NCBI GenBank assembly: GCA_965204795.1
Contig: OZ242012.1
Span: 355,861-419,860, forward strand
Direction: 5' to 3'
Source of the DNA: Thermodesulfobacteriota bacterium
Lineage (GTDB): Bacteria > Desulfobacterota_D > UBA1144 > Nemesobacterales > Nemesobacteraceae
Length of the DNA stretch: 64,000 nt
Positions 1 through 64,000 of the stretch are shown one piece after another. Within the stretch, counting starts at the first letter, position 1; each line of letters starts with the position of its first letter. The position numbers were made by a program, and so were the translations under genes. The notes under the pieces were generated by a model that was not told the DNA's origin, ran no database searches, and saw only the letters and a list, made by a program, of their open reading frames with translations.

Positions 1-307
1 GCAGAAACGCTATGAGCAGGGCGTAGATTACGAGAGACTCGATCAGGGCGAGACCGATGATCATCGGCGTCTGAATCTTGGCAGAAGCTCCCGGGTTTCT
101 CGCTATGCCGTCGAGGGCGGCCGCCGTGGCGAGTCCCTGTCCGACTCCGGCGACCCCGGCTGCTATTCCTATTCCCACTCCGGCGCCGATGCCGAGTCCC
201 ATCTTCGCCGTGTCCCCCATCTCCGACGCGGCGTGCGCGACATCGGGAACCAGGGTGGCGAGCGAAGCCAGCGCGATCAAACCTATAAAAGAAAACAACC
301 TTTTCAT
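1..307 (-). CDS. atpE: F0F1 ATP synthase subunit c (3' end runs off the window; not in the ORF track)
   Basis: Manual translation from ATG at 307 (GGAGG upstream): MKRLFSF...[64 protein letters not shown]. Has the ARNP loop and the proton-carrying Glu in LIES, and lies directly downstream of atpB. Confidence 0.95.
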
Positions 308-348
308 TTCTTACCTCCTGTACTTGCTGTCCTTAGCAGAATTTGATT

Positions 349-1038
349 TCAGTGTTCGTGTGATTCGGCCAACGCTATGTATATGGTCGAAAGAATCGTG
401 AATATGAAAGCCTGGAGGAAGCATACGAAAAGTCCTAGTCCGACGAAGAGCATCGGGATGAAGATGTGCGTCAGGTTCGTAAACACTCCAAGCACCATGT
501 GGTCTCCGGTGATGTTCATGAAAAGCCGGAGGGAGAGGGAAACCGGTCTCACCAGGTGGCTTATGACCTCGATTATCACCATGAGCGGCGCGAGAAAGAT
601 AACGGGACCCAGAAAATGCTTGAGGTAGCCGACGCCGTGCTCCTTCACTCCATAGTAGTTGTACATGATGAAGATGAGAAGCGAGCAGGCGACGGTGGTG
701 TCGAGAACGCCGGTCGGGGGAAGAAACCCCGGAACCATTCCCAGCAGGTTCGCGAACAGCACGAAGAAAAACGATCCGGCCAGAAGGGGAAAGTACTTTT
801 TGGCCTTCTCCCGCGAGCCGAACACGCCCTCGATCGTCGAGAAAAGAAACTCGACCCCCACGAGCTCGTAGAAGATGTTCATCGACAGCTTCTCCTCGGG
901 AATCACCGAAGACTCTCTGGAGTAGTGCTTCCGCGCCCGAAGCCCCGTGAACAGGATGAACAGCACGACGATCACCCCGCCGATGACGTGGTCGTAATGA
1001 AGCAGACCGAGAAATGAGAACCAGCTGTAGTGCTCCAC
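349..1038 (-). CDS. atpB: F0F1 ATP synthase subunit a
   Basis: Hydrophobic 229 aa protein with RPVSLSLRLFMNITGDH and LQAFIFTILSTIYI motifs. Confidence 0.95.
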   Translation of the reverse strand: MEHYSWFSFLGLLHYDHVIGGVIVVLFILFTGLRARKHYSRESSVIPEEKLSMNIFYELVGVEFLFSTIEGVFGSREKAKKYFPLLAGSFFFVLFANLLGMVPGFLPPTGVLDTTVACSLLIFIMYNYYGVKEHGVGYLKHFLGPVIFLAPLMVIIEVISHLVRPVSLSLRLFMNITGDHMVLGVFTNLTHIFIPMLFVGLGLFVCFLQAFIFTILSTIYIALAESHEH

Positions 1039-1042
1039 GTTT

Positions 1043-1384
1043 TTAGCCCTTGAGTCCCTTGCCTATTATCACTATCACAACGGAAGTTAAGCCTATCAGT
1101 AAACCATAGATATTGAGTTTTGCAAACATCAGGAGAACCGTCACTATTCCCAGAAGCGCGAGCAGCTTCGTCACGATTATGAATATGGAAAAGGCGAGGG
1201 TGTACCTCTTTTCCGAAAGCGCCCTGACGACGAATCTTATGGCCACGTAGTCGGCGAGGAAAAGCGCGCCGCCGACCGCGATTCCCACGGCCACCTGCGT
1301 CTGTCCGATCAGCATGTTCACGGCGAAAAAAAGACCGGTTACCGCGAGGGACAGCTTTTCCACTCCCATGCTAGGATTTCTCAT
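1043..1384 (-). CDS. atpI: ATP synthase I chain-like membrane protein
   Basis: About four TM segments, immediately upstream of atpB. True start may be the second Met. Confidence 0.75.
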   Translation of the reverse strand: MRNPSMGVEKLSLAVTGLFFAVNMLIGQTQVAVGIAVGGALFLADYVAIRFVVRALSEKRYTLAFSIFIIVTKLLALLGIVTVLLMFAKLNIYGLLIGLTSVVIVIIGKGLKG

Positions 1385-1601
1385 CCGGTTCGTCGTGGCT
1401 CTTCTCCATCCTCTTCAGTATTCTTACCAGCGCCAGGAATCCCACCGTCACCCCCAGCACGAGACCCAGCAGGGTGAACGCGGGAAACGACATGTCGAGT
1501 TTCGAGTCCGCGTATCCGCCGAGCTCGAGCCCTATTATGACCGCCAGGGCGAACTCCACGCCTATTATCGAGAAAGAAAGCCAGCTTGGACGCTTCTTCA
1601 T
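1371..1601 (-). CDS. AtpZ/AtpI-family small membrane protein
   Basis: 76 aa, two TM helices, IGLELGGYADSKL...FTLLGLVLGV pattern, first gene of the F0 cluster. Confidence 0.75.
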   Translation of the reverse strand: MKKRPSWLSFSIIGVEFALAVIIGLELGGYADSKLDMSFPAFTLLGLVLGVTVGFLALVRILKRMEKSHDEPDEKS

Positions 1602-1613
1602 TGCGCACCTCCG

Positions 1614-2936
1614 TCAGGAAAGTTCCCCGAGGGATTTTCTGATCGCCCCGAGGGTCTTGTCTATGTGCCTTTTCGTGTGAGCCGCGGAAACGAACACGGC
1701 CTCGAACTGCGACGGGGGAAACATCACTCCGTTTTCGAGAAGTTTTCTGAAAAACCTCGCGTGGGCCCGGGTGTCGCACCCGAGGGCTCCCGCGTAGTCC
1801 TCCACTTTTTTTTTCGTGAAAAACACCGTGAACATGGAGCCCGCGCGGTTCACCCTGGCCGGAATCCCGAGGTCAGATATTATCCTTTTCGTTTCGGACG
1901 CTAGAAGTTCCGCCGTGCTCTCGAGCCTCTCGTAGGTTCTCGCGTTGAGCCTTCCCAGGGTGGCCAGACCCGCCGCGACGGCCAGGGGATTTCCCGAAAG
2001 CGTTCCCGCCTGGTACATGGGACCTTCGGGAGAGACCATGCTCATTATCTCCTTCCCCGCTCCGTACGCCCCGACCGGAAGACCTCCCCCGATTATCTTT
2101 CCCAGACACGTTATGTCGGGTCTTACGCCGAAAAGCTCCTGCGCGCCTCCCTTCCCCAGCCGGAAACCCGTTATCACTTCGTCGAAAACCAGAAGCGAGC
2201 CGTGTTTGTCGCAAAGCGAGCGCAGGCGCCCGAGGAAGTTCTTTTTCGGAAGCACCACTCCCATGTTGCCCGCCACGGGCTCGAGTATGACTCCGGCGAT
2301 CTTTCCCGGGTACCTGTCGAAAAGAGCCTTCACCGATCCCGCGTCGTTGTAGCGGGCGAGGAGAGTCTTTCCCACGAGCGATCTCGGGACTCCCGCGCTG
2401 CTGGGACTTCCGAAGGTGGTGGCGCCGGAGCCGGACTTCACCAGCAGAGGGTCCGAGTGTCCGTGGTAGCATCCCTCGAACTTCACCACGTAGTCTCTTT
2501 CGGTGTACGCCCTGGCGAGCCTCACGGCGCTCATGGTCGCCTCGGTTCCCGAGCTGGTCATGCGGACTTTCCCGATCGACGGAAAGTTTTTCGTCACAAG
2601 TTCCGCGAGCCTGGTTTCCGCCTCGCAGGGAGCGCCGAAGCTCGTTCCCATGGGAAGCGCCTCTCCCACCGCCGCGACCACCGCCGGGTGCGAGTGGCCG
2701 AGGATCAGGGGACCCCACGAAGCCACGTAGTCGATGAACCTGTTTCCGTCGGCGTCGTAGACGTAGGCCCCCCTGGCCCTGGATATGAAAAGCGGGGATC
2801 CTCCCACGGCGGAAAACGATCTCACCGGGCTGTTGACTCCCCCCGCCAGGACGTTTTTCGCCCTCGCGAAGAGCTTCTGCGAATTGGCGGTGTTCATCGG
2901 AGTTCGGTTCGGGCCGAGCGGGGCCGGAGTTCTCAT
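1614..2936 (-). CDS. hemL: Glutamate-1-semialdehyde 2,1-aminomutase
   Basis: GGVNSPVR, FEGCYHGH, GKIIGGGLPVGAYG (PLP lysine) and YQAGTLSGNPLA motifs. Alternative start at 2897. Confidence 0.97.
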   Translation of the reverse strand: MRTPAPLGPNRTPMNTANSQKLFARAKNVLAGGVNSPVRSFSAVGGSPLFISRARGAYVYDADGNRFIDYVASWGPLILGHSHPAVVAAVGEALPMGTSFGAPCEAETRLAELVTKNFPSIGKVRMTSSGTEATMSAVRLARAYTERDYVVKFEGCYHGHSDPLLVKSGSGATTFGSPSSAGVPRSLVGKTLLARYNDAGSVKALFDRYPGKIAGVILEPVAGNMGVVLPKKNFLGRLRSLCDKHGSLLVFDEVITGFRLGKGGAQELFGVRPDITCLGKIIGGGLPVGAYGAGKEIMSMVSPEGPMYQAGTLSGNPLAVAAGLATLGRLNARTYERLESTAELLASETKRIISDLGIPARVNRAGSMFTVFFTKKKVEDYAGALGCDTRAHARFFRKLLENGVMFPPSQFEAVFVSAAHTKRHIDKTLGAIRKSLGELS

Positions 2937-4099
2937 TCCGCCGCTTTCGGAGCCTTTATCTTCTTCAGGTATTTTCGGGCTTCGGCGGCTTCGGGAGACC
3001 GGGGATGGGATTCGATCAGCGATTCGAAGAAAAGCGCGGCCTCGTTGGGCTTTTCTATCTCGAGAAGCGCGATTCCCTGCTTGAGCTGGGAAGTCGTCAC
3101 GCGGGGGCTGTCGGGGTAGATGTCGATCAGGTTCTGGTATTCGAGAATCGCCTCTTCGTAGAGCTTTTCCATGAAGTAGGAATCGGCGATGAGAAAGACG
3201 GCTTCCGGCGCGTCGGAGGCGACGGGATTGGCGTCCGCGTATTTTCTGAACAGGACTCTCGCGTCGCCGTACTCTCCCTCGGCGAGCTTCTTTTTCCCGA
3301 GGTCGTAATACGCCCCGGTCCCTTTCGAGGCGTCTTCGGGTTCGGCGGGCGTCTGCGCGGAAGTTTCGGGCGCGGGAGATTCAGGTTCGGCGGGTTCGGG
3401 CTTTTCGGCGGGAGCCCGGTCCTGCGCGGCCTGCTGTTGCGCGGGCGTCCGCGCGGAGGTTTCGGCCGCTGGGGCTTCGGGTTCGGCGGGTTCGGGCTCC
3501 TCCGCCGGAGTTCCGGACTGCGCGGCCCGCGGCTCCGCGGGTTCGGCCGCCGCGGTTTCGGACTTCACGGGTTCGGGCGTCTGCGCGGAAGTTTCCTGAC
3601 GCGGGGGCTCGGGCTTTTCTCCGGCGGCTTCCTTTTCCGAGGCGGGTTGCGCCGGAGGCGCCGGCACCGCCGCGAGAGGCTTTTCCGTTCCCCGCTCGAG
3701 CTGCGAAACCCTGGCCTCGAGTTCCCCGATCCGTTTCATTAGGGCCGCGGACTCGTTCCCCTCGGCGGCTTCCGCCCCCCGCCGCCCGGCGACGTTTGAC
3801 GATTCGAGGATGTCCGTCTTCATCGTTTCCACTCCCGAATGGACGGCTCCCACGACCTGTTCGAGTTCTAGCATCTTGTTCTGGACCTCGTAGATCTGTT
3901 CCTTGATCTCCAGGTTGGCGTCCTCGTTTGAAACTTCCGCCTTAAGCCACTCGATGTCCTTTTCGGCCTTCTTGAGGTTGGCCTCGATGTCCTTCTGCCT
4001 GGTGTAGATGAACCCCACGTCCCCCTCGGACGCGACGCATCCGTACATGAACAGGGAGCAAAGCAGCACCGCCGCAGTAGCCAGATACCGTCTTTTCAT
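2933..4099 (-). CDS. cpoB: Tol-Pal system protein CpoB/YbgF-like lipoprotein (coiled coil, Pro/Ala/Glu linker, TPRs)
   Basis: Lipobox MYGC, N-terminal coiled coil, C-terminal TPRs (EAVFLIADSYF, LKQGIALL, HPRSPEAAEA). Adjacent to a pal-like gene. Confidence 0.75.
   Translation of the reverse strand: MKRRYLATAAVLLCSLFMYGCVASEGDVGFIYTRQKDIEANLKKAEKDIEWLKAEVSNEDANLEIKEQIYEVQNKMLELEQVVGAVHSGVETMKTDILESSNVAGRRGAEAAEGNESAALMKRIGELEARVSQLERGTEKPLAAVPAPPAQPASEKEAAGEKPEPPRQETSAQTPEPVKSETAAAEPAEPRAAQSGTPAEEPEPAEPEAPAAETSARTPAQQQAAQDRAPAEKPEPAEPESPAPETSAQTPAEPEDASKGTGAYYDLGKKKLAEGEYGDARVLFRKYADANPVASDAPEAVFLIADSYFMEKLYEEAILEYQNLIDIYPDSPRVTTSQLKQGIALLEIEKPNEAALFFESLIESHPRSPEAAEARKYLKKIKAPKAAE
3345..3625 (-). 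repeat. Three imperfect intragenic repeats in the CpoB linker
   Basis: Units near 3345-3411, 3441-3508 and 3573-3625 share gggcgtc(t/c)gcgcgga(a/g)gtttc. Protein units: EKPEPPRQETSAQTP, EEPEPAEPEAPAAETSARTP, EKPEPAEPESPAPETSAQTP. Confidence 0.8.
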
Positions 4100-4114
4100 T
4101 TTCGTTCCGTACCC

Positions 4115-4855
4115 CTACTTGAAAAGGACGCGGAAATGCGCGCGGCGGTTCTTGCCGTACGACTCCTCCGACGTTCCCTTCTGCCACATGTCCGTCTCTC
4201 CCTTGCTGACGGAGTGGATGGTCGACGGGGACACTCCCCTGCCGATCATGTATTTTCTGACCTGCTCGGCCCTTTTCTTGCCGAGCGAGAGGTTGTATTC
4301 CTCGGTTCCCCGCGTGTCGCAGAAACCGGCCACCACGACGAACCTGACGTTCTCGGCGTCCGCCGCCAGGGCGTCGGCGTTCGAGTTGAGAGTCCCCCGC
4401 GCTCTTTCCGATATCTTCGAGCTGTCGAATTCGAAGAACACGTCGGAAACGCCCGGCGCGTCGGCGGCTTCGGAGGAAAACGCCTCTTCGAGCATCGATT
4501 TCTGAAGTTCCTGGGCGTCTTCGTCGACGCCGCTCATGTAGGTCATGCTTCTGGCCGCCCCGAGCGCCATGACGGCGTTTATCTCGGCCTCAGAAAGCAG
4601 GGCGGCCGCGCCCTCGAAATCTCCCTGCTCCATGAGCGCCCTCGCCCGCTCCAGAAGCCTCGCCGCCTCGCCGTATTCCCAGGTGTCCTGGGCCCCCTCC
4701 GCGCGAGCGCGCTCGAGCATGCTCTCCACCGAGACGATCTTTCCTCCCGCTTCCGCCCGAGGGTCGGGAAGCTGGGTCCGCTTGGCGCATCCCGACAGGT
4801 AGAAGACGCAGAGAAGCGCGCAGGCTAGGGCCAAGGCCGTTTTCGTTCTTTTCAC
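4115..4855 (-). CDS. Pal/OmpA-family peptidoglycan-associated lipoprotein with an extra N-terminal helical (DUF4398-like) region
   Basis: GTG at 4855 gives MKRTKTALALACALLCVFYLSGC (lipobox). OmpA C-terminal motifs DVFFEFDSS, GFCDTRGTEEYNLSLGKKRA and NRRAHF. The upstream part of the 476 aa track ORF is antisense shadow. Confidence 0.85.
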   Translation of the reverse strand: MKRTKTALALACALLCVFYLSGCAKRTQLPDPRAEAGGKIVSVESMLERARAEGAQDTWEYGEAARLLERARALMEQGDFEGAAALLSEAEINAVMALGAARSMTYMSGVDEDAQELQKSMLEEAFSSEAADAPGVSDVFFEFDSSKISERARGTLNSNADALAADAENVRFVVVAGFCDTRGTEEYNLSLGKKRAEQVRKYMIGRGVSPSTIHSVSKGETDMWQKGTSEESYGKNRRAHFRVLFK

Positions 4856-4999
4856 TGTCGGATCCTCCGGTTTTTCGTCGCCGCCGCAACGGGCGTTTCG
4901 GGAAACGCCCCTTACGCGCGGTCCGGTTTTCAGTGTAACATACAGGTAACCGTCCTTCAATTTTTTCCGGGGCGCAAGTCCCGAAGCGAGGTGCGCGCG

Positions 5000-5575
5000 A
5001 TGAACGAAGCTTCTTCGGTGGCCGGAATCTTCTGGCACGACTCTCCGGTCGTGGTCATAACGAGCCACAGGGGAGAGGAGATAAACGGGCAGGTGGCCGT
5101 CACTCTCGTCACCTCCTCGATAGTCCCCGCTGTGCCGCGCCTCGTCGTGGGAATCTGGAAGGGAAACCACACCCACGGATTCATAACCGAAAGCCGGAAA
5201 CTTGTCGTCCATCTTCTCGGAAAGGAGCAGATCGGCCTGGTGCGCAACTTCGGCTTCTACTCGGGGCGGGACAGGGACAAGTTCTCGGGCGTGGACCGCT
5301 TCCGGGGAAAAAACGGCTGTCCGGTGCTCGGGGATGTTCACTCCTACGCAGAGTGTTCGGTGATAAACGCCATGGACGGCGGGGACATGACCGCCTTTCT
5401 GGCGAGCGTCGACTACGGCGGGATCGTCAGGGGAGGAGACTGGATGACGCTTTCTGATTTCTACGAAACCGCGCCGGAGGAGTGGGTGGCGGAGTACGGA
5501 CGGAAGCTCATGGAGTCGGTGAGATTCTCGATGCCCATCATACACGACATAAGCCGCGAGCCGTTTTGTCCGTAG
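5000..5575 (+). CDS. Flavin reductase-like (DIM6/NTAB family) protein
   Basis: SPVVVITS, SIVPAVPRLVVGIWKGNHT, FGFYSGRDRDKF, GCPVL and GDMTAFLA match the flavin-reductase-like fold. Confidence 0.8.
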   Translation: MNEASSVAGIFWHDSPVVVITSHRGEEINGQVAVTLVTSSIVPAVPRLVVGIWKGNHTHGFITESRKLVVHLLGKEQIGLVRNFGFYSGRDRDKFSGVDRFRGKNGCPVLGDVHSYAECSVINAMDGGDMTAFLASVDYGGIVRGGDWMTLSDFYETAPEEWVAEYGRKLMESVRFSMPIIHDISREPFCP

Positions 5576-5596
5576 ACAGGGACGGGGCGTCCCGTT

Positions 5597-5998
5597 TCAG
5601 CGGATTATTATCGTCGTCCCCCCGCCCGCGTTTCTCGCGGCGCGGTCCCGAAGCTTTCTGAGCAGCTTCGCGCGGAACCATTTTCTCGTCGCGGGAACCA
5701 GAAGGCAGAAGCCCAGCGCGTCGGTGAGAATCCCGGGGGTGAGCAGCACCACCCCGCCGACCAGTATGAGAAGACCGTTCACGAGACTCTCCCCGGGAGG
5801 TCTTCCCTCGCCGAGCTCGCGCCTTATCGCGGCGACGGCGCCCGTTCCCTGGCTTCTGGCGAGCGCCGCTCCGAGGGCTCCCGTGGCCACCACCACGAGC
5901 ACCGTGGGCCAGAGACCTATAACGTTTCCGAGCTTTATCAGAAGGGCGAGTTCCACCAGGGGAACCGCCGTGAACAGAATGAGAAGTCTTGCGAACAT
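5597..5998 (-). CDS. fxsA: FxsA family membrane protein
   Basis: VPLVELALLIKLG and GGVVLLTPGILTDALG signature. Confidence 0.9.
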   Translation of the reverse strand: MFARLLILFTAVPLVELALLIKLGNVIGLWPTVLVVVATGALGAALARSQGTGAVAAIRRELGEGRPPGESLVNGLLILVGGVVLLTPGILTDALGFCLLVPATRKWFRAKLLRKLRDRAARNAGGGTTIIIR

Positions 5999-6054
5999 GG
6001 CAATCGCCGTTTCCGTATATAATATAACGGCTCGGGGGAGGAAATGTCCGCGTC

Positions 6055-6804
6055 ATGAGAAAAAACAGGATTTCGGGACGGAGATTCTTCATGTTTCTTT
6101 TTCTGCTCGCCTGCGTCGCGGCGGGGGGATGCCGGCTCTTCAGGTTCCTCGAGGTGAAGGACCAGCTCCGCGACTTCGCCGCGAACTTCGAGACAAGCGA
6201 CCGCGACGGCCTTCGGCTCGCGTTCAAAAATCCCGTCCTGCTCGCAGACGACGTCTCCTGGCTCATGATCCACTCTCCTCCCCGAAAGACCCCGCTAGGC
6301 GGGGACTCGGAGATGTGGACGTACACGCTCGTCAAGCGGTATCCCGCGAAGAAAAACGAGACCGGAAACTTCGACCTTCCCCTCGGCATGAGGTTCGTCT
6401 CCGGGAAACTCTCCGAGGTCGTCTTTCCGAAGAGCCTGACGAAATACCTAAACAGCGACGTGTTCGCGAAGATAATGAACTCCATGGGCGACGCCGACGT
6501 GAGCAAGCTCTCGCAGACCAGCACGGGAACCGTGCGGTCGCTTCGCCCCGCGGACATTCCCACCTCGGCGGAAGCCGCGGACGTCCTGGGACTTCCCTGG
6601 GAAACGGCCTCCGTTCCCGAGGGCGGGACCTACACCTATACCTACAGGTACAGGCTCGAGGAGAAGACTCCCGAGGGCGGCTACGTTACGTTCAGGCTCG
6701 TTCTGGGATTCGACGCCGGGACGAAAAAGCTCGTGAGCCTCTTTCTTCCGCTGCGAAGCGTGAAGCTCACGATGAACTTCGACCCCAAGGCCGAGAAGCG
6801 ATGA
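6055..6804 (+). CDS. Hypothetical exported lipoprotein
   Basis: 249 aa, signal peptide with AGGC lipobox, backbone-like codon usage, ATGA overlap with ispE. Confidence 0.7.
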   Translation: MRKNRISGRRFFMFLFLLACVAAGGCRLFRFLEVKDQLRDFAANFETSDRDGLRLAFKNPVLLADDVSWLMIHSPPRKTPLGGDSEMWTYTLVKRYPAKKNETGNFDLPLGMRFVSGKLSEVVFPKSLTKYLNSDVFAKIMNSMGDADVSKLSQTSTGTVRSLRPADIPTSAEAADVLGLPWETASVPEGGTYTYTYRYRLEEKTPEGGYVTFRLVLGFDAGTKKLVSLFLPLRSVKLTMNFDPKAEKR

Positions 6805-7667
6805 GCTCCGTGCGGCTTCTCTCGCCCGCCAAGGTGAACCTGTTTCTTCGGGTTCTGGGGCGACGCCCCGACGGGTACCACGAAATCCAGTCCCTCGCCC
6901 AGCCCGTGAGCCTGTTCGACGAGATCGCGGTCTCTGTCGGGGAGGGCGGAGGGGTCTCGCTCTCGGCCGCGGGAAAAGAGGTTCCTTCGGGCGGGGACAA
7001 CCTGGCCGCGGCGGCCGCTTCGGCCTACCTGGAGGAGGCGTCTCTCGAAAAAAGGGTCTCGGTCGCGATAAGAAAGAAAATCCCCCTCGGCGCGGGACTC
7101 GGCGGGGGAAGCTCGAACGCCGCCGCGGTGCTCGCGGGTCTCGAAAGGCTTCTCGGGAAGCTCGGCGAAGAGAACCTCCTGCGGATCGCGGCCCGCCTCG
7201 GCGCGGACGTTCCGTTTTTCGTGAAGTCCGCGTCCTCCTTCATGGAGGGCGTCGGGGAGAGAGTGGAGGTTCTCCCCGACTTTCCGCTTTTTCACTACGT
7301 GATCGTCTTTCCCGAAAAGAGCGTCTCGACACGGGAGGTCTACCGAAGATGGAGAGAGCCCGAAACTCCCCCCGAAAGGGTCGATCCCGCGGCGCTCGCC
7401 GGGGAGTTTCGCCGCGGCCGGTTTCCTCTCGAAAACGGTCTCGAGGAGCCTCTTTTCGGGCTTTTTCCCGGGGCGGCCGCCGCGAAGGAGCTTCTGCGCT
7501 CGTTCGGCGCCGAGCGCGTTCTCGTTTCCGGAAGCGGGTCCTCCGTCTTTTCCGTCTTCGGGGAGCGGGAGCCCGCCGAGGAGATTTACGAGTACCTCCG
7601 CACTTCGGACGATTTCGAGGTTTTTCTCGCCGAGGGAATAAGCGGGAGGCATTTTCTCGCGGACTGA
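6801..7667 (+). CDS. ispE: 4-diphosphocytidyl-2-C-methyl-D-erythritol kinase
   Basis: SPAKVNLFLRV...DGYHEI, KKIPLGAGLGGGSSNAA, LGADVPFF and VSGSGS. Start at ATG 6801. Confidence 0.95.
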   Translation: MSSVRLLSPAKVNLFLRVLGRRPDGYHEIQSLAQPVSLFDEIAVSVGEGGGVSLSAAGKEVPSGGDNLAAAAASAYLEEASLEKRVSVAIRKKIPLGAGLGGGSSNAAAVLAGLERLLGKLGEENLLRIAARLGADVPFFVKSASSFMEGVGERVEVLPDFPLFHYVIVFPEKSVSTREVYRRWREPETPPERVDPAALAGEFRRGRFPLENGLEEPLFGLFPGAAAAKELLRSFGAERVLVSGSGSSVFSVFGEREPAEEIYEYLRTSDDFEVFLAEGISGRHFLAD

Positions 7668-7740
7668 ATTCCGGCCGCGCGGCGGGATTTTCGGCCTGTC
7701 ACGGCCGCGCGGATGTGGTAACATAGAAGTCTCTTTTCGC

Positions 7741-7814
7741 TGGGGCGTCGTCTAACGGCAGGACACCGGGTTTTGGTCCCGGTAGTGAGGGTTCGATTCC
7801 TTCCGCCCCAGCCA
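7741..7814 (+). tRNA. tRNA-Gln (anticodon TTG)
   Basis: Acceptor stem tggggcg/cgcccca, anticodon arm ccggg-tt-TTG-gt-cccgg, GTTCGATTCC T arm, encoded CCA. Confidence 0.95.
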
Positions 7815-7843
7815 CTCCTAACTGAAACGGTTTCGAAGCGTCC

Positions 7844-9976
7844 GTGGAACAGGATTTTCTCAAAGGACTGAACCCTTCCCAGGCCGAGGCGGTGAGTTAC
7901 GGCGAGGGACCGCTTCTGGTGCTCGCGGGTCCCGGTTCGGGAAAGACCAGGGTGATAGCGCACCGCATCGCCTACCTGATAAAAAACAACGGAGTCTCTC
8001 CCCGGGAGATCCTCGCCGTGACCTTCACGAACAAGGCCGCGCGGGAGATGAAAAAAAGAGTGGAGACGCTCGCGGGCGGAGCGGCGCTCGGGCTCTGGAT
8101 AGGCACCTTCCACTCGACGTGTCTCAGGATACTGAGAAGGGAGATCGATTCTCTTTCGGACTACGCGGAGGACTTCGTCGTCTACGACAGGGCCGACCAG
8201 CTCGCTCTCGTCAAAAGATGCATGAAGGAACTCGACTACGGGGAAAGTCTCGTCACGGCCGAGTCCGCCCTCGGCAGGTTCGACGGGGCGGAAAACGGCC
8301 CGGAGGTCTCCTTCGGAGAGGGCTTTTTCGCCCAGGCGCTAGAAAACCTCTACCTTCTCTACAAAAAGGAGCTCGTCAAGGCCAACGCCATGACGTTCAA
8401 CGACCTGCTCCTGGTCGCGAACCGCCTCCTGCGCGAGGACCCCGAGGTTCGCCGCCGCTACCAGGAGATGTTCTCCCACGTGCTCGTGGACGAGTACCAG
8501 GACACCAACGCGCACCAGTACAGGTTCGTCAAGACTCTTTCGCAGTTCCGCCAGAACCTTTTCGTCGTGGGCGACGACGGCCAGTCGATCTACGGGTGGA
8601 GAGGGGCGGACATAAGCAACATACTGAACTTCGAGAGGGATTTCGGCGAGGCGAAGACCGTGAAGCTCGAGCAGAACTACCGTTCCACGAAGACCGTGCT
8701 CGGCATAGCGAACGGAATCATGAGCAAAAACCTCCGCAGGAAGGAAAAAAGGCTCTGGACGGAAAATCCCCGCGGGCGGAAGGCCGTCGTGTTCCGCGCG
8801 GAAGACGACGTCGAGGAGGCGGCGTTCGTCGCCGGGCGGATTTCGGAGTTCGCGGATTCGGGGGATTTCGGCTTCGGCGACGCGGCGGTTTTCTACAGGG
8901 CGAACTTCCAGTCGAGGGCGGTGGAGGAGGCGCTTCGCGCCGCCGGAATTCCCTACGTCGTGGTCGCCGGCACGGGCTTTTACCAGAGGGCGGAGATAAG
9001 GGACATGCTCGCCTACCTGCGCCTGGTCCGCAATCCCGCGGACGCCGCCAGCTTCGCGAGAATAGCCAACGTTCCGCAGAGGGGAATAGGAAAGGTGACG
9101 GTGGAGCGCGTGCTCGAAGTCTCGCGGACGCTGGAACTGGCTCCTCTCGACGCCGTGGAGGAGTGCGGAAAGAAAAAGCTTCTTCGAAGTGACGCGGTCG
9201 AGAGGCTCGGGAAGTTCTCGGCGCTTGTGGGCGAACTTCGCCGCGAGGCGCGAAGCGGCCCCGCGGGAAGGGTCGTGGCGAGACTTCTCGACCTCACGGA
9301 CTACGTCGGCTGGCTCGGGGACGACGCCCCGCGGGTCGAAAACGTGAAGGAGCTTCTCAACGCCGCGTCGCTTTACGGCGACCGGCCGCTCTCCGAGTTT
9401 CTGGACGACGTGTCTCTTGCGACCGACCAGGACAGGGAGGGTCCCGACGGAGACAGGGTCTCCCTCATGACCATGCACGCGGCCAAGGGGCTCGAGTTTC
9501 CGGCCGTCTTTCTGGTGGGACTGAACGAAGGGCTGCTTCCGCACGAAAGGTCCTCCGAGACCCTCGAGGAAATCGAGGAGGAAAGAAGGCTTTTCTACGT
9601 CGCGGTGACGCGCGCGGAAAAATTTCTCTGCATGAGCCACTGTTCGTGGAGAAGACAGTCCGGGGCGCTTCGCCACTCCCTCCCTTCCATGTTCCTCGGC
9701 GAAGTCCCCGCCGAGCACGTGGTCCGCGAGACGCCGGACGAGGAAACCGCTCCCGAAAGGCTTCCTTCCCTTCCCGCCGAAGCGGCCCCGCGGGCACAGG
9801 CCGCGGATTGCGGATTCTCCCCGGGACAGGCTGTAAGCCACATGCATTTCGGCCGGGGAGTGGTGAAGAAGGTGGAGACCTCGGGGAAAAACGTCGTGGT
9901 CACCGCGGTCTTTCCGCGCTACGGCGCGAGAAAGATAATCTCCGACTTTCTCTCCCCCGCTAGGAAGAGCAGCTGA
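7844..9976 (+). CDS. uvrD: Housekeeping ATP-dependent DNA helicase UvrD/PcrA
   Basis: AGPGSGKT, TFTNKAA, GTFHS, VDEYQDTN, VGDDGQSIYGWRGA, LEQNYRS, TMHAAKGLEF, EERRLFYVAVTRA and a C-terminal Tudor-like HFGRG tail. Confidence 0.95.
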   Translation: MEQDFLKGLNPSQAEAVSYGEGPLLVLAGPGSGKTRVIAHRIAYLIKNNGVSPREILAVTFTNKAAREMKKRVETLAGGAALGLWIGTFHSTCLRILRREIDSLSDYAEDFVVYDRADQLALVKRCMKELDYGESLVTAESALGRFDGAENGPEVSFGEGFFAQALENLYLLYKKELVKANAMTFNDLLLVANRLLREDPEVRRRYQEMFSHVLVDEYQDTNAHQYRFVKTLSQFRQNLFVVGDDGQSIYGWRGADISNILNFERDFGEAKTVKLEQNYRSTKTVLGIANGIMSKNLRRKEKRLWTENPRGRKAVVFRAEDDVEEAAFVAGRISEFADSGDFGFGDAAVFYRANFQSRAVEEALRAAGIPYVVVAGTGFYQRAEIRDMLAYLRLVRNPADAASFARIANVPQRGIGKVTVERVLEVSRTLELAPLDAVEECGKKKLLRSDAVERLGKFSALVGELRREARSGPAGRVVARLLDLTDYVGWLGDDAPRVENVKELLNAASLYGDRPLSEFLDDVSLATDQDREGPDGDRVSLMTMHAAKGLEFPAVFLVGLNEGLLPHERSSETLEEIEEERRLFYVAVTRAEKFLCMSHCSWRRQSGALRHSLPSMFLGEVPAEHVVRETPDEETAPERLPSLPAEAAPRAQAADCGFSPGQAVSHMHFGRGVVKKVETSGKNVVVTAVFPRYGARKIISDFLSPARKSS

Positions 9977-11432
9977 CCGAAAGTCCTTCGGCCCACTCGG
10001 GGGAAGGTCCCGCCAGGTCCCCGCAGCCGGGCCTGGGGGTGAAGGGGTCTTCGAATATCCTCCTCACCCTGTCTATTTCCGAGAAGTCTCCCCCCTCCGC
10101 CTTTCTCGCGGCGGTTTCCATCACGTGGTTTCTCATAACGTAGAGGGGGTTTGCGGAGTCCATCCGCTTTTTTCTCTCGGGGTCCGCCGCGGCGTTTTCC
10201 CGAAGCAGCGCCGCGTAGTCGGAAAACCACCGCCGCCACTCGGGCGACGACGCCCGGAGCCGCTCGAGCCCCGCGTTTCGCCCGAAGGAACCGTCCTTGC
10301 GCGCGTCGGAGAGGTCTCGGAAAAAGACGTGGTAGTCCGCCCCGAGCGCCTCGAGCGTCCCGAGGGTCTTTTCCATGAACCGCAGGGTCTCTTCGTTTTC
10401 CCTCTCGAAGCCGAACCTGCGGAGCATGAGCCCGCGGTAGGTTTTCGAGAAAACGGAGTTGAATGCCTCGGGAGCTTCGCCCGCCGCCGCTTCGCCCGCG
10501 AGGGGTCGCAGGCACGCGGCGAACTTCCCCAGGTTCCAGCGCGCGACGGCCGGCTGGTTTCGGTAGCCGTAGCGGCCGAAACGGTCGGAGGAGTTCGACA
10601 CGTGGTCTCTTTCGAACTTCTCGATGAAGCCGAACGGCCCGTAGTCGAGCGTTTCTCCCGCGACGGACATGTTGTCGGTATTCATCACGCCGTGGACGAA
10701 TCCGAACGCCTGCCACCCGGCGACCGTCTCCGCGGTCCTCTCCGCCACGGTCCGAAGAAACAGTCCGTATCTCCCGGGGCCGCCGCGGGGAAGTTCGGGG
10801 AAGCTGCGCTCCATCGCGCGGTCGGCCAGCAGGGCGACGTTTTCAGTCTCTCCCGCCCGGGAAAAAATCTCGAACGAGCCGAAGCGCACGTGCGTTCGGG
10901 CGACGCGAAGCAGCACGGCCGCCGTTTCCGTTTTGTCCCTCTCGATCTTCTCGTCGCTTCCGACCACGGAGAGGGCTCTCGTCGTCGGGATTCCGAGACG
11001 GAAGACGGCCTCGCTTCCCAGGTACTCCCGCACGCAGGAGCGAAGCGCCGCGCGCCCGTCGAACCCCCTCGAAAACGCGGTCCGCCCGCTTCCCTTGAGA
11101 TGCAGGTCCCGCTTCCGTCCCCGCCCGTCGCAAAGCTCTCCCAGGAGAAGCGCCCGCCCGTCGCCGAGGCGCGGGTTCCAGACTCCGAACTGGTGGCCCC
11201 CGTAGCGCATGGCCGCCGGCCGCGAGCCCCGAAGGAGCCTTTTTCCGCAGAGATACTCGGCGAGCAGAGGGTTTTCTCTCTCCCCCGGGTCTATTCCCAG
11301 GCTCTCCGCCAGGCTCTCGTTCCACGCCGCCAGACGCGGGCGCTCGAGAGGCTCGGGGCGGGTTTCGACCAGAAACGCCGCCGGGAGCCCCGCGCGGGAG
11401 ATCTCCAGGCGTATGTCGCTTATTTTCTTCAT
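9960..11432 (-). CDS. selO: Protein adenylyltransferase SelO/YdiU
   Basis: YGGHQFG...LGDGRA, LKGSGRT, DGRAALRS..REYL.SEA, GVMNTDNMS, DYGPF and C-terminal SCSS. Confidence 0.95.
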   Translation of the reverse strand: MKKISDIRLEISRAGLPAAFLVETRPEPLERPRLAAWNESLAESLGIDPGERENPLLAEYLCGKRLLRGSRPAAMRYGGHQFGVWNPRLGDGRALLLGELCDGRGRKRDLHLKGSGRTAFSRGFDGRAALRSCVREYLGSEAVFRLGIPTTRALSVVGSDEKIERDKTETAAVLLRVARTHVRFGSFEIFSRAGETENVALLADRAMERSFPELPRGGPGRYGLFLRTVAERTAETVAGWQAFGFVHGVMNTDNMSVAGETLDYGPFGFIEKFERDHVSNSSDRFGRYGYRNQPAVARWNLGKFAACLRPLAGEAAAGEAPEAFNSVFSKTYRGLMLRRFGFERENEETLRFMEKTLGTLEALGADYHVFFRDLSDARKDGSFGRNAGLERLRASSPEWRRWFSDYAALLRENAAADPERKKRMDSANPLYVMRNHVMETAARKAEGGDFSEIDRVRRIFEDPFTPRPGCGDLAGPSPEWAEGLSVSCSS

Positions 11433-11482
11433 GGCGCGGGCGGCGGTGCCGATAAACAAGTATATTGTTTCGGGAGAGATTC

Positions 11483-11767
11483 ATGAAATACAGAAAGAAC
11501 AAGATAAAGAGAGAGCATTCGATAATAAAGGGACTCCGGCGTTTTCTCGAGGACAACGTCTCGGTGCTTGACCACGTGAAAAGCGTGATCCCCGGCGAGA
11601 TAAAGGTCGGCAGGAAGACGGGGGAGAACCTCGCGGTGAGCTACAAGTACGAGACGGGAAGCGGGGCGAAGCTCATAGCCAGAAGCGGCACCTCGGTCCA
11701 GGAGGTGTTCGTCACCACGAGCGACCCCGAGGCGCTTCGCAGGGTGATAGAGTCTTCAGGGAAATAG
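11483..11767 (+). CDS. DUF2103-like small protein
   Basis: HSIIKGL, KSVIPGEI and KLIARSGTSVQEVFVTT resemble DUF2103. Confidence 0.7.
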   Translation: MKYRKNKIKREHSIIKGLRRFLEDNVSVLDHVKSVIPGEIKVGRKTGENLAVSYKYETGSGAKLIARSGTSVQEVFVTTSDPEALRRVIESSGK

Positions 11768-14700
11768 GTTTTCCCCGAGGCTCACCGTTCCCTCGCCGAG
11801 CAGCCCCTCCACGCTCTCCACGAGTTCCGCGCCGAAGCCCACCCTGCAGTTTCCCGCCCGCAGCAGGGCCTCCGAGTCCGGGGTCCTCAGGTTTATCACG
11901 ACCGTCGACCCGCCGGGAAACTTCTCCAGTATCTCCCTGAGGCGCGATATGTTCTCCTCGGTCGCCGATTCTCCCGCCACGGCGATGCGCACCGAGGACG
12001 CGGCGCCGTTTCCGCGAAGCCTTGAGATTTCGCTCGCGAGCAGCCTCGTCCTTTCGTCCGAGTTCTCCACCTTTCCCCTCACCACCAGCGGCTCCACTTT
12101 CTGCTTGAGCAGGTAGTCGCACCTGTCGAGCGTGTCGTTGAACACCACCACCTCGGTGAAGCCGTTCAGGTCCTCGAGCGTGACGTAGCCTATCCGTCCC
12201 GTTCCCTTCTTGGTGTTTTTGGTCTCAAACGCCCTCACCACCCCGGCCGTCTTCACCTCCTTCCCGTCGCGCGCCTGGCTCACCGCCTCGCTGTCGCGAA
12301 GCGAGGAGTCCCTGTCGAGCTCGGCCGAGTATTTCATGAGGGGGTGGGAAGAGACGTAGAAGCCGAGTATGTCGAGCTCCCTCTCGAGCTTCTCGCCCTC
12401 GTCCCACCCTTCGCTCTCGGCGAGAGCCGGCTCCCTGACCGATTCCGAGAGGTCAAACAGCGTGGCCTGGCCGTCGGAGTCCCGCCGCTTCATCGAGTTG
12501 TAGGCCAGAAGCGCCTCGCAGGAGTCGAAAAGCTGCGCCCTGTCGGGATTGAGCGAATCGAACGCCCCGCCGGCCACGAGGCTCTCGAACGCCTTCCTGG
12601 TGAGCTTCCTGGAGTCCACCCTGGCGCAGAAGTCCGTCACGGATTCGTACTTTCCGTTCTTTTCCCTCTCGCTCACCATCTCCTCTATGATCGCGTCCCC
12701 GACGTACTTCACGGCCGTGAACCCGAACCTTATCTTTCCGCCCGAGACGGTGAATCCCGAGGAGCTGAGGTTTATGTCGGGCTGCAGGACGTCGATTCCC
12801 GCTCTCCTGCATTCCGTTATGCCGGAAACCACCTTGTCGACGTTGTGCGCCTCCACGGACATGAACGCGGCCATGAACTCGGCGGTGTGGTGAACCTTTA
12901 CGTAGGCCGTCCGGTAGGTGATCATGGCGTAGGCCGCGCTGTGGCTCTTGTTGAAGGAGTACTCGGCGAACTTCTCCATCGTGTCGAAAAGCTCCCTCGC
13001 CTTTTTCGGCCCGACGCCGTTTTTCTCCGCTCCGGTGAGAAACCTCTCGCGCTGGGCCTTCATCTCGCTCGCCTTCTTCTTGCCCATGGCACGGCGCAGA
13101 AGGTCCGCCTCTCCCATGGTGAACCCGGCGATCTCGCTGGCGGTCTGCATTATCTGCTCCTGGTAGACGAAAAGCCCGTAGGTCTCGGCCAGTATCTCCC
13201 GAAGCGCCGGGTGGGGAAAGGATATCTTTCCTCCCTTCTTGACACGGATGAAGTCCTCGACCATGCCGCTGTCGAGCGGCCCCGGGCGGTAGAGGGCGAG
13301 CGCCGCCGTTATGTCCCCGAACTCCGTGGGCTGAAGCTTGGCCAGCATGTCCTTCATGCCGGAGGACTCCACCTGGAACACCCCCCGCGTCATGCCGTCG
13401 GAAAGCAGTTTGTACACCCCGGGATCGTCGAGGGGTATTTTCCTTATGTCGAAATCCTCTTCGTCCGGCCCCTGGTTCTCGCGTATGAACCCGACGGCCT
13501 TGTCGATTATGGTGAGGGTCTTCAGGCCAAGAAAGTCGAACTTCACGTAGCCGAGCTTCTCTATGGAGTTCATGTCGAACTGCGTCACGGTCTCGTTTTT
13601 GCTTCCCCTGTAAAGCGGAATGTAGTCGGCTATGGGCTCGTTGGCTATCACTATGCCCGCGGCGTGGGTGGAGGAGTGGCGGACCATGTTCTCGAGAGAC
13701 TTGGCCACCTCCACCGCGCGGGCGAGTTCCCCGTTCTCTTCGAGCGCGCGCTTCACGTCCCTCACCTTCTTCACCGCCTCCTCTATGCTGAAGACCTTTC
13801 CCCTGAAGGTGGGAATGAGCTTGGAGAGCTTGTCGACATCCCCGTAGGGAAGCCCGAGCACCCGGCCGACGTCCTTTATCACGGCCTTTGAGGACATGGT
13901 TCCGAAGGTGCCTATCTGGGCCACCTTGTCCTCCCCGTACTTGTCGGTCACGTACCTTATTATCTCGTCGCGGTGCTCGGCGCAGAAGTCCACGTCTATG
14001 TCCGGCATGCTTATCCTCTCGGGATTGAGGAACCTCTCGAAGATGAGCCCGTGTTTTATGGGATCTATGTCCGTTATGCCGAGAGAGTAGGCCGCGAGGC
14101 TTCCCGCCGCGCTCCCGCGCCCCGGTCCCACGGGTATGCCGTTTCGCTTGGCGAAGGATATGAAGTCTGCCACCACGAGAAAGTATCCCGAAAAGCCCAT
14201 CTGGCGTATGGTCTCCAGCTCCGTTTCTAGCCTCTGCCGGTAGGTTTCCGAAAGCCCCGGGTCCGCTTCGCCCTCCGCGAGGATTTTCCCGAGACCCTCG
14301 CGCGAGACGTCGTTCAGGTACTCCTCGAGCGACCGCCCGTCGGGAGGCTCGTAGAGGGGAAACCTGTAGCCCTCGTTTCGAAACTCGAAGTCGCAGCGCT
14401 CCGATATCCGGAAAGACTCCTCTATGGCGTCGTCGAATCCCCGAAGGTCCCGCTCCATCTCCTCCCTGGTCTTCACGTAGAAGTCGTCGCTCTGGAACCT
14501 CAGTCTCTTTTCGTCCGCCACCATGCTTCCGGTCTGTATGCAGAGAAGCGTGTCGTGGGAGCGGTAGTCCTCTTTTCTCAGAAAGTGGCAGTCGTTGGTG
14601 GCGGCGAGCTTTATGCCCAGGCGCTTTCCTATCTTCTTTATCTCGGAGTTCACCCTCTTCTGCTCGGGAAGGTCTATGGCCTGGACCTCGAGGTAGTACC

Positions 14701-15202
14701 TGTCGCCGAAAATCTCCCTGTAGAGAGACGCGGTCTTGAGCTGCTCCTTTTTGTCCTTTCTGAAAATCGACTGGCAGAGCTCCCCGCTCATGCAGCCCGA
14801 GAGGATTATGAGCCCCTCGTTGTGCTCGGAGAGCATCTCGTGGTCCACCCTGGGGCGGCGGTAGAAACCCTCGAAGTATCCCCTCGTGACCAGCCGGGAG
14901 AGGTTCCTGTAGCCGGTCTCGTTCATGCAAAGCGCCGTGAGGTGGTAGTTTTTTCCGTCCGCCGGCCTCTCGAGCCTGAGAGTCGGGGTGACGTAGAGCT
15001 CGCAGCCTATTATGGGCTTTACTCCCGCGGCCCTTGCCTTTTCGAAAAACTCGTACGCCCCGAAAAGGTTTCCGTGATCCGTGACGGCCACCGCGGGCAT
15101 GGAGTGCTTCTTGGCCCTCTCGATCAGCTCCTCGAACTTTATCGAGCCGTCGAGAAGCGAGTACTGCGAGTGCAGGTGCAGGTGGACGAAGGAGTCTTGC
15201 AT
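11756..15202 (-). CDS. dnaE: DNA polymerase III alpha subunit
   Basis: FVHLHLHSQYSLLDG (PHP), GPGRGSAAGS, MPDIDVDF, KFDFLGLKTL, YSFNKSHSAAY and an OB fold. Start at ATG 15202. Confidence 0.97.
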   Translation of the reverse strand: MQDSFVHLHLHSQYSLLDGSIKFEELIERAKKHSMPAVAVTDHGNLFGAYEFFEKARAAGVKPIIGCELYVTPTLRLERPADGKNYHLTALCMNETGYRNLSRLVTRGYFEGFYRRPRVDHEMLSEHNEGLIILSGCMSGELCQSIFRKDKKEQLKTASLYREIFGDRYYLEVQAIDLPEQKRVNSEIKKIGKRLGIKLAATNDCHFLRKEDYRSHDTLLCIQTGSMVADEKRLRFQSDDFYVKTREEMERDLRGFDDAIEESFRISERCDFEFRNEGYRFPLYEPPDGRSLEEYLNDVSREGLGKILAEGEADPGLSETYRQRLETELETIRQMGFSGYFLVVADFISFAKRNGIPVGPGRGSAAGSLAAYSLGITDIDPIKHGLIFERFLNPERISMPDIDVDFCAEHRDEIIRYVTDKYGEDKVAQIGTFGTMSSKAVIKDVGRVLGLPYGDVDKLSKLIPTFRGKVFSIEEAVKKVRDVKRALEENGELARAVEVAKSLENMVRHSSTHAAGIVIANEPIADYIPLYRGSKNETVTQFDMNSIEKLGYVKFDFLGLKTLTIIDKAVGFIRENQGPDEEDFDIRKIPLDDPGVYKLLSDGMTRGVFQVESSGMKDMLAKLQPTEFGDITAALALYRPGPLDSGMVEDFIRVKKGGKISFPHPALREILAETYGLFVYQEQIMQTASEIAGFTMGEADLLRRAMGKKKASEMKAQRERFLTGAEKNGVGPKKARELFDTMEKFAEYSFNKSHSAAYAMITYRTAYVKVHHTAEFMAAFMSVEAHNVDKVVSGITECRRAGIDVLQPDINLSSSGFTVSGGKIRFGFTAVKYVGDAIIEEMVSEREKNGKYESVTDFCARVDSRKLTRKAFESLVAGGAFDSLNPDRAQLFDSCEALLAYNSMKRRDSDGQATLFDLSESVREPALAESEGWDEGEKLERELDILGFYVSSHPLMKYSAELDRDSSLRDSEAVSQARDGKEVKTAGVVRAFETKNTKKGTGRIGYVTLEDLNGFTEVVVFNDTLDRCDYLLKQKVEPLVVRGKVENSDERTRLLASEISRLRGNGAASSVRIAVAGESATEENISRLREILEKFPGGSTVVINLRTPDSEALLRAGNCRVGFGAELVESVEGLLGEGTVSLGENLFP

Positions 15203-15755
15203 GGGAAACGGGGTAATTATACATTCTTCCCCCGTTTCATCCAGAGGCCGGCGGGAAAACGACGGCCGCCGGGCTTTGGCCAAACGGCTGCGCGTTAAGC
15301 ATCGCATCCCGCGCCATGCCTCGCGCTCGCGTTACGGTTGCGGATGGCGGACTGCCGTTGTTGGGCGGTGTTCGGAAAACGGCAAAAGAGAGACGGAACT
15401 TATTACGACCGCACGGGAGACGCGATGCGTATAGAGCACGATATTCTCCGGCAGGGAAAGAAGCCGTACTGCTGACCCGGCCGCTATGATAATGACCCCC
15501 CTCACTACTCCATCGCTGGAGAGAACCCCCGGGTTCTTGTCATCAAGGGGGTACCTTTGGAACGGCGAATAGCTTACCACTTCCAGAGTTGTTAATTCAA
15601 GGGGTGTGTTTCGCTATCCCGCGCAGGGTGGATTTTCTTTCAGTCAAGCCAGGCAGCCGGACACGGAAATTTCCCCTCGACGTTTTCGTCCCCAGGGAAT
15701 TAAGTCGGGCGTTTTGGAACCTCTCCGGATTTTCCGGCAACCGTTTCGGCGGCCT

Positions 15756-15941
15756 TCAGTCCTTGAAGACCGTTATAAGTATCAGAAGACTCGCCAGGAA
15801 GCACAATATCCCCGCAAGTCTGATCCTGAGGGACAAGCCGGTGAAAAAAATCATCGCGAGTCCCAGCACGAGCCCGCCGCCGGCCGCGACTCCGAGAAAC
15901 ACATCCAGAGGTCCCGAAAGCTTGTAAGGCACCATATCCAT
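15756..15941 (-). CDS. Small two-TM membrane protein (61 aa)
   Basis: GAGAGGA about 7 nt upstream of the ATG and two clear hydrophobic helices. No family recognised. Confidence 0.55.
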   Translation of the reverse strand: MDMVPYKLSGPLDVFLGVAAGGGLVLGLAMIFFTGLSLRIRLAGILCFLASLLILITVFKD

Positions 15942-16170
15942 ATACGTATCCTCTCAACAGCGATTCAAGGGCAAATCTCCTTCGTTTCGGAAACGGAATT
16001 TTATTGGAAAACATGGCGTCTTGTCAATCGGTTTTTCCTGTTTGGGCTTATCAGGCTTCTGATTGTAATACGAAATGACCGCCGAACTACAACGGGGATG
16101 TACGGTAATTGGGTAGAGAGGCAAAGTTTGTGTAGAATTCAATCGGACTTCCGGAGGCCGTGCGGTACTG

Positions 16171-17076
16171 ATGAAACTGCTTGACGCGATTGACAGTCTT
16201 AAGGTCTCGACCAGGGGAGACATAAGATCTCCTCACAAGCCTCTGTTTCTTCTGTACGCACTTGCGAAACAAGCGCGGGATTCAAACGCGAAGTTTGAGT
16301 TCTCGAAAATAAGAAAAGATGTTCAAACGCTTCTGAAAAAATTCGGACGGCCCGTTAAGTCCAGCAGTCGAGTATATTATCCATTCTGGCGTCTACAAAA
16401 CGATGGAATCTGGAAAGTGTGTTCGGATGAAGAGATAAGGCTGACTGGACAGGGCGACGCCTATGCGCCCGACTTGATAAAGTACAACGCCACAGGTTGC
16501 TTTTCCGCGGAGATTGCTCGGGAGATAAGAGAAAATCCGAATCTTGTTCCAATGGCCGCTCAGAAGTTGCTGGACGGGCATTTTCCCGAAACGTTGCACA
16601 GGGAAATTAGAGATGAGCTGGAAAGCATGGGTTTGTCTTGGGAAATGGATTACCACAAGCCGTCCCCGAAGACTAAAAGAGATCCCAAGTTTCGTAAAAA
16701 AGTTCTCTACGCTTACAAGTACAGTTGCGCTGTGTGCGGCTTCGACTTGCACTTGGGAGACATGCCGGTCGCGCTGGAAGCGGCGCACATAAAGTGGCAT
16801 CAGAACGGAGGGCCGGATACGGAAGACAACGGGCTTGCCCTGTGCTCTACCCACCATGCGCTTCTTGATTCTGGGGCACTTGGTTTATCTGATGATTATC
16901 AGGTTGTTTTGTCAAAATCCGCGCATAGTCCCAGCAACAGAAAGAGCTCCATAATGGAGCAGAAACTCCGAAAACGGAGAATTACTTTGCCTGCGGACGA
17001 GCGAAACTATCCGAACGTGAAATACATTCGCTGGCACAGAAGAGAGGTGTTCAACGAGCACGAAATTGCTCTTTAG
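16171..17076 (+). CDS. Phosphorothioated-DNA-binding restriction endonuclease (SBD-HNH), copy 1
   Basis: N-terminal PHKPLFLLYAL and YYPFWRLQNDGIW match the ScoMcrA-type sulfur-binding pocket (H-R/K-P plus Y-P-F-W-x-L). C-terminal CAVCG...LEAAHIKWH..GGPD...NGLALCSTHH..LD.G is an HNH domain. Confidence 0.8.
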   Translation: MKLLDAIDSLKVSTRGDIRSPHKPLFLLYALAKQARDSNAKFEFSKIRKDVQTLLKKFGRPVKSSSRVYYPFWRLQNDGIWKVCSDEEIRLTGQGDAYAPDLIKYNATGCFSAEIAREIRENPNLVPMAAQKLLDGHFPETLHREIRDELESMGLSWEMDYHKPSPKTKRDPKFRKKVLYAYKYSCAVCGFDLHLGDMPVALEAAHIKWHQNGGPDTEDNGLALCSTHHALLDSGALGLSDDYQVVLSKSAHSPSNRKSSIMEQKLRKRRITLPADERNYPNVKYIRWHRREVFNEHEIAL

Positions 17077-17126
17077 AGTATTAAGGAAGTAGTTTCTTGA
17101 CAGATGGTCAGGCTGGGTTGAGGAAG

Positions 17127-18020
17127 ATGAAGTTACTGGATGCGATTGACAATCTTAAGACTTGGAAGCGGGGAGGTGAAAGAGCCCCTCACAAGCCGTT
17201 ACTTCTTCTCTACGCCCTTGCTAAATATACTAACGACCCCGAAGCGAAACTCGAGTTTTCCCTTATAGAGGATGATATTCACGAGCTTTTGAATGAGTTC
17301 TGGAAGATAAGACCGAGTAAACATCACGTGAATGACCCGTTCTGGCGTCTTCAGAACGACAAAATCTGGCAAGTGGAGGCCGATGGGGAGATAAGGCAAA
17401 CATCTTCGGGTTCCGCTTATGTCGCCGACCTGAAAAGGTACAATGCGGCAGGTTTTTTCTCTCATAATGTTGCCAAGGAGATAAGAGACAATCCGAATCT
17501 TGTGCAAAGAGCTGTACAGAAGCTTCTGGACGAACATTTTCCCGAAACGTTGCACACGAGCCTTCGGGAAAGTGTAGGGCTGTTTCATGGAACGATTTCT
17601 TATGAGAAATCTTCCAAGAAGATCAGGCGAGACCCTAAGTTCCGCGAAAATGTTCTTCACGCTTACGGATACAGTTGTGCCGTATGCGGCTTTAATCTTC
17701 GAGTAAAAACCCTCCCTGTGGGACTGGAGGCGGCTCATATAAAATGGCATCAGTACGGAGGACCGGACACGGAGAACAACGGCCTTGCGCTTTGCGCTAC
17801 TCATCACAAGCTTCTCGACTCGGGGGTGCTGACACTTTCTGAAGACTACAGGGTTATCCTGTCGAAGTGGGTACACAGCCCGGACGACTCGGACAAGTTC
17901 ATCGAGCGACATCAAGAACGGGAAATCAGATTGCCGACGAACAAGAAACATTCCCCCGGCAAAGACTATATTCGCTGGCACAGGAAAGAAGTGTTCAAAG
18001 AACCTGAAATTGCTCTTTAG
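17127..18020 (+). CDS. Phosphorothioated-DNA-binding restriction endonuclease (SBD-HNH), copy 2
   Basis: GGERAPHKPLLLLYAL, NDPFWRLQNDKIW and the same HNH motifs. Paralogue of 16171-17076 (same MKLLDAID start and EIAL end). ATG at 17127 follows GAGGA. Confidence 0.8.
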   Translation: MKLLDAIDNLKTWKRGGERAPHKPLLLLYALAKYTNDPEAKLEFSLIEDDIHELLNEFWKIRPSKHHVNDPFWRLQNDKIWQVEADGEIRQTSSGSAYVADLKRYNAAGFFSHNVAKEIRDNPNLVQRAVQKLLDEHFPETLHTSLRESVGLFHGTISYEKSSKKIRRDPKFRENVLHAYGYSCAVCGFNLRVKTLPVGLEAAHIKWHQYGGPDTENNGLALCATHHKLLDSGVLTLSEDYRVILSKWVHSPDDSDKFIERHQEREIRLPTNKKHSPGKDYIRWHRKEVFKEPEIAL

Positions 18021-18077
18021 TCAAAGTCGGGTATATTAAATTCCAGTGTTCTTTTGTTTTTTCCACTTCTGCCGATT

Positions 18078-20021
18078 ATGACGGGAACTAACAGTTTCGC
18101 ATCTCTCCAATTTACCGGCCTGTCCTCCCCTGAAGGTTTTGCATCCAAGAGTTTAGCCACCGAGAACACCGTCGAGCCTGGTCCCATAGTGCGTGAACTC
18201 ATACAGAATTCACTAGACGCGGGGCATCTGGCGGGACGGGAGCAAGTAAAGGTCTGTTTCGCTCTGGAAGAAGTCGCGACATGCGACTTGCCGGGGATAG
18301 AAGAGTACGAAAGGGCGTTTGACGCCGCGAAGAAAACCCACAAGGATCATCTGGGAAATGTCGGAGCGCAGATTTCCCGTATAGAAAAAAGCCTGGAGGC
18401 GAAGGCCGTAAGAATTTTGAACGTGCGCGACAACGGGATAGGTCTCGACCCTGAAAAGATGAATTCGCTCCTGGGAGACGGAACGACGAGCAAGAACGAG
18501 GGAGGATTGGCCGGTTCATACGGACTCGGTCACTTTACCGCGTTCCCGGCTTCGAACCTTCAATTCGTTCTCTACGGCGGAGTGACGAAGGATTCAACGC
18601 GGACGGCGTCCGCGCACGCCATACTCGCATCACACGAAATCGACGGTGGAGTGAAGGGAAAAGACGGTTTCCTGATCAAAAGCATTCATGAAGAAAAAGT
18701 GCGCGACCGCTATGTCTTTCCGACAAATGGTGAAATTGCCCCCTTGCTGGACTCGCAGCTCGATGTTGTTGAAAGAGACTATGGTTCGGGTTCCGTGATT
18801 TCAATCACGGCTTTCAATAATTTCCTTGAGAACGACGAGGATTCTTCCGTAATGGCGATTCTTACCACGGCCGCCATGCATTTTTCTCCTGCCGTCCATA
18901 ACGGTTCCCTTGTAGTCGAGGTGGTTAGAAAAAATGGCTCCGAGCGGAAAATTTTGGACAGACAGTCACTAGGTTCCATAATTCAGGAAAACAGAAAAGG
19001 CAGAAGAAGCGGTGAAGACAAGCTTTCACCCAGAAACGCGTATAATGCATACGAGACCCTCGTACGCGGCGAGAAACGTGAAGTCGAAACAAGTTTCGGG
19101 AAAGTGACTCTATGTATCCGTCAGTCTCCTCAGGACACCACCCAAATCAATCTTTTCCGTAGCGGCATGTGGATAAGTAACAACCTGCCCAGGAACAGAC
19201 GCTACAACTATTCGGACTACAAACAATTTAACGCGTTGGTGCTTATCAATCCCCCCAGTGAAGCCTTTGATTTAGTGCGTCTCTCCGAGGGCGAAAAACA
19301 TCTGGACATAAATTCCAAGAGACTGGTTGACGAGCAAAAAATCAGGTTTGACAGCTTCTGGGGGGAAATCAGAAATAAGATTACCGAAAGTCTGGAGAAG
19401 TCGGAATCTGACGAGTTTTCTCCCAACGTTTTCATACTTACTCCTCCTGAAAGAAAAGAACCTAGGTCGACCGTACGTCGCAAGTCTTCCACGCCCGAAA
19501 CCCCGGAAATCAATCTGGAAGAGCAAGTGCCGGAACCCGCTTTTGCGCCCGCCGACCCGGAAGACCCGATTTATCCAGACCCCGGCCCCGGTCCGCGCAA
19601 TCCAAAAAAATCTTCGGGACCGGGCGACGAGCCTGGCGATGTTCCGTCTTTTAACCGGAGCGGTCGAGTCGCGGATGTTCTAACCGCCGCCAAGTTTGAC
19701 TCAGAACGGGTGAGGCTGGTCATACGCAGCAACGAGGACATGATAAACGCGGGAGTCAGATTGTGTCTGGATAACGGAGCCGACGCTTCCTGCGAAAAAC
19801 CCGCAGCGGACCAATTCATTCCGTTCGGGAAGAACGCTCTTCTGGATGGAATTCCTCTTGAAGACGATTACTACCGAGAAGGTCGCGAAGGAGCGTTGGA
19901 ACTTTTGATAGGAGCTATAGCAAAGGGTCAGACTAAAACGGTGACCCTTCCTCTTGTGAGCGTACTTCCTCAGGATGCCGTCGTGAAAGTAAACATAGTG
20001 AGCAGGGAAAAGGAAAAGTAG
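18078..20021 (+). CDS. GHKL (MORC/Hsp90/MutL-fold) ATPase-domain protein with Pro/Gly-rich linker
   Basis: Bergerat-fold motifs RELIQNSLDA, VRDNGIGL, GSYGLGHF and GSGSVISI, plus the linker PDPGPGPRNPKKSSGPG. Start is ATG 18078 or TTG 18054. Confidence 0.75.
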   Translation: MTGTNSFASLQFTGLSSPEGFASKSLATENTVEPGPIVRELIQNSLDAGHLAGREQVKVCFALEEVATCDLPGIEEYERAFDAAKKTHKDHLGNVGAQISRIEKSLEAKAVRILNVRDNGIGLDPEKMNSLLGDGTTSKNEGGLAGSYGLGHFTAFPASNLQFVLYGGVTKDSTRTASAHAILASHEIDGGVKGKDGFLIKSIHEEKVRDRYVFPTNGEIAPLLDSQLDVVERDYGSGSVISITAFNNFLENDEDSSVMAILTTAAMHFSPAVHNGSLVVEVVRKNGSERKILDRQSLGSIIQENRKGRRSGEDKLSPRNAYNAYETLVRGEKREVETSFGKVTLCIRQSPQDTTQINLFRSGMWISNNLPRNRRYNYSDYKQFNALVLINPPSEAFDLVRLSEGEKHLDINSKRLVDEQKIRFDSFWGEIRNKITESLEKSESDEFSPNVFILTPPERKEPRSTVRRKSSTPETPEINLEEQVPEPAFAPADPEDPIYPDPGPGPRNPKKSSGPGDEPGDVPSFNRSGRVADVLTAAKFDSERVRLVIRSNEDMINAGVRLCLDNGADASCEKPAADQFIPFGKNALLDGIPLEDDYYREGREGALELLIGAIAKGQTKTVTLPLVSVLPQDAVVKVNIVSREKEK

Positions 20022-20033
20022 AGGGCGATTCCG

Positions 20034-20879
20034 GTGGCATCCGTACTTCCAAGGATTCATTCTTATCCGGTACTGGCGAAAAACAGTTTGGATTATCTGC
20101 CGGAGCATCAATACGAAACGCAGCACAGCCGCACTGAGAGCAAGGACAGTCCTTTCATAACAATCGACCACCAAATTTCGGAGAGCAATCTGGTGGCGAG
20201 GTTCATATCGGAAGGATATGCGGCTTTTGCATGTACTCTGACATCAGCTCATTCCGCTTACAGAGAAGTTTTTGTTGAAAAAACGAGGGACCTGAAACAC
20301 ATCCAGAAACTCGCATGGGATAATCGAAAGGTGTTGTTTCCTCTTCTTTTTCAGCCCGCGGTCGTAGTATTGAGGGAAATAAAAGACTGTTATCTCGGCG
20401 GAGCTGACGGAGTGCATGAAATATGGAGGGGCAGTAGGGCATCCTTTCCAAAAGGTTCGATACTGGCGATCGCGCCTTTCTGGCAGTCTCAAAGCACGGC
20501 ACAGAGCATCCTCCGCATACGCAAGGAGGAGGAAATTCCGGAGGGATGTTACGAAGTGATTGAATCGGTAGAGGAAGGATTCTATTTTCTGGTCAAAGCA
20601 AGCCCCAAGCTTTTCGACTCTCTTCAGAACCCGGGCAAGCACAGTCTTCGCCACAGAGACAGCATATATACGGCTGCATTTGCCGAAGGACTGGGTATCC
20701 TGAACAGAGAGTTCAAGGACGAAGAAAAATGGAGAAACTATCATAACCTGAGGTCTCTTCATGCTGAGTTGAAGAGAAAAAAGCTCAAGGCATGGTACGA
20801 CGATGATTTCAGTCCGAACCGTGCCGCGGCGGCTTTTCTTCCGCACAAAATAGATACGGAGGCTTCTTCTGATGATTAA
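20034..20879 (+). CDS. Hypothetical protein (281 aa) of the islet operon
   Basis: Long ORF 12 bp after the GHKL gene and overlapping the next gene. No catalytic motif recognised. Confidence 0.7.
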   Translation: MASVLPRIHSYPVLAKNSLDYLPEHQYETQHSRTESKDSPFITIDHQISESNLVARFISEGYAAFACTLTSAHSAYREVFVEKTRDLKHIQKLAWDNRKVLFPLLFQPAVVVLREIKDCYLGGADGVHEIWRGSRASFPKGSILAIAPFWQSQSTAQSILRIRKEEEIPEGCYEVIESVEEGFYFLVKASPKLFDSLQNPGKHSLRHRDSIYTAAFAEGLGILNREFKDEEKWRNYHNLRSLHAELKRKKLKAWYDDDFSPNRAAAAFLPHKIDTEASSDD

Positions 20880-21756
20880 GGAAATTCTGGTCTCGGGGAA
20901 TCTGGGCAAGCTCAGAAGCGACCTCATCGGAAAATCGTCTGATGAGAATGGCCTTCGCTTAAAAAAACAGAAGGAACTTGCCGAGTTGGCAATAGACTCA
21001 GATAGCCGAAAGTTCGTCAACTACTTCAAATCTCATTGCAAAACAGAAGTTCTAGCGCAATGGGGTAATGGTTCTACCCCCCCCCCTAAAAATCGGCGTT
21101 TAACCGAATCAGAACTTTTCGAACCGCCTCAAGACACCGAAGAGGCGGTTTTCAATTCGTTAAGAAATCTTCCCCGGAGGCTGGCCTCCTACCCCGCGTT
21201 CTGGACGAGCTATCACCTCGACATGATGGAGTCCGGTCTTGTGGAACCCAGTTACTTTGCCAAGGTGCAGATCAGCGAGGCCGGCCAAGCGCGCACCGAG
21301 AAAGCATTGGCTTTAGTCTCGGTTGACGAGAAACCTCTTGACCGGTGTATCCGAACGATTCTGCGTCGCATGGGCGGATTGCCGGAAGCCCGGGGTTCCG
21401 TAAGCGTCTTTCAGGATTGCAGAACGGCCAGATCTTGGTGGAGAGGCTTGTTTGTGGATGAAGTTTGCGGGGAGTTAGGGACGGATAGGGACAGGGCATG
21501 GAAGGTTTTGAGGACAAACCAGATATGGGAGCAGTTAACGGGTTACGTCGTGCAGAAGCTTACGGTTCTGGGAGATACGAGGATCAGGATTGCGCTGATA
21601 GCTTACTTCGCCGAGATGGATTCCGTTCCCAACGACCGGGACAAGGTTCAGGACATTCTCAACCGCATAGGACGAAGAACCGCGTACCAGATGATGGGGG
21701 TACTGTCGCCCAAGGAAAATCTGGAGATTATAAGGAGCATTTGTCGTGAGTCCTGA
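20872..21756 (+). CDS. Hypothetical protein (294 aa), DUF6339-like
   Basis: Overlaps both neighbours. LASYPAFWTSYH and RTARSWW resemble, from memory, DUF6339-type motifs; not verified. Confidence 0.5.
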   Translation: MIKEILVSGNLGKLRSDLIGKSSDENGLRLKKQKELAELAIDSDSRKFVNYFKSHCKTEVLAQWGNGSTPPPKNRRLTESELFEPPQDTEEAVFNSLRNLPRRLASYPAFWTSYHLDMMESGLVEPSYFAKVQISEAGQARTEKALALVSVDEKPLDRCIRTILRRMGGLPEARGSVSVFQDCRTARSWWRGLFVDEVCGELGTDRDRAWKVLRTNQIWEQLTGYVVQKLTVLGDTRIRIALIAYFAEMDSVPNDRDKVQDILNRIGRRTAYQMMGVLSPKENLEIIRSICRES

Positions 21757-23017
21757 CATCGGCAAGATCAGGTTGAGCAAGGTGCCGGACCTGTCCATTC
21801 AGTACGAGATGGATGAACATAGAACATGGCCGCACGTGCTCAAGTTTTCGGGAGGAAGGTCAAGCGCGATGCTGCTCGTTTCTCTTCTGAAGAACCGCCA
21901 GCTGAAACCGTCCCGGGGCGATGTGGTCATCTTCAACAACACGGCCGCGGAGCACCCTGCCACTTACGAATTCGCTTCCATATGCAAGAGGCTCGCTGAA
22001 GAGCGCTATAACATCCCGTTTTTCTGGATAGAGTTCAAAACTTATGAGGATGCCAGAAGAGGAAGGTGGACGCGTCTTTCAAACTACAGGCTGGTAAAAG
22101 ATCATCCATTCGCGGCTAATCGTCCTTACGGCTATCGGTACAAGGGCGAAGTGTTTGAGGAAATGCTTTCGTGGAAGCAGCGTCTTCCAAACCATCTGCA
22201 GCGACTCTGCACACAGCACCTCAAACTGGAAACCACGATTAATTTTCTCGGGGACTGGTTCGCTTTCAAAACCGGCACTCCGCGTCTGGGGCACTGGCAC
22301 GGTGGGAGTCGGGTCAATTTTCTCGGACGGGGCGACCTGAAAAAAATCGTAAGTTATCACCTTAGCACTTCCGTGGAGAGACCCGCCCAGAAGTTTCGGG
22401 ATTATACGAAAGCGTCTCCAATACGCATAAGAAATTCCAGTATGCAAAACAAGAGTTTCGGTGGGACCGCAGAGTTGAAAGGAGATAATCCGGTGGACTT
22501 TGTGACTCTCGTGGGTCTTCGAGCCGATGAATTTCGCAGGGTTGCCAGAGTGAAGGCCAGGAACAACGGCGGACTTGCGGAAGACAACGCCGACAAGCTG
22601 GCTCACGGAGAACACATCTACACGCCGCTTGCGGACCATGGGATTACCAAGAACGACACTATGGAATTCTGGCTCAGGCAGTCCTGGGATCTGCGAATTC
22701 CTCACTCCGTCAATTTTTCAAACTGCGTTTACTGTTTCATGAAAGGAAAAAAAGCTCTCACGCGAATAATAAAAGAGCAGTCGGAAAACCCTATTCCGGT
22801 CAGGTACCGCAAAACTCCGGTCGATATTGCTTGGTGGATAGACATTGAAAACCGTTACGCCCGCAGGGTCTCCAGCACTAAAGAAGAAAACTCGATGACA
22901 CGGTTCGGCTTCTTCGGGGCGAATTCACCCACAACATACTCCTCTCTCTACGAAGACGCAGAGGAGGATGAAGGCGTATTTATAGATGATGCCATGCCTT
23001 GTGACTGTACCGATTAG
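21746..23017 (+). CDS. PP-loop / PAPS-reductase-like (adenine nucleotide alpha hydrolase) protein with Cys clusters
   Basis: FSGGRSSAML PP-loop, NNTAAEHPATYEF, RLCTQHLK, VGLRADE..R, PLADHGITK, SNCVYCFMKG and C-terminal PCDCTD. Confidence 0.8.
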   Translation: MSPDIGKIRLSKVPDLSIQYEMDEHRTWPHVLKFSGGRSSAMLLVSLLKNRQLKPSRGDVVIFNNTAAEHPATYEFASICKRLAEERYNIPFFWIEFKTYEDARRGRWTRLSNYRLVKDHPFAANRPYGYRYKGEVFEEMLSWKQRLPNHLQRLCTQHLKLETTINFLGDWFAFKTGTPRLGHWHGGSRVNFLGRGDLKKIVSYHLSTSVERPAQKFRDYTKASPIRIRNSSMQNKSFGGTAELKGDNPVDFVTLVGLRADEFRRVARVKARNNGGLAEDNADKLAHGEHIYTPLADHGITKNDTMEFWLRQSWDLRIPHSVNFSNCVYCFMKGKKALTRIIKEQSENPIPVRYRKTPVDIAWWIDIENRYARRVSSTKEENSMTRFGFFGANSPTTYSSLYEDAEEDEGVFIDDAMPCDCTD

Positions 23018-23023
23018 AGAAAA

Positions 23024-24202
23024 GTGGATTATGGAACAATGAAGAACGGTTTGAAAACAGTGTATCTGGATCATCAGGCGACGACGCCTGTAGATTCCCG
23101 AGTGCTTGCCGCAATGAAGCCGTTTTTCAGGAATTTTTTCGAGAATCCGCATACCGATAATTATCGCTCCGCGGTCCAAGTGCGTGAAGCGGTGGAGAAG
23201 GCGAGGATACAGATCGCCCGGGCAATCGGCTCGCGCAGTGCGGCGGCGGTTGTATTCACTGGAAGTGCTACCGAGGCAAACAATCTCGCCATTTGCGGAA
23301 CAGCTGCCGCTGCGAGAAGAGGACGCAACCGGATCGTTACCCTAGCTACGGAACATAAGGCTGTGCTGGAACCCGTGAAGGCGATGGTCAATGCCGGATT
23401 TGAAGTGTCTATTCTTAAGGTTCAGCGCAACGGGATAGTTGACTTGGATGTTGTCCGCAAGTCTGTTGATTCGCGCACTCTTTTGCTGTCGGCAATGATG
23501 GTCAACAACGAAACAGGGGTCATACAACAGATAAAGGAAATAGCGGGAATCTGTCATGAACAGGGAGTCATTTTTCACAGCGACTGCGCCCAGGCTCTCG
23601 GCAAGATTCCCGTTGACGTGTCGGAACTTGATTTGGACTTGGCGACTTTTTCCGCACACAAAGCCTACGGTCCGAAAGGAATAGGGTGTCTTTACGTTCG
23701 CCCGCGCCCGAGAGTGAGGATAAAACCCGTAATTCTAGGAGGAGGGCAAGAAGGAGGACTTCGTTCGGGAACTTTGCCAGTACCTCTATGTGTCGGTTTC
23801 GGTGTAGCTGCAAAAATAGCTAGTGAGCAAACAGATAAGGACATGGAAAAGATTACAAAGCTGACCGATATGCTGTTTCACGGCATCAGGAAAATCAAAC
23901 CTGATGTGATGCTTAACGGAGACCCTGAAAAGCGAGCTCCAGGATGTCTTAACATTATGTTTCCTGGTTACAGAAGCGATAGTTTGCTTCAGGCTATTCC
24001 TCAAGTTGCTGCATCCACGGGTTCTGCCTGCGCGGCAACGGAAACTAACCCGTCTCATGTATTGCGTGCTTTAGGTCTTTCAAAAGATCAGGCTAACAGT
24101 TCGGTGCGTTTTGGGGTCGGTCGCGGGACGACCCGAAAGGAAATATTGAAAACATTAGATGTTATAAATGAGGCAATTAGTTCTAGGGTGGAAAACTACT
24201 AG
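23024..24202 (+). CDS. Cysteine desulfurase (IscS/NifS class; DndA/SspA-like by context)
   Basis: YLDHQATTP, FTGSATEANN, DCAQALGK, SAHKAYGPKG (PLP lysine), GGGQEGGLRSGT and STGSAC (catalytic Cys). No isc/suf neighbours. Confidence 0.92.
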   Translation: MDYGTMKNGLKTVYLDHQATTPVDSRVLAAMKPFFRNFFENPHTDNYRSAVQVREAVEKARIQIARAIGSRSAAAVVFTGSATEANNLAICGTAAAARRGRNRIVTLATEHKAVLEPVKAMVNAGFEVSILKVQRNGIVDLDVVRKSVDSRTLLLSAMMVNNETGVIQQIKEIAGICHEQGVIFHSDCAQALGKIPVDVSELDLDLATFSAHKAYGPKGIGCLYVRPRPRVRIKPVILGGGQEGGLRSGTLPVPLCVGFGVAAKIASEQTDKDMEKITKLTDMLFHGIRKIKPDVMLNGDPEKRAPGCLNIMFPGYRSDSLLQAIPQVAASTGSACAATETNPSHVLRALGLSKDQANSSVRFGVGRGTTRKEILKTLDVINEAISSRVENY

Positions 24203-24213
24203 GAGGGAATCCA

Positions 24214-26487
24214 ATGTCTGGTATTGATCTGCAAGGCTATGAATCTCGCGTATACAATATCCATCATCTTTTTGATAAAACGGAAGAAGGTTTCTTCGTC
24301 CCGTTGTATCAACGGGAATACACTTGGGTAGACGAGAATATAAACCAGTTTTTTGAGGATCTTGTATTAGGTATATGGGAACTTTCCAATAAAAATGATA
24401 AAAATGCAGTAACTTTCTTCGGCACTCTAATTTTTACGAATTTAGTTGACAAGACAACCACTGTGAAAAAGGGTGAAGACAATGCTCAGCCTACGGCAGT
24501 TCAACTTGTTATTGATGGTCAGCAACGTATTTCTACAATAGCCCTCTTGGCAATTCAGTTAAGGGAACGACTTAAATCGTTCAGAAGCAAATTACCGGAT
24601 GGAAACCTCTACAAAGTTCTGAGAAATCATTGTGATGATCTGAAGGACGAAAAACTTCCCAAACTCTATACGATCAAGCTGGGACGTGGTGCAAATCCAC
24701 CAAAGAAACCCAAAATTATTTCCGCTAAAGGAGAAGATCGGTGGACATATGACGGTGGTGATGAGTCGTATGGTTCTCCTGTGGCACATTATATTGCAAC
24801 TTATATACGTGAAGAGGATCTTGAGAAAGCGTTTGACTCAATTGTCTCTGTACGTGTACACAAGAACGTTAAATTGATAAATCGATGGCTTGATGGAATT
24901 TGCTCTAACGAACCCGGTTCTTTGCATGACGGTCAGTTTCCGACGGATACAGAGATCGTTTCGGATAGGATGCAAGAATATATTCTCGGCTATAAAAGCG
25001 ATCAGATAAGAAATGTCATTGGACAGAATTGTGATAATAGCTCACATATTGCCACACAGACTTACCGTCTTTTTTTACTTGCTTACTATCTACTAAATCG
25101 TTGTGCAGTAAACCGCCTGCAACCTCCACATGAGGATTGGGGCTTTGATATGTTTCAGGCCCTTAATGCAACTGGTACACCGCTTACGGCTATGGAAACA
25201 TTTCTTCCCAATGTTATGCGAGCTGAAAAGAGAGTTGGAAACGAATGGGAGAAAACACCATCTTCTGAACATATGGACGAAATTGAACAGCTTTTTAAAG
25301 CGACAAATAATAACCAACAGAAAAGCCGTCGCACCAATGAACTTCTGAACACTTTCGCTTTGTGCTATGAGGGTAAAAAACTCGGAAATAAATTCAGCAC
25401 ACAGAGAAGGTGGATAACAGATATCTATGAAAACAATTTGCAAAATCTTGAAGAAAAACGTGAATTTCTTCGTCATCTTGCAGATGTTGGAAAATTTTTT
25501 TATGTCGCTTGGTACATGGAAGATAATCCCGGTCATATCATGGGGCTTGAACATCACGAAGAGGAGGGGAATTTAGTTCCTTTTCTCATTCGCTACTTGA
25601 AGGATGCAAATTCCAAACTTTCCGCGCCAATACTGGCACGGTATTACAGTCAAGCAGTTAGGGATGAGAAATATATGGATGAGTTTGTTGAAGCTGTTAA
25701 GGCCTGTGCAGCCTTTTTTACATTATGGCGGTCTGCGCGGTCTGCAACGGGACTTGATAAGAATTACAGGAATTTTTTCAGAGGTGACAAAGGTAACAAA
25801 CATAACTGGCTACAACCCAAACAGGTTTCATCAAAAAGTCTAAAAGAACATTTTCTTGATGTTCTCAGAGATAATCAAATTTACGAAAAAGATTCATGGA
25901 TTGAGGAGTCGAAACGTTTCTTGCTTTATACGGAAGTAAAGGTTATCTGTCGTTTCGTGTTGTTTCTTGCGGGGCATGACCGTGCTGGTGATGATACAAG
26001 GCCAGGGCTTACGACTTCCGGTAACACGGGAGTCTGTTCGCTTCTTAATCTTGAAAAATGGCTCTCAAAAAATTATAAATCGTTGGAACATATTGCACCC
26101 CAAAAGCCTCCGAAAAAACATAATTGGGATAGGGGTATCTATACGGGAAATAAGGTGCATGAAGTTGGAAATCTTTTACTATTGCGGACGGAAGTTAACA
26201 GACTTGCTGACAATAAGAATTGGGTCGAAAAATTTCTTTACTACTCTCATGTTGGCAAAAGTAGGGACCAAGACATTAAGGAGCTCAGAGAAGAAGCGGA
26301 AAAAGAAGGGATAAGGCTTAGCGAAAAAGCTATTAAAGAATTGTTAACAACTCCTTATGCCCGTGTGGTAGAACCTGTACTGACTTTAGGCAAAGGGGGT
26401 CGTTGGGATGCTAGAATGATTGATGAAAGGACAAATCAGATCAAGGAAATAGCTTGGGAAAAACTCACGTCTTGGTTGAAAATTTGA
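24214..26487 (+). CDS. DUF262-DUF1524 protein, SspE-like (GmrSD superfamily) restriction effector
   Basis: FFVPLYQREYTW, VIDGQQR, FDMFQALNATGTPLTAMETF, and C-terminal SLEHIAPQ...GNLLLL...N HNH-like nuclease. Length (757 aa) and internal motifs fit the SspE clade as I recall it. Confidence 0.75.
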   Translation: MSGIDLQGYESRVYNIHHLFDKTEEGFFVPLYQREYTWVDENINQFFEDLVLGIWELSNKNDKNAVTFFGTLIFTNLVDKTTTVKKGEDNAQPTAVQLVIDGQQRISTIALLAIQLRERLKSFRSKLPDGNLYKVLRNHCDDLKDEKLPKLYTIKLGRGANPPKKPKIISAKGEDRWTYDGGDESYGSPVAHYIATYIREEDLEKAFDSIVSVRVHKNVKLINRWLDGICSNEPGSLHDGQFPTDTEIVSDRMQEYILGYKSDQIRNVIGQNCDNSSHIATQTYRLFLLAYYLLNRCAVNRLQPPHEDWGFDMFQALNATGTPLTAMETFLPNVMRAEKRVGNEWEKTPSSEHMDEIEQLFKATNNNQQKSRRTNELLNTFALCYEGKKLGNKFSTQRRWITDIYENNLQNLEEKREFLRHLADVGKFFYVAWYMEDNPGHIMGLEHHEEEGNLVPFLIRYLKDANSKLSAPILARYYSQAVRDEKYMDEFVEAVKACAAFFTLWRSARSATGLDKNYRNFFRGDKGNKHNWLQPKQVSSKSLKEHFLDVLRDNQIYEKDSWIEESKRFLLYTEVKVICRFVLFLAGHDRAGDDTRPGLTTSGNTGVCSLLNLEKWLSKNYKSLEHIAPQKPPKKHNWDRGIYTGNKVHEVGNLLLLRTEVNRLADNKNWVEKFLYYSHVGKSRDQDIKELREEAEKEGIRLSEKAIKELLTTPYARVVEPVLTLGKGGRWDARMIDERTNQIKEIAWEKLTSWLKI

Positions 26488-26776
26488 GTACGCTAACGCT
26501 GGCAAACAAAGGCTAGCGGGAGTTTGTTGCGAAACGAGTCAAGCTTCCATGTAAGAACAATCTAGCTCGCTGAAACGCTCTGTATTACCCTAATTATTAC
26601 TTCCAACAATATACTTTATCCTGGCCTAGGGAGAATGGTACTGCTCAGAACTGCTAAGTTCTTGAAGAAGAAAATCCTGTTTCAACAGGCAGTTGTAAAA
26701 GGACTGGAGCCATCCCAGTTAATATGAACCCCAGTGGGTAATAATGCCCAATTCTCAATAAAACCAGATTCCCTCC

Positions 26777-27451
26777 CTACCTGCACCTTCTCTCAATTTC
26801 CCCAATTCTCTCTCTTTCACGCGAGTCGCTTCCGAGTCCCCATATCCTCTTGACCCGTTTCCACGAACGAACGTACTCGCAGTGATAGGTTCGATTCGAC
26901 GGAAGCCATCTCGCGGGATCTTTTGCTCCCTTCGCTCGATTTTCCCTTCTTGAAACGGCGATGAGAGTGTCGGGGTAGGAAAGATCGTTAGCGAAACTCC
27001 GTTTCCTCGCAGTGCTCCAGTACGCTCCGCCGCTTATATGGGCTTCCTTCAGCGGAACGAGATGGTCCACGTCAAGCTCCTTCGGATTTGTAAAAACTTT
27101 TCCGGAGTAAGGGTCCGCCCACTTCCCCGAAACCACCCAGCAGCCGTCGGCGGAAAGAGTAACGGGAACGAGCGATTCCTCTATAAGCACCTCGTGCCGC
27201 GTGTTCTGGCAGTCCCCGTCGGCGTCTCCCCATCTCGGAAGCCATTCCTTCCGGTTGTACCTGGAACCTCCGTAGGATTTCTTCCGGTTCTCGGCTTCGG
27301 GACCCCGGTGGCAGTGACGCTCCCCGGTTTTCCTGTCGGCGTGACATCCCCGCTTGTCCAGCCCTCCGCCGTGCCCAAAAGCGGAAGAACTCCAGAACAG
27401 GAGGGCGCAGAGCGCCGCGAGCGGAATAACCAGGCTTCTATTGTTCGGCAA
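26777..27451 (-). CDS. Secreted HNH (DUF1524-type) endonuclease with an N-terminal YHYH-like His motif
   Basis: Signal peptide, HGGGLDKRGCH...HCH, then TRHEVL, LDVDHLVPLKEAH.SG, FANDL, NRAKGAKDPARWLP and CEYVRSW. Confidence 0.8.
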   Translation of the reverse strand: MPNNRSLVIPLAALCALLFWSSSAFGHGGGLDKRGCHADRKTGERHCHRGPEAENRKKSYGGSRYNRKEWLPRWGDADGDCQNTRHEVLIEESLVPVTLSADGCWVVSGKWADPYSGKVFTNPKELDVDHLVPLKEAHISGGAYWSTARKRSFANDLSYPDTLIAVSRRENRAKGAKDPARWLPSNRTYHCEYVRSWKRVKRIWGLGSDSRERERIGEIERRCR

Positions 27452-27460
27452 CCGCCCGTC

Positions 27461-29170
27461 CTACCTCTTCGGCTTGTAGCCGGCCTTCACCATGTCCCAG
27501 GTGTCCTTCGTCACGCCCTGTTCCCGAAGCTTGTTCTTCTGGGTCCTCTGGGTGCCGGTCTTTGGAAACGAATCCACGAACCTTATGAACCTGGGGATCA
27601 TGAAGTAGGGCATCCGGGGTTCCAGATAGGCGAGCAGCTTTTCGGGTTCTACCTTTTTTCCCGTCTCCGCTATCACCAGCACCATGAGCTCGTCCTCGGC
27701 GTATTTTCCCGCCTCGGACTTCACTCCTATGGCCGCCGATTCCTTAACGTCCGGGTGGGAATTCACGATCTTCTCGACCTCGAACGAGCTTATGTTCTCC
27801 CCCCGCCTCCTTATGTAGTCCTTCACCCTGTCGACGAAGTATATGTACCCGTCCTTGTCCATCCTTCCCGCGTCGCCCGTGTGAAACCAGAAGTTCCGGA
27901 AATCCTCGACGGTCTTCTCCGGCATCTTGTGGTAGTAGTGAAGCATCACGTTCGGTATCCTCGGGCGAACTATTATCTCCCCTATCTCGCCCCTCGGAAC
28001 CTCCTCGTCGGTTTCCGGATTGGCTATCTTTATCTCGTAGTTCGGAGCCTCCTTTCCGCAGGAGCCGACGCGGAAGGGCTCCCCGGGCCTCATCCACGTG
28101 CACTGGCCTATTTCCGTGAGGCCGTAGCCCTCCATGAACTTTATCCCGAACCGCTCCATGAACTCCTCTATCATGTCGTGGGGGGCGGGGGAGCCCAGCA
28201 CGAGCTTAACGCCGTGGGCATTCTCCTCCGGCGCGGGAGGCGTGTTCCAGAGAAAGTACGCCATCGTTCCCACTATGTTGAACTTGGTGACCCCGTGGTC
28301 GACTATCCATTTCCAGAAGTTGCTCGAGCTGTACTTCTCCTCCACCACGGCCCTGGCCCCCTTTATGAGGGCGGGGTAGACGGTCATCACCATGGCGTTC
28401 GAGTGAAAAAGGGGAAGGCAGGTGAAGCACACGTCGTTCTCCCCCACGTCCATTATCTCCGCGTAGTTCCGCGCACTGCTGTAGTCGGCCGCAGAAGGTC
28501 TCATCACTCCCTTGGACCTGCCCGTGGTCCCCGACGTGTACATGAGCCTCGCGTAGTCCATGAACGTTATCTCGACCTCGGGCTCCTTCGCCGAACCCGA
28601 CTCGAGAAACTCCGCGTAGGAGATCATCTTGCGAAACCTGTAGCCGTGTCTTTTGAACTTGCGCTCCCCGCTTCTGGTCCACACCACGACGCGGCGAAGC
28701 TTCGGCAGGTTCTTCGCTATGGGAGGCATCCTGTCCAGGTACTCCTCGGCTATGAACAGCACTTCCGAGTCCGAGCTGTCTATTATGTACTCTAGGAAAT
28801 CCATCTTGTAGGCGGTGTTCACGGGAACCATCACCGCCCCGGCCTTGAGGATTCCGAACCACGTTATCACGTAGTCGTCGGAATTGGGCATGTAGACTGC
28901 CACCTTGTCCGCCTTTTCGACTCCCATGCCGCGCAGGGCGTTGGCCGCCCTGTTCGCCAGCCTGTTGGTCTGGTAAAAGCTCAGGGGCTTTCGGTAGCCG
29001 AACTGGAGAAAGGGCTTTTTGCCGTACCTGGCCGCCTGCTCGCGAAGCACCGTCGGAAGAACCCAGCCCGTCCGCTCCTCCTTGAGGTACCAGTCGACGT
29101 CGAACTTTCCGTTCTCCCGCCTGTAGGCGACCGGGTGTCTCAGGTCCTTCGGTCTTTTCCTCTTCGCCAT
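27461..29170 (-). CDS. AMP-binding acyl-CoA ligase (CaiC-like)
   Basis: YTSGTTGRSKGV, EGYGLTE, FHTGD, FVDRVKDYIRRRGENISS and PKTGTQRTQK. Confidence 0.88.
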   Translation of the reverse strand: MAKRKRPKDLRHPVAYRRENGKFDVDWYLKEERTGWVLPTVLREQAARYGKKPFLQFGYRKPLSFYQTNRLANRAANALRGMGVEKADKVAVYMPNSDDYVITWFGILKAGAVMVPVNTAYKMDFLEYIIDSSDSEVLFIAEEYLDRMPPIAKNLPKLRRVVVWTRSGERKFKRHGYRFRKMISYAEFLESGSAKEPEVEITFMDYARLMYTSGTTGRSKGVMRPSAADYSSARNYAEIMDVGENDVCFTCLPLFHSNAMVMTVYPALIKGARAVVEEKYSSSNFWKWIVDHGVTKFNIVGTMAYFLWNTPPAPEENAHGVKLVLGSPAPHDMIEEFMERFGIKFMEGYGLTEIGQCTWMRPGEPFRVGSCGKEAPNYEIKIANPETDEEVPRGEIGEIIVRPRIPNVMLHYYHKMPEKTVEDFRNFWFHTGDAGRMDKDGYIYFVDRVKDYIRRRGENISSFEVEKIVNSHPDVKESAAIGVKSEAGKYAEDELMVLVIAETGKKVEPEKLLAYLEPRMPYFMIPRFIRFVDSFPKTGTQRTQKNKLREQGVTKDTWDMVKAGYKPKR

Positions 29171-29242
29171 CTTCCTTTCTCCTCCTTCCTGTCTTCTCGC
29201 GCCCCGCGCGGGACGTTTCCGCTCACGGGGTCAGGTCTTGCG

Positions 29243-30007
29243 TCACTCGAACGTCCCGTCCTCCGCCTCCCCCGCGTCGGGCCTTTTCTTCGCAAACGCC
29301 CAGGCTATCAATATTCCCAGTTCGTAGAAAATGAAAAGGGGAACCAGCATGAACATCATGGACACGGCGTCGGTTGTGGGGGTGATGAAGGCAGCCAGCA
29401 CGGAGCAGAGAAGCACGGCGTACCTTCTCTGCCGGGCGAGAAATCCCGACGTAACCAGCCCCAGCCTCGCGAGTATGAATATCACCAGCGGAAACTCGAA
29501 CACGAGCCCGAACCCTAGCATGAGGGCCGTCAGGAACGAAAACGCCTCCCGCACGCTGGGAAGGGCCTGCACGTACTGCGTGGTGTACTCCCCCAGCAGG
29601 AAGCGAAGTCCCTGGGGAGCGGCGACCAGGTAGCAGAACGCCGCCCCGGCTAGAAAAAACAGCGTCCCGAAGACCACCAGCGGCACCACCACCCTGCGCT
29701 CCTTTCTGTACAGAGCGGGGGAGACGAACTGCCACGCGTTGTAGAGAACGAACGGAAAGGAAAGGCAGAACGACGCGAAAAGCGACACCTTGAGGTAGAC
29801 CAGGAACCCTTCGGCCGGGCGGGTGAATATGAGCGAGCTTCCCTCGGGCAGGCTCCTTATCACCGGTCCCATCAGCAGGTCGAATATCCGCCCGGAGAAA
29901 AGGTAGCAGGGCACGAAAAACGCCGCCACGGGCAGAAGCGAGTATATGATCCTTTTTCGAAGCTCCTCGGCGTGCTCGAGAAACCTCATTCCCGTTTCCT
30001 CTTTCAT
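29243..30007 (-). CDS. tatC: Twin-arginine translocase subunit TatC
   Basis: FLEHAEELRKRI, QFVSPALYRKE, FGLVFEFP and AAFITPTTDAVSM. Confidence 0.95.
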   Translation of the reverse strand: MKEETGMRFLEHAEELRKRIIYSLLPVAAFFVPCYLFSGRIFDLLMGPVIRSLPEGSSLIFTRPAEGFLVYLKVSLFASFCLSFPFVLYNAWQFVSPALYRKERRVVVPLVVFGTLFFLAGAAFCYLVAAPQGLRFLLGEYTTQYVQALPSVREAFSFLTALMLGFGLVFEFPLVIFILARLGLVTSGFLARQRRYAVLLCSVLAAFITPTTDAVSMMFMLVPLFIFYELGILIAWAFAKKRPDAGEAEDGTFE

Positions 30008-30093
30008 TACGGCAGGTTAGATTAACCCAAATCGCCGTCTTTAACAATCCGCCCGCCCGGGACCCCCGCCCCCGCCCCGCGGGGCGGGAGCGA

Positions 30094-30122
30094 TTGACAT
30101 TGCGCCCCTATTGACCTATTAT
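30094..30122 (+). promoter_or_regulatory. Sigma70-type promoter of serA-hisZ-purA
   Basis: TTGACA (30094-30099), 17 nt spacer, TATTAT (30117-30122). GGAGG RBS at 30151. Confidence 0.7.
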
Positions 30123-30161
30123 CTTATCCCGTTTGAATTCCGCACCCGCCGGAGGAATCTC

Positions 30162-31752
30162 TTGAAAATACTGGTGACCGACGGACTCGCCAAGCAGGGT
30201 CTCGAGCTTCTCGTGTCCGCCGAGGGAATCGAGGTGGACGAACGAAAGGGCGTCTCCCCCGAGGAGCTTCTCGAAATAATAGGCGGCTACGAGGGACTGA
30301 TCGTGAGAAGCGCGACGAAGGTCACGGCCAAGGTCATAGAGGCCGCGGGGGGGAGTCTCCGCGTGATAGGCCGCGCGGGCATAGGAATCGACAACATAGA
30401 CGTGGAGGCCGCGACGAAAAACGGCGTGGCGGTCATGAACACCCCGGAGTCTAACTCCGTCACCACCGCCGAGCACACCATAACCCTGCTGCTCTCGCTC
30501 GCCAGGAGGGTTCCCCAGGCCCACGCGTCGGTGAGGGCCGGAAAGTGGGAGAGGGGCAGGTACAAGGGAGTCGAGGTCTTCGGAAAGACCATAGGGCTCG
30601 TCGGCCTCGGGAACATAGGAAAGCTCGTGGCCGAGAGGGCCAGGGGACTTCGGATGAAGGCCGTGGCGTACGACCCGTATCTCAGCCGCGATGCGGCGAA
30701 GAAGCTCGGAATAGAGCTCGTTTCCCTCGACGAGCTTTTCTCGCGCTCCGACGTCGTGACCGTGCACACTCCTCTCAATTCCGAGACCGAAAACCTCATA
30801 AACGCCGAATCCTTCGGGAAGATGAAGGAAGGGGTGATAGTGATAAACTGCGCCCGCGGGGGAATAGTGAACGAGGCCGACATGGCCGAGGCCGTCAGAA
30901 GCGGAAAGGTCGGGGGCGCGGCGTTCGACGTGTACACCACCGAGCCCGTGTCTTCGGAAAACCCGCTCGTGTCTCTCGAGGACAACGTGGTGCTCACCCC
31001 GCATCTTGGAGCCTCCACCGAGGAGGCCCAGGTGAAGGTCGGAACGACGATGGCCCAGCAGATAATAGACTTCGCCAGGGACGGCGTCGTGAGAAACGCC
31101 GTCAACATGCCGTCTCTCACCATGGAGCGCCTCGCGGTGATGAAGCCCTATCTTTCCATCTGCGAGAAGGTGGGAAGCCTGCACGGACAGCTCATAAAGG
31201 GCGCGGCGCGGAGAATGGAGATAATCTACGAGGGCGAGGCGGCGGAGATGGAGACGGGGCACATGACCGTCGCGGTGCTCAAGGGCTTCCTCGGCCAGAT
31301 AATGTCGGCGGCCGTCACGTACGTGAACGCCCCCTCGGTGGCCGAGGAGAGAAAGATAAAGGTCGTGGAGTCCGTGTCCCGGGCCCCGGGCCGCTACAGG
31401 AACCTCGTCACCGTGAAGGTTAAGACCCGCGGGGAGACCAGCAGCGTCTCTGGAAGCGTGCTCGGGGAGCGCGACGGGCGGATAGTGAACGTCGACGGGG
31501 TGGACATAGACGTGGTTCCCCAGGGGTTTCTGCTCGTTAGCCACAACTACGACCGCCCGGGATTCATCGGCTCCATGTGCTCGGTTCTCGGAGAAAACGG
31601 CATCAACATAGGGCGCATGCATCTGGGAAGGGAGTCGGTCGGGGGCCAGGCCATAGTGTTCACCAACGTCGACACCGAGGTGGGCCAGGAGGTGATGGAC
31701 GAGATATCGTCCATACCGCACATCATTTCCGTCGCGCAGGTGAGCTTTCCCG

Positions 31753-31760
<8 letters not shown>
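30162..31760 (+). CDS. serA: D-3-phosphoglycerate dehydrogenase
   Basis: IGRAGIGIDNID, GLGNIG, INCARGG, TPHLGAST and a C-terminal ACT domain. TTG start at 30162. Confidence 0.95.
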
Positions 31761-34304
<2,544 letters not shown>

Positions 34305-34355
34305 TCCGGTTCCGTTTCCCCGTCCCCGAAGCGTCCGCGGGACCGCGAAGAGCCT

Positions 34356-34757
34356 TTACTTGACCTCTTTCAGCCTGTCGTCTTCGTCGTAGACCACGAT
34401 GAATCCGTAGCAGCCGTCCTTCATCTTCGCCGCCTTCTTAACGCGGGAGCCGACGACTTTCCACATTCCCCCGGTCGCGATAGACGCTCCGCGTCCGAAC
34501 ACCTTTCCGAGAAGTCCCCTGTGCTTGCACTCCTCGTAGATGTCTATTTCCTCGTAGGAGTACTTCGGCTCCCCGAGCTCCGCCTTGACCGTCTCTCTTG
34601 ACGCTCCTTCTTCGAGAATCTCAAGGTTGGGCTCCTTCTTTCCCCTGACGGCTTCGACCGTACCTTCCTTGACCGTGCTGACCGCGGCGCAGCCGAAAAG
34701 CGCCGCGCACGCGGCGAGACCCGCTATCAGAACGGGCATGCGGGTGAAAAGTCTCAT
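34356..34757 (-). CDS. Hypothetical lipoprotein (possible SmpA/BamE-like segment)
   Basis: AGGAGG RBS, ATG 34757, lipobox LFGC, and GASRETVKAELGEP. Confidence 0.6.
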   Translation of the reverse strand: MRLFTRMPVLIAGLAACAALFGCAAVSTVKEGTVEAVRGKKEPNLEILEEGASRETVKAELGEPKYSYEEIDIYEECKHRGLLGKVFGRGASIATGGMWKVVGSRVKKAAKMKDGCYGFIVVYDEDDRLKEVK

Positions 34758-34890
34758 GTCTGCTGACCTCCTTGACGACCGGGATTTCGACATTATACCG
34801 GAAATCCGCCGTCCGCGGCGCAAGTTCCATGTCCGTCGCCCCTCGCCGTGCGGGCCCGGGCCTTCTCCCGACTCCGGCCGCTGCGCCCCC

Positions 34891-35283
34891 TCAGCGGTCG
34901 GACTTCAGCACCTTTATCTTTTTCGCCGCGAGGGTGGGGTCGAACCTGCTTTCGGACGATACGTAGTTGTTGTCGAAAAGCCCCTCGGCCTCGATTATGT
35001 CCCCTTCGGCGAAAGACGCTTCCCGGCTCCATGTCACCTTTATGTAGTTTCCGTCGCTGTCGGCGAGCTTAAAGGCGGTCGGTTCTCCCGGCTCCTCGGA
35101 AAGCGCCATCTCCCAGACCTTTCCCTTCACGCGCACTTCCTGCATGGAGTAGACGGAAGGGTTCAGCAGCAGAACCGCTATTGACTTGTCGACCGACACT
35201 ATCGAGGTCGACGGGTCCTGCCATTTTCCGCAGGAAGGGGCCAGAAACGCGAGCGCCAGCATAAATGTCGCGATTGTCTTCAT
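34891..35283 (-). CDS. Hypothetical lipoprotein, probable OB fold
   Basis: Lipobox APSC, then VRVKGKV...GDIIEAEG beta-strand pattern. Confidence 0.6.
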   Translation of the reverse strand: MKTIATFMLALAFLAPSCGKWQDPSTSIVSVDKSIAVLLLNPSVYSMQEVRVKGKVWEMALSEEPGEPTAFKLADSDGNYIKVTWSREASFAEGDIIEAEGLFDNNYVSSESRFDPTLAAKKIKVLKSDR

Positions 35284-35317
35284 TGTTTTCTCTCCGGTCG
35301 TTTCGGACCGCCGCGGG

Positions 35318-36301
35318 TCACGTGGCGCGGTCCTTAATTTTTTCGTAAGCGTCTATTATGTTCATCACTAGCGGATGCCTTATGACGTCCGCCCTGGAGA
35401 AGCCGACGAACTCTATTCCCTTTATTCCCCCGAGAATGTCCGCCGCCTCCACGAGTCCCGAGTGCTGCTCCCGGGAGAGGTCTATCTGGGTCACGTCTCC
35501 GGTGACCACGGCCTTCGAGCCGAATCCGAGCCTCGTGAGGAACATCTTCATCTGCGTGGCCGTCGTGTTCTGCGCCTCGTCCAGGATTATGAAGGCGTCG
35601 TTCAGCGTCCTTCCCCTCATGTAGGCCAGGGGCACGATCTCGATCACGTTTCTGTCGAGGAGGCTGTTGGCGCGCTCGAAGTCCATCATGTCGTAGAGGG
35701 CGTCGAAAAGGGGCCGGAGGTAGGGGTTCACCTTCTCCTGGAGGTCTCCGGGAAGAAACCCTAGCTTCTCTCCCGCCTCCACGGCGGGTCTTGTGAGCAC
35801 TATCCTGTTCACCTTCTTGCTCGAGAACGCCGAGACCGCCATCGCCATGGCCAGGTAGGTCTTTCCCGTGCCCGCGGGTCCTATTCCGAACACCATGTCG
35901 TTTCTTCTTATGGCGTCTATGTAGAGCTTCTGGTTTATGGTCTTGGGGCTTATTATCTTCTTTCGCACGGAGATGCAGACGGTGTCGAGGAAAATCTCCT
36001 CGAGCGAGGCGTTTTTCTCCTCCAGGACCCTCTTGGCTATCTTTATGTCCGAGGGGTGGAGAACGTAGCCCTTTTCTATGAGGGAGTACATCTGCCCCAT
36101 GAGCGCGCCTGCCCCGGCGGTCTTTTTCTCCTCTCCCCGGAGGGTGATCTTGTTTCCCCTGGTGTGGATGCTTACGTCGAACTCGCTTTCTATTTCCTTG
36201 AGGTTCGAGTTCAGTTCCCCGTAGAGAACCTTCACGGCCTCTATGTTTTCGAGTTCTAGCTCCCTGACTCCGTCCATGGACGCTTCGGCCGTTTCTCTCA
36301 A
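35318..36301 (-). CDS. phoH: PhoH family ATPase
   Basis: GPAGTGKTYLA, LTRPAVEAGEKLGFLPGD, YMRGRTL and DEAQNTT. Start could be 36277. Confidence 0.93.
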   Translation of the reverse strand: MRETAEASMDGVRELELENIEAVKVLYGELNSNLKEIESEFDVSIHTRGNKITLRGEEKKTAGAGALMGQMYSLIEKGYVLHPSDIKIAKRVLEEKNASLEEIFLDTVCISVRKKIISPKTINQKLYIDAIRRNDMVFGIGPAGTGKTYLAMAMAVSAFSSKKVNRIVLTRPAVEAGEKLGFLPGDLQEKVNPYLRPLFDALYDMMDFERANSLLDRNVIEIVPLAYMRGRTLNDAFIILDEAQNTTATQMKMFLTRLGFGSKAVVTGDVTQIDLSREQHSGLVEAADILGGIKGIEFVGFSRADVIRHPLVMNIIDAYEKIKDRAT

Positions 36302-36591
36302 GGCGCGGCCCTTTCCCCTCCGGAGATTCGGTCGCGGGTTTCGCTTCTTCGCGACGGGCGGATGTAGGTTCGACGGGTCCTGGATGTGCGGAAAGTTCTT
36401 ATGTCGTTTTCACCTGCTCGCGGTCGTGGGGAAATTATAACCAAAATTTTTCCGCGAAAAAATTCTCCGCGGAGAAACGGGCGGTCCGCGCCGCGGCTTT
36501 CGTTTTCAGGGCAAGAGGCATTGAAACTCCGACGCGCGGGAGGAGTGTCCGTGGTTTTTCCCGCCGTCGACAGTCTCTGGAATTGGGTGCT

Positions 36592-36620
36592 TTGACAATT
36601 CAACTTGTGCGCAATATTCT
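36592..36620 (+). promoter_or_regulatory. Sigma70-type promoter upstream of putative small RNA copy 1
   Basis: TTGACA (36592-36597), 17 nt spacer, TATTCT (36615-36620). Confidence 0.7.
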
Positions 36621-36626
36621 TTACGC

Positions 36627-36688
36627 GACTTCCCTGCCACGTGTAGGAGGAGCATTCGAGGTCGTCCAGCGGGCGACCTCCGCTTTTT
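36627..36688 (+). ncRNA. Putative small RNA, copy 1 (unknown family)
   Basis: Starts 6 nt after the -10 box: GACTTCCCTGCCACGTGTAGGAGGAGCATTC, then a terminator hairpin and T5. Near-identical to 41098-41161. Confidence 0.55.
36658..36688 (+). terminator. Intrinsic terminator
   Basis: Stem gaggtcgtcc/gggcgacctc (one G-U pair) followed by cgcTTTTT. Confidence 0.7.
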
Positions 36689-36733
36689 AAAGTCTTTTCG
36701 TTTCTCCCTCGCGAGACATAAGGAACGGACACA

Positions 36734-37000
36734 ATGTCGGAAAAGATAGAGATAGAATTCCGCGAACTCAAAGGCAGATTACCGGAAATACTTGACCGGG
36801 TGCGGGCGGGGGAAGCTTTTACGGTCACCGAGCGCGGAGAACCTGTCGCGGATATTCTGCCCTGCGGGTCGGTATCCGGACAAAAAACCTTGTCCAGACA
36901 GAAAATTGCGGAGGCTATTGCGGACATCAAGGCTGGGATGTCCGAAACGGCCGTCTCCGACGACCGTCTGAAAGAATACAAGGAGTGCGGCCGCAAGTGA
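36734..37000 (+). CDS. Phd/YefM family type II antitoxin (no cognate toxin adjacent)
   Basis: FRELKGRLPEILDRVRAGEAFTVTERGEPVADILP is the Phd/YefM N-terminal pattern. AAGGA RBS upstream. Confidence 0.85.
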   Translation: MSEKIEIEFRELKGRLPEILDRVRAGEAFTVTERGEPVADILPCGSVSGQKTLSRQKIAEAIADIKAGMSETAVSDDRLKEYKECGRK

Positions 37001-37076
37001 CGGTTCCTGAATAATTCCCGGACCTCGGGCTTGGAGTTCTTCCGACCGTCTGTCTGCATGAGATACTTTGAAGGGA

Positions 37077-39011
37077 CTACCGGGTCAGGCCCATTTCCAC
37101 CAGGAATCTGGATGCTTCCTTCGGATAGCCCGAATACCGGCCGGCCCTGCTCAGGATGAGGCGTTCCTTCGCGCGCGTGATGGCGACAAAGCAGTTTCTC
37201 CGCTCCTCTTCCATTTCGGGACTGTCGTCGCCTTTTTTAAGACTTTGGTAAGAAGGCATGATTTCTTCCGCGAGGCCTATGACGTAGACGATGTCGAACT
37301 GCAGTCCTTTGGCGGCGTGGATCGTCATCAGGGTGACCGATTCGGGGTCGGGGGAAGGCTCCTTGGAACGCAGCTGAAGCTGCTGGAGGAACTGGTTCAG
37401 CGGAATTTTCCTGCCGTGAAGTTTTCCGATGTTATGGGTGATTTCCCGCCATGCCGCCATATCTTCCGAAAGGTCGCCGTCGCGACCCGCCCTGCCGTTT
37501 GACAAAAGCGAGTCGAACTTGCCGACAATATCGTTGATCGGTTTTCTCGCGGACGACGAGTTGAGGGAGAGACTCCTGACGGATTCAAGCAGTAAGCTAC
37601 GCGGGAAAGCGCCGTTTCCGCTGTTTGCGTTCTCGGCTTCTCCAATCCATGCGTCAAGATAGCTTTCGCCGCTTATTTCCGCCCGGGAGACGACATGATC
37701 GACATCGACCTTAATCCCGGCGACCCGGTTGTAAGCTTCAACCAGAACTCCCACGTTGTGCCGGTCAAGAGGCCTCAAAGCCTGCGTTATGCAGGCTACC
37801 AGCCATCTGAATTCCGGAGAAAGGAAATCTTCCCTGCGTTGCGAGATGACCGCAGGAACTTTTTGTCTCAAAAGCGCTTCCCTCATGTTTTCGAGCAACG
37901 CGCGGGTTCGCGCTAAAACGGTTATGCAGCTCCATTGACGCGACCCGCAAGCGGCTATCTCTCCAGCTATTTCGTCGGCTTCCTCCTCTTCGGAGACGAA
38001 CTCGCGGACCTGTAAGCGTTCTTCTTTAGGAAACTTGAAATCGGTCTTGCCCGTAGCGAGCGGTTTTTTCTTTTCCGTGCGCTCGACGTTGTAGGCGACG
38101 AGGCGGTTTGCCGCTTCCACTATGATGCCCGGACAGCGATAGTTGGTCGGAAGCTGTATCAGTTCCGGAGAAAAATCCCTGCGCAGGCGCTGAATCTGGC
38201 GGAAACTGGCTCCGTTCCATCGATAGATGATTTGATCGTCGTCGGCGACGGCGAAAACATTTTGGAATTCTTCTCCAGCCATGGTGCGAACGAGCTGATA
38301 CTGTGCTTGGTTGGTGTCCTGAAATTCGTCTATAAGCCAGTAGGGATAGGATACTTGGTAGTGTTCCGCTATGACGGGAAACGTCTTGACGAGCTCATGC
38401 GCTTCGAATATAAGAGAGTTAAAATCTAGGGCGTTTAGCGTTCGAAGCTCTTCTTCGTACATGCGATAGATTTCGGCGGCACGTCTTGGATCAGGCAGAT
38501 TCTTAAATCTTTCTTCAATGTCGTCCGGTTTGATCAGCCGCGCTTTCATTCGGTCGACAAATTTGAGATAACCAGAGTAATCAATGTTTGGAAGCCCGTA
38601 TGAGGAAGACTCTTTTGCCAGAGCGTCTTCAAGCACCGCAAGGCGGTCGTTTTCTCGGGAGTAAATTGTAAAATCGGGTTTGATGCCTATGTGCACTCCA
38701 TGCTGACGGAGAACCTGCGCGCAGAAACTGTGGAAGGTCCCGATAGTGGCGCGTTCTTCAAGCCCGGGAACGAAAGCTGCGACGCGTTCTTTCATTTCAT
38801 CCGCGGCCTTGTTGGTGAAGGTAAGCGCGAGCACCCTGAACTTCTTGCCGCGCGAAGAATCGAGCAGACGCGCGATGCGGCAGGTGAGAACCTGGGTTTT
38901 TCCCGAACCGGGCCCGGCGAGCACAAGCATCGAACCGTCATTCCAGTCCACCGCTCTGCGCTGTATTTTCGAGAGGTCTCCCAGAGCTATATCCAAAGAA
39001 CGGGCGTTCAT
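37077..39011 (-). CDS. UvrD/REP helicase, Gabija GajB-like, pair 1
   Basis: AGPGSGKT, TFTNKAA, IDEFQDTN, PTNYRC, TIHAAKGLQF and EEERRNCFVAITRA. ATGA-coupled to the OLD nuclease. Confidence 0.85.
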   Translation of the reverse strand: MNARSLDIALGDLSKIQRRAVDWNDGSMLVLAGPGSGKTQVLTCRIARLLDSSRGKKFRVLALTFTNKAADEMKERVAAFVPGLEERATIGTFHSFCAQVLRQHGVHIGIKPDFTIYSRENDRLAVLEDALAKESSSYGLPNIDYSGYLKFVDRMKARLIKPDDIEERFKNLPDPRRAAEIYRMYEEELRTLNALDFNSLIFEAHELVKTFPVIAEHYQVSYPYWLIDEFQDTNQAQYQLVRTMAGEEFQNVFAVADDDQIIYRWNGASFRQIQRLRRDFSPELIQLPTNYRCPGIIVEAANRLVAYNVERTEKKKPLATGKTDFKFPKEERLQVREFVSEEEEADEIAGEIAACGSRQWSCITVLARTRALLENMREALLRQKVPAVISQRREDFLSPEFRWLVACITQALRPLDRHNVGVLVEAYNRVAGIKVDVDHVVSRAEISGESYLDAWIGEAENANSGNGAFPRSLLLESVRSLSLNSSSARKPINDIVGKFDSLLSNGRAGRDGDLSEDMAAWREITHNIGKLHGRKIPLNQFLQQLQLRSKEPSPDPESVTLMTIHAAKGLQFDIVYVIGLAEEIMPSYQSLKKGDDSPEMEEERRNCFVAITRAKERLILSRAGRYSGYPKEASRFLVEMGLTR

Positions 39012-40924
39012 TCAAGGCTCCCCAGATCTTTTATCGCGTTGCGGAAAGCTTCGGGCATGTAGGATGCAAGCGCCGAATTACCATGAAGCATCAGGGCCAG
39101 TTCCGCCGCATATTCCGTTTTGTGTTTCTTGAGAAGACTTTTAAGGTTTTTCGAATCTATCTCTTCGGCGTCTTTGTGTCCCGTGTTCAGGAGGGCGTCG
39201 CGAAGTTTGGATTCCAGCCCGTCGGACAGAAGCTGCTGTTCGAGATTTCCGGCTGAATGTGTGCGGCACCGCTCTTTTGCGAGGTCGGCATCGCCGATTC
39301 GTGATTTTATTTCCCGAATTCTCTTTTTGCCTGCGCAATCGCCGTCAAGCACCACGAGCCATGGAATTCCGAGAGCCTGGGCCAGCGCTGTGAAAAGCTT
39401 GGGGTTTCCGTTGTTCATCGAATCGATAAGGGATACTCCATGCTCGTCTAGGTCGTATCCAATCTCCCGAGCCAAGGCACTGACCAGCAGGTATTCCGCC
39501 TGACCTTCTACGATAAGCCACCTGTGCGCAAAAAATATCTCGCCTCGAATCCGGCGGGCAAACGTCTCAAGTTTTCTCAGTTCGTCATTATTTATAAAGA
39601 GCGAAGAACGGTCCAGCAGTTCCCGCAGTCTTTCGTGTATTTTGGTCTTTTCAGGATGTTTGCTGTAGCAACGGAGCAACTTTTTGTAGAGATTCTTTTC
39701 GAGCTTGCCGTGAACCGTAAGCGTTTCCGCCACCCTTTCATATCTTAAAAACCCCTTGCCGTTGCTGACAACGGCGTCAATACCCTCGACGTGAGGAATG
39801 TCTTGTGCTGAGAAACTTTCCGGGAGCGACCTGACTTCGGTTCCACTGTCTGTGAGCCGGACTAGGCGAAGGTCTCGAAAGGAAACATGTTGGACGAAGT
39901 AGGGAGAATGAGTGGTGATGATTTTCTGACCGGGCAGGTTGTTAACATGAGCCCACAGCGTCCGTGCCGCGTGAGGATGCAGATGGGTCTCCGGTTCCTC
40001 AAGAGCTAGAACCGGAGCACTGTCGTCTTCGTAGAGTTCGGAGAGGAGATGCTCGACGAAAGCCTGAAAAAGAAAAATGACGGAAAGACTCTGCACCCCT
40101 TGGCCATGCCGCTGAAGCGGGAGCCATGGCCAGCTCCGTTCGTTCCGCATTATTATCTGTGCTTTCGACAGCAAATCCCAGGACTTGAGCGGAACGAGGC
40201 GAAGATCAACTTCACCGTCGCCGCTTCTCGCGGCGACCCGGGTCGCGCCGGAAAGCGTATCGGCGATTTTCTTCAATCGGGGATCGGCTTTAAGAAGCTT
40301 GCTGTTTAGCTTGTCGAGAGCGCTTTGCACCTGAGTCTCAAGCTCCGAAGGTATGTTCATCGCCTTGAGCAAGCGTCCCCAGAACTGAGAACGCGAAGAG
40401 AACTCGTCGTCCGCGTCACGCAGGGCTCCTAGGTAGAATACAGGAAGGTAGTGCCAGAAGCTCTCCAGATTGATCCGCCGCGCCGAGTCTCCCGTCAACG
40501 GTTCTCTCGCGGCGTTTAGAAACTGCCAGACGGGCTGAAAACTTTCATCTTCGGCGTTCCAGGCGCAGCTTACGCGCAGGACTATGGAGTTTTTGCCTGT
40601 AGCAGGGTCGGGCTGGTAAATGCCGGTAAGATCCTGCCGCAGTTCGGCGGACCACTCGCCTTTTTCCCGCTCTTCCGCATGAAGCTCAATGGAAACTCCT
40701 GGCGACTGTTTCGGGTCGCTTTCTTCGTTCTCGAGATGGATGTCATACTCGGTAAAGCCTGTTCCTCTCTGCCCCCATCTTCTGGTCAAAGCTATTCGTA
40801 CCGCATCGAGGATGGCGGTTTTTCCCGCGTTGTTCGGACCTATAAATACGGTTGTGTCCCCGAGTTCTATGTCAAGGACCTTCAGCGACCGGAAATTCTT
40901 TATGTGGAGACGAGTAATGCGCAT
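39008..40924 (-). CDS. OLD family ATP-dependent nuclease (ABC ATPase + TOPRIM), Gabija GajA-like, pair 1
   Basis: IKNFRS, GPNNAGKT, HGQGVQS, LEEPETHLHP, TTHSP, and TOPRIM EGQAE and LDGD. Confidence 0.88.
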   Translation of the reverse strand: MRITRLHIKNFRSLKVLDIELGDTTVFIGPNNAGKTAILDAVRIALTRRWGQRGTGFTEYDIHLENEESDPKQSPGVSIELHAEEREKGEWSAELRQDLTGIYQPDPATGKNSIVLRVSCAWNAEDESFQPVWQFLNAAREPLTGDSARRINLESFWHYLPVFYLGALRDADDEFSSRSQFWGRLLKAMNIPSELETQVQSALDKLNSKLLKADPRLKKIADTLSGATRVAARSGDGEVDLRLVPLKSWDLLSKAQIIMRNERSWPWLPLQRHGQGVQSLSVIFLFQAFVEHLLSELYEDDSAPVLALEEPETHLHPHAARTLWAHVNNLPGQKIITTHSPYFVQHVSFRDLRLVRLTDSGTEVRSLPESFSAQDIPHVEGIDAVVSNGKGFLRYERVAETLTVHGKLEKNLYKKLLRCYSKHPEKTKIHERLRELLDRSSLFINNDELRKLETFARRIRGEIFFAHRWLIVEGQAEYLLVSALAREIGYDLDEHGVSLIDSMNNGNPKLFTALAQALGIPWLVVLDGDCAGKKRIREIKSRIGDADLAKERCRTHSAGNLEQQLLSDGLESKLRDALLNTGHKDAEEIDSKNLKSLLKKHKTEYAAELALMLHGNSALASYMPEAFRNAIKDLGSLE

Positions 40925-41062
40925 CAGACATCACGACCCAGTACTTGCGCCTTCGGGCTCACGATCATAACGGTCGGGAAAAGTCCGGTTGACGAATCTG
41001 GCCCACCCGAAGTATAACACGAAGCCCCGTCAATTATAATATGGAACTCCCTAACAAAACGG

Positions 41063-41091
41063 TTGATATTTTAGTCCGTCAGTAATATATT
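41063..41091 (+). promoter_or_regulatory. Sigma70-type promoter upstream of putative small RNA copy 2
   Basis: TTGATA (41063-41068), 17 nt spacer, TATATT (41086-41091). Same geometry as copy 1. Confidence 0.6.
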
Positions 41092-41097
41092 TTAAAT

Positions 41098-41161
41098 GAC
41101 TCACCTGCCATGTGTAGGAGGAGCATTCGAGGTCGTCCCAGCGGGCGACCTCAGTTTTTTT
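41098..41161 (+). ncRNA. Putative small RNA, copy 2 (unknown family)
   Basis: Starts 6 nt after the -10 box: GACTCACCTGCCATGTGTAGGAGGAGCATTC, then a terminator hairpin and T7. Confidence 0.55.
41129..41161 (+). terminator. Intrinsic terminator
   Basis: Stem gaggtcgtcc/gggcgacctc, loop cagc, followed by agTTTTTTT. Confidence 0.72.
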
Positions 41162-41355
41162 GTCCCGTCTTTTCTCTGAAGTAATTCTCGCGCTCGCGGC
41201 GCAGTCTGGAAGTTCCTCGGTGGGACGGGTCTGTAACAGTAGGCGGTTTTCAGTAGCCGGTGATTCTTACGTTCCGCCAGCACCACGAGATATTCCTCGC
41301 GGTATCATAGCAGAGTGCTTATCTCGTCGCCGCGGGTTTTGGATAATCAATATCC

Positions 41356-42174
41356 TCATTCCGTTATGCGAAGCGGGTCGGGATGGACGAATTCGTATCC
41401 GAGCGTCTTCTTGAGCTTTTCGTTCGAGACTATCTTGTACCGAGGTTTCTCTCCGCCGCTTTCGAAAGCCGGAAGATCCACGCCGAGCCTGAGAGCCTCG
41501 CGGGAGTAGTACTCCCTTCTGGTCGGATGATGGTCGCAGACGGCGTTAAGCGTCGTGTTCCTCGCGTCGAGAGCGATTGTTCTGAGCGCCACCCCCACGC
41601 AGTCGTCGCGGTGTATGAGGTTGAGCGGACAGTCGGGGTCCATCACGAGCTTCTTTTTTCTTATCGAGTTTATCGGCGCCCTGTCGTAGCCCACCAGTCC
41701 CGCGAACCTGATCACGGTCGTATCCGTGGGCACGTGGTCGAAAAGAACTTTCTCCACGCGCAGAAGGGCTTTTCCCGAAGGCTTGTCGGGGTTGACCGCG
41801 TCTTGTTCCCTCACGACGCCGTTTGTGTTCGGATAGACGGAAGTCGAGCCGGCGAATACGACCCACTTGCCCCCGGGCTTCGGAATCGCTCCGAGAAGAC
41901 TCCTGACCTGCCTTTCGTAGTAGACCTCCACGTCGTCTCTTCTGGGAGGCGGGAAGTTGACGAAAAGTATGTCCGAGGAAAAAAATCGGCCGGTATCCTC
42001 TCCGCCCGTCTCGGGATCGAGGTTGACCAGATACGGTTCTATTCCCTTTCCCTCAAGCTCCGCGAGTTTTCCGGGGTCCCTCGAAGAACCCCTTACGAAA
42101 AATCCTTCCTCGAGAAGCCTGACCGCGAGCGGAAGCCCGAGCCACCCGCATCCCAGAACGCTTACCGACCTCAT
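41356..42174 (-). CDS. NAD-dependent epimerase/SDR (YeeZ-like)
   Basis: VSVLGCGWLGLPLA Rossmann motif, STSVY, RFAGLVG and NLIHRDDC. Start at ATG 42174. Confidence 0.88.
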   Translation of the reverse strand: MRSVSVLGCGWLGLPLAVRLLEEGFFVRGSSRDPGKLAELEGKGIEPYLVNLDPETGGEDTGRFFSSDILFVNFPPPRRDDVEVYYERQVRSLLGAIPKPGGKWVVFAGSTSVYPNTNGVVREQDAVNPDKPSGKALLRVEKVLFDHVPTDTTVIRFAGLVGYDRAPINSIRKKKLVMDPDCPLNLIHRDDCVGVALRTIALDARNTTLNAVCDHHPTRREYYSREALRLGVDLPAFESGGEKPRYKIVSNEKLKKTLGYEFVHPDPLRITE

Positions 42175-42347
42175 GCGTCCCGCTCCGTCTCCCGCTCGGA
42201 TATCCTCTCCATGACTTCCTCCCGCTCGGCGTCGGAGAACTCCTCCCATCCCGCTATTTCGTCCGACGTGCGAAGGCAGCCGACGCAGAGCCCCGTGTCT
42301 TCGTCGAGAATGCACACGCCGTTGCAGGGAGAGGACGTTTTTCCCAT
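42171..42347 (-). CDS. DUF1289 family small Cys-rich protein (58 aa, below the ORF-track cutoff)
   Basis: Manual translation MGKTSSPCNGVCILDEDTGLCVGCLRTSDEIAGW... ATGA overlap with the next gene. Confidence 0.85.
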   Translation of the reverse strand: MGKTSSPCNGVCILDEDTGLCVGCLRTSDEIAGWEEFSDAEREEVMERISERETERDA

Positions 42348-42354
42348 CGGCCGG

Positions 42355-43242
42355 CTACCCCAGAAATATCCTCGTTATCTCGAGATATTTCTCCCCGGTC
42401 TTCTCCACTATGTCGTCTGGAAGGTCGGGCGGGGGAGGCTGCCTGTCCCAGCCCGAGGACCTGAGATAGTCTCTCACGAACTGCTTGTCGAAGCTTTCCT
42501 GCGCGCGCCCCGGACTGTAACTTCCGGCGGGCCAGAACCGGGAGGAGTCGGGGGTAAGAGCCTCGTCTATCAGCAGAAGCTCTCCCGTGTCCTTCGCGAG
42601 TCCGAACTCGAACTTCGTGTCCGCTATTATCACTCCCTTTTTCTCCGCGACGGCAACCGCGGCCCGGTAGAGCGCGACGCTCGTCTCTCTTGCCCTGCGC
42701 GCCAGGTCGCCCCCGACCGTTTCCACCGCCTTTTCGAAAGACACGTTCTCGTCGTGGCTTCCCCGCTCGGCCTTGGTGGCCGGGGTGAATATCGGCTCCG
42801 CGAGCTTCTGGGATTCCAAAAGCCCCCCTGGAAGCTCTATCCCGCAGACCGAGCCCGTCTCCAGGTACTCCTCCCATCCCGAGCCGCTCAGGTAGCCCCT
42901 CACCACGCACTCCACGGGAAGAGGTTCCGTTTTTCTCACCAGCATGGACCTTCCGGCGAGTTTCTCCGAATGGGCCCGGAACCGTTTCGGAAAATCCGCC
43001 GGGTCCGTGGATATCATGTGGTTGGGAACGATGTCCGCGGTCTCGCGGAACCAGAATTCCGAAAGGCGGGTCAGCACCACTCCCTTTCCGGGAACGCCCT
43101 GGGGAAGCACCACGTCGAAGGCCGAGATGCGGTCGGTGGCCACTATCAGGAGCGTGTCGCCCAGGTCGTAGATCTCCCGCACCTTGCCGCTTTTCGGCCG
43201 GTCGGATTCAATGAAGTCGGTGGTGAGTATGGTCTTTCGGAT
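42355..43242 (-). CDS. purC: SAICAR synthase (start codon uncertain)
   Basis: GKVREIY, ATDRISAFD, PVECVVRGYLSGSG, IFTPATKA, IADTKFEFG, DEALTPDSSRFW and DKQFVRDYL. The frame is open upstream of GTG 43182 but has no ATG/GTG/TTG, so the 43242 start is tentative. Confidence 0.93.
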   Translation of the reverse strand: MRKTILTTDFIESDRPKSGKVREIYDLGDTLLIVATDRISAFDVVLPQGVPGKGVVLTRLSEFWFRETADIVPNHMISTDPADFPKRFRAHSEKLAGRSMLVRKTEPLPVECVVRGYLSGSGWEEYLETGSVCGIELPGGLLESQKLAEPIFTPATKAERGSHDENVSFEKAVETVGGDLARRARETSVALYRAAVAVAEKKGVIIADTKFEFGLAKDTGELLLIDEALTPDSSRFWPAGSYSPGRAQESFDKQFVRDYLRSSGWDRQPPPPDLPDDIVEKTGEKYLEITRIFLG

Positions 43243-43458
43243 CGCGACGCTGTCCCTGTCCGGGTTTTTCCTCTCTTCGTCCCGAAGGAATCCGCAAGCT
43301 ACCCGAAACCGCGGATGTTCTCAAGCGCTTACGGGCGTCCCGCGCGGGATGTTCCCCCGGCCCGGTTTCTCGGCTTTTTCCGTCGGAACCGGCGTTTTGC
43401 CGGAGGCTTCCGACCCGCTTGACAACCGAACGCCCTTAAAAGAAAATACAGGGTTTTT

Positions 43459-43533
43459 GAGCACGTAGCTCAGGGGCAGAGCACTTGCTTGACGTGCAAG
43501 GGGTCGCAGGTTCAATTCCTGCCGTGCTCACCA
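43459..43533 (+). tRNA. tRNA-Val (anticodon GAC)
   Basis: Acceptor stem gagcacg/cgtgctc, anticodon arm cttgc-tt-GAC-gt-gcaag, GGTTCAATTCC T arm, CCA end. Confidence 0.95.
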
Positions 43534-43557
43534 TGCTTTCTGAAGGACGAAGGGATA

Positions 43558-45489
43558 TTGGACGTAAAAGTGAGTTTTGAAGGCAGAAGCGCCGAGCTTC
43601 CGTCCGGCTCTACGGTCGGAGAGGCGCTCGACGCCCTGGGCGCGAAGAAAAACGCCGTCGGCGCACTTGTTGACGGAAAGCCGGTCGACTTCCACCACCG
43701 CGTGGAGGGCGACTGCGAGATGGTCGCGGTCAAAAAGAACACCGAGGAAGGTCTGGGACTCCTTCGCCACACCGCCGCCCACGTCCTCGCCGAAGCCGTG
43801 CAGTCCCTTTTTCCCGAGGCGAAGGTCACGATAGGCCCCGTCATAGAAAACGGCTTCTACTACGACTTCGACTTTCCGAGGGGATTCACCCCCGAGGACC
43901 TCGAAAGCATCGAGGCCAGGATGCTCGAGATAACGAAGAAAAACAGCCCCGTCACGAGAAGCGCCGTGTCGAGGGAAGACGCCGTCGCGATGTTCTCCGA
44001 GATGGGGGAGAGCTACAAGGTGGAGATAATAAACGACCTTCCCGAGGACGAGGAGATAACCCTCTACGACCAGGCCGGCTGGTACGACCTGTGCCGGGGA
44101 CCGCACGTTCCCGAAACGGGACTGGTCAGGGCGTTTAAGCTCACAAGCTCCGCGGGGGCCTACTGGAGGGGAAACGAGAACAACCCCATGCTCCAGAGAA
44201 TCTACGGGACGGCCTTCTGGAACCCGAAGGATCTTCGCGCGCACCTCAAAAGCCTCGAGGAGGCGAAAAAAAGGGACCACAGGAAGCTCGGGCGGGAGCT
44301 CGACCTTTTCAGCGTAAGCGAGGAAATAGGCCCGGGGCTGGTTCTCTGGCACCCCAGGGGGGCGACCGTGCGGGGGATAATCGAGGATTTCTGGAAAAAG
44401 GAGCACCTCTCGCGGGGCTACGAGATGCTCTACACCCCCCACATGGCGAAGCTCGACCTGTGGCGCTCGAGCGGCCACGTGGACTTCTACAGGGAGAACA
44501 TGTTCTCCTCCATGGAGGTCGAGACCTCCGACTACCAGATAAAGCCCATGAACTGTCCCTTCCACATACTGGTGTACAAGACCAGGACCAGAAGCTACAG
44601 GGACCTGCCGCTTCGGTGGGCGGAGATAGGCACCGTCTACAGGTACGAGCGCTCGGGGGTGCTCCACGGCCTCATGAGGGTCAGGGGGTTTTCCCAGGAC
44701 GACGCGCACATATTCTGCCGCCCGGACCAGATACGGGAGGAGGTCTCCGGGGTGCTCGCCCTCACCATGGACTTTCTCCGCACCTTCGGCTTCGACGACT
44801 ACGAGATATTCCTCTCCACCCGTCCCGCGAAGTTCGTGGGAAGCGAGGAGAACTGGGAGAGGTCCGTGGAGGCCATAGAGGAGGCGCTTCGCGAAACGGG
44901 TTTCGACTACGACGTGGACGAGGGCGGCGGGGCGTTCTACGGTCCCAAGATAGACCTCAAGATAAAGGACGTTCTCGGCAGGGCTTGGCAGTGCTCCACA
45001 ATTCAAGTAGATTTCAACCTGCCCGAGCGGTTCGGAATGGAGTTTGCGGGCGAGGACAACGCCAGGCACGTCCCGATAATGATACACCGGGCGATATTCG
45101 GTTCCCTCGAGCGTTTTTTCGGTATACTCATAGAGCACTACGGGGGAGCGTTTCCCCTGTGGCTCAGTCCCGAGCAGGTGAGGGTGGCGTCGGTCGGCCG
45201 GGAGCACGCCGGTTACTGCGAGAGCGTCTGCGAGACGCTTCGAAGCGGCGGGATAAGGGCGCGGACCGACACGAGAAACGAGAAGCTCGGATACAAGGTG
45301 AGAGAAGCGCAGACCATGAAGATTCCCTACCTGCTTGTGGCGGGAGACAGGGAGGCGGAGTCGGGGACGGTGGCCCCGAGGCGTTACGGGCAGGAGTCCA
45401 TGCCCGCGCTTTCGGTCGGGGATTTCCTCGAGACCGTCTCGGCCGAGAACGACCCTTACCGTTGGACGGAGGTAAAGCGGCATAGCTAG
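43558..45489 (+). CDS. thrS: Threonine--tRNA ligase
   Basis: RHTAAHVLAEA, DLCRGPHVP, RDHRKLG, KPMNCPFH, RYERSGVLHGLMRVRGFSQDDAH and FYGPKID. TTG start at 43558. Confidence 0.97.
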   Translation: MDVKVSFEGRSAELPSGSTVGEALDALGAKKNAVGALVDGKPVDFHHRVEGDCEMVAVKKNTEEGLGLLRHTAAHVLAEAVQSLFPEAKVTIGPVIENGFYYDFDFPRGFTPEDLESIEARMLEITKKNSPVTRSAVSREDAVAMFSEMGESYKVEIINDLPEDEEITLYDQAGWYDLCRGPHVPETGLVRAFKLTSSAGAYWRGNENNPMLQRIYGTAFWNPKDLRAHLKSLEEAKKRDHRKLGRELDLFSVSEEIGPGLVLWHPRGATVRGIIEDFWKKEHLSRGYEMLYTPHMAKLDLWRSSGHVDFYRENMFSSMEVETSDYQIKPMNCPFHILVYKTRTRSYRDLPLRWAEIGTVYRYERSGVLHGLMRVRGFSQDDAHIFCRPDQIREEVSGVLALTMDFLRTFGFDDYEIFLSTRPAKFVGSEENWERSVEAIEEALRETGFDYDVDEGGGAFYGPKIDLKIKDVLGRAWQCSTIQVDFNLPERFGMEFAGEDNARHVPIMIHRAIFGSLERFFGILIEHYGGAFPLWLSPEQVRVASVGREHAGYCESVCETLRSGGIRARTDTRNEKLGYKVREAQTMKIPYLLVAGDREAESGTVAPRRYGQESMPALSVGDFLETVSAENDPYRWTEVKRHS

Positions 45490-46021
45490 AAGGAGAAGCA
45501 GTCCCAAGCCGCGCGAGCCCGAGGTCCGCGTCAACAGGAGAATCAGGGCCAGGGAGGTGAGGGTGATAGACACCGAGGGGGAGCAGCTTGGAATCATGAG
45601 CATCGACGACGCGCTGCGAAGCGCCGAGGAGAAGGGGGTAGACCTGGTCGAGGTCTCCTCCGGCGCCGCTCCTCCCGTCTGCAGGCTCATGGACTACGGC
45701 AAGTACAAGTACGAGCTCAAGAAGCAGAAAAGCGCGAGGAAGCACAAGGACCGCTCGATAAAGGAGATAAAGTTCCGTCCCAACATCGGCGCCCACGACC
45801 TCAACGTCAAGGTCGGCCGCATGAGGGACTTTCTCGAGTCCGGTCACAAGACCAGGCTCAGGATATTTTTCAGGGGAAGGGAGATAGTGCACCCCGAGCT
45901 CGGCCGCAGCCTGGCGGCGAACGTCTGCGAGGAACTCGCCGACGTGGCGTCGGTGGACATGGAGCCGAAGATAGAGGGGAAGAACCTGATAATGGTTCTG
46001 GCCCCGACCAGAAAACAGTGA
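45482..46021 (+). CDS. infC: Translation initiation factor IF-3 (probable ATA start)
   Basis: GGAGGT 8 nt upstream of an in-frame ATA at 45482. RVNRRIRAREVRVID, PPVCRLMDYGKYKY and KEIKFRPNIGAHD. Confidence 0.95.
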   Translation: MARRRSSPKPREPEVRVNRRIRAREVRVIDTEGEQLGIMSIDDALRSAEEKGVDLVEVSSGAAPPVCRLMDYGKYKYELKKQKSARKHKDRSIKEIKFRPNIGAHDLNVKVGRMRDFLESGHKTRLRIFFRGREIVHPELGRSLAANVCEELADVASVDMEPKIEGKNLIMVLAPTRKQ

Positions 46022-46031
46022 GGTCAGCGAC

Positions 46032-46235
46032 ATGGCGAAAATCAAGATGAAGACCAACCGCAGCGCGGCGAAGAGATTCTCCGTGACGGGAAGCGGGAAG
46101 GTGAGAAGGAACAAGGGCGGAAAAAGCCACATAAACGTGAAGAAAAGCTCGAAGAGAATGAGAAGGCTTCTGAGCCCCGACTTCATCGAGGGCGCCGCCG
46201 CCAGGAGAATAAAGACCTACGTTCCCTACGGCTAG
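46032..46235 (+). CDS. rpmI: 50S ribosomal protein L35
   Basis: KMKTNRSAAKRFSVTGSGK, in thrS-infC-rpmI-rplT order. Confidence 0.95.
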   Translation: MAKIKMKTNRSAAKRFSVTGSGKVRRNKGGKSHINVKKSSKRMRRLLSPDFIEGAAARRIKTYVPYG

Positions 46236-46265
46236 GCCGGCGCGGAGCGCAGACGGAGACCCGAC

Positions 46266-46619
46266 ATGAGAATAAAAAGAGGAGTGACTTCCAGGAAGAG
46301 AAAGAAGAAGGTTCTAAAGCTCGCCAAGGGGTACTGGGGAAGGAGAAAGAGCAGCTACAGAAGGGCCAAGGAGACGGTGCTTCGGGCGCTCGCCTATTCC
46401 TACAGGGACCGCCGGCGCAGGAAAAGGGACTTCAGGGCGCTGTGGATCATGAGGATAAACGCCGCGGTGAGACCCTTCGGGCTTTCCTACAGCGCGTTCA
46501 TGGGAGCGCTCAGAAAATCGGGAGTGGAGATCGACAGGAAGTCCCTCTCCGAACTCGCCGTGAGAAGTCCCGAAAGTTTCGGGGCCGTGGTGGAGTTCGC
46601 GAAATCGGCGAAAAAGTAG
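46266..46619 (+). CDS. rplT: 50S ribosomal protein L20
   Basis: [34 protein letters not shown] and [10 protein letters not shown]. Confidence 0.97.
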
Positions 46620-46634
46620 GAGAGCTTTCGCTCC

Positions 46635-47333
46635 TCACCCGACGGGACTTCGGTGCGGGTCGTGGGGGTCGCCCTCCAGGGGACATCCCGCGCAGCTGGC
46701 CTTTTTCGAGCAGTGAAGCTTTCCCGTCCTGACTATGAGGGCGTGGTATTCGTTGAATGTCCGCGCGTCGGGCGCGAGGCTTTCGGTGAAAAGCTTCTGT
46801 GTTTCCCCGTAGCCCGCCCGCCTCGGTACGAGTCCGTGCCGCGAGAGGATTCTTTTTGTGTACGCGTCGACGACGAACGCCGGTTTCCCCAGGGCGTAGA
46901 GCAGTATGGAGTCGGCCGTCTCCTCTCCCACGCCGTTTACCCGAAGCAGCTTTTCGCGAAGCGTTTCTGTGTCCTCCCCGAGCATGTTTTCCATCTCGCC
47001 CCCGTATTCCTCGAAAAGAAAGTCGGCGAAGTTCTTCAGGCGCGCGGCCTTTAGGTTGTGATACCCGCAGGGGCGTATCAGGGCGGAGAGACGCTCCGCG
47101 GAAGCGGACCTTACTGACCCGGCGTCGAGCATCGAGTTTTCCCGAAGGGCGCTCACCGCCCGCTCCACGTTTTTCCACGAGGCGTTCTGGGTGAGTATGG
47201 CGCCCGCGGCGCACTCGAACCTGGTTTCGGCGGGCCACCAGCCCTGGGGACCGTAGGCGTCGCGGAGGAGGTCGTAGAAATTCCGTATTCTTCTTCGCGC
47301 CTCCGGCGCGGGATTTCCCGCGCGCCCGCTCAG
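46635..47333 (-). CDS. Endonuclease III-related HhH-GPD DNA glycosylase with Fe-S motif
   Basis: YGPQGWWP, GAILTQNASWKNVE, GVGEETADSILLYA, FVVDAYTKR and HCSKKASCAGCPL. Probable CTG start at 47333. Confidence 0.88.
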   Translation of the reverse strand: MSGRAGNPAPEARRRIRNFYDLLRDAYGPQGWWPAETRFECAAGAILTQNASWKNVERAVSALRENSMLDAGSVRSASAERLSALIRPCGYHNLKAARLKNFADFLFEEYGGEMENMLGEDTETLREKLLRVNGVGEETADSILLYALGKPAFVVDAYTKRILSRHGLVPRRAGYGETQKLFTESLAPDARTFNEYHALIVRTGKLHCSKKASCAGCPLEGDPHDPHRSPVG

Positions 47334-48976
47334 CTTGTTTCCCTCCCCCGAAAGGACACGGCGAGGAAAAAGGCGGAGGTGAGAGCGTACCCGGCCGCCC
47401 ACTTCGCCCCGGCGGCGAACCCCGGGGAGTAGACGAGCGTTCCTTCCGGCGAAAAGCCCCCGGCGTGAATCAGGCCGAAAAACGCCATCGCCGCCCCCGC
47501 GGCCATCCACGCCGCGGCCCGGGCGAACCTGCGCTCCACCAGGCACACGGCCGTCGCCGCCCAGACGATGGAAGAGAGCATGAATCCCTGGGACAGGGCC
47601 GCGAGTCCCGGAAGCTGAAGCCCCGCCGCGACGAACGCCCCGGGATTTTCGAACGCCCGGGCCGCGGCGGAAAAGTCCCCCGCCGCGCCCGCCAGTACCG
47701 CGGCCGTCTGGGAGACCAGAAGCGTCGCCCACGCCGCGAGCGCGGGCATGAATCCGAGAGCCACGGCCGGGGCGTGGGCGCGGGGAGTGCTCTGAAACGC
47801 CTGGGCCGCCATGACGAGTCCTATCCAGACCAGTATGATTCCCGCCGCCTCCACGGGCACCAGGGCCGCCACCAGCGACCCCAGACCGAGAACCGAGACC
47901 GCGGTGTAGAAAACCCCGTTTATGACCGAGTATCCTCCCCTGGCGCCCATCTCCTTCCACCCGGGATGGCCTATGTAGATGGTCGTCGGAAAGCACGACC
48001 CGAAAAGCGACGCGGCCACGGACCCGACGCCGTTTGCGGCCAGGCACCGCCCCGTGGGGTAGGAGTCTCCCGCGGCCTCGGCCGACTCTATGTTCTGCAG
48101 GGAGCCCAGGATGTTGAAAAGCCCCATGGGAAGCACGACGGGAATCAGCGCGGAGCGCACCACGGGGTCGGAAAGACCGGCCACGAGGTCGCCCACGACG
48201 GGCACGGGAACGTGGAAGCCGAGGTCTACCGCCGCTTCGGACACCGCCCCCGCCGAGACGGAAGTCGCCGACTCCGCCCCCGCGGCGCAGAGCGCCCACG
48301 CCGCCGCCGTGCCGAGAGCGAGGGCGAGACCCACGCCCGGGATTCCGAACGGAAGCCGCGTCCTGGAGAGCAGGGCGAAAAGGAGCACCCCGAAGGAAAA
48401 CAGCGCCACGAGCGGATAGGCGAAGCATCTCGCGGCGAAGTCCATGCAGAGAAACACCATGGCTATTCCCGCGAGCGACGCGAGAAGGGCGGCGCGGGGA
48501 GTGGCCTTTCTCACTCTCTCCGCGACCGCCGACCCCAGAAGTTCCATCGCGCCGGACACGAAGCACGCGGCCACTCCCGCCCTCCACGCCACGGTCGCCG
48601 CCTGCTCTTCGTCGAGCCCGCTTTCAAGCGCCAGAAGCTTAGCGGGCAGCATGACCAGAAAGATGAACGCGAACATCGAAATCGTGTTTATCCCGTACGG
48701 AAGCGCCGTCACGTCCTTTCTTCCCGTCTCGGCGGACAGCTTCTGGGCAAGCCACGCGTAGTAGAGATTTCCGATCAGGAGGGACACGGCCACGGCGGGC
48801 AGCACGGAGGAGATTACGGACTCTCTCGGCATTCCTATCAGGCCGGTCAGCAGTATCACGATTATCAGGAACTGGACGAGGTTGTCCACCATGAGGCAGA
48901 AAAAGCCCTCGGTGTCCGAGAGGGAGAAAAGCGGCTGCGCTCCCGCGGGAAAAATGGAAAAAGACGTCCTGTTCAT
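47330..48976 (-). CDS. NCS2/xanthine-uracil-type permease-like membrane transporter
   Basis: 548 aa polytopic protein with DNLVQ, ALPYGINT, NIESAEAAGD and PTTIYIGHPGWK. Confidence 0.75.
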   Translation of the reverse strand: MNRTSFSIFPAGAQPLFSLSDTEGFFCLMVDNLVQFLIIVILLTGLIGMPRESVISSVLPAVAVSLLIGNLYYAWLAQKLSAETGRKDVTALPYGINTISMFAFIFLVMLPAKLLALESGLDEEQAATVAWRAGVAACFVSGAMELLGSAVAERVRKATPRAALLASLAGIAMVFLCMDFAARCFAYPLVALFSFGVLLFALLSRTRLPFGIPGVGLALALGTAAAWALCAAGAESATSVSAGAVSEAAVDLGFHVPVPVVGDLVAGLSDPVVRSALIPVVLPMGLFNILGSLQNIESAEAAGDSYPTGRCLAANGVGSVAASLFGSCFPTTIYIGHPGWKEMGARGGYSVINGVFYTAVSVLGLGSLVAALVPVEAAGIILVWIGLVMAAQAFQSTPRAHAPAVALGFMPALAAWATLLVSQTAAVLAGAAGDFSAAARAFENPGAFVAAGLQLPGLAALSQGFMLSSIVWAATAVCLVERRFARAAAWMAAGAAMAFFGLIHAGGFSPEGTLVYSPGFAAGAKWAAGYALTSAFFLAVSFRGRETS

Positions 48977-49064
48977 CCTTGATCCGGAAAAGGGGTCCTA
49001 GGACCCCACCTTGCTCGCAAGAAACCTCTTCGCTCCGTCTCTGAAAACAAAAGCCCGCCCGTCT

Positions 49065-50405
49065 CTATCCGGCGATCACCGTCGCTTCCCGCTGTTCGGC
49101 GTTGTTTTCAAGCCTGATGAGCGTTTCGTTCTCGGCCAGCCGATACCGGGGCGAAGGAAGCCCCAGCGCCGTCATTTCCTCCAGCATCTGTTTCGTGCCT
49201 TCGCTTATCGCCTGGATATAGGCGATGCCGCCGGGATCTCTCATGAGCTTCAGCCATTCGAGCAGCTTCGCGTTTCTCGGCATCGAGTCGAGCGCGGTGT
49301 CGGAAAGCGAAAACTCCTCCGGCAGGTCCCTGTCCCGCTGAAGCATCCGCCCCGGATTTTTCACGATAAACGCGTCCGAGTAAAGCTCGCACTCGATTGG
49401 AAGACCGGTGCGGTAGTCGCGGTGAGCGACCGCGTTCACCAGGGCCTCGTCTATCACCGTCCGGGGAAATTCCGGTTCTTCGATGAACCCTCCGCCGCAC
49501 TTTCTTCTCTGGTATTTTTTGAAGAAGGCCGATTCCGCGAAGAAAGTCCTCGCCTCCCGGATCTGTTTCGTAAGCGGGCCCGTAAACTTTCGGTCGAAAG
49601 TCGGAAGCCTCCGTTTCCCGGCCGACCCGAAGGCGACCCCGAATCGGAGTACGCGGATATAGGACGCCGCCAGAACCCGTTGAGGGTTCGATCCGAAAAA
49701 CAGCAGGCCGGCGTTGGTAAAGCCGTATTTGCCGTCTTTCCTGACGATGGCTCCCGCTTCGTAAAGAAGCCTTTCGTCGTCGAATCCGCCCGTCGAATCG
49801 GGGTGGAACACTTTTCTGAATTCCGCCACAATGTCTTCGTCGAGGTCGTCGTCGTAAAACGGGCAGCAGAAAGCGGTCTCAAAATCCAGCAGATTTTTCC
49901 CGACCCTGATCCGGTCTCGTATTTCCTGCGTCATCGGAACGCTCTGATGTCCTCTCCGGATCCATGCTCTGGGTATCCGCTCCGGCGTCTCGCAGACGCC
50001 GTTTTCGGCGTAGGGCGCGAAGATCAGGCAGATGTCCCTGCCGTTGCCGGAAGGGTCCCTGTTTTCATGTATCTTCGCTTCCGCCGCCTGATGGTAGAGA
50101 AGCGACGCGAAGTCCGTCAGACTGTTTCTTTGTTCCTCGGAAAGATGATTTACGCCCGTCACGGTTCCGTCGGAAGCGATTCCGAGAACTAGCAGTCCGC
50201 CTTCGACGTTGCTGTTGGTGAACGCGGAAATCGTTTCTTTAATCCTGTTTCGTATGTCGTTCAGCGCTCCGCGTCCGACGTTTCCCCGCCCGGCTTCCTT
50301 GCGGTCGAAATGCTGACCTTCGAAACCGTCGTCGGAATCCTGAGTCAGGAAGTCCCAGTAAACGGACGGATTGTCGAAAACTTCTCTGGGAGACGGTCGG
50401 GTCAT
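49065..50405 (-). CDS. AlbA_2 (Schlafen-like) domain plus HATPase_c_4-type domain protein
   Basis: EGQHFDRKE, ISAFTNSNVEGGLLVLGI..DG..TG, and FPRTVIDEALVNAVAHRDY...IVKNPG. Start at ATG 50405. Confidence 0.8.
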   Translation of the reverse strand: MTRPSPREVFDNPSVYWDFLTQDSDDGFEGQHFDRKEAGRGNVGRGALNDIRNRIKETISAFTNSNVEGGLLVLGIASDGTVTGVNHLSEEQRNSLTDFASLLYHQAAEAKIHENRDPSGNGRDICLIFAPYAENGVCETPERIPRAWIRRGHQSVPMTQEIRDRIRVGKNLLDFETAFCCPFYDDDLDEDIVAEFRKVFHPDSTGGFDDERLLYEAGAIVRKDGKYGFTNAGLLFFGSNPQRVLAASYIRVLRFGVAFGSAGKRRLPTFDRKFTGPLTKQIREARTFFAESAFFKKYQRRKCGGGFIEEPEFPRTVIDEALVNAVAHRDYRTGLPIECELYSDAFIVKNPGRMLQRDRDLPEEFSLSDTALDSMPRNAKLLEWLKLMRDPGGIAYIQAISEGTKQMLEEMTALGLPSPRYRLAENETLIRLENNAEQREATVIAG

Positions 50406-50761
50406 TCCAATCCACTGCCTCGCTGCGAAAACGCTCGCGAACTGTCGCGGCGCCCGGACCTTTCGCGGTCGGAAGAATCGGGCCGGAAAAAGTCTAACAC
50501 GGATACGGGGCAAGTCGAAATCGCTCAAATGCCCGCGATGAATCGACAAGTAGCCGCGGTAAATCGCTAATCCGAGCGCTCCGCCGAGGGAAAAACCCGC
50601 TGATGTACAATCCCTTCAAGACTCATGAACAATATGGGCTGATATGTTATTATACTGTTCCGCAGAGCCATGCTTATTACCTCCTGTCCATGTAAAACCA
50701 TCAGAGAAAACGAAGAGCGGAAAGATTCCGATGCGGAAAGGTTGCCTGTCGAGGAGGCGTT

Positions 50762-52528
50762 ATGGGTGTTCTGATTGACACCGTGAGAATCGCGGGTTTT
50801 CGGGGAATTCGGAATGTTGAGATAAGCTTGCCCAGAGTTGCGGTGCTTATCGGTACGAACAACTCGGGGAAGACTTCCGTCATCAAGGCATTGCAGCTTG
50901 CCCTCGGCGATTACTCGCGGTACTTGACCGACGAAGACTTTCATATTGATTCCGCCGATGTTCGGAGCGAAGAGATTGTCGTGGACATTCGCGTCGTATC
51001 CGTTGACAAGAGTGGAGCACGGCTGCCGGACTTTGAAACCGGCTGGGCCCGGGAATTCGGGGATGGGATTAAACCGGAAGCCGACGGGCGATTTCTGGGG
51101 ATTAGAACGGTCGGCAGACCTGACGAGGTCAAGGGTGGTTTTGTGGTTGAACGTTACACCCTGGACGAATGGCCCGAATTTTCGTCCTGGCTCTCGAAGA
51201 ACCCGGTAGATAGGATATACGGTCGATATGAGGCGTTGCCTTTTGTGTCCGTAGAAGCGCAGAGGGATATTCATAAAGAGCTGAGAGACAAGACATCTTT
51301 CGTAGGCAAGATACTGTCCGGCGTCAGGTACGATGAATCCGATGTCGCTGGCCTTGAGGAACTGGTCGCCGAAATCAATCAAGAAGCCGTGGAAAAAAGC
51401 GAGCACCTGAGAGGGTTGAGAAAGCATTTGAACGGTCTGAACCGTTCTTTCGAAGGCACAGGTCAGGCCGAACTGACTCCTTTTCCCAAGAAGATAAGAG
51501 ACCTTTCCAAAAGGTTCAGCGTGCACTTTGGAGAAACGGATGAAAATTCCTTTTCCATGGAGTATCATGGAATGGGCACGCGCAGCTGGGCGTCGATGTT
51601 GACTGTCAAGGCGTTTGCCGACTTGATGGCTGAAAGTTACGGACGGGAAGAAATTCCTTTTTCGCCTGTTCTGGCAGTGGAAGAGCCCGAAGCGCACCTG
51701 CACCCCAACGCCCAGAAGACACTGTATGGACAGATGGTTGACACACTTGGTCAGGTAATAATAAGCACTCACTCGCCACATCTGGCTACGATGGCGTCTC
51801 TTGAGGAAATACGCAGGCTGAACAGGCGGGAAAAGGGCGTAGAAGCTGCGTCTCTTCCGGCCAGCTTGAGTACTGAAGATGTCAATTTGCTCAACCGGAA
51901 AGTAATGATGTCGAGAGGAGATGTGCTTTTCGCAAAAGCGCTGATTTTATTCGAAGGGGAAACTGAGGAGCAGCTCATTCCGGCAATGTTTGAGCAATAT
52001 AATGAGGGTCGTTCCACTTTCGAAAAGGGGGTAACCTGCATAGGCGTAACCGGTCAGCAATACAGACCTTTTGTAATTTTCGGATGCAGTCTCGGCATTC
52101 CCGTCTGTATAATCAGCGACAACGACGGCAACACAAAAACAAAGATAGAATCTCAGGTTGAAAAAATGAGAGAAAAAGATGGACTTGCACTCGATAGAAA
52201 CATTTTTTCCCTCGAGTTCCTGAGTCAAAACAACGATATTGAAACCGAATTGGTTAATGTTCTTCGGATTAGAGAGGAAATCATCGAGGCTTTGGTTTCC
52301 GTGAAAACCGGCGGGAGCGATAATCAGAAGCGTATCGATAGCGCAAAGAAACGAATAAATGCTCTTAGCGAAAAAGGCCTATTAAAGGAAATAAAAAAAC
52401 ACAAAGTTCCTTTTGCAGGCTTCCTGTCGGACGTCATACGCAGAAATCCGAAGCGACGGAAAAAGAGTGAATTGTGTCCTAATGCTGTAAGGAGGACGTT
52501 CAGGAAGGTTGAAGGGTGGGTTGCATAG
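50762..52528 (+). CDS. OLD family ATP-dependent nuclease, Gabija GajA-like, pair 2
   Basis: IAGFRG, GTNNSGKT, HGMGTRS, VEEPEAHLHP, STHSP, and TOPRIM EGETE and SDND. GAGGAGG RBS. Confidence 0.88.
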   Translation: MGVLIDTVRIAGFRGIRNVEISLPRVAVLIGTNNSGKTSVIKALQLALGDYSRYLTDEDFHIDSADVRSEEIVVDIRVVSVDKSGARLPDFETGWAREFGDGIKPEADGRFLGIRTVGRPDEVKGGFVVERYTLDEWPEFSSWLSKNPVDRIYGRYEALPFVSVEAQRDIHKELRDKTSFVGKILSGVRYDESDVAGLEELVAEINQEAVEKSEHLRGLRKHLNGLNRSFEGTGQAELTPFPKKIRDLSKRFSVHFGETDENSFSMEYHGMGTRSWASMLTVKAFADLMAESYGREEIPFSPVLAVEEPEAHLHPNAQKTLYGQMVDTLGQVIISTHSPHLATMASLEEIRRLNRREKGVEAASLPASLSTEDVNLLNRKVMMSRGDVLFAKALILFEGETEEQLIPAMFEQYNEGRSTFEKGVTCIGVTGQQYRPFVIFGCSLGIPVCIISDNDGNTKTKIESQVEKMREKDGLALDRNIFSLEFLSQNNDIETELVNVLRIREEIIEALVSVKTGGSDNQKRIDSAKKRINALSEKGLLKEIKKHKVPFAGFLSDVIRRNPKRRKKSELCPNAVRRTFRKVEGWVA

Positions 52529-54486
52529 TGATCAAGTTATCTCAAAATCAAAGAGAAATTGTCGAGTCGCCGACCGCGAAGTCCATTCAGGTTCTTGCGT
52601 CGGCGGGCTCGGGCAAGACCAGGGTGCTTACCGAGAGGGTGAGGTTCATACTCGAGAACACCAAGAAAGAAGGCGTTATCGCGCTTACTTTCACAAACAA
52701 GGCCGCCGAAGAGATGCGAAGCAGGTTGCTGGATTGCGACAGCTTGAAAGACAGGGCATGGATAGGGACCATACACTCGGTCGCACAGCATATTTTCGAA
52801 CGATACGGTCACACTATAGGCTTGCCCAGAGAACTGCATATTTACGAAAGAGACAGAGACCGTATGGAAGTGTTTCTTCAGTCTCTTCGGGACAACTTGA
52901 CTGATGTAGACGAATATCTTGAAATCAACAATGGCAATGAGAGCGAGAACAGGGAACGTGTTCTGAAAGGTTATATGGACGCGTTTTCAAGCATAAAGAG
53001 AGAATTTTTAACCAGAGAGGACATTGAAGAACGTTTTCCGGAAACGCCGAACTTATGGAAAATGTTCCAGGACTACAAGACCGCGCTGTTAAACAGCGGC
53101 GGTATAGATTACGACGACCTGCTCGTATACGCGCGGGAACTGCTTCTCAAGCATCGCTGGATAGCAGGTGTTTACGGTGCCAGATACAATCATTTATGCG
53201 TTGACGAGGCCCAGGACCTTAATCTGGCTCAATATGAATTTATAAAAGCGTTACGCGGAGATCTGACCGCAAGCGTAATGATGGTCGGCGACCCTAATCA
53301 GATGATTTACGGATTTAACGGGTCCTCGTCGGTTTATCTCTGCGAACATTTCTTAAGGGACTTCTCTCCGGTCAGGTACGAGCTGAAGGAAAATTATCGC
53401 AGTACCAGAGAGATAATAAAAGTCGCCAACAGGCTGAAGCCTAAGACTCAAATGGAGTACGACTTAGCTCTGGACGGAAAATTCGCCGTCAAGTCGTTGC
53501 CCGATGAAACCGAAGAAGCCAAGTGGATAGTTTCTTCGATAAAGAAATTCGTCGGCCGCGAAGATCCAGACATTGAAGGCAGGATTTCTCTCAATCATAT
53601 GGCAGTTATCGCGAGAAACCGTTTCGTATTCTCGAGTCTCGAAAAAGTCCTGAACGAAAATTCGGTTCCTTTCGTACTGGCAAAGGGAGAACGGAATGCC
53701 GCACCCGAATCGCTCTTCGGAAAGATTCTGGACTACGGCATCAGGGTCAAGCTGAATCCCAAAGACTGGGTGGACGGCAGGAAACTGTGCGACCTGCTTG
53801 AGCTTAAGCGTCCTGACGAATGGAAGGACGCAGACATCCTTAAATACTGGGCGGGCAAGATGCCCGGTAAAAACGGTTTTTCAAAGCTTCATTCCGACTT
53901 GCTGGTCTCCATTTACAATATGGATTCGGAGAATCCCAATATCGGAAACTTTGAGAAACTGCTTGAAGGCAAAATGAAAGAGCTGGCCATGGCGGAAACC
54001 GGGGAGAAAAACAAACTCGAGCTGGAAAGGAGCGTGGAGGAGTTGAACGAGTTCGGCAGACGCTGGACCAGATTCAGGCAAAAAGGTCTAGGAAACTCCC
54101 TGCGGTCCTTCAGAAACGCGCTTGCTCTGGGTCAGTTGACCGAAGATATTCAGCCGAATGGACTTACGTTAAGCACGGTTCATTCCATGAAGGGTCTTGA
54201 GAAGGATATCGTATTCATCATGTCCATGTGCGAGGGTGTTTTTCCCGACTACCGTTGCAAGTCGGAAAAGCAGATGGAAGAAGAGCGAAACAACGCGTTT
54301 GTCGCCGTGACTCGGGCCAGGCGCTGGCTGTTTATGACTTATCCGGAAAAACGGACCATGCCTTGGGGAGAACAGAAACATCAGACCGAATCCCTGTTCG
54401 TCAAGGAGATCAGGAAAAAGGAAAGTCGGCCGAGCCGGCCGAAGAAAGCGAGGGAAACCAGACGGGGACTTCAGGTCGTCTCGTGA
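52528..54486 (+). CDS. UvrD/REP helicase, Gabija GajB-like, pair 2
   Basis: ASAGSGKT, TFTNKAA, VDEAQD, VGDPNQMIYGFNG, ENYRS, TVHSMKGLE and EERNNAFVAVTRA. The start overlaps the OLD stop codon (GTG 52528 or 52516). Confidence 0.85.
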   Translation: MIKLSQNQREIVESPTAKSIQVLASAGSGKTRVLTERVRFILENTKKEGVIALTFTNKAAEEMRSRLLDCDSLKDRAWIGTIHSVAQHIFERYGHTIGLPRELHIYERDRDRMEVFLQSLRDNLTDVDEYLEINNGNESENRERVLKGYMDAFSSIKREFLTREDIEERFPETPNLWKMFQDYKTALLNSGGIDYDDLLVYARELLLKHRWIAGVYGARYNHLCVDEAQDLNLAQYEFIKALRGDLTASVMMVGDPNQMIYGFNGSSSVYLCEHFLRDFSPVRYELKENYRSTREIIKVANRLKPKTQMEYDLALDGKFAVKSLPDETEEAKWIVSSIKKFVGREDPDIEGRISLNHMAVIARNRFVFSSLEKVLNENSVPFVLAKGERNAAPESLFGKILDYGIRVKLNPKDWVDGRKLCDLLELKRPDEWKDADILKYWAGKMPGKNGFSKLHSDLLVSIYNMDSENPNIGNFEKLLEGKMKELAMAETGEKNKLELERSVEELNEFGRRWTRFRQKGLGNSLRSFRNALALGQLTEDIQPNGLTLSTVHSMKGLEKDIVFIMSMCEGVFPDYRCKSEKQMEEERNNAFVAVTRARRWLFMTYPEKRTMPWGEQKHQTESLFVKEIRKKESRPSRPKKARETRRGLQVVS

Positions 54487-54550
54487 AACCGCGCGGACAA
54501 TCCGCGCGACATAGAACCGCGATGGAACGAGTATCTGCTTGCTTGAAAAT

Positions 54551-55624
54551 ATGCTGAAGACCCCTTTACATGAAACCCACAAAGAGCTCGGCGCGCGAAT
54601 GGTGGACTTCGCCGGATGGAAGCTTCCCCTTCAGTTCGAGGGAATACGGCGGGAGCACATGGCGGTGAGACGTGCGTGCGGCGTTTTCGACGTGAGCCAC
54701 ATGGGCGAGATAGAGGTTGAGGGTCCGGACGCCGAAGCCTTGTGCCAGAAGCTCAACACGAACGACATGGTGAAGCTTGGCGACGGGCGTGCCCGGTACG
54801 GTTTTTTCTGCTACGAAGACGGAGGGACGGTGGACGACCTGATAACCTACAGGCTCTCGAGGGAGCGTTTCCTTCTCTGCGTGAACGCGTCGAACACGGA
54901 AAAGGTCCTCGGCTGGATGCGGAAAAACGTCGCGGGAGAGGACGCGGACGTGAGGGACGCGAGTTCACGGTACGCCCAGATAGCCGTTCAGGGTCCGGCC
55001 TGCGCCGCGGTCATGGAAGCGGCCCTTCCGGGAGCCGGCGTCGGGGAAATGCCGAGGTTTTCTTTCCTCGTGCTCGAGAGCGGCGGTTTCGAGGCGGTGG
55101 CGGCCAGAACCGGCTACACGGGCGAAGACGGCTTCGAGGTCTTTCTTCCCCCGGCGGCCGCGGAGGGGTTCTGGAAAAAGGCGTGCGGGGGCGGCGGCGT
55201 GCCGTGCGGCCTGGGGGCGCGCGACACGCTTCGCATCGAGGCGGGATACCCGCTTTACGGACACGAGATCGACGAGAGCACGACTCCCGTGGAGGCCGGC
55301 CTGGGAAGATACGTGAAGACGGACAAGGGAGACTTTGTCGGCCGCGCCGCGCTTCTCTCGCAGGTCGAGCGCGGTCCCGCCAGGGAGCTTGTCGGATTCC
55401 GCCTGCTCGAGCGGGGGGTGGCGAGACGGGGCCACGCCGTTACGGAGAACGGAAAAAGAATCGGGGAGGTTACGAGCGGCACCATGTCTCCGGTTCTCGG
55501 GACGGGAGTGGGCATGGCGCTTGTTTCGAGGGGACATGCGGCCCGCGGCGGAGAAGTGAAGATCGAGATACGCGGGCGGGAGAGGAGGGCCGAGGTCTGC
55601 GGCTTTCCGCTTCACAAAACCTGA
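54551..55624 (+). CDS. gcvT: Glycine cleavage system T protein
   Basis: KTPLHETH, FDVSHMGE, ARTGYTGEDGFE and GLGARDTLRIEAG. Confidence 0.97.
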   Translation: MLKTPLHETHKELGARMVDFAGWKLPLQFEGIRREHMAVRRACGVFDVSHMGEIEVEGPDAEALCQKLNTNDMVKLGDGRARYGFFCYEDGGTVDDLITYRLSRERFLLCVNASNTEKVLGWMRKNVAGEDADVRDASSRYAQIAVQGPACAAVMEAALPGAGVGEMPRFSFLVLESGGFEAVAARTGYTGEDGFEVFLPPAAAEGFWKKACGGGGVPCGLGARDTLRIEAGYPLYGHEIDESTTPVEAGLGRYVKTDKGDFVGRAALLSQVERGPARELVGFRLLERGVARRGHAVTENGKRIGEVTSGTMSPVLGTGVGMALVSRGHAARGGEVKIEIRGRERRAEVCGFPLHKT

Positions 55625-55661
55625 ACACTATATTGGAGACATCAAGGAGAACTTTGCAGAG

Positions 55662-56060
55662 ATGAGCATACCGAAGGACCTCAGGTACACGGAGGAGCAC
55701 GAATGGATCAGGTTCGAGGAAGACGGGGCGGTGGTCGGGATCACCGACTACGCCCAGGAATCGCTGGGCGAGATAGTCTACGTCGAGCTTCCGACCGGGG
55801 ACGAGGAACTCACGCGGGGAGACCCGTTCGGCGGGGTCGAGTCCACCAAGGCCGTGTCGGAGCTTTTCGCCCCTATCTCGGGAGAGATAGCGGAAGTCAA
55901 CGACATCCTCGTGGATTCCCCCGAACTTGTGAACGCCGACCCGTACGGTGACGGGTGGATAGTGAAGATACGGACCGAGGAACTTGACCCGGACGAAATG
56001 GAAGGACTTCTCGAGCCCGCCGATTACGAAAAGCTCGTGGAAGCAGGGGAGGGCGGCTGA
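55662..56060 (+). CDS. gcvH: Glycine cleavage system H protein
   Basis: YTEEHEW, GITDYAQESLGEIVYV, VESTKAVS (lipoyl Lys) and NADPYGDGW. Confidence 0.97.
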   Translation: MSIPKDLRYTEEHEWIRFEEDGAVVGITDYAQESLGEIVYVELPTGDEELTRGDPFGGVESTKAVSELFAPISGEIAEVNDILVDSPELVNADPYGDGWIVKIRTEELDPDEMEGLLEPADYEKLVEAGEGG

Positions 56061-56106
56061 CGCGTTTTCGCCGTCCGTGCCCCGGCGGTTTTTTCTGGAG
56101 ACCTGA

Positions 56107-59028
56107 TTGAAAGAAGACAGCGGAATTTACGAAAGGGAGGATTTTTTCGCGTCGAGGCACATTGGCCCCTCCCCGCGGGAGCGGGACGCCATGCTCTCGG
56201 AAATAGGGGCGGACTCGATGCGCGGCCTCGTGCGGGAAACCGTTCCCCCGGACCTGCTCTTCGAGGGCGATCTCGATCTTCCCGCCCCGATGACCGAAAG
56301 CGGCTACCTCGCCCACATGAGGAAGATCGCCCGCCGAAACGGGACGTTCCGCTCCTACATAGGGCTCGGCTACTACGGCTGCGTGGTTCCCTCCGTCATA
56401 TCGAGAAACATCCTTGAGAACCCCAGCTGGTACACGCAGTACACCCCCTACCAGGCGGAAATCTCCCAGGGGCGCCTCGAGGCGCTCCTGAACTTCCAGA
56501 CCATGGTCTCGGAACTCACGGGCATGGAGCTCGCAAACGCCTCGCTGCTAGACGAGGCGACCGCAGCGGCCGAGGCGATGACCATGTTTCTCAGGCTCCG
56601 AAGCGGGGAGCGGGGAAAAAACGCGGCCTCGCGCTTTTTCGTCTCCCGCGGATGCTTTCCCCAGACCGCAGACGTGCTGGCGACCCGCGCCGGGCCGCTC
56701 GGAATAACCCTGGTAGAGGGCGACGAGAACGACGCGGAGCTCGACGAAAGCTTTTTCGGAGCCCTGATTCAGTATCCCGACGCCTTCGGCGAAGTGAGGG
56801 ACTGCTCGGAGTTCATGGAGCGCGCGCGCGCTGCCGGGGTGAAAGTCGCCTTCGCCGCGGACCTCATGAGCCTCGCGCTTCTCGTTCCCCCCGGGGAGCT
56901 TGGAGCCGACGCCGTCGTCGGAACCTCGCAGAGACTCGGGGTGCCGGTCGGCTACGGGGGGCCCCACGCCGCGTACTTCGCCACCCTGCGCCGGTTCCAG
57001 AGACAGGTGCCGGGAAGGATAATAGGGGTGTCTCTCGACAGGGACGGAAATCCCGCCTGCAGGATGGCGCTCCAGACCAGGGAGCAGCACATACGCAGGG
57101 AGAAGGCCACGTCGAACATATGCACCGCCCAGTCCCTGCTCGCCATAATGTCGTCCATGTACGCCGTGTACCACGGTCCGGGCGGGCTTCGGCGCATTTC
57201 GAGGAGAATAAACGCGCTGGCCAAAAGACTCGACCGGGGACTTCGCGCCATGGGGGTCTCTAGGCGAAACGGCTCGTTTTTCGACACGCTCACGGTCGAT
57301 CTTTCGGAGCTCGGGGCGGGAGCGGCGGAGACTCTTCGAAAAAACGCGCTGCGCGAGAAGATCAACTTCAGGTACCTCGAGGGGGAGAGGGTTTCCGTAT
57401 CGCTCGACGAAACCGTCACGGAGGACGACGTGGCGGACATACTGGACGTTTTTTCCCGCTCCCTGGGACTCGGGGAAAAGGCTCCCGCGGTTTCCCCGCC
57501 CGGGGCGGACGACCCGCCGTCGGTTCCCGAAAACCTTCTTCGGACCGGCGAATTCCTTCGCCAGCCGGTGTTCAACGGCCACCACTCCGAGACCCTGATG
57601 CTTCGCTACATAAAGAGCCTCGAGGGCAGGGACCTCTCCCTCTGCCACTCCATGATTCCCCTGGGGTCCTGCACCATGAAGCTCAACGGCACGACGGAGA
57701 TGGCTCCCGTCACCTGGGAGGAATTCTCGGGGATTCACCCCTTCGCTCCCGCGGACCAGGCGGGGGGATACGCCCGGGTGATACGCGAACTCGAAGACTA
57801 CCTGTGCGAGATAACGGGGCTTCACTCCTGCTCCCTTCAGCCCAACTCGGGGGCGCAGGGAGAGTACGCCGGGCTCATGGTCATACGCCGCCACTTTCTC
57901 GAGAGGGGAGAGGGGCGAAGGGACGTGGCGCTGGTTCCCTCCTCCGCGCACGGAACCAACCCGGCGAGCGCCCGGATGGCGGGAATGCGGGTCGCGGTCG
58001 TAAAGTGCCGGGACGGCGGGGACGTGGACAGGGAGGATCTTGTCCGGCTCTGCCGCGAGCACGAGGGCAGGGTGGCCGCGCTCATGATCACCTACCCGTC
58101 GACCCACGGCGTTTTCGAGACGGACATAAGGGAGATATGCGACATAGCGCACTCGAGCGGCGCGCAGGTCTACATGGACGGGGCGAACCTCAACGCCCAG
58201 GTGGGGCTCTGCCGACCGTCGCGCATGGGGGCGGACGTGTGCCACATAAACCTGCACAAGACCTTCAGCATTCCCCACGGGGGCGGGGGTCCCGGCATGG
58301 GTCCCATATGCGTCGCGCGCCACCTCTCGGAGCACCTTCCCTCCCACCGCGCCGCGGGAGGGACGGCCGGGAAAAAGTCCTGCGGGCCCGTGGCGGCCGC
58401 GCCGTGGGGAAGCGCGAGCATACTGCTCATATCCTACGGATACGTGAGGCTTCTGGGGCGCGGCGGCGTGAGGGAGGCCTCGGAGCACGCGATACTGAAC
58501 GCCAACTACCTGAAGACCAGGCTCGAGGGCCACTACGACGTTCTCTACGAGGGAGAGAACGGAAGGGTCGCCCACGAGTTCATACTCGATCTCCGCGACG
58601 CGGCCAGAAGCGCGGGCGTCACGGTCGAAGACGTCGCCAAGAGGCTAATGGACTACGGGTTTCACGCTCCCACCATGTCGTGGCCCGTGGCGGGAACGCT
58701 CATGGTGGAGCCCACCGAGAGCGAATCGAGGGAGGAGCTCGACAGGTTCTGCGAAGCGATGATAAGGATACGGGAGGAGATCCGCGACATAGCCGGGGGA
58801 AGAAGCGACCCCGCCGACAACGTCGTGAAAAACGCCCCGCACACGCTTTCGGACCTGGTTTCCCCCGGCTGGGGACATCCGTATTCGAGGGAAGAGGCGG
58901 TCTTTCCGCTCCCGCATCTCAGGAAAAACAAGTTCTGGCCGCCGGTTTCGAGGATAGACAACGCCCACGGGGACAGGAATCTCGTGTGCTCGTGCCCCTC
59001 GCCGGAGGATTTCGCCGGGGACGACTGA
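56107..59028 (+). CDS. gcvP: Glycine dehydrogenase (single-chain P protein)
   Basis: RHIGP, YTPYQAEISQGRLE, IRREKATSNICTAQ, MIPLGSCTMKLN, LHKTFSIPHGGGGPG and EPTESE. Confidence 0.97.
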   Translation: MKEDSGIYEREDFFASRHIGPSPRERDAMLSEIGADSMRGLVRETVPPDLLFEGDLDLPAPMTESGYLAHMRKIARRNGTFRSYIGLGYYGCVVPSVISRNILENPSWYTQYTPYQAEISQGRLEALLNFQTMVSELTGMELANASLLDEATAAAEAMTMFLRLRSGERGKNAASRFFVSRGCFPQTADVLATRAGPLGITLVEGDENDAELDESFFGALIQYPDAFGEVRDCSEFMERARAAGVKVAFAADLMSLALLVPPGELGADAVVGTSQRLGVPVGYGGPHAAYFATLRRFQRQVPGRIIGVSLDRDGNPACRMALQTREQHIRREKATSNICTAQSLLAIMSSMYAVYHGPGGLRRISRRINALAKRLDRGLRAMGVSRRNGSFFDTLTVDLSELGAGAAETLRKNALREKINFRYLEGERVSVSLDETVTEDDVADILDVFSRSLGLGEKAPAVSPPGADDPPSVPENLLRTGEFLRQPVFNGHHSETLMLRYIKSLEGRDLSLCHSMIPLGSCTMKLNGTTEMAPVTWEEFSGIHPFAPADQAGGYARVIRELEDYLCEITGLHSCSLQPNSGAQGEYAGLMVIRRHFLERGEGRRDVALVPSSAHGTNPASARMAGMRVAVVKCRDGGDVDREDLVRLCREHEGRVAALMITYPSTHGVFETDIREICDIAHSSGAQVYMDGANLNAQVGLCRPSRMGADVCHINLHKTFSIPHGGGGPGMGPICVARHLSEHLPSHRAAGGTAGKKSCGPVAAAPWGSASILLISYGYVRLLGRGGVREASEHAILNANYLKTRLEGHYDVLYEGENGRVAHEFILDLRDAARSAGVTVEDVAKRLMDYGFHAPTMSWPVAGTLMVEPTESESREELDRFCEAMIRIREEIRDIAGGRSDPADNVVKNAPHTLSDLVSPGWGHPYSREEAVFPLPHLRKNKFWPPVSRIDNAHGDRNLVCSCPSPEDFAGDD

Positions 59029-59043
59029 GCGGGGCGGGCGGAA

Positions 59044-59973
59044 TCAGAGCTTGGTTTCCACGTAGGAGTTTTCCCGAAGGTCGGAGAGCCAGGAGCTTAC
59101 GAACTCCTCCACCTTGCGCATGTATATCTCCTGTCTTATCCTGTTTCTGTACCGGGAGGCCGAGGCCCTGCCGTCCTCGCTTCTCTCGAGCACCTTGATC
59201 ACGTGGTAGCCGAGACCGGTCTCCACGGGTCCCGATATCTCTCCCACAGGGGTCTCGGCCGCCGCGCTCTCGAGTTCGGGGACTAGGTCTCCCTTGGCGA
59301 AGTACCCCAGGTCTCCGCCCCTCTGCGCCGACGCCTCGTCCATGGAGTACTGCGCGGCGAGACTCTCGAAGGGCTCTCCGCCGCGGGCAAGCTCCATCAC
59401 CCTCCCGAGCACCTCGGCGGCGTCTTCTCTCTCCCGGGCGATCAGTACGTGGGCGATTCTAGTTCTCTCTCCCGAGGCCAGGTCCTCCTCCCCGTAGTGC
59501 TCCCTGTGGTGGTCCTCTATTTCCTTCTCGGTGACCGCTATGCTTCCCTGCATGGAGGAGTCGAGAAGCTTTCTTGAGAGCAGCTGGTATTTCCACTGCC
59601 GGAAAAAGCTTTTCTCGGTCATGTTCTGCTTGCGAAGCTCCTCCTCCACGCTTTTTTCGTCGAGCTTGAGGTCTTCGCGGCGCCTCTTCATGCTGGTTTC
59701 GACCTCCGCGTCGGTAACGGAGATCTTCCTCGCAAACGCCTGCTGGTCGAGCAGTATGCGGTCTATCATCTCGTCCAGGGCCTTTTTCCCGTCGACTTGG
59801 GAGATGTCGCGTGCCGAAGACCGTACGTCCTCGCGAAGCTCGCTTAGCGTGATCACCCTCTCGTTCACCACCGCCACCACCTTCTCCACTATCTCCGCTC
59901 TCGGGGCGGGGGAGTGGACAAGCGCCGCGAGGGCGAAGACCGCGAGCGCCGCCAGATGTCCGTGTGCTTTCAT
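59044..59973 (-). CDS. SurA-like parvulin peptidyl-prolyl isomerase
   Basis: Signal peptide, VAVVNERVITLSEL, and rotamase motifs FESLAAQYSMD...GGDLGYF and GYHVIKV. Confidence 0.85.
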   Translation of the reverse strand: MKAHGHLAALAVFALAALVHSPAPRAEIVEKVVAVVNERVITLSELREDVRSSARDISQVDGKKALDEMIDRILLDQQAFARKISVTDAEVETSMKRRREDLKLDEKSVEEELRKQNMTEKSFFRQWKYQLLSRKLLDSSMQGSIAVTEKEIEDHHREHYGEEDLASGERTRIAHVLIAREREDAAEVLGRVMELARGGEPFESLAAQYSMDEASAQRGGDLGYFAKGDLVPELESAAAETPVGEISGPVETGLGYHVIKVLERSEDGRASASRYRNRIRQEIYMRKVEEFVSSWLSDLRENSYVETKL

Positions 59974-62900
59974 TCGGAATCTCCCCGCGCGGGGCCTTGC
60001 TCCACCCGCGCGGACTGTACTATACGGTTTTGCCGGGGTTTTTCCACCCGCTCCGCCGCGGCCAGAAGCGCCTCGTACCTGCCCTCGGCCGGTAGTGGAA
60101 CGTCCATCCTCGCGCCGTCCCGCGCGAAGACGAGCGTCGCCTCGGTTTTCCGCACCTCGGCTTTCCTCACGAACTTGTCCCCAAGCTCGAGGCGGAGTTC
60201 CGCGACGAGAACCAGGCGGCGAAACTCCTCGGGGGCGGGGCCGAACCTGTCTTCGGTCTCCTCGGCGATCCCGCGGATTTCGCCGCGCTCGCGGGCCGAG
60301 GATATTCTTTTGTAGCAGAGAAGCCTCTCGGAGCCGCTTTCCATGTAGTCCCGCGGGATGAACGCGTCGTCCGGCGTCTTTATTTCCGTCGCGGGCTTTT
60401 CGGGAAGGCGTTTTTTTCCTTCCTTTTTCGCCCTTACGGCGTCGTTTAGAAGTTCCAGGTAGAACTCGAGTCCCACGTCCGCCACGTGTCCCGACTGCTC
60501 CTTTCCGAAAAGCGTGCCCGCTCCCCTTATCTCCAGGTCGGAGAGGGCGAGCTTGAAGCCGCTTCCGAGGTCGGTGAGGCGCGAGAGCACCTCGAGTCTC
60601 TTTCTCGCCTCCTCGGTGAGCGAGCCCGCCGACGGTACGAGAAAGTGGGCGTAGGCCTTCACGTCGGAGCGCCCGACCCTGCCCTTTAGCTGGTAGAGGT
60701 CCGCAAGCCCCATCGCGTGGGCGTCGTTCACCACTATGGTGTTCGCCCGCGGTATGTCCAGGCCGGATTCCACTATGGCCGTGGTGACCAGCACGTCGGT
60801 CTTCCCGGCGGCGAAATCCTCCATGGTCCTCGAAAGCTCCCTCTCGCCCATGCGGCCGTGCGCGACGCCCACCGAGGCCTCCGGCAGCAGCTCTCTCACG
60901 AACCTCGCCTTTTCGAATATGTCCTCTATCCTGTTGTGCACGAAAAACACCGTTCCGCCCCTGGCGATCTCCTTTTCCGCGGCGTCCCTCACCGCCCCGG
61001 GGCTGAACTCCCGCACGTACACCTCCACCGGCTGGCGGCCCTCGGGAGGGGTGTTTATCACGCTTATGTCGCTTACGTCGGCGAGCGAGAGCTGAAGCGT
61101 CCTGGGAATCGGGGTGGCCGAGAGCGTAAGCACGTCCACTCCCTTTCTGAGCGCCCTTATGGTTTTTTTGTGGGCGACGCCGAACTTCTGCTCCTCGTCT
61201 ATTATCACGAGCCCGAGATTCCTGAACCTGATCCTTTTCCCCAGCAGCTTGTGGGTTCCTATCGCGATGTCGACGGAACCGTCTTCGAGACCCCGCAGTA
61301 TCTCCTTCTCCTTCACTCCGGTGACGAAGCGCGAGAGCGCCTCCACCCTGACGGGACAGCCGTCCAGTCTTTCGAGCGCGCTCGAGAGGTGCTGGCTCGC
61401 GAGAAGGGTGGTGGGGGCGAGCAGCATCGCCTGCTTTCCGTCAAGCGCCGCCTTGAAGGCGGCGCGAAGCGCGACTTCCGTCTTTCCGAACCCCACGTCT
61501 CCGCATATGAGCCTGTCCATGGGTCTTTCCGACTCCATGTCGCGCATCACGTCCTCTATGGCGGCCGCCTGGTCGGGCGTCTCGCTCCACGGAAACGCCA
61601 TTTCGAACTCGCCGAACATCCTGTCCCTGGGCGAGAACCTAAATCCCTTCTCGAGCTTTCTCTCGGCGTAGAGCTCCACGAGGTCCTCCGCCACCCGCTC
61701 CACCGCCTTCGCGACCCGCCCCACCGTTCTTTTCCAGCCGGGGCTTCCGAGCTTCTCGACCCTCGGGGAACCGCCTCCCGCGTATTTCTGCACGAGGTCG
61801 GCCTTTTCCACCGGGACGAACACCTTGTCGCCGTCCCTGTATTCGCACTCGAGAAACTCCCCCGTTCTTCCCCCGAAGGAAAGCCTGCGAAGACCCCTGA
61901 ATATTCCAACGCCGCACTCCCTGTGAACCACGTGGTCCCCGGGCCGCAGGCTGGCGAAGGAGGTGAGAAACGCCGAAGGCGCGTCGCCCGCCTTCCACGC
62001 GGGGGCGCGCGCGGCGGTTTTTTCGAACAGGCTTTTTTCCGTGAGAAGGGCTGTCCTGAAGTCGTGAAGCGCGGTGCTTTCGAAAAGCTCCCCGACCACG
62101 TGCGAGACCCGCCCGCCCGGCCGCCCGTCGGAGAGCTTCTCGAACTTCTCCCTTTCCTTTCGCGAGGAGAAAAAGACGAAGACGTCGTAGCCCCCGGCGG
62201 CGAGATTTTCCGCTTCTTCGGCAAACGCCGCCACCGAAGGCTCCCGAAACGACACGGTCCCGGTCGAGAACCGCACAATGTTTCTTTGCCCCGCCGCTTC
62301 CGCCACGCCCGCCACTCGCGCGACCTTTTTTCCCGCGAGCTTCGCCTCAAGCTCCTCTTGCGCCAGGTAGAGCTCCCCGAACGACGGGAGGGACCTCGAG
62401 AGAGCCCCGAGAGAGCCCTTTCTCGACTCGAACTTCTCCCGGAGCCTTTCCAGCGTCCGCGCCGGGTCGAATTCCCCCGGAAGAACGACTATCAGGTCTT
62501 CGGGCGGATAGTCGAGCAGGCAGTCTTTTCGCTTCCAGAAAAACGGCGCGAACCACTCTTCTCCCCTGAAGCGGCGGCCCTGCTCCACGTCCCGAAGCAG
62601 CGGTTCCGCCTCGCTCGAGGTGAGACCCCGCCCGTCGGCCGCGCGCAGCAGCCTTTCCCGGGCGGTTTCGGCGTTTTTTCCCCGGCGAAACGCGAACGAG
62701 GCCGGAACGACGGCCGCCGCCCGGATCTTTCCCGTCGATTTCTGTGTGGAGGGGGAAAACTCCCGGACGGAATTCACTCTGTCGTCGAAAAACTCCACCC
62801 TGGCCGGAAGTTCCGCGCCCGGGGAGAACAGGTCGACTATAGCTCCCCTCACGCTCATCTGTCCCCTTCTCTCCGTGAACTCCGCCTCCCCGTAGCCGAT

Positions 62901-63380
62901 TCGGGAAAGTCTCTCGACGAGCGCGTCCCTTCCGGTCTCCGCCCCGGTCTCCACGGAGAAGCACTCGGCCTCGAAGTCGGCGGCGGGGGCCGTCGCCTCG
63001 AAAAGCGCGGCGGCCTCGGCGAATAGCACCCCCGTTTCCTTCCATCGCGCGAGGGAGTGGATTCTCTCGGGTTCGGCGATTTCCCTTTTCTCGAAAAGCG
63101 AGCGGCTTTTCTCCATTCCCCGCGACGGGAAAACCGGCGCCCGCGTTCCCCTGATGGAGGAGACGGCCACGGCCTCGCGTTCGCACTCCTCCCCGTCTTC
63201 GCAGACGCGGAGCACCCTCGCGCGGGGCGTTTCGCAGAGAAGGGAGACGACGAATCCCGGGGCGTCCCCGCGAAGGCCCACGAGGTCGACGGGACCTTCG
63301 CCGAGGGCACCGAGCAGTTTTTCGATAGCGGGATTCCGCGCGAGGGCGGAGAGTCGGATCGCGGGTCTTTCCTCGTTCAA
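59970..63380 (-). CDS. mfd: Transcription-repair coupling factor
   Basis: PGDHVVHRECGVG, MDRLICGDVGFGKTEVALRAA, DEEQKFGV, LSATPIPRTL, YQLKGRVGRS and DLEIRGAG. Confidence 0.96.
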   Translation of the reverse strand: MNEERPAIRLSALARNPAIEKLLGALGEGPVDLVGLRGDAPGFVVSLLCETPRARVLRVCEDGEECEREAVAVSSIRGTRAPVFPSRGMEKSRSLFEKREIAEPERIHSLARWKETGVLFAEAAALFEATAPAADFEAECFSVETGAETGRDALVERLSRIGYGEAEFTERRGQMSVRGAIVDLFSPGAELPARVEFFDDRVNSVREFSPSTQKSTGKIRAAAVVPASFAFRRGKNAETARERLLRAADGRGLTSSEAEPLLRDVEQGRRFRGEEWFAPFFWKRKDCLLDYPPEDLIVVLPGEFDPARTLERLREKFESRKGSLGALSRSLPSFGELYLAQEELEAKLAGKKVARVAGVAEAAGQRNIVRFSTGTVSFREPSVAAFAEEAENLAAGGYDVFVFFSSRKEREKFEKLSDGRPGGRVSHVVGELFESTALHDFRTALLTEKSLFEKTAARAPAWKAGDAPSAFLTSFASLRPGDHVVHRECGVGIFRGLRRLSFGGRTGEFLECEYRDGDKVFVPVEKADLVQKYAGGGSPRVEKLGSPGWKRTVGRVAKAVERVAEDLVELYAERKLEKGFRFSPRDRMFGEFEMAFPWSETPDQAAAIEDVMRDMESERPMDRLICGDVGFGKTEVALRAAFKAALDGKQAMLLAPTTLLASQHLSSALERLDGCPVRVEALSRFVTGVKEKEILRGLEDGSVDIAIGTHKLLGKRIRFRNLGLVIIDEEQKFGVAHKKTIRALRKGVDVLTLSATPIPRTLQLSLADVSDISVINTPPEGRQPVEVYVREFSPGAVRDAAEKEIARGGTVFFVHNRIEDIFEKARFVRELLPEASVGVAHGRMGERELSRTMEDFAAGKTDVLVTTAIVESGLDIPRANTIVVNDAHAMGLADLYQLKGRVGRSDVKAYAHFLVPSAGSLTEEARKRLEVLSRLTDLGSGFKLALSDLEIRGAGTLFGKEQSGHVADVGLEFYLELLNDAVRAKKEGKKRLPEKPATEIKTPDDAFIPRDYMESGSERLLCYKRISSARERGEIRGIAEETEDRFGPAPEEFRRLVLVAELRLELGDKFVRKAEVRKTEATLVFARDGARMDVPLPAEGRYEALLAAAERVEKPRQNRIVQSARVEQGPARGDSE

Positions 63381-63405
63381 CGTTCCGGACCGCCGTGGCG
63401 GGTTC

Positions 63406-64000
<595 letters not shown>

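Follow-up and report, generated by a model that had tools for sequence, protein, structure and literature searches.

Two divergent SBD-HNH nuclease genes beside a candidate phosphorothioate-writing operon at a defence hotspot of sponge-associated bacteria

The window (the whole analysed stretch of 64,000 nucleotides of a Thermodesulfobacteriota contig) carries two adjacent genes, A and B, for phosphorothioate (PT)-dependent restriction endonucleases of the SBD-HNH type, followed by a five-gene core that seems to represent an as yet undescribed type of PT writer and by a gene for the PT-sensing effector SspE. Comparison with equivalent loci places A and B in two ancient allelic lineages of one hotspot gene, joined by recombination at the 3′ end of A. 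We favour, with about an even chance of its being right, the reading that both are type IV enzymes which act autonomously and attack foreign PT-DNA at motifs not made by the host writer. The two proteins add to an enzyme family that is already known, and their importance lies in their setting.

Gene A (16171..17076, plus strand) encodes a protein of 301 amino acids with a pocket of the YY-PFW type, and gene B (17127..18020, plus strand) one of 297 amino acids with a pocket of the ND-PFW type. An in-frame TTG at 17097, upstream of the ATG of B, would give 307 amino acids; the start likely lies at 17127, since all homologues begin with MKLL and GAGGAAG directly precedes this ATG. The sequence-only reading had described two paralogues 50 bp apart with a common start and end, which was confirmed from the open reading frames and BLASTP: both are on the same strand with a 50-bp intergenic gap, share 59% identity (E 6e-117), start with MKLLDAID and end with EIAL. 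The pre-pocket segments that it quoted, GRPVKSSSRVYYPFW and WKIRPSKHHVNDPFW, are correct, and its statement that the HNH halves are conserved while the pre-pocket segment differs holds on the segment identities, which are 73% in the HNH core (residues 176–245) and 37% in residues 41–70, before PFW (68% in residues 1–40, 65% in 71–150 and 48% at the C-terminus). In residues 41–70, the segment of lowest identity, lies a known specificity position, which is occupied by Tyr in A and by Asp in B. The MKLLDAID start is nothing special to the pair, being conserved throughout the whole clade. The shared EIAL end is a local B-like patch in the last ~22 nt of A: over their final 54 nt the two genes share 85% identity, as against about 65% gene-wide, and A orthologues in other genomes end with NMHYS, NRHYL or NGHYL.

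The identity of A and B as SBD-HNH proteins, likewise claimed in that reading, was confirmed by a full-length match to NF045808 (phosphorothioated DNA-binding restriction endonuclease) with 305.4 bits for A and 323.9 bits for B (cutoff 180 bits, profile positions 2–283/284 covered). PF26340 (DNA-SBD_ScoMcrA) and PF13391 were found on all relatives, the PF13391 matches of the two proteins themselves being at 2e-10 (A) and 9e-11 (B). Sequences of the ScoMcrA SBD crystal structures matched both proteins with E 1e-8 to 1e-11 (for A, 5zmm at 1.3e-11 and 5zmo at 2.8e-8), and the TagI HNH was matched at E 2.4e-9 by A and 2e-8 by B. In the AF2 model of B, residues 1–150 showed pLDDT 80–92, and the top 15 Foldseek matches of this N-terminal domain were all SBDs of ScoMcrA, SprMcrA or Hga, the best being 5zmo (E 3e-7, TM 0.82, rmsd 2.6 Å); the top matches comprise all three solved SBDs (5zmo; 7ccd/7ccj; 8h0l). 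The SBD was assigned by sequence in A and by sequence and fold in B. The HNH half of B was modelled poorly (pLDDT 30–60) because of the shallow alignment of 25 sequences.

In the 25 clade members, A and B included, the residues H22, K23, P24, P71, F72 and W73 are invariant, as are the HNH and zinc residues C184, C187, H204, N218, C223, H226 and H227. The pocket residues equivalent to H116, R/K117 and P165 of ScoMcrA are present in both proteins. At the lid position, the equivalent of ScoMcrA Y164, A has Tyr and B has Asp; Y164 is a variable position tied to sequence specificity (Liu et al. 2018, PMC6224610), the lid Tyr is found in just 7 of 23 homologues, and the Y164M change strengthened binding (PMC6224610). 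Because of the difference at this position it is plausible that A and B differ in PT-motif spectrum, and to this extent the earlier proposal that they serve different PT motifs stands. Comparison with orthologues gave dN/dS values of 0.14–0.25 for A and 0.10–0.18 for B, with purifying selection on both, and the reading frame of the SBD-HNH gene is intact in all relatives.

The closest characterised enzymes are EcoWI and SprMcrA, which share with A and B the two-domain architecture, a length of about 300 amino acids, the full-length profile match, the SBD fold, the H-K/R-P and x-P-F-W pocket, HNH_2 and the CxxC...C...H zinc site; the generic NF045808 members found are ~40–45% identical to A and B. 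Unlike this class, the window has an Asp lid in B, an adjoining PT writer and two divergent alleles in tandem. ScoMcrA, of SBD-SRA-HNH architecture, has an SBD homologous to those of A and B by sequence and, for B, by fold, whereas an SRA/SAD domain is missing from A and B. Genomic coupling of a reader-nuclease to PT genes is already documented for SBD-SRA-HNH in Dnd loci (PMC10853773), where the nuclease gene lies downstream of DndABCDE; A and B are upstream of the modification genes, and their partner is a GHKL/DUF6339/PP-loop core with SspE. Hga is PT-dependent like the class of A and B and its SBD matches by fold (TM 0.66), but its nuclease domain is PD-(D/E)XK instead of HNH and it recognises hemi CpsCA; the sequence promiscuity of Hga is due to a short L4 loop, whereas the loops of A and B are longer, of a ScoMcrA-like length.

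The description of A and B as duplicates was not borne out. The two fall into distinct, old clades, with a dS of 1.95 between them, the A clade (P0036–P0040) being 82–98% identical. At the equivalent site A stands alone in L087 and L088 and a B-type gene alone in L001, L004 and L170–L174, and in L085 three other genes lie between A and B. The junction at which the A block meets the B cassette (17054..17126, unstranded) consists of the B-like tail of A and the 50-nt spacer with the ribosome-binding site of B: homology to A-only genomes (L085, L087, L088) stops at 17054–17061 and homology to B cassettes (L001, L004, L085, L170–L172) starts at 17115–17126. In run X1 a contig break falls exactly at 17054/17055, with a depth of 71 to the left and 25 to the right, and run X2 contains an alternative continuation beyond 17054. 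A local tandem duplication is excluded by the separate clades, the dS of about 2, the occurrence of each allele alone elsewhere and the mapped junctions. A and B became neighbours when a 9.4-kb block of B, the five-gene writer and SspE was inserted by recombination downstream of an A-type gene, the junction lying in the last ~20 nt of A.

The first core gene, p3 (18078..20021, plus strand), encodes a GHKL-type ATPase of 647 amino acids with weak HATPase_c_3, MutL and Topo VI-B matches; it matches the PADLOC candidate PDC-M33A (5.2e-26), and its family is rare and unnamed. The p4 protein (20034..20879, plus strand; 281 amino acids) has no assigned family and matches PDC-M33B (PADLOC, 1.2e-9); no Pfam family was found among its 49 relatives and a profile search gave no meaningful PDB match. 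The p5 protein (20872..21756, plus strand; 294 amino acids) is a DUF6339 protein, PF19866 being matched by 34 of 49 family members. Its AF2 model is all-alpha with a mean pLDDT of 83.7 and gave no PDB fold match (best E 0.5), and its profile search against PDB sequences was empty or meaningless; a triple winged-helix protein of the SspB/DndG kind was rejected, since this confident model matches no PDB structure. The p5 gene contains a C10 tract at 21077–21086 which reads C9, C10 or C11 depending on the assembly. The p6 protein (21746..23017, plus strand; 423 amino acids) is a PP-loop (SGGxxS) ATP-pyrophosphatase-like enzyme of which only residues 30–78, the PP-loop, match PADLOC SspD (9e-9) and BrxP, with no Pfam (PAPS_reduct included), NCBIfam or PDB match. 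The p7 protein (23024..24202, plus strand) is a cysteine desulfurase of the IscS/DndA/SspA type (Aminotran_5 1e-75; PADLOC DndA 2e-138, SspA 8e-138). The p8 gene (24214..26487, plus strand) encodes SspE, a DUF262 NTPase with a DUF1524 nickase, matching PADLOC SspE at 3.8e-209 over residues 14–755 and the PDB SspE 6jiv at 1e-79 over its full length, with the PT-sensing patch Y-Q conserved; it is replaced by a 28%-identical SspE in L002, X5 and X10.

In p3–p6 there was no PADLOC SspB or Pfam DUF4007 match and no PADLOC or NCBIfam match to DndB, DndC, DndD or DndE, and no SspC, an Orc/Cdc6- or BrxC-like ATPase of ~1050–1130 aa, was found in the core, p3 having no SspC match. As controls, true DUF4007 genes are present in L083, L173 and L175, SspC was detected in L173 with 1198 bits (PADLOC), and DndC and DndD in L103 at E-190 and E-160. 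A canonical SspABCD or DndABCDE operon is excluded by the missing SspB, SspC, DndC, DndD and DndE, given these controls (L083, L103, L173). The earlier proposal of a sulfur writer is upheld by association, through the DndA/SspA-type desulfurase, the PP-loop, the bona fide SspE and the Pbe neighbours of relatives. Like SspABCD-SspE, the window has an SspE orthologue, a DndA/SspA-type desulfurase and a PP-loop enzyme, with a common module logic of sulfur donor, adenylating enzyme, ATPase, DNA-binding partners and PT-sensing nickase. It differs in lacking a DUF4007 SspB and the ~1100-aa Orc/Cdc6-type SspC, in whose place stand the 647-aa GHKL ATPase, the 281-aa protein and DUF6339, and p6, at 423 amino acids, matches SspD over only ~50 residues. 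The adjacent p3 and p4 match the adjacent A and B proteins of PDC-M33. An Arthrobacter plasmid has the PDC-M33 trio (GHKL-like, 295-aa and DUF6339 proteins) next to a Shedu nuclease and without sulfur genes, whereas in the window the trio shares an operon with a PP-loop enzyme and a cysteine desulfurase and is coupled to PT-specific restriction modules. A literature search on PDC-M33, DUF6339 and a GHKL-type PT writer found nothing, nor any published function for PDC-M33.

The five-gene core occurs at no fewer than 79 distinct loci in species-representative genomes of many phyla, among them many sponge symbionts; in all, 132 stretches that encode a relative were detected. Elsewhere the core is coupled to SspE, DUF262 or Pbe-type restriction modules, most loci using these without SBD-HNH, and core relatives adjoin PbeA, PbeC and a dnd-associated methyltransferase. 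A full-length SBD-HNH gene within 10 kb of the core was found at 3 of the 79 species-level loci (L004, L048 and L062). L004 belongs to the window's own lineage; L011 has a weaker SBD-HNH match reaching the N-terminal half, and L010 is HNH-only. The occurrence of SBD-HNH genes beside homologous operons elsewhere, which the sequence-only reading had put up for checking, recurs in related sponge-associated bacteria.

Within the host group, a sponge-associated Thermodesulfobacteriota/Dadabacteria-like lineage, the SBD-HNH gene is the constant left-edge gene of one chromosomal defence hotspot, with the order dnaE, (CHAD-ppk-ppx), SBD-HNH, variable island, YHYH and AMP-ligase. Nine of the 11 relatives looked up by SBD-HNH similarity carry a PT system directly downstream of it, and these systems are of three kinds: a type-1 core, a type-2 core, or canonical SspBCD-SspFGH, which occupies the hotspot in L173 and L175. 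No writer is present in L171, where ppx, SBD-HNH and AMP-ligase follow one another with nothing more, or in L170, where SBD-HNH is followed by HipA, DUF6088 and AbiEii only, and these writer-less copies are still under purifying selection. As background, a JGI metagenome scan for SBD-HNH relatives, which returned only those at most 44% identical, gave p3–p5 at none of 35 generic SBD-HNH loci and any PT gene nearby at about three. In the window B lies on the strand of p3 and 57 bp upstream of it, and it is immediately upstream of p3 in all type-1 cassettes; the homology between the window and L001 begins exactly at the ATG of B and ends at the end of SspE. The identity of the B-type gene follows that of p3 in six of seven type-1 loci, L174 being discordant (B-type gene 69%, p3 43% identical), and L173 and L175 have SspC 89% and SspF 96% identical, yet SBD-HNH just 60%. 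Strict co-inheritance of SBD-HNH and cassette is not supported by these discordant loci. In hosts with Ppx 91–92% identical, SBD-HNH is 53–75% identical and varies with the downstream system, so that it behaves as a gene of the variable cassette; a vertically inherited backbone gene is not supported. The type of pocket follows the type of system: YY is found with type-2, ND, EF or QY with type-1 and HY with canonical Ssp. In other lineages, L156 has overlapping genes in the order SspH, SBD-HNH, SspA, and L103 has SBD-HNH beside dndC-D-A and PbeA/C.

On the reading of A and B as autonomous type IV enzymes, members of the two-domain class of modification-dependent restriction endonucleases that includes EcoWI and SprMcrA, their N-terminal winged-helix SBD would, by homology to the solved SBD complexes, capture an Rp phosphorothioate in duplex DNA in a hydrophobic sulfur pocket formed by H-K-P (residues 22–24) and [Y or D]-P-F-W (residues 70–73), after which the HNH/zinc-finger domain would cut nearby. 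The resident writer would mark host DNA for SspE in a PT pattern outside the recognition of A and B. Such a pattern could be a hemi-modified Ssp-type motif, to which hardly any characterised SBD binds: about ten characterised SBDs show sequence specificity, and SBD-Hga alone binds the hemi CpsCA mark (PMC10602919). Their targets would be incoming DNA from the many other PT-positive sponge microbes, and the Y or D lid together with the 37%-identical specificity segment may widen the range of foreign PT motifs. This autonomous reading is favoured by the SBD-HNH genes kept without any writer in two relatives (L170 and L171), the ecology agrees with it, PT genes being enriched in sponge metagenomes (PMC5099237), and the presence of SBD-HNH near only 3 of 79 core loci argues that the writer does not generally depend on the nuclease. 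Against autonomy count the 9/11 PT linkage, far tighter than a generic defence-island effect (0/35), the shared strand and 57-bp gap of B and p3, the homology from the ATG of B, the co-tracking of B and p3 in 6/7 loci, and the variation of SBD-HNH with the downstream system.

A and B could instead be integral reader-effectors of the PT system, reading host PT marks like SspE for self/non-self discrimination, with PT binding either restraining the HNH domain on host DNA or licensing in-trans cleavage of an unmarked invader. We regard this as possible, though doubtful. It agrees with the repeated direct adjacency to three PT systems at the hotspot, the short same-strand gap and the start of the 9.4-kb homology block at the start codon of B, the co-divergence with p3, the pocket types and the independent cases elsewhere (L156, L103, L048, L062), and a reader-effector model was earlier proposed for SBD-SRA-HNH in the Dnd loci of 698 taxa, put forward as the real restriction arm in a 2024 NAR reappraisal (PMC10853773). 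However, all characterised SBD-HNH and SBD-nucleases are PT-activated, not inhibited, and they kill cells with a matching dnd cluster (PMC6224610, PMC7461809, PMC10602919); the gene is kept without a writer, the near-identical Ssp cassettes of L173 and L175 and the type-1 locus L174 are discordant, most core loci do without SBD-HNH, and the correlation of pocket and system type is confounded by phylogeny. It is rather unlikely that SBD-HNH is, beyond this, the third component of an undescribed PT system, in which the new writer would stand between two PT readers, SBD-HNH upstream and SspE downstream, SBD-HNH would read host marks with the A/B pair as two reading specificities, and the DUF6339 C-tract would switch writing on and off; if true, a type IV restriction fold would have been re-used as a self-recognition module. 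The paradox of a writer beside such nucleases, and both ways out of it given in the sequence-only reading, are not new: less than 3.6% of SBD-HNH genes adjoin dnd, for which differing specificity or inactivity was suggested (Lutz et al. 2020, PMC7461809), and the effector solution is in PMC10853773.

A and B could also guard the resident cassette of this frequently exchanged hotspot by killing cells, or destroying DNA, that acquire a rival PT writer, much as methyl-specific nucleases kill the cell upon epigenetic takeover. The biochemistry would be the same as that of autonomous type IV enzymes, the selected function being different. We consider this unlikely: in its favour, co-existing strains visibly exchange both PT cassettes and alleles of SspE at the hotspot (depth step, alternative joints, breakpoints), ScoMcrA and EcoWI block the establishment of dnd clusters (PMC6224610, PMC7461809) and three incompatible-looking PT systems alternate at one site, but A co-exists with both core types, type-1 and type-2 (window, L085, L087), and hence excludes neither, and computationally the picture is the same as that of plain anti-phage type IV restriction. 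The conflict with the writer would disappear if one or both copies were relics without catalytic activity or served only to bind PT-DNA, as a regulator might. The residual activity of Bsp48385I, the one studied dnd-adjacent SBD-HNH (Lutz et al., PMC7461809), the Asp in the lid of B and the low pLDDT of its HNH half point in this direction, but the HNH, zinc-ligand and pocket residues are all invariant, whole-gene dN/dS is 0.10–0.25, the lid is naturally variable and the weak HNH model is explained by the shallow alignment, and silent copies seem very improbable.

The hotspot is a natural, repeatedly sampled co-existence of PT-dependent nucleases with three PT writers at one site, with writer-less controls in sister genomes, so that the long-standing problem of writing and restricting sulfur-modified DNA in one cell becomes directly testable. 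A and B differ exactly where SBD specificity is thought to reside; specificity studies could use them directly, and so could the development of EcoWI-seq-type PT-mapping tools. If it were shown what the core writes, Dnd and Ssp would be joined by a third writer architecture.

The left edge of the island also has a conserved ORF of 61 amino acids with two hydrophobic segments (15756..15941, minus strand), which accompanies A-type genes; it has no Pfam match, its copies left of the island in L001, L002, L004 and L085–L089 are 59–98% identical, and a sigma-70-like site (11 of 12 positions) lies near it at 16027–15998 on the minus strand. A promoter and terminator scan of 15300–18300 gave counts at or near the shuffle expectation and no terminator between A, B and p3, a single promoter-like site on the minus strand being its sole usable result. 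At the right edge, a YHYH/GmrSD_C (DUF1524) protein (26777..27451, minus strand; NF033223 YHYH 1.6e-9, PF07510 9e-6) is 86–94% identical among relatives whose islands differ. Metagenome runs of sponge and marine origin contain the window sequence; they consist of contigs whose type is unrecorded or DNA-like, and none was identifiable as RNA. Sponge metagenomes are enriched in PT genes (PMC5099237).

The two adjacent SBD-HNH nuclease genes, A (16171–17076, plus strand, 301 amino acid residues) and B (17127–18020, plus strand, 297 residues), were separated by 50 bp and their products were 59% identical (E 6e-117), with identities of 68% over residues 1–40, 37% over 41–70, 65% over 71–150, 73% in the HNH core and 48% at the C-terminus. 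The spacing and segment identities show that the sequence-only reading had described the pair accurately. Starting at the in-frame TTG at 17097 would lengthen B by 10 residues; GAGGAAG precedes the ATG at 17127, and MKLL is the N-terminus in all relatives. A and B are new members of a known enzyme family: both matched NF045808 (NCBIfam "phosphorothioated DNA-binding restriction endonuclease", cutoff 180 bits) end to end with 305 and 324 bits, respectively, both contained the Pfam HNH_2 domain, and all their database relatives carried the precomputed pair PF26340 (DNA-SBD_ScoMcrA) and PF13391. Against PDB sequences, the N-terminal halves matched the sulfur-binding domain (SBD) of ScoMcrA (5zmm, 5zmo; E 1e-11 to 1e-6) and the C-terminal halves the HNH domain of TagI. 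The AlphaFold model of B was confident for residues 1–150 (pLDDT 80–92) and poor for the HNH part, which had a shallow alignment. In Foldseek searches the well-modelled domain aligned with each of the three solved SBDs, namely ScoMcrA 5zmo (E 3e-7, TM 0.82, rmsd 2.6 Å), SprMcrA 7ccd/7ccj (TM ~0.7) and Hga 8h0l (TM 0.66), so that the N-terminal domain does model as an SBD, as had been proposed.

The sulfur pocket of ScoMcrA consists of H116, R117 (Lys in most homologues), Y164, P165 and A168 (Liu et al. 2018, PMC6224610); those authors attribute the conservation of Y164 in just 7 of 23 homologues to its additional contacts with bases. Across 25 aligned sequences of the A/B clade, H-K-P and P-F-W were invariant, as were the HNH/zinc residues C184, C187, H204, N218, C223, H226 and H227. 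The lid position is Tyr in A, Asp in B, Asn or Phe in sister clades and Tyr in outgroups. The reading frames of A and B were intact in every relative and dN/dS was 0.10–0.25 for both, indicating maintenance as functional genes. Both SBD-HNH genes are thus intact and under selection, and neither lacks any pocket or catalytic residue. By analogy with every characterised relative, their products probably bind Rp-phosphorothioate (PT) DNA and cut nearby.

The sequence-only reading had taken A and B for duplicates, which proved wrong. Local tandem duplication was rejected, since dozens of other proteins are at least as close to A and B as these are to one another, and the dS between the two genes is about 2 (saturated). 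The nearest relatives of A were P0036–P0040 (82–98% identity) and those of B were P0001 and P0002 (82–98%), followed by a large group at ~68%. The breakpoints in the DNA were sharp: homology to A-only genomes stopped at 17054–17061 and that to B cassettes began at 17115–17126, being unbroken over 17126–26481 against the related locus L001. The public sequencing-run assembly X1 broke exactly at 17054/17055 (depth 71 on the left, 25 on the right), and X2 contained an alternative continuation past 17054 reading N-V-H-C-stop, the native A-type ending, indicating that co-existing strains share the A block and differ downstream. The last ~22 nt of A are B-like (the final 54 nt of both genes are 85% identical), which accounts for their common EIAL end. 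A and B are therefore alleles juxtaposed by recombination. Tandem SBD-HNH pairs were also found on unrelated metagenome contigs (L128, 10001–11965; L104, 204–2600), one example scoring 230 + 189 bits with 166 bp between the genes; gene doubling is thus not unique to this locus.

The island (roughly 15.3–27.5 kb; GC 0.41–0.51 vs. 0.60–0.65 in the flanks) carries eight plus-strand genes, A and B being followed by p3 (18078–20021, 647 residues), p4 (20034–20879, 281), p5 (20872–21756, 294), p6 (21746–23017, 423), p7 (23024–24202, 392) and p8 (24214–26487, 757). The p8 product is SspE (PADLOC 4e-209 over the full length; solved SspE 6jiv, 1e-79), in which Y-Q of the PT-sensing patch (PMC9646914) is conserved, and p7 encodes a DndA/SspA-type cysteine desulfurase (1e-138). 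The p6 product matched SspD and BrxP in the PP-loop alone (residues 30–78), and p3 encodes a GHKL-type ATPase with weak matches to HATPase_c_3, MutL and Topo VI-B. The p5 product falls in the DUF6339 family (34 of 49 relatives match), and its confident all-alpha model (pLDDT 83.7) had no counterpart in the PDB. PDC-M33, the only PADLOC candidate covering p3 and p4, had its component A matched by p3 and its component B by p4. No gene of the operon matched SspB, SspC or DndB–E; unlike the canonical Ssp system of Sphingomonas plasmid pBAR3, which has a DUF4007 SspB and an 1102-residue SspC, the operon lacks both. On an Arthrobacter plasmid, a p3-like protein, a 295-residue protein and a DUF6339 protein are encoded without sulfur genes, adjoining a Shedu nuclease, which makes this trio a separable module.

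One genome per GTDB species was scanned for relatives of p3, giving 132 stretches that encode one, from which 79 distinct loci were kept, belonging to many phyla and including many sponge-symbiont MAGs. The five core genes were contiguous in nearly all of these loci, in the order p3-p4-p5-p6-p7 (type 1, as in the window) or p6-p7-p3-p4-p5 (type 2). The recurrent neighbours were all PT-related: a DUF262 protein (23 loci; from clustering of neighbours), PbeA (~18 loci; PADLOC 1e-148; TIGR04095 "DNA phosphorothioation system restriction enzyme"), a PbeC/DndD-like ATPase (16 loci; PADLOC PbeC 5e-46; TIGR03185 DndD 2.5e-19) and TIGR04096 (12 loci; 578 bits). By association, the core looks like a PT-type writer of an architecture unlike both Dnd and Ssp, and no description of it was found in the literature. 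The resident system is this new writer core with a bona fide SspE. Across loci (window 18078–24202; L004–L082) the core was coupled to SspE, DUF262, PbeA/PbeC or a dnd-associated methyltransferase.

The SspE gene (window 24114–26848) is a swappable allele: on both sides of it, as far as the p7 end on the left and starting at the right-edge YHYH gene on the right, L002 and runs X5 and X10 match the window at ~96% identity, but the SspE in between is just 28% identical (2610 nt in place of 2733 nt). Within p5, a C10 homopolymer (21077–21086; codons S-T-P-P-P-K, in a low-confidence loop of the model) is the sole homopolymer of at least 10 in the 64-kb window and is missing from more diverged cassettes. 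The tract was C10 in the window, L001, X2 and X5, C9 in X10, and C11 in X1 and L002, where p5 is split into 72 and 227 residues. The tract might serve the writer as a phase-variable on/off switch, or its varying length could be a homopolymer assembly error.

When relatives of A and B were looked up by encoding locus, all belonged to one bacterial lineage and one chromosomal site, with the order SelO, DUF2103, dnaE (minus), CHAD, ppk, ppx, SBD-HNH, variable island, (YHYH protein), AMP-ligase (minus), TatC. DnaE of the closest genomes was 87–89% identical to the window copy; flanking DNA was 87–89% (L085, L087, L088, L004) or 74–78% (L170–L173) identical. L004 comes from a MAG that serves as a GTDB representative and carries the label Thermodesulfobacteriota, Candidatus Dadabacteria is the label of one relative, and the window sequence was present in sponge and marine metagenome runs. 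The SBD-HNH gene stands alone between ppx and AMP-ligase in L171 and precedes HipA, DUF6088 and AbiEii in L170, a type-1 core with a DUF262 protein in L172 and L174, and canonical SspB (DUF4007), SspC and SspD plus SspF, SspG and SspH in L173 and L175 (PADLOC: SspC 1198 bits, SspF 5e-211, SspG 5e-131). In L087 and L088 a 61-residue ORF and an A-type gene are followed by a type-2 core (26–43% identity to the window's) and a different SspE. A B-type gene and type-1 core follow an A-type gene and HATPase, DEAD-helicase and PLD genes in L085; HATPase, an IS element, helicase and PLD genes in L004 (with a DUF262 protein after the core); and Dcm, Vsr, HATPase, Z1, DUF4420 and AIPR genes in L001 (with SspE). 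L002 is as the window except for its SspE. A and B thus lie at the border of a hotspot in which PT systems recur.

At the left edge, the 61-residue ORF (15756–15941, minus strand; two hydrophobic segments, no known family) is conserved, with copies of 59–98% identity in L001, L002, L004 and L085–L089, all at the same edge; a sigma-70-like site on its strand (16027–15998) matched 11 of 12 positions. The conserved right edge is a 224-residue protein (26777–27451, minus strand) with a signal-like N-terminal segment, a YHYH motif and a GmrSD_C (DUF1524) nuclease-like domain, 86–94% identical across relatives with differing islands. CHAD-ppk-ppx lies between dnaE and SBD-HNH in nine related genomes and is missing at 15245–16170 and from the whole window (tblastn, no match). 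The three-gene module of HATPase_c_3 protein, DEAD/ResIII helicase and PLD-family nuclease (L085, 11136–15478; L004, 2888–8884) is inserted between the left edge and the B-type gene, an IS transposase interrupting the L004 copy.

Co-occurrence of SBD-HNH genes with homologous operons elsewhere, raised as a check by the first reading, was frequent within the lineage and seen in few loci beyond it. A PT system lay directly downstream in 9 of 11 look-ups of A/B relatives (51–98% identity), whereas none of the SBD-HNH loci in a generic metagenome set (80 loci at ~40% identity, with a length of at least 8 kb in 35 cases) had p3–p5, and 3 of the 79 writer loci had a full-length SBD-HNH match within 10 kb of the core (L004, of the window's lineage, and L048 and L062, outside it). 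L011 had a weaker match reaching the N-terminal half and L010 the HNH part only. PT genes adjoined SBD-HNH in three generic loci: L156 (SspH, SBD-HNH, SspA in order), L103 (beside dndC-D-A and PbeA/C) and L120 (beside a cysteine desulfurase). These counts are consistent with published figures: <3.6% of SBD-HNH genes adjoin dnd (PMC7461809), and three-domain SBD-SRA-HNH proteins, proposed as the real restriction arm, occur in Dnd loci of 698 of 4287 taxa (PMC10853773). Within the lineage, SBD-HNH is neither backbone nor strictly cassette. Ppx was 91–92% identical between hosts whose SBD-HNH genes share just 53–75%, and p3 identity was tracked by B-type identity in 6 of 7 type-1 loci (e.g., 82/89, 63/69, 60/61 and 89/88%). 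In L174 the nuclease was 69% and p3 43% identical; between L173 and L175 the Ssp genes were 89–96% and the nucleases 60% identical.

The reading ranked first, at about even confidence, is that A and B are autonomous type IV enzymes with two specificities. In L170 and L171, where no writer is present, purifying selection still maintains SBD-HNH, and sponge microbiomes show an enrichment of PT genes (PMC5099237), which makes foreign PT-DNA a realistic threat there. The resident PT mark would then be one that A and B ignore, which is plausible because the characterised SBDs, about ten in number, are selective for sequence, and hemi-modified CpsCA, the mark written by Ssp, is recognised by SBD-Hga alone (PMC10602919). 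Ranked second, and somewhat doubtful, is that A and B serve as PT readers within a PT system as its effectors; nuclease and writer are linked unusually tightly, on the same strand and with partial co-divergence, and the linkage recurs independently in other lineages, both of which favour this reading. An incumbency-guard function of A and B seems unlikely, and it is very improbable that the copies, with their intact frames and complete residues, are inactive or binding-only.

Coupling of a PT reader to a PT writer is already discussed in the literature; the new points are that two alleles stand in tandem, that the nuclease gene invariably marks the edge next to PT systems of three kinds, that the writer is not a canonical one, and that nature supplies controls lacking a writer. 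Elsewhere in the window, two Gabija-like pairs (37077–40924, minus strand; 50762–54486, plus strand), in each of which the gene for an OLD-family ATPase-TOPRIM protein precedes that for a UvrD-type helicase, lie in patches with GC below their surroundings.

What the first reader, a model, noticed from the sequence alone, without database searches (positions are those of the whole stretch)
18078..26487. Candidate new sulfur-DNA-modification defence operon: GHKL ATPase + two unknowns + PP-loop enzyme + cysteine desulfurase + SspE-like effector
Seen: six co-oriented ORFs with gaps of 12 bp or less, or with overlaps (20021/20034, 20879/20872, 21756/21746, 23017/23024, 24202/24214), in a lower-GC islet. 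They encode a GHKL ATPase, 281 and 294 aa unknowns, an SGGRSS PP-loop protein with CxxC and CxC motifs, an intact cysteine desulfurase, and a DGQQR/EHxxP DUF262-DUF1524 protein. Established: a desulfurase plus a PAPS-reductase-like enzyme (DndA+DndC, SspA+SspD) is the chemical core of DNA phosphorothioation, and SspE is the PT-sensing effector of the Ssp system. Key anomaly: nothing here resembles DndB/D/E, SspB (DUF4007 nickase) or SspC (P-loop ATPase); a GHKL module sits in their place. Inference: this is an alternative PT or other thio-DNA writer in which the GHKL module supplies targeting and energy, coupled to SspE-type restriction. I do not recall this architecture among the Dnd, Ssp, Pbe, Tdp or BREX-4 loci.
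Basis: partly seen in the sequence, partly recalled or inferred. Interest (0 to 1): 0.92.

Follow-up and report, generated by a model that had tools for sequence, protein, structure and literature searches.

The report
GHKL-driven DNA sulfur-modification defence operon
This low-GC island carries a widespread but undescribed version of the bacterial systems that mark their own DNA with sulfur and attack unmarked invaders: it keeps the usual sulfur chemistry genes, but a GHKL ATPase and two proteins of unknown fold replace the usual DNA-targeting proteins.

Summary
The six ORFs are real, intact and tightly packed. The cluster is larger than reported: two tandem PT-DNA-binding SBD-HNH endonuclease genes (16171-18020) lie directly upstream on the same strand.

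The core is a five-gene module: GHKL ATPase, U281, U294 (DUF6339-like), a PP-loop enzyme and a cysteine desulfurase. The genome scan found 330 relatives of the PP-loop gene. In the 80 fetched loci, from more than 10 phyla, the GHKL triad is present in 76-77 and the desulfurase in 65, in two gene orders.

The PP-loop enzyme is a remote SspD homologue (hhalign 94%, E 1e-7). U281, U294 and the GHKL protein show no relation to SspB/SspC or to PADLOC Dnd models, and no PDB fold match. They match only the uncharacterised PADLOC candidate PDC-M33.

The neighbours vary but are all linked to phosphorothioate (PT) systems: SspE, a shorter DUF262-HNH protein, SBD-HNH, Pbe-like genes, a dnd-associated methyltransferase and DndB-like DGQHR proteins. 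In the closest genome, SspE is replaced at exactly the same slot.

Best reading: a third architecture of PT (or closely related thio-DNA) restriction-modification. No paper found describes it. The chemistry and the phage protection are untested. Verdict: new variant of a known kind, high interest.

The parts
16171..17076 (+). SBD-HNH endonuclease, copy 1 (phosphorothioated-DNA-binding restriction endonuclease family)
   Evidence: NCBIfam NF045808 3.3e-91 (cut-off 180, score 305); Pfam HNH_2 2e-10. 59% identical to copy 2.
17097..18020 (+). SBD-HNH endonuclease, copy 2 (tandem paralogue)
   Evidence: NF045808 8.1e-97; HNH_2 1e-10. The orthologue in L081/L083 carries Pfam DNA-SBD_ScoMcrA plus HNH_2.
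18078..20021 (+). GHKL (Bergerat-fold) ATPase with a conserved middle region, a low-complexity linker and a C-terminal domain. The ORF opens at TTG 18054; ATG 18078 is the likely start.
   Evidence: PADLOC PDC-M33A 5e-26; HATPase_c_3 4.8e-4. Motifs E48/N52, D126-N-G-x-G and G154/G157/G159 are invariant in 27 homologues. Weak PDB profile hits to Hsp90, MORC3, MutL and TopoVI-B.
20034..20879 (+). U281, unknown partner protein (beta-rich N-terminal part, helical C-terminal part)
   Evidence: PADLOC PDC-M33B 1e-9. No Pfam hit in 27 members. AF2 pLDDT 70; Foldseek PDB best E 0.02, noise. Natural fusions with U294 exist.
20872..21756 (+). U294, all-alpha unknown protein, DUF6339-like
   Evidence: 12 of 22 family members hit Pfam DUF6339, best 2.6e-9. 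The L040 orthologue hits PDC-M33C at 9e-5. AF2 pLDDT 83.7, pTM 0.83; no PDB or BFVD fold match.
21746..23017 (+). PP-loop ATP pyrophosphatase of the PAPS-reductase superfamily, a divergent SspD/DndC-like sulfur-insertion enzyme with six invariant cysteines
   Evidence: SGGRSS, C80, C155, C327xxC330 and C419xC421 are invariant in 20 homologues. hhalign versus SspD: 94.2%, E 1.2e-7. PF01507 matches weakly in 20 of 20 members. PADLOC SspD 9e-9, BrxP 3e-4.
23024..24202 (+). Cysteine desulfurase (DndA/SspA/IscS type)
   Evidence: Aminotran_5 1.3e-75; PADLOC DndA 2e-138 and SspA 8e-138; below the equivalog cut-offs of IscS and DndA in NCBIfam.
24214..26487 (+). SspE-family effector (DUF262/GmrSD_N NTPase-sensor plus DUF1524/GmrSD_C nuclease), occupying a swappable effector slot
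   Evidence: PADLOC SspE 3.8e-209 over the full length. 27% identical over 99% of its length to DUF262 proteins inside canonical sspABCD-E loci on plasmids. GC 0.40. Replaced by a different DUF262-HNH protein at the same position in L001.
26497..26518 (+). Terminator-like hairpin 10 bp after the SspE stop codon (likely end of the transcription unit)
   Evidence: This is a consensus scan only, and the count of such sites is not above the shuffle expectation.

Best explanation
The cluster 16171-26487 is a restriction-modification-type defence island built on a previously undescribed DNA sulfur-modification module.

The writer (18078-24202) is proposed to work like DndACDE or SspABCD:
- The PLP-dependent desulfurase takes sulfur from cysteine as a persulfide. 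This is established for the family.
- The divergent SspD-like PP-loop/Cys-rich enzyme uses ATP to activate the DNA target, most likely a backbone phosphate, and inserts the sulfur. This is inferred from homology.
- A complex of the GHKL ATPase, U281 and U294 (DUF6339-like) takes the place of DndD/DndE or SspC/SspB. It would act as the ATP-driven DNA-clamping, scanning and site-selecting part. This is inferred from position, strict co-occurrence and fusion.

The readers are exchangeable. Here they are SspE, a PT-sensing NTPase and nickase that attacks unmodified invader DNA, and two SBD-HNH endonucleases with a sulfur-binding domain. In other genomes the readers are a shorter DUF262-HNH protein, Pbe-like genes and others.
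For: Recurrence of the five-gene core. The genome scan found 330 relatives of the PP-loop gene among 185,579 species genomes. Of the 80 loci fetched, 77 have GHKL, 77 have U281, 76 have U294 and 65 have the desulfurase. All lie on one strand, in two conserved gene orders, across more than 10 phyla.

Homology of the chemistry genes:
- The PP-loop family aligns to SspD over the PP-loop, CT..LKL, RADE and SxCxxCF motifs (hhalign 94%, E 1e-7).
- It has six invariant cysteines.
- The desulfurase matches PADLOC DndA/SspA at about 1e-138.

Guilt by association with six PT-linked families next to the module in different genomes:
- SspE (window; L081/L083 at E 1e-82 and 7e-68).
- SBD-HNH (NF045808/PF26340).
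- Pbe-like genes: PbeA 1e-146 / TIGR04095, and PbeC.
- TIGR04096 dnd-associated methyltransferase, 1e-183.
- DGQHR/DndB-like proteins.
- A DUF262 plus His-Me-finger protein, adjacent in 34 of 80 loci.

Effector-slot swap. The window and L001 are colinear on both sides (74% and 87.6% nt identity). They differ only at 24180-26778, where SspE is replaced by the shorter DUF262-HNH protein.

The triad acts as a unit. U281-U294 fusion proteins exist. Extra, divergent triads sit beside a single PP-loop gene in L003 and L031.

Desulfurase absence. 15 of 80 loci lack a linked desulfurase. This mirrors Dnd systems that use IscS in trans (PMC9521924).

Precedent for SBD-HNH. SBD-type HNH genes inside Dnd neighbourhoods are already documented (PMC10853773).
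Against: There is no experimental evidence of any modification or of phage protection. Nothing here distinguishes backbone PT from another sulfur modification.

The PP-loop enzyme is very divergent. It falls below Pfam gathering for PF01507, matches no PADLOC DndC model and has no PDB sequence match.

The roles of GHKL, U281 and U294 are assigned by exclusion. No DNA-binding or nuclease domain was recognised in them, whereas SspB supplies a nickase in Ssp.

PT-dependent SBD-HNH enzymes normally cut PT-DNA, so their presence beside a PT writer needs an explanation.

SspE was not found in any of the 80 genome loci.

The U281 model is of only moderate confidence (pLDDT 70).
Confidence: 0.72

Rival explanations
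1. The module writes a sulfur modification on DNA that is not a backbone phosphorothioate, for example a thiolated base. It would use the same desulfurase plus PP-loop chemistry that thiolates tRNA bases. The DUF262 and HNH readers would sense that mark instead.
For: PP-loop ATPases paired with cysteine desulfurases also perform nucleobase thiolation (established knowledge of ThiI, MnmA and TtuA). The enzyme is far from DndC and SspD: about 150 extra residues, a different C-terminal CxC, and no PADLOC DndC hit. The targeting proteins are entirely new.
Against: The only detectable homology is to the PAPS-reductase/SspD/BrxP branch, not to the ATP_bind_3 tRNA-thiolase branch. SBD-HNH and SspE, which are known PT readers, recur next to the module, as do Pbe-like and dnd-associated genes.
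Confidence: 0.13
2. Two independent systems happen to lie side by side. One is a self-contained GHKL-U281-U294 defence system (PADLOC candidate PDC-M33). The other is a reduced Ssp-like remnant (SspA, an SspD-like gene, SspE) that either does not need the triad or is non-functional.
For: PADLOC models PDC-M33A/B/C cover only the triad. Extra triads occur without their own PP-loop gene in L003 and L031. One locus, L013, has the PP-loop gene and desulfurase without a triad.
Against: The triad is next to the PP-loop gene in 76-77 of 80 loci, and two of the three loci lacking it have the PP-loop gene at a contig end, so most of the adjoining sequence is missing. The genes overlap or abut: 21756/21746 in the window, with similar junctions elsewhere. 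Both gene orders keep the two blocks adjacent. No SspB- or SspC-like partner is present to make the SspD-like enzyme work on its own.
Confidence: 0.08
3. It is a canonical Ssp or Dnd system whose SspB/SspC (or DndB/D/E) components have diverged beyond easy recognition. In that case it would be an already known system.
For: SspA-, SspD- and SspE-type proteins are present.
Against: A GHKL Bergerat fold is not the AAA+/P-loop fold of SspC or the ABC fold of DndD; its motifs are conserved. hhalign gives 0.2-0.3% probability for U281/U294 versus SspB and for GHKL versus SspC. There are no PADLOC SspB/C or DndB/D/E hits and no PDB fold match for U281 or U294.
Confidence: 0.03
4. The module has a housekeeping or biosynthetic role, such as tRNA thiolation, Fe-S or thio-cofactor synthesis. 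Its neighbours would then be coincidental defence-island cargo.
For: The desulfurase scores almost as well against IscS and NifS models as against DndA.
Against: Its distribution is rare and patchy: 330 relatives among about 185,579 species genomes, spread across phyla. It lies in a low-GC island. It is consistently linked to DNA nucleases and PT-associated genes. A decayed copy exists in L082. All of this is typical of defence cargo, not of a core function.
Confidence: 0.03

Closest known systems
SspABCD-SspE (single-strand PT modification with a PT-sensing effector)
   Same: SspA-type desulfurase. A PAPS-reductase-superfamily PP-loop enzyme homologous to SspD. A full-length SspE-family effector whose plasmid homologues sit in canonical sspABCD-E loci. 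The overall logic of a sulfur writer plus a DUF262-DUF1524 reader.
   Different: No SspB (DUF4007 nickase) and no SspC (AAA+ ATPase); a GHKL ATPase plus two novel proteins stand in their place. The SspD-like enzyme is about 150 residues longer, with different C-terminal cysteines. SspE is optional across the family.
DndABCDE (with DndFGH, Pbe, DndI or SBD-HNH partners)
   Same: DndA-like desulfurase that is sometimes absent from the locus. A DndC-like PP-loop/Cys enzyme. An ATPase plus small partner proteins as the presumed scanning core. Variable nuclease partners, including SBD-HNH, Pbe-like genes, the TIGR04096 methyltransferase and DGQHR proteins.
   Different: No DndD (ABC/SMC-like), DndE (RHH) or DndB in the window. 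The ATPase belongs to a different superfamily (GHKL). There is no PADLOC DndC hit.
BREX type 4 (BrxP PAPS reductase)
   Same: Weak BrxP similarity limited to the PP-loop region (3e-4). Use of PT-type chemistry inside a larger defence system.
   Different: No BrxA/B/C, PglZ or BrxL hits.
PADLOC candidate system PDC-M33 (uncharacterised)
   Same: GHKL matches PDC-M33A (5e-26; 9e-36 for L040). U281 matches PDC-M33B (1e-9). U294 of L040 matches PDC-M33C (9e-5).
   Different: The matches are partial and weak. Only the A, B and C models matched; neither the PP-loop enzyme nor the desulfurase matched any PDC-M33 model. No paper mentions PDC-M33.
MORC/paraMORC GHKL ATPases of restriction-modification operons (Iyer, Abhiman and Aravind 2008, PMC2292703)
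   Same: A GHKL ATPase embedded in an R-M-like operon together with HNH or other nucleases. The proposed role is ATP-driven DNA clamping or looping.
   Different: Those systems pair with methylases and SF2 helicases; no sulfur chemistry is reported. Membership of the present GHKL in any paraMORC family was not established.
EcoWI/ScoMcrA-type SBD-HNH PT-dependent restriction endonucleases
   Same: The two upstream genes pass the NCBIfam cut-off for this family.
   Different: They are encoded inside a putative PT-writing operon rather than in a PT-free host, and they are duplicated in tandem.

Membership tests
SspABCD-SspE | SspA cysteine desulfurase | tested here: met
   PADLOC SspA 8.4e-138 over the full length.
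SspABCD-SspE | SspB (DUF4007 nickase) | tested here: not met
   No PADLOC or Pfam hit in any ORF of the cluster. hhalign of U281 and U294 versus SspB gives probability 0.2-0.3%.
SspABCD-SspE | SspC (large AAA+/P-loop ATPase) | tested here: not met
   No hit. hhalign of GHKL versus SspC gives probability 0.2%. The ATPase present has GHKL motifs.
SspABCD-SspE | SspD (PAPS-reductase-like ATP pyrophosphatase) | tested here: inconclusive
   Remote homology only: PADLOC SspD 9e-9 over the N-terminal 50 residues; hhalign 94%, E 1e-7 over 177 columns. The protein is 423 aa versus about 280 aa and has a different C-terminus.
SspABCD-SspE | SspE (DUF262 plus DUF1524, PT-sensing) | tested here: met
   PADLOC SspE 3.8e-209 end to end; GmrSD_N and GmrSD_C. 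Homologues lie in canonical ssp loci. PT sensing itself is not testable here.
DndABCDE | DndD ABC/SMC-like ATPase and DndE RHH protein (the co-evolving core) | tested here: not met
   No PADLOC, NCBIfam or Pfam hit in the window cluster.
DndABCDE | DndC PAPS-reductase-like Fe-S enzyme | tested here: inconclusive
   No PADLOC DndC hit at E<=0.01. PF01507 matches weakly (0.043 in the window protein; 20 of 20 members, best 2e-4). Conserved cysteines are compatible with an Fe-S cluster.
BREX type 4 | BrxP together with BrxA/B/C, PglZ and BrxL | tested here: not met
   Only a 3e-4 BrxP hit on the PP-loop motif; no other Brx model matches.
PADLOC PDC-M33 | Proteins matching models A, B and C in one locus | tested here: inconclusive
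   In the window, A matches at 5e-26, B at 1e-9 and C not at all. In L040, A, B and C all match, with C at 9e-5. The system definition was not available.
GHKL ATPase superfamily | Bergerat-fold motifs I (ExxxN), II (DxGxG) and III (G-rich) | tested here: met
   E48/N52, D126-N-G128-x-G130 and G154/G157/G159 are invariant in 27 sequences. HATPase_c and HATPase_c_3 hits.
PT-dependent SBD-HNH endonucleases (NF045808) | Sulfur-binding domain plus HNH, score above the curated cut-off | tested here: met
   Scores of 305 and 324 bits against a cut-off of 180. PF26340 plus PF13391 on the orthologues.
Any PT system | Phosphorothioate linkages in the host DNA | not testable with these tools
   Needs iodine cleavage or LC-MS/MS on DNA.

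The most novel reading that the evidence does not exclude
The GHKL-U281-DUF6339 triad is a new, portable DNA-targeting engine. It recruits a highly divergent PP-loop sulfurtransferase to install a DNA sulfur mark that is chemically or topologically different from Dnd and Ssp phosphorothioates, for example a different atom, stereochemistry or strandedness. That would explain why PT-cutting SBD-HNH enzymes can coexist with it. Loci with several divergent triads per enzyme would encode several target specificities. On this reading the system is a dominant, overlooked immune strategy of marine-invertebrate (sponge) symbionts.
Probability: 0.15. Interest if true: 0.95.

Novelty: new variant of a known kind. 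Interest (0 to 1): 0.8.

Why it matters
DNA phosphorothioation is the only known natural modification of the DNA backbone. So far it is known with two targeting solutions. Dnd uses DndD and DndE. Ssp and BREX type 4 use an SspC/BrxC-type ATPase and DUF4007.

A third, unrelated solution would show that the desulfurase plus PP-loop chemistry is a module that different DNA-scanning machines can capture. That solution is a GHKL ATPase plus two proteins without a recognisable fold.

It would add a mechanistically new role for GHKL ATPases, which are relatives of MutL and MORC. It would give function to DUF6339 and to the PADLOC candidate PDC-M33.

It could also supply new sequence specificities for PT-based tools, since the family's PT-dependent nucleases are already used for mapping.

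The family is spread by horizontal transfer across more than 10 phyla. Judging from the record names, it is frequent in sponge and other marine-invertebrate symbionts, where defence gene enrichment is a long-standing observation.

Tried and rejected
- Sequence searches of U281, U294 and the PP-loop profile against all PDB chains found nothing below E 0.1.
- Foldseek found no match for the AF2 models: U294 against PDB and BFVD, U281 against PDB. 'Novel fold' is therefore only a provisional statement. The U281 model is of moderate quality.
- Word-indexed homologue searches for U281 and U294 returned only close relatives, 15 and 22 proteins. The AF2 alignments were therefore shallow.
- The viral contig scan gave only two weak relatives at 25-26% identity, so the module is not phage-borne.
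- Literature searches found no description of this architecture. The queries were 'PDC-M33', 'DUF6339', phosphorothio+GHKL, DndC/SspD+HATPase/MutL/paraMORC, and PAPS reductase+desulfurase+GHKL/MORC. The Rakesh/Aravind/Krishnan reappraisal of Dnd contains no GHKL or MORC term. The library is limited to open-access papers and bioRxiv, so absence is not proof.
- No flanking direct repeats, integrase or tRNA mark the island borders.
- The promoter and terminator scan is not above shuffle expectation.
- The idea that SspE is a fixed member was rejected: it was found in 0 of 80 genome loci.
- The YHYH/GmrSD_C gene (26777-27451, minus strand) was considered as a component and set aside. It belongs to the better-conserved flank, at 87.6% nt identity with L001 and GC 0.57.

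Full report
OBSERVATION

The six ORFs exist as described: 18054/18078-20021, 20034-20879, 20872-21756, 21746-23017, 23024-24202 and 24214-26487. All are on the + strand, with junctions of +12, -8, -11, +6 and +11 bp.

They lie in an island of GC 0.40-0.53. The flanks are dnaE (GC 0.60) on one side and an acyl-CoA ligase, tatC and serA (GC 0.58-0.61) on the other.

Library scans give:
- GHKL ATPase: HATPase_c_3 4.8e-4; PADLOC PDC-M33A 5e-26.
- U281: PDC-M33B 1e-9 only.
- U294: no hit.
- PP-loop protein: PADLOC SspD 9e-9 and BrxP 3e-4, both confined to the PP-loop region.
- Cysteine desulfurase: Aminotran_5 1e-75; PADLOC DndA/SspA about 1e-138.
- SspE: PADLOC 3.8e-209 over the full length; GmrSD_N plus GmrSD_C.

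They are 59% identical tandem paralogues. Both pass the NCBIfam cut-off for 'phosphorothioated DNA-binding restriction endonuclease' (NF045808; 305 and 324 bits against a cut-off of 180).

A terminator-like hairpin follows the SspE stop codon. The unit is therefore best drawn as 16171-26487.

RECURRENCE

The PP-loop protein defines a family with 746 matches (E<=0.001) among the database's 90%-identity protein clusters. Of the 120 best listed, only four carry a source name, and that name is 'hypothetical protein'. Twenty diverse members share invariant SGG.SS, C80, C155, C327xxC330 and C419xC421.

A scan of one genome per species (185,579 species) found 330 relatives, and the best 80 loci were fetched. 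They come from:
- Gamma- and Alphaproteobacteria
- Thermodesulfobacteriota
- Binatia
- Latescibacterota
- Dehalococcoidia
- Spirochaetia
- Acidobacteriota
- Longimicrobiales
- Rhodothermales
- Limisphaerales
- Entotheonella

tblastn with the window proteins found, next to the PP-loop gene and on the same strand:
- GHKL in 77 of 80 loci.
- U281 in 77 of 80.
- U294 in 76 of 80.
- The desulfurase in 65 of 80.

In two of the three loci without the triad the PP-loop gene lies at a contig end, so most of the adjoining sequence is missing. Two gene orders occur: GHKL-U281-U294-PP-Des, as in the window, and PP-Des-GHKL-U281-U294, the majority. This is a conserved five-gene module that moves horizontally.

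WHAT THE PARTS ARE

PP-loop enzyme. Profile-profile comparison with SspD, taken from two canonical plasmid sspABCD-E loci, gives 94% probability and E 1.2e-7. The alignment covers the PP-loop, the R.CT..LKL motif, the RADE motif and the S.C..CF motif. All 20 members also hit PF01507 weakly. The enzyme is therefore a distant member of the SspD/DndC/BrxP branch. It carries large insertions and its own C-terminal CxC.

GHKL protein. It keeps the Bergerat motifs invariantly (E48/N52, DNGxG and the G-rich lid). It finds only Hsp90, MORC3, MutL and TopoVI-B weakly in the PDB.

U281 and U294.
- Neither has a PDB relative by sequence.
- The AF2 models find no fold match: U294 has pLDDT 83.7 and pTM 0.83 and is all-alpha; U281 has pLDDT 70.
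- hhalign against SspB gives 0.2-0.3% probability, and GHKL against SspC gives 0.2%.
- Twelve of 22 U294 relatives match Pfam DUF6339.
- In L040 the three proteins match PADLOC PDC-M33A, B and C.
- An exhaustive HMM search finds 427 U294-family representatives at 50% identity. Several of them are U281-U294 fusions, for example P0196 and P0231, with hhalign E 7e-50 and 2e-40 to the U281 profile. The two unknowns therefore work together physically.

THE VARIABLE PARTNERS

ORFs of all loci were clustered and the recurrent neighbours annotated. The recurrent neighbours are:
- A protein of about 600 aa with an invariant FQR...DGQQR DUF262 domain and a C-terminal HH...N...N...H His-Me finger, adjacent in 34 of 80 loci.
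- Pbe-like genes in several loci: PbeA 1e-146 / TIGR04095 'DNA phosphorothioation system restriction enzyme', and PbeC/DndD-like.
- TIGR04096 'DNA phosphorothioation-associated putative methyltransferase' (1e-183), in 9 loci.
- DGQHR/DndB-like proteins.
- SBD-HNH, in 5 of the 80 fetched loci, besides the window.

The window's closest relatives from metagenomes (L081, L083) carry SBD-HNH, the five genes and a 750-773-aa SspE homologue (E 1e-82 and 7e-68). L082 is a decayed copy with split SBD-HNH, desulfurase and GmrSD genes.

The Thermodesulfobacteriota MAG L001 is the most informative comparison. It is colinear with the window over 17117-24179 (74% nt identity) and again from 26779 onward (87.6%). 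Exactly at 24180-26778 it has the short DUF262-HNH gene where the window has SspE. SspE, at GC 0.40, is thus a recently exchanged cassette in a dedicated effector slot.

MECHANISM

Shown here: homology of the desulfurase and of the PP-loop enzyme to the sulfur-mobilising and sulfur-inserting enzymes of PT systems; strict genetic coupling of these two with the GHKL triad; and coupling of the module to readers and nucleases known from PT systems.

Inferred:
- The desulfurase persulfide feeds the Cys-rich PP-loop enzyme.
- That enzyme adenylates a DNA backbone phosphate and thiolates it.
- An ATP-gated GHKL dimer with U281 and U294 clamps or scans DNA and defines the sites. It fills the place of DndD/DndE or SspC/SspB, an equivalence scheme laid out for Dnd and Ssp in PMC10853773.
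- SspE, which is PT-stimulated and nicks non-PT DNA according to the abstracts of PMC9646914 and PMC8092258, and the SBD-HNH enzymes provide restriction.

Fifteen loci lack a linked desulfurase. This fits the known replacement of DndA by IscS (PMC9521924).

Open points:
- Which protein, if any, nicks DNA as SspB does in Ssp.
- How PT-cutting SBD-HNH enzymes coexist with a PT writer. SBD-type HNH genes are also reported inside Dnd neighbourhoods.
- Whether the mark is really a backbone PT.

COMPARISON AND NOVELTY

The system works like Ssp and Dnd, but it fails the membership tests for both: no SspB or SspC, and no DndD or DndE. It also fails for BREX type 4.

GHKL ATPases in R-M operons are known as MORC/paraMORC (PMC2292703), but not with sulfur chemistry.

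The triad is catalogued only as the uncharacterised PADLOC candidate PDC-M33. No paper in the searchable library mentions PDC-M33 or DUF6339, or links GHKL proteins with DndC, SspD or phosphorothioation.

I therefore class it as a new variant of a known kind: PT-type restriction-modification with a new targeting and energy module. Confidence in the overall model is about 0.7. There is a smaller chance that the chemistry itself is new.

VERDICT

Interest 0.8.

Noticed in passing
window 37077-40924 (-) and 50762-54486 (+): Two separate Gabija-like gene pairs, each an OLD-family ATPase-TOPRIM protein (AAA_15, DUF2813, OLD-like_TOPRIM) next to a UvrD-type helicase. Each pair sits in its own lower-GC islet, so this genome segment carries at least three defence islands.
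   Followed up: partly
window 26777-27451 (-): A 224-aa protein with an N-terminal YHYH motif domain (NF033223) and a GmrSD_C/DUF1524 nuclease domain lies just downstream of SspE on the other strand. It is conserved (85% aa identity) at the same place in L001 and belongs to the better-conserved flank, so it is probably not part of the system.
   Followed up: partly
L001-L080 record titles: Many host names point to sponge or other marine-invertebrate symbionts: Poriferihabitans, Porisulfidus, Porifericomitales, Entotheonella, AqS3, Thioalkalivibrio sp. HK1, and Binatia, Latescibacterota and Dehalococcoidia MAGs with UUID isolate names. The habitat link rests on the names and my own knowledge. 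No metadata were checked.
   Followed up: no
L003:1033-8956; L031:3782-19148: Some loci hold two or three divergent GHKL-U281-U294 triads (30-37% identity between GHKL copies) beside a single PP-loop gene. This suggests several targeting modules sharing one catalytic enzyme.
   Followed up: partly
P0196 (584 aa), P0231 (608 aa) and other 550-660-aa hits: Natural fusions of U281 (N-terminal) and U294 (C-terminal) in one polypeptide.
   Followed up: yes
L082 (TARA scaffold), 5502-14847: A decaying copy of the whole system: SBD and HNH are split into two ORFs, the desulfurase is split (274 + 107 aa), and the GmrSD_N and GmrSD_C parts lie on separate ORFs.
   Followed up: no
window 15308-16170: About 860 bp between dnaE and the first SBD-HNH gene has no ORF with a family match (the 192-aa ORF at 15606-16184 has no Pfam hit) and no Rfam match. 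It is possibly the island's left junction or a regulatory region.
   Followed up: partly
L084:1-3446 and L085:4559-9982: In the canonical plasmid ssp loci used as reference, a very large FtsK/SpoIIIE-domain protein lies next to sspE or sspD.
   Followed up: no
window 35318-36301 (-): A PhoH-like ATPase gene lies next to the first Gabija-like pair.
   Followed up: no

What the first reader, a model, noticed from the sequence alone, without database searches (positions are those of the whole stretch)
36592..41161. Two near-identical promoter-sRNA-terminator units bracket the Phd + Gabija-like cassette
Seen: direct repeats at 36627-36688 and 41098-41161 whose roughly 50 nt cores (CCTGCCA[C/T]GTGTAGGAGGAGCATTCGAGGTCGTCC[C]AGCGGGCGACCTC) differ by one substitution and one loop indel. 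Each has a -35/17 nt/-10 promoter (TTGACA..TATTCT; TTGATA..TATATT) exactly 6 nt before a GACT start, and the promoter spacers have diverged completely while the boxes and geometry are kept. Each ends in a hairpin plus T tract. A 5' hairpin (CCUGC/GUAGG) can partly sequester an AGGAGGAG purine run, and no start codon follows this SD-like run. Inference: selection is maintaining a 62-64 nt non-coding RNA, possibly an RNA antitoxin, a protein sponge or a regulator of the defence cassette. The repeats could also let the 4.4 kb cassette excise by recombination. It matches no RNA family I recognise.
Basis: partly seen in the sequence, partly recalled or inferred. Interest (0 to 1): 0.72.

Follow-up and report, generated by a model that had tools for sequence, protein, structure and literature searches.

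The report
Small RNA partner of DUF3800 module
The two repeats are real copies of a ~65-nt small RNA gene. In dozens of other bacteria this gene sits tail-to-tail with a two-gene candidate anti-phage module (an RNase H-like DUF3800 protein plus a small partner), so it is an unannotated third part of that module and not a part of the Gabija cassette lying between the copies here.

Summary
Window 36627-36691 and 41098-41163 (+) hold two copies of one promoter-sRNA-terminator unit, and these are the only two copies in the 64 kb.

The RNA matches no Rfam 15 family, but it is not specific to this locus. The same RNA was found in more than 60 loci from several phyla. It has a TTGACA-17-nt promoter, a nearly invariant 5' hairpin domain and a covarying terminator hairpin. 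Almost everywhere it is convergent with, and ends at, the stop codon of the second gene of PADLOC candidate system PDC-M04. That system has a DUF3800 protein, modelled here as type-2 RNase H-like, and a ~160-aa partner. All ten modules that were found by protein alone also carry the RNA.

In the window the module has decayed. A broken M04B pseudogene lies next to copy 2, and M04A is absent.

Two relatives show that the repeats are not insertion scars. L054 has both RNA copies and the Phd gene but no Gabija. L018 has Gabija but lacks copy 1 and Phd.

Best reading: the RNA is an antitoxin-like or regulatory partner of the DUF3800 module, a new member of the function-unknown "DUF3800-associated RNA motifs". 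A link to Gabija is not supported.

The parts
36592..36620 (+). Promoter of RNA copy 1 (TTGACA, 17 nt, TATTCT; 6 nt to the G start)
   Evidence: 10/12 match. The same geometry is found upstream of about 43 of 48 family members.
36627..36691 (+). RNA copy 1. Helix 1 lies at about 36627-36653. The terminator hairpin is 36658-36680, followed by a T tract. This is an 'a-type' sequence with two changes in the otherwise invariant 5' strand (CUUCCC instead of CUCACC).
   Evidence: (66.3 bits)
36734..37000 (+). Phd/YefM-family antitoxin-like gene (88 aa), directly downstream of RNA copy 1. No toxin gene lies beside it.
   Evidence: Pfam PF02604, E 1.4e-6, just under the cut-off. NCBIfam TIGR01552 is above its cut-off. 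The same RNA + Phd unit occurs in L054, with in-frame indels.
37077..39011 (-). GajB (UvrD-type helicase) of a Gabija system. It is not part of the RNA's own module.
   Evidence: PADLOC GajB, 794 bits; Pfam UvrD
39008..40924 (-). GajA (ABC ATPase + OLD/TOPRIM nuclease) of the Gabija system
   Evidence: PADLOC GajA, 843 bits; Pfam AAA_15 and OLD-like_TOPRIM
37001..41052 (.). Stretch that is absent from the 92-95% identical relative L054, i.e. the Gabija insertion between the Phd stop codon and the promoter of RNA copy 2
   Evidence: 145 nt in L054 against 4053 nt in the window; lower GC
41063..41091 (+). Promoter of RNA copy 2 (TTGATA, 17 nt, TATATT)
   Evidence: Near-identical promoters with TTGACA occur in L018 and L054.
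41098..41163 (+). RNA copy 2, the canonical 'a-type'. The terminator hairpin is 41129-41152, followed by T7.
   Evidence: (76.2 bits)
41154..41336 (-). Pseudogene remnant of PDC-M04B (about residues 103-163), convergent with and overlapping the 3' end of RNA copy 2. It carries a 5' truncation, an in-frame stop at the W113 equivalent and a 1-nt insertion. M04A (DUF3800) is absent.
   Evidence: tblastn; alignment to L054 and three-frame translation
35318..36301 (-). PhoH-like gene, the conserved left flank of the variable locus
   Evidence: synteny with L018 and L054

Best explanation
Identity (well supported). Each repeat is a gene for a ~65-nt structured small RNA. This RNA is the so-far unannotated third component of the candidate anti-phage module PDC-M04. 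M04A is a DUF3800 protein with a type-2 RNase H-like fold. M04B is a ~160-aa partner. The RNA has its own strong sigma-70 promoter and runs convergently into the 3' end of M04B, so that its terminator lies on or next to the M04B stop codon. In this window the protein genes have decayed and two orphan RNA copies remain. One precedes a Phd-family gene and the other lies next to the M04B pseudogene. A Gabija cassette was inserted between them independently.

Mechanism (inferred, not shown). The RNA acts like an antitoxin or regulatory partner that keeps the M04A/M04B effector pair inactive. Most likely its invariant 5' hairpin domain is bound by the proteins, as in a type III toxin-antitoxin system or a retron. 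The convergent overlap with the operon mRNA could add an antisense layer. Loss of the RNA during phage infection would then release the effector.
For: Shown:
- The same RNA was found by two DNA patterns in 53 loci from Alphaproteobacteria, Vicinamibacterales, Thermodesulfobacteriota, metagenomes and viral contigs.
- In nearly all of these loci M04B ends 35-60 nt after the conserved core, and M04A follows. The two proteins hit PADLOC PDC-M04B and PDC-M04A at E 5e-54 and 4e-86, and Pfam DUF3800.
- Reverse test: ten M04 modules picked by protein only all carry the RNA at the M04B stop. Eight are close and two are distant members of the 1220-cluster family.
- Promoter geometry is conserved while the spacer sequence varies.
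- The structure is supported: 98.5% of cells are paired, 11 pairs show compensatory change, and 0 of 500 shuffles reach this. The conserved G.U pairs fit only the + strand RNA.
- The AlphaFold2 model of M04A matches RNase H2/HII/HIII at E 2e-5, probability 1.0. The literature reports the same and shows DUF3800 as the effector of type VII retrons (PMC7736814).

Pointing to an antitoxin-like role:
- The RNA and its promoter are intact beside independently truncated M04B genes in the window, L007, L015, L029, L031, L041 and L052.
- No intact module lacks the RNA.
- RNA-only copies occur inside phage-like contigs.
- The 5' domain is far more conserved than a purely cis-antisense role would need.
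Against: - There are no expression data for any copy.
- PDC-M04 is an untested 'guilt-by-embedding' candidate, so neither defence nor toxicity of M04A/M04B has been shown.
- Part of the invariance of the 5' domain follows from the exact-match patterns used to find the loci.
- RNA retention next to truncated genes could reflect where deletions start rather than selection.
- The RelE/HigB-like hint for M04B is weak (Foldseek E 0.05, TM 0.3-0.4).
- An activating role (guide, scaffold or sensor) fits the co-occurrence equally well.
- In this window there is no intact M04 protein for the RNA to act on, so its present role here is unknown.
Confidence: 0.55

Rival explanations
1. Positive cofactor. 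The RNA is needed for the module to work, as a guide, scaffold or sensor for the RNase H-like DUF3800 protein, in the way that a retron ncRNA/msDNA or an Argonaute guide works. It would not be an inhibitor.
For: The RNA co-occurs with every module examined. DUF3800 has an RNase H fold, and more weakly resembles PIWI domains. DUF3800 is the effector of type VII retrons and recurs next to unrelated ncRNAs. The 5' domain is invariant, as expected for a protein-recognised handle.
Against: A guide with an invariant sequence across phyla would have only one target. RNA copies persisting after loss of the proteins, and RNA-only copies in phages, are easier to explain for an inhibitor.
Confidence: 0.2
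2. Pure cis-antisense regulator of type I toxin-antitoxin style. The RNA acts only by pairing with the overlapping 3' end or 3' UTR of the M04A-M04B mRNA, or by transcriptional interference, to lower its expression.
For: The arrangement is convergent, with the RNA terminator lying on or within about 10 nt of the M04B stop codon in all loci. The hairpin has no T tract on the minus strand, so operon transcripts should read into the RNA gene.
Against: Cis-encoded complementarity is automatic. It does not explain the near-invariant sequence, the conserved G.U pairs or the compensatory changes of the 5' domain. It also does not explain RNA-only copies in phages and next to Phd.
Confidence: 0.15
3. 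The RNA serves the genes it brackets here, either as a regulator or antitoxin of Gabija or as a leader/attenuator of the Phd gene.
For: Copy 1 lies 45 nt upstream of Phd on the same strand, and the same RNA + Phd unit exists in L054. Copy 2 is divergent from gajA here, and an RNA copy lies about 140 nt from gajA in L018.
Against: More than 60 other loci have the RNA with no Gabija and no Phd. L054 has both RNA copies without Gabija. In almost all loci the gene downstream of the RNA is on the opposite strand.
Confidence: 0.05
4. The repeats are recombination scars or sites (attL/attR-like) or REP-like dispersed elements that mobilise the 4.4-kb cassette. They would not be genes.
For: They are direct repeats flanking a lower-GC cassette. 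Both window copies share a derived base pair, which suggests gene conversion between them.
Against: There are only two copies in 64 kb. Each has its own conserved promoter. The relatives show that the Gabija insertion and the RNA duplication are separate events. No integrase is present. The G.U-containing, covarying structure is strand-specific.
Confidence: 0.03

Closest known systems
DUF3800-associated RNA motifs (DUF3800-I to -XI; Weinberg et al. 2017, PMC5737381)
   Same: These are structured non-coding RNAs found next to DUF3800 genes, on either strand. Several have their own intrinsic terminator. They occur in several phyla and their function is unknown.
   Different: No Rfam 15 model, including DUF3800-I (RF02969) and DUF3800-IX (RF02968), matches this RNA even at E<=10. 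The published motifs are said not to resemble each other. Whether this RNA equals a motif of that paper that is not in Rfam could not be checked, because the supplement is not held.
PADLOC candidate system PDC-M04 (Payne et al., bioRxiv 10.1101/2024.01.29.577857)
   Same: The two genes next to the RNA are PDC-M04A and PDC-M04B by HMM. They are often embedded in type I restriction-modification loci, as that paper describes.
   Different: PDC-M04 is defined as two protein genes and is untested. No RNA component is mentioned. In the window only a pseudogene of M04B remains.
Type III toxin-antitoxin systems (ToxIN, CptIN, TenpIN); from general knowledge
   Same: An RNA antitoxin is encoded beside a nuclease-type toxin, the system works in abortive infection, and phages can escape by carrying antitoxin-like RNA.
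   Different: Type III antitoxins are tandem repeats upstream of the toxin on the same strand and are processed by the toxin. Here there is a single unit with its own promoter, convergent with the genes. Toxicity and binding have not been shown.
Type I toxin-antitoxin pairs with 3' overlap (txpA/RatA, bsrG/SR4, par of pAD1); from general knowledge
   Same: A small RNA is transcribed convergently and overlaps the 3' end of the toxin mRNA.
   Different: Type I toxins are small hydrophobic peptides. Here the partners are 239-aa and about 160-aa soluble proteins, and the RNA's conserved domain lies outside the overlap.
Type VII retrons (reverse transcriptase + ncRNA + DUF3800 effector; Mestre et al. 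2020, PMC7736814)
   Same: A DUF3800/RNase H2-like effector is combined with a non-coding nucleic-acid component in a three-part defence system.
   Different: There is no reverse transcriptase gene in the module. The RNA is about 65 nt and has no msr/msd architecture.

Membership tests
PDC-M04 module (as extended here: M04A + M04B + RNA) | DUF3800 protein (PDC-M04A) encoded in the locus | tested here: not met
   No M04A similarity anywhere in the window (tblastn). It is present in the relatives L054 (cut by the contig end) and L055-L069.
PDC-M04 module (as extended here: M04A + M04B + RNA) | PDC-M04B gene immediately downstream of M04A, ending at the RNA terminator | tested here: inconclusive
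   Only a pseudogene is left (about residues 103-163, with a stop and a frameshift) at 41154-41336(-), in the canonical position relative to copy 2. Nothing of the kind lies beside copy 1.
PDC-M04 module (as extended here: M04A + M04B + RNA) | Convergent ~65-nt RNA with a TTGACA-17-nt promoter, a 5' hairpin domain and a terminator hairpin | tested here: met
   Both copies score 76 and 66 bits with model R1. Promoters and terminators are in place.
DUF3800-associated RNA motifs (Weinberg 2017) | Conserved RNA structure supported by covariation | tested here: met
   Alignment of 50 sequences: 11 pairs with compensatory change, 0/500 shuffles reach this, and slid controls are far lower. Caveat: the alignment was fitted to the model.
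DUF3800-associated RNA motifs (Weinberg 2017) | Consistent genomic association with DUF3800-domain genes | tested here: met
   This holds for the family, not for the decayed locus in the window.
DUF3800-associated RNA motifs (Weinberg 2017) | Match to one of the published motif models | tested here: not met
   No Rfam 15 hit at E<=10 on either copy or on relatives. Published motifs absent from Rfam could not be compared.
Type III toxin-antitoxin | Tandem-repeat RNA antitoxin upstream of the toxin gene and co-transcribed with it | tested here: not met
   The unit is single, has its own promoter and is convergent. The two window copies are 4.4 kb apart.
Type III toxin-antitoxin | The RNA binds and neutralises the toxin protein | not testable with these tools
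   This needs co-expression and binding assays.
Type I toxin-antitoxin | Small hydrophobic toxin peptide whose mRNA is bound by the antisense RNA | tested here: not met
   The partners are 239-aa and about 160-aa proteins modelled as soluble folds. An overlap of the transcripts is predicted from the gene positions only.
Gabija system | GajA + GajB gene pair | tested here: met
   PADLOC scores of 843 and 794 bits. The pair is complete without any RNA, and the RNA occurs elsewhere without Gabija.

The most novel reading that the evidence does not exclude
The RNA is the labile antitoxin or sensor of a three-part abortive-infection system made of the small RNA, a type-2 RNase H-like DUF3800 nuclease and a RelE/HigB-like partner. 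The system has spread by horizontal transfer across phyla. Phages carry promoter-less or stand-alone copies of the RNA as decoys to disarm it. Orphan copies such as the two in this window would protect the cell against incoming modules. If so, this would give the first function for the enigmatic DUF3800-associated RNAs.
Probability: 0.25. Interest if true: 0.8.

Novelty: new member of a known kind. Interest (0 to 1): 0.6.

Why it matters
DUF3800 genes are common in defence islands, retrons and CRISPR-associated loci. Since 2017 they have been known to be accompanied by unrelated structured RNAs whose role nobody has explained.

This finding supplies a compact, very widespread three-part unit with clear transcription signals: a 65-nt RNA, a 239-aa RNase H-like protein and a 160-aa partner. 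All ten modules that were found by protein alone carry the RNA.

That makes the open question directly testable by cloning the unit with and without the RNA. It also shows that PADLOC's PDC-M04 is annotated incompletely, because its RNA gene is missed.

For this genome, it corrects the reading of the locus. The Gabija cassette is a later insertion into a decaying PDC-M04 locus and does not have its own RNA.

Tried and rejected
1. Rfam at gathering and at E<=10, on both copies and on nine related loci, gave only tRNAs and chance hits.
2. Dispersed repeat: rejected, since there are two copies in 64 kb.
3. Coding peptide: the ATG in the loop of copy 2 is ACG, AAG or another triplet in other members, so this is not an ORF.
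4. SD or CsrA-type purine motif: the AGGAGG run becomes AGGAUG, AGGAAG, AGAAGG or UAGAAG in diverged members.
5. Trans pairing of the 5' domain with the region upstream of M04A: significant in only some loci (the site lies in the 3' end of hsdS), with mean z -1.2, so it is not a general feature.
6. attL/attR origin: rejected by comparison with L018 and L054.
7. PLSDB plasmids and INPHARED phages gave no match to the RNA in near or distant mode, so no annotated record was available.
8. M04B function: there is no Pfam, NCBIfam or PDB sequence hit. Foldseek gave only a weak HigB/RelE-like hint and one uncharacterised viral homologue.
9. The literature search found no paper on PDC-M04 and no functional follow-up of the DUF3800 RNAs.
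Full report
**1.

Window 36592-36693 and 41063-41167 (+) each contain four elements:
- a near-consensus sigma-70 promoter (TTGACA/17/TATTCT and TTGATA/17/TATATT);
- a G start 6 nt after the -10 box;
- a ~35-nt conserved 5' part;
- a 10-bp GC-rich hairpin followed by a T tract.

The core occurs exactly twice in the 64 kb, with none expected by chance. In a scan of 36300-41500 these are the two best promoter matches and the two best terminator matches. Both RNAs fold as a 5' hairpin plus a terminator, with z = -2.9 and -3.5. Rfam 15 gives nothing at either copy, even at E<=10.

**2. Surroundings.**

From left to right the locus reads:
- PhoH (-, 35318-36301);
- RNA copy 1;
- a Phd-family antitoxin-like gene (+, 36734-37000);
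- GajB (-, 37077-39011) and GajA (-, 39008-40924), a complete Gabija pair by PADLOC (794 and 843 bits);
- RNA copy 2;
- an epimerase-like gene, purC, tRNA-Val and thrS.

GC falls from about 0.62 to 0.50-0.56 across 36250-41500.

**3. The RNA is widespread and belongs to another system.**

Exact-pattern scans with parts of the core returned 20 genome loci, 5 viral contigs and 28 metagenome contigs. The genome loci come from Alphaproteobacteria, Vicinamibacterales, an unclassified bacterium and one Thermodesulfobacteriota MAG. Every locus has the whole unit, not just the pattern:
- TTGAC(A/T) at a 17-nt spacing from a cATAtA-like -10 box, 6 nt before GUCUCA... (about 43 of 48 copies);
- the same 5' domain;
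- a hairpin whose sequence differs between lineages but stays paired.

In nearly all loci the RNA is convergent with two overlapping minus-strand genes. One encodes a ~239-aa protein beginning M..(F/Y)NVYCDES. The other encodes a ~160-aa protein whose stop codon lies on or just after the RNA hairpin. These proteins are Pfam DUF3800 / PADLOC PDC-M04A (E 4e-86) and PADLOC PDC-M04B (E 5e-54; no Pfam or NCBIfam family).

PDC systems are untested candidates proposed because they are embedded in restriction-modification, BREX or DISARM loci. No RNA is mentioned for them. Many of the loci here do sit inside type I restriction-modification operons.

**4. Reverse test.**

The loci above were found through the RNA. 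I therefore also picked M04 proteins from protein searches without regard to the RNA:
- four M04B proteins at 58-68% identity to the query;
- four M04A proteins;
- two distant M04B relatives from a family of 1220 clusters at 50% identity.

All ten independent modules have DUF3800 followed by M04B, and then a hit of the covariance model R1 on the opposite strand at the M04B stop (63-94 bits for the first eight; 49.5 and 25 bits for the two distant ones). The RNA is therefore a constant third component of the module.

**5. Structure.**

On 50 RNAs aligned to the model:
- 98.5% of cells form pairs;
- 11 of 22 pairs show compensatory changes;
- no shuffle out of 500 reaches the observed values;
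- sliding the partners by 1-3 columns drops pairing to about 40-58%.

Helix 1 is almost invariant in the close members. It shows C-G to U-A, G-C to A-U and G.U to A-U changes in diverged ones. The conserved G.U pairs would be A-C mismatches on the other strand, so the + strand transcript is the structured molecule.

It changes to AGGAUG, AGGAAG, AGAAGG or UAGAAG in other members, so its SD-likeness is incidental.

Caveats: the alignment was fitted to the model, and part of the 5' invariance follows from the search patterns.

**6. What happened in this window.**

Downstream of copy 2, on the minus strand (41154-41336), lies a remnant of M04B. It covers only about residues 103-163 and carries a TGG-to-stop change and a 1-nt insertion. 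M04A is absent from the window.

Two relatives clarify the history.

- L054 is a metagenome contig 94.8% identical to window 28387-36530. It reads PhoH | RNA (b-type) | Phd | RNA (a-type) | M04B | M04A, with no Gabija. Window 37001-41052 corresponds to 145 nt there.
- L018 is the Thermodesulfobacteriota MAG OZ251569.1, 86-90% identical. It reads PhoH | GajB GajA | RNA (b-type) + truncated M04B paralogue | RNA (a-type) + M04B. It has no copy 1 and no Phd.

Three conclusions follow. The duplication of the RNA predates the Gabija insertion and is independent of it. The Gabija cassette is a later insertion into a variable defence hotspot beside PhoH. The repeats are not attL/attR scars.

The RNA + Phd unit is only 69% identical between the window and L054, while the flanks are 92-95% identical. 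Even so, the Phd protein is conserved, with in-frame indels.

Window copy 1 resembles a-type RNAs (86-89%) rather than the b-type copy at the same position in L054 (71%). It also shares with copy 2 a derived U-A pair in the terminator stem. This suggests gene conversion between the two copies.

**7. The proteins.**

The AlphaFold2 model of M04A (pLDDT 80) matches type-2 RNases H: human RNase H2A, archaeal RNase HII and RNase HIII (E 2e-5 to 1e-3, probability 1.0, TM about 0.45-0.52). The invariant residues include the N-terminal D-E and a Q..D motif.

This agrees with published statements that DUF3800 is RNase H2-like. It is also reported as the effector of type VII retrons and as a partner of Cas12a variants.

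M04B (pLDDT 90) has no sequence relatives of known function. Its best structural match is the HigB1 toxin, at hint level only (E 0.05, TM 0.31-0.40).

**8. How it most likely works.**

The following points are shown:
- the module is three-part;
- the RNA has its own strong promoter;
- its 3' end overlaps or abuts the M04B stop codon, so the two transcripts must overlap;
- its 5' domain is conserved far beyond what cis-complementarity requires.

Three observations suggest an inhibitor:
- intact RNA genes persist beside independently truncated M04B genes with different breakpoints, in the window, L007, L015, L029/L037, L031, L041 and L052;
- no intact module lacks the RNA;
- RNA-only copies lie in phage-like contigs, next to a DNA ejection protein and other PHROG families, and some lack the usual promoter.

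This is the pattern expected for an antitoxin, which can outlive its toxin and which phages can copy as a decoy.

I therefore favour an antitoxin-like or regulatory RNA recognised by M04A/M04B, with antisense overlap as a possible second layer. Identity as the PDC-M04 RNA has a confidence of about 0.9. The inhibitory mechanism has about 0.4-0.5.

The rivals are a positive cofactor or guide role, a purely antisense role, a role for Gabija or Phd, and a recombination site. They are weighed in the Rival explanations section of this report.

**9. Relation to what is known.**

Weinberg et al. (2017) reported eleven mutually unrelated RNA motifs next to DUF3800 genes. Several have terminators, and the authors offered no functional hypothesis. 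The present RNA fits that class in every tested respect except that it matches none of the models in Rfam.

I could not compare it with motifs of that paper that may be missing from Rfam. No later paper on their function, or on PDC-M04, was found.

It is best filed as a new member of a known kind of element whose function is unknown.

**10. Verdict.**

The feature is real, under selection and unannotated. The functional link to Gabija is not supported. The two window copies are orphans of a decayed PDC-M04 locus.

Interest is moderate to high (0.6). The RNA makes the DUF3800-RNA problem experimentally tractable and shows that a PADLOC candidate system lacks its RNA gene.

Noticed in passing
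L021, L023, L025, L034 (viral and metagenome contigs): These are RNA-only copies with no M04A/M04B within reach, inside phage-like gene sets: a DNA ejection protein (phrog_26400), a terminase-like protein and other PHROG hits. L021, L023 and L025 lack the usual TTGACA promoter. They could be phage decoys of an RNA antitoxin.
   Followed up: partly
L012, L036, L048, L001, L009 and others: about 60 nt upstream of the M04A start: Where M04A follows hsdS (ATGA stop/start overlap), the RNA 5' domain is partly complementary to the hsdS 3' end (codons LLEALLHEAL). Values reach -41.9 kcal/mol and z = -4.4 in L012. Other loci show nothing, and the mean z is -1.2.
   Followed up: partly
window 36658-36680 and 41129-41152: Both window copies share a derived U-A pair in the terminator stem (GGGCGACCTC; relatives have GGGCGGCCTC). 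Copy 1 is a-type, although the copy at the same position in L054 is b-type. This points to gene conversion between the two copies.
   Followed up: partly
window 36300-41360; L018; L054: The interval next to PhoH is a variable defence hotspot in three related genomes. It holds different combinations of the RNA copies, Phd, Gabija and intact or truncated M04B.
   Followed up: yes
window 36734-37000 (+); L054 1504-1740: An orphan Phd/YefM-family antitoxin gene with no adjacent toxin follows an RNA copy in both genomes. M04B gives a weak HigB/RelE-like fold hint, and RelE-family toxins are what YefM-type antitoxins neutralise. A Phd-M04B link is possible but untested.
   Followed up: no
L018 6643-7006 (in the orientation with the RNA on +): A second, b-type RNA copy is followed by a truncated M04B paralogue, about 55% identical to the neighbouring full-length M04B. 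Tandem stacking of RNA + M04B units therefore occurs.
   Followed up: partly
L067 1742-1846; L069 114-218: Rfam reports a tRNA match (55 bits) with a 37-nt insert in the anticodon loop, directly upstream of the DUF3800 gene. ARAGORN does not call it. It is possibly a tRNA-like element or an interrupted tRNA.
   Followed up: no
window 41383-43422 (+) and 43528-45690 (-): These long ORFs (679 and 720 aa) have no Pfam hit and lie opposite real genes (purC and epimerase; thrS). They are high-GC shadow ORFs, not genes.
   Followed up: partly
BFVD entry A0A8S5VG57 (Siphoviridae sp. ctjbm8): This uncharacterised viral protein has the M04B fold (Foldseek E 7e-10, TM 0.78, 29% identity), so some phages or prophages carry the protein as well.
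   Followed up: no
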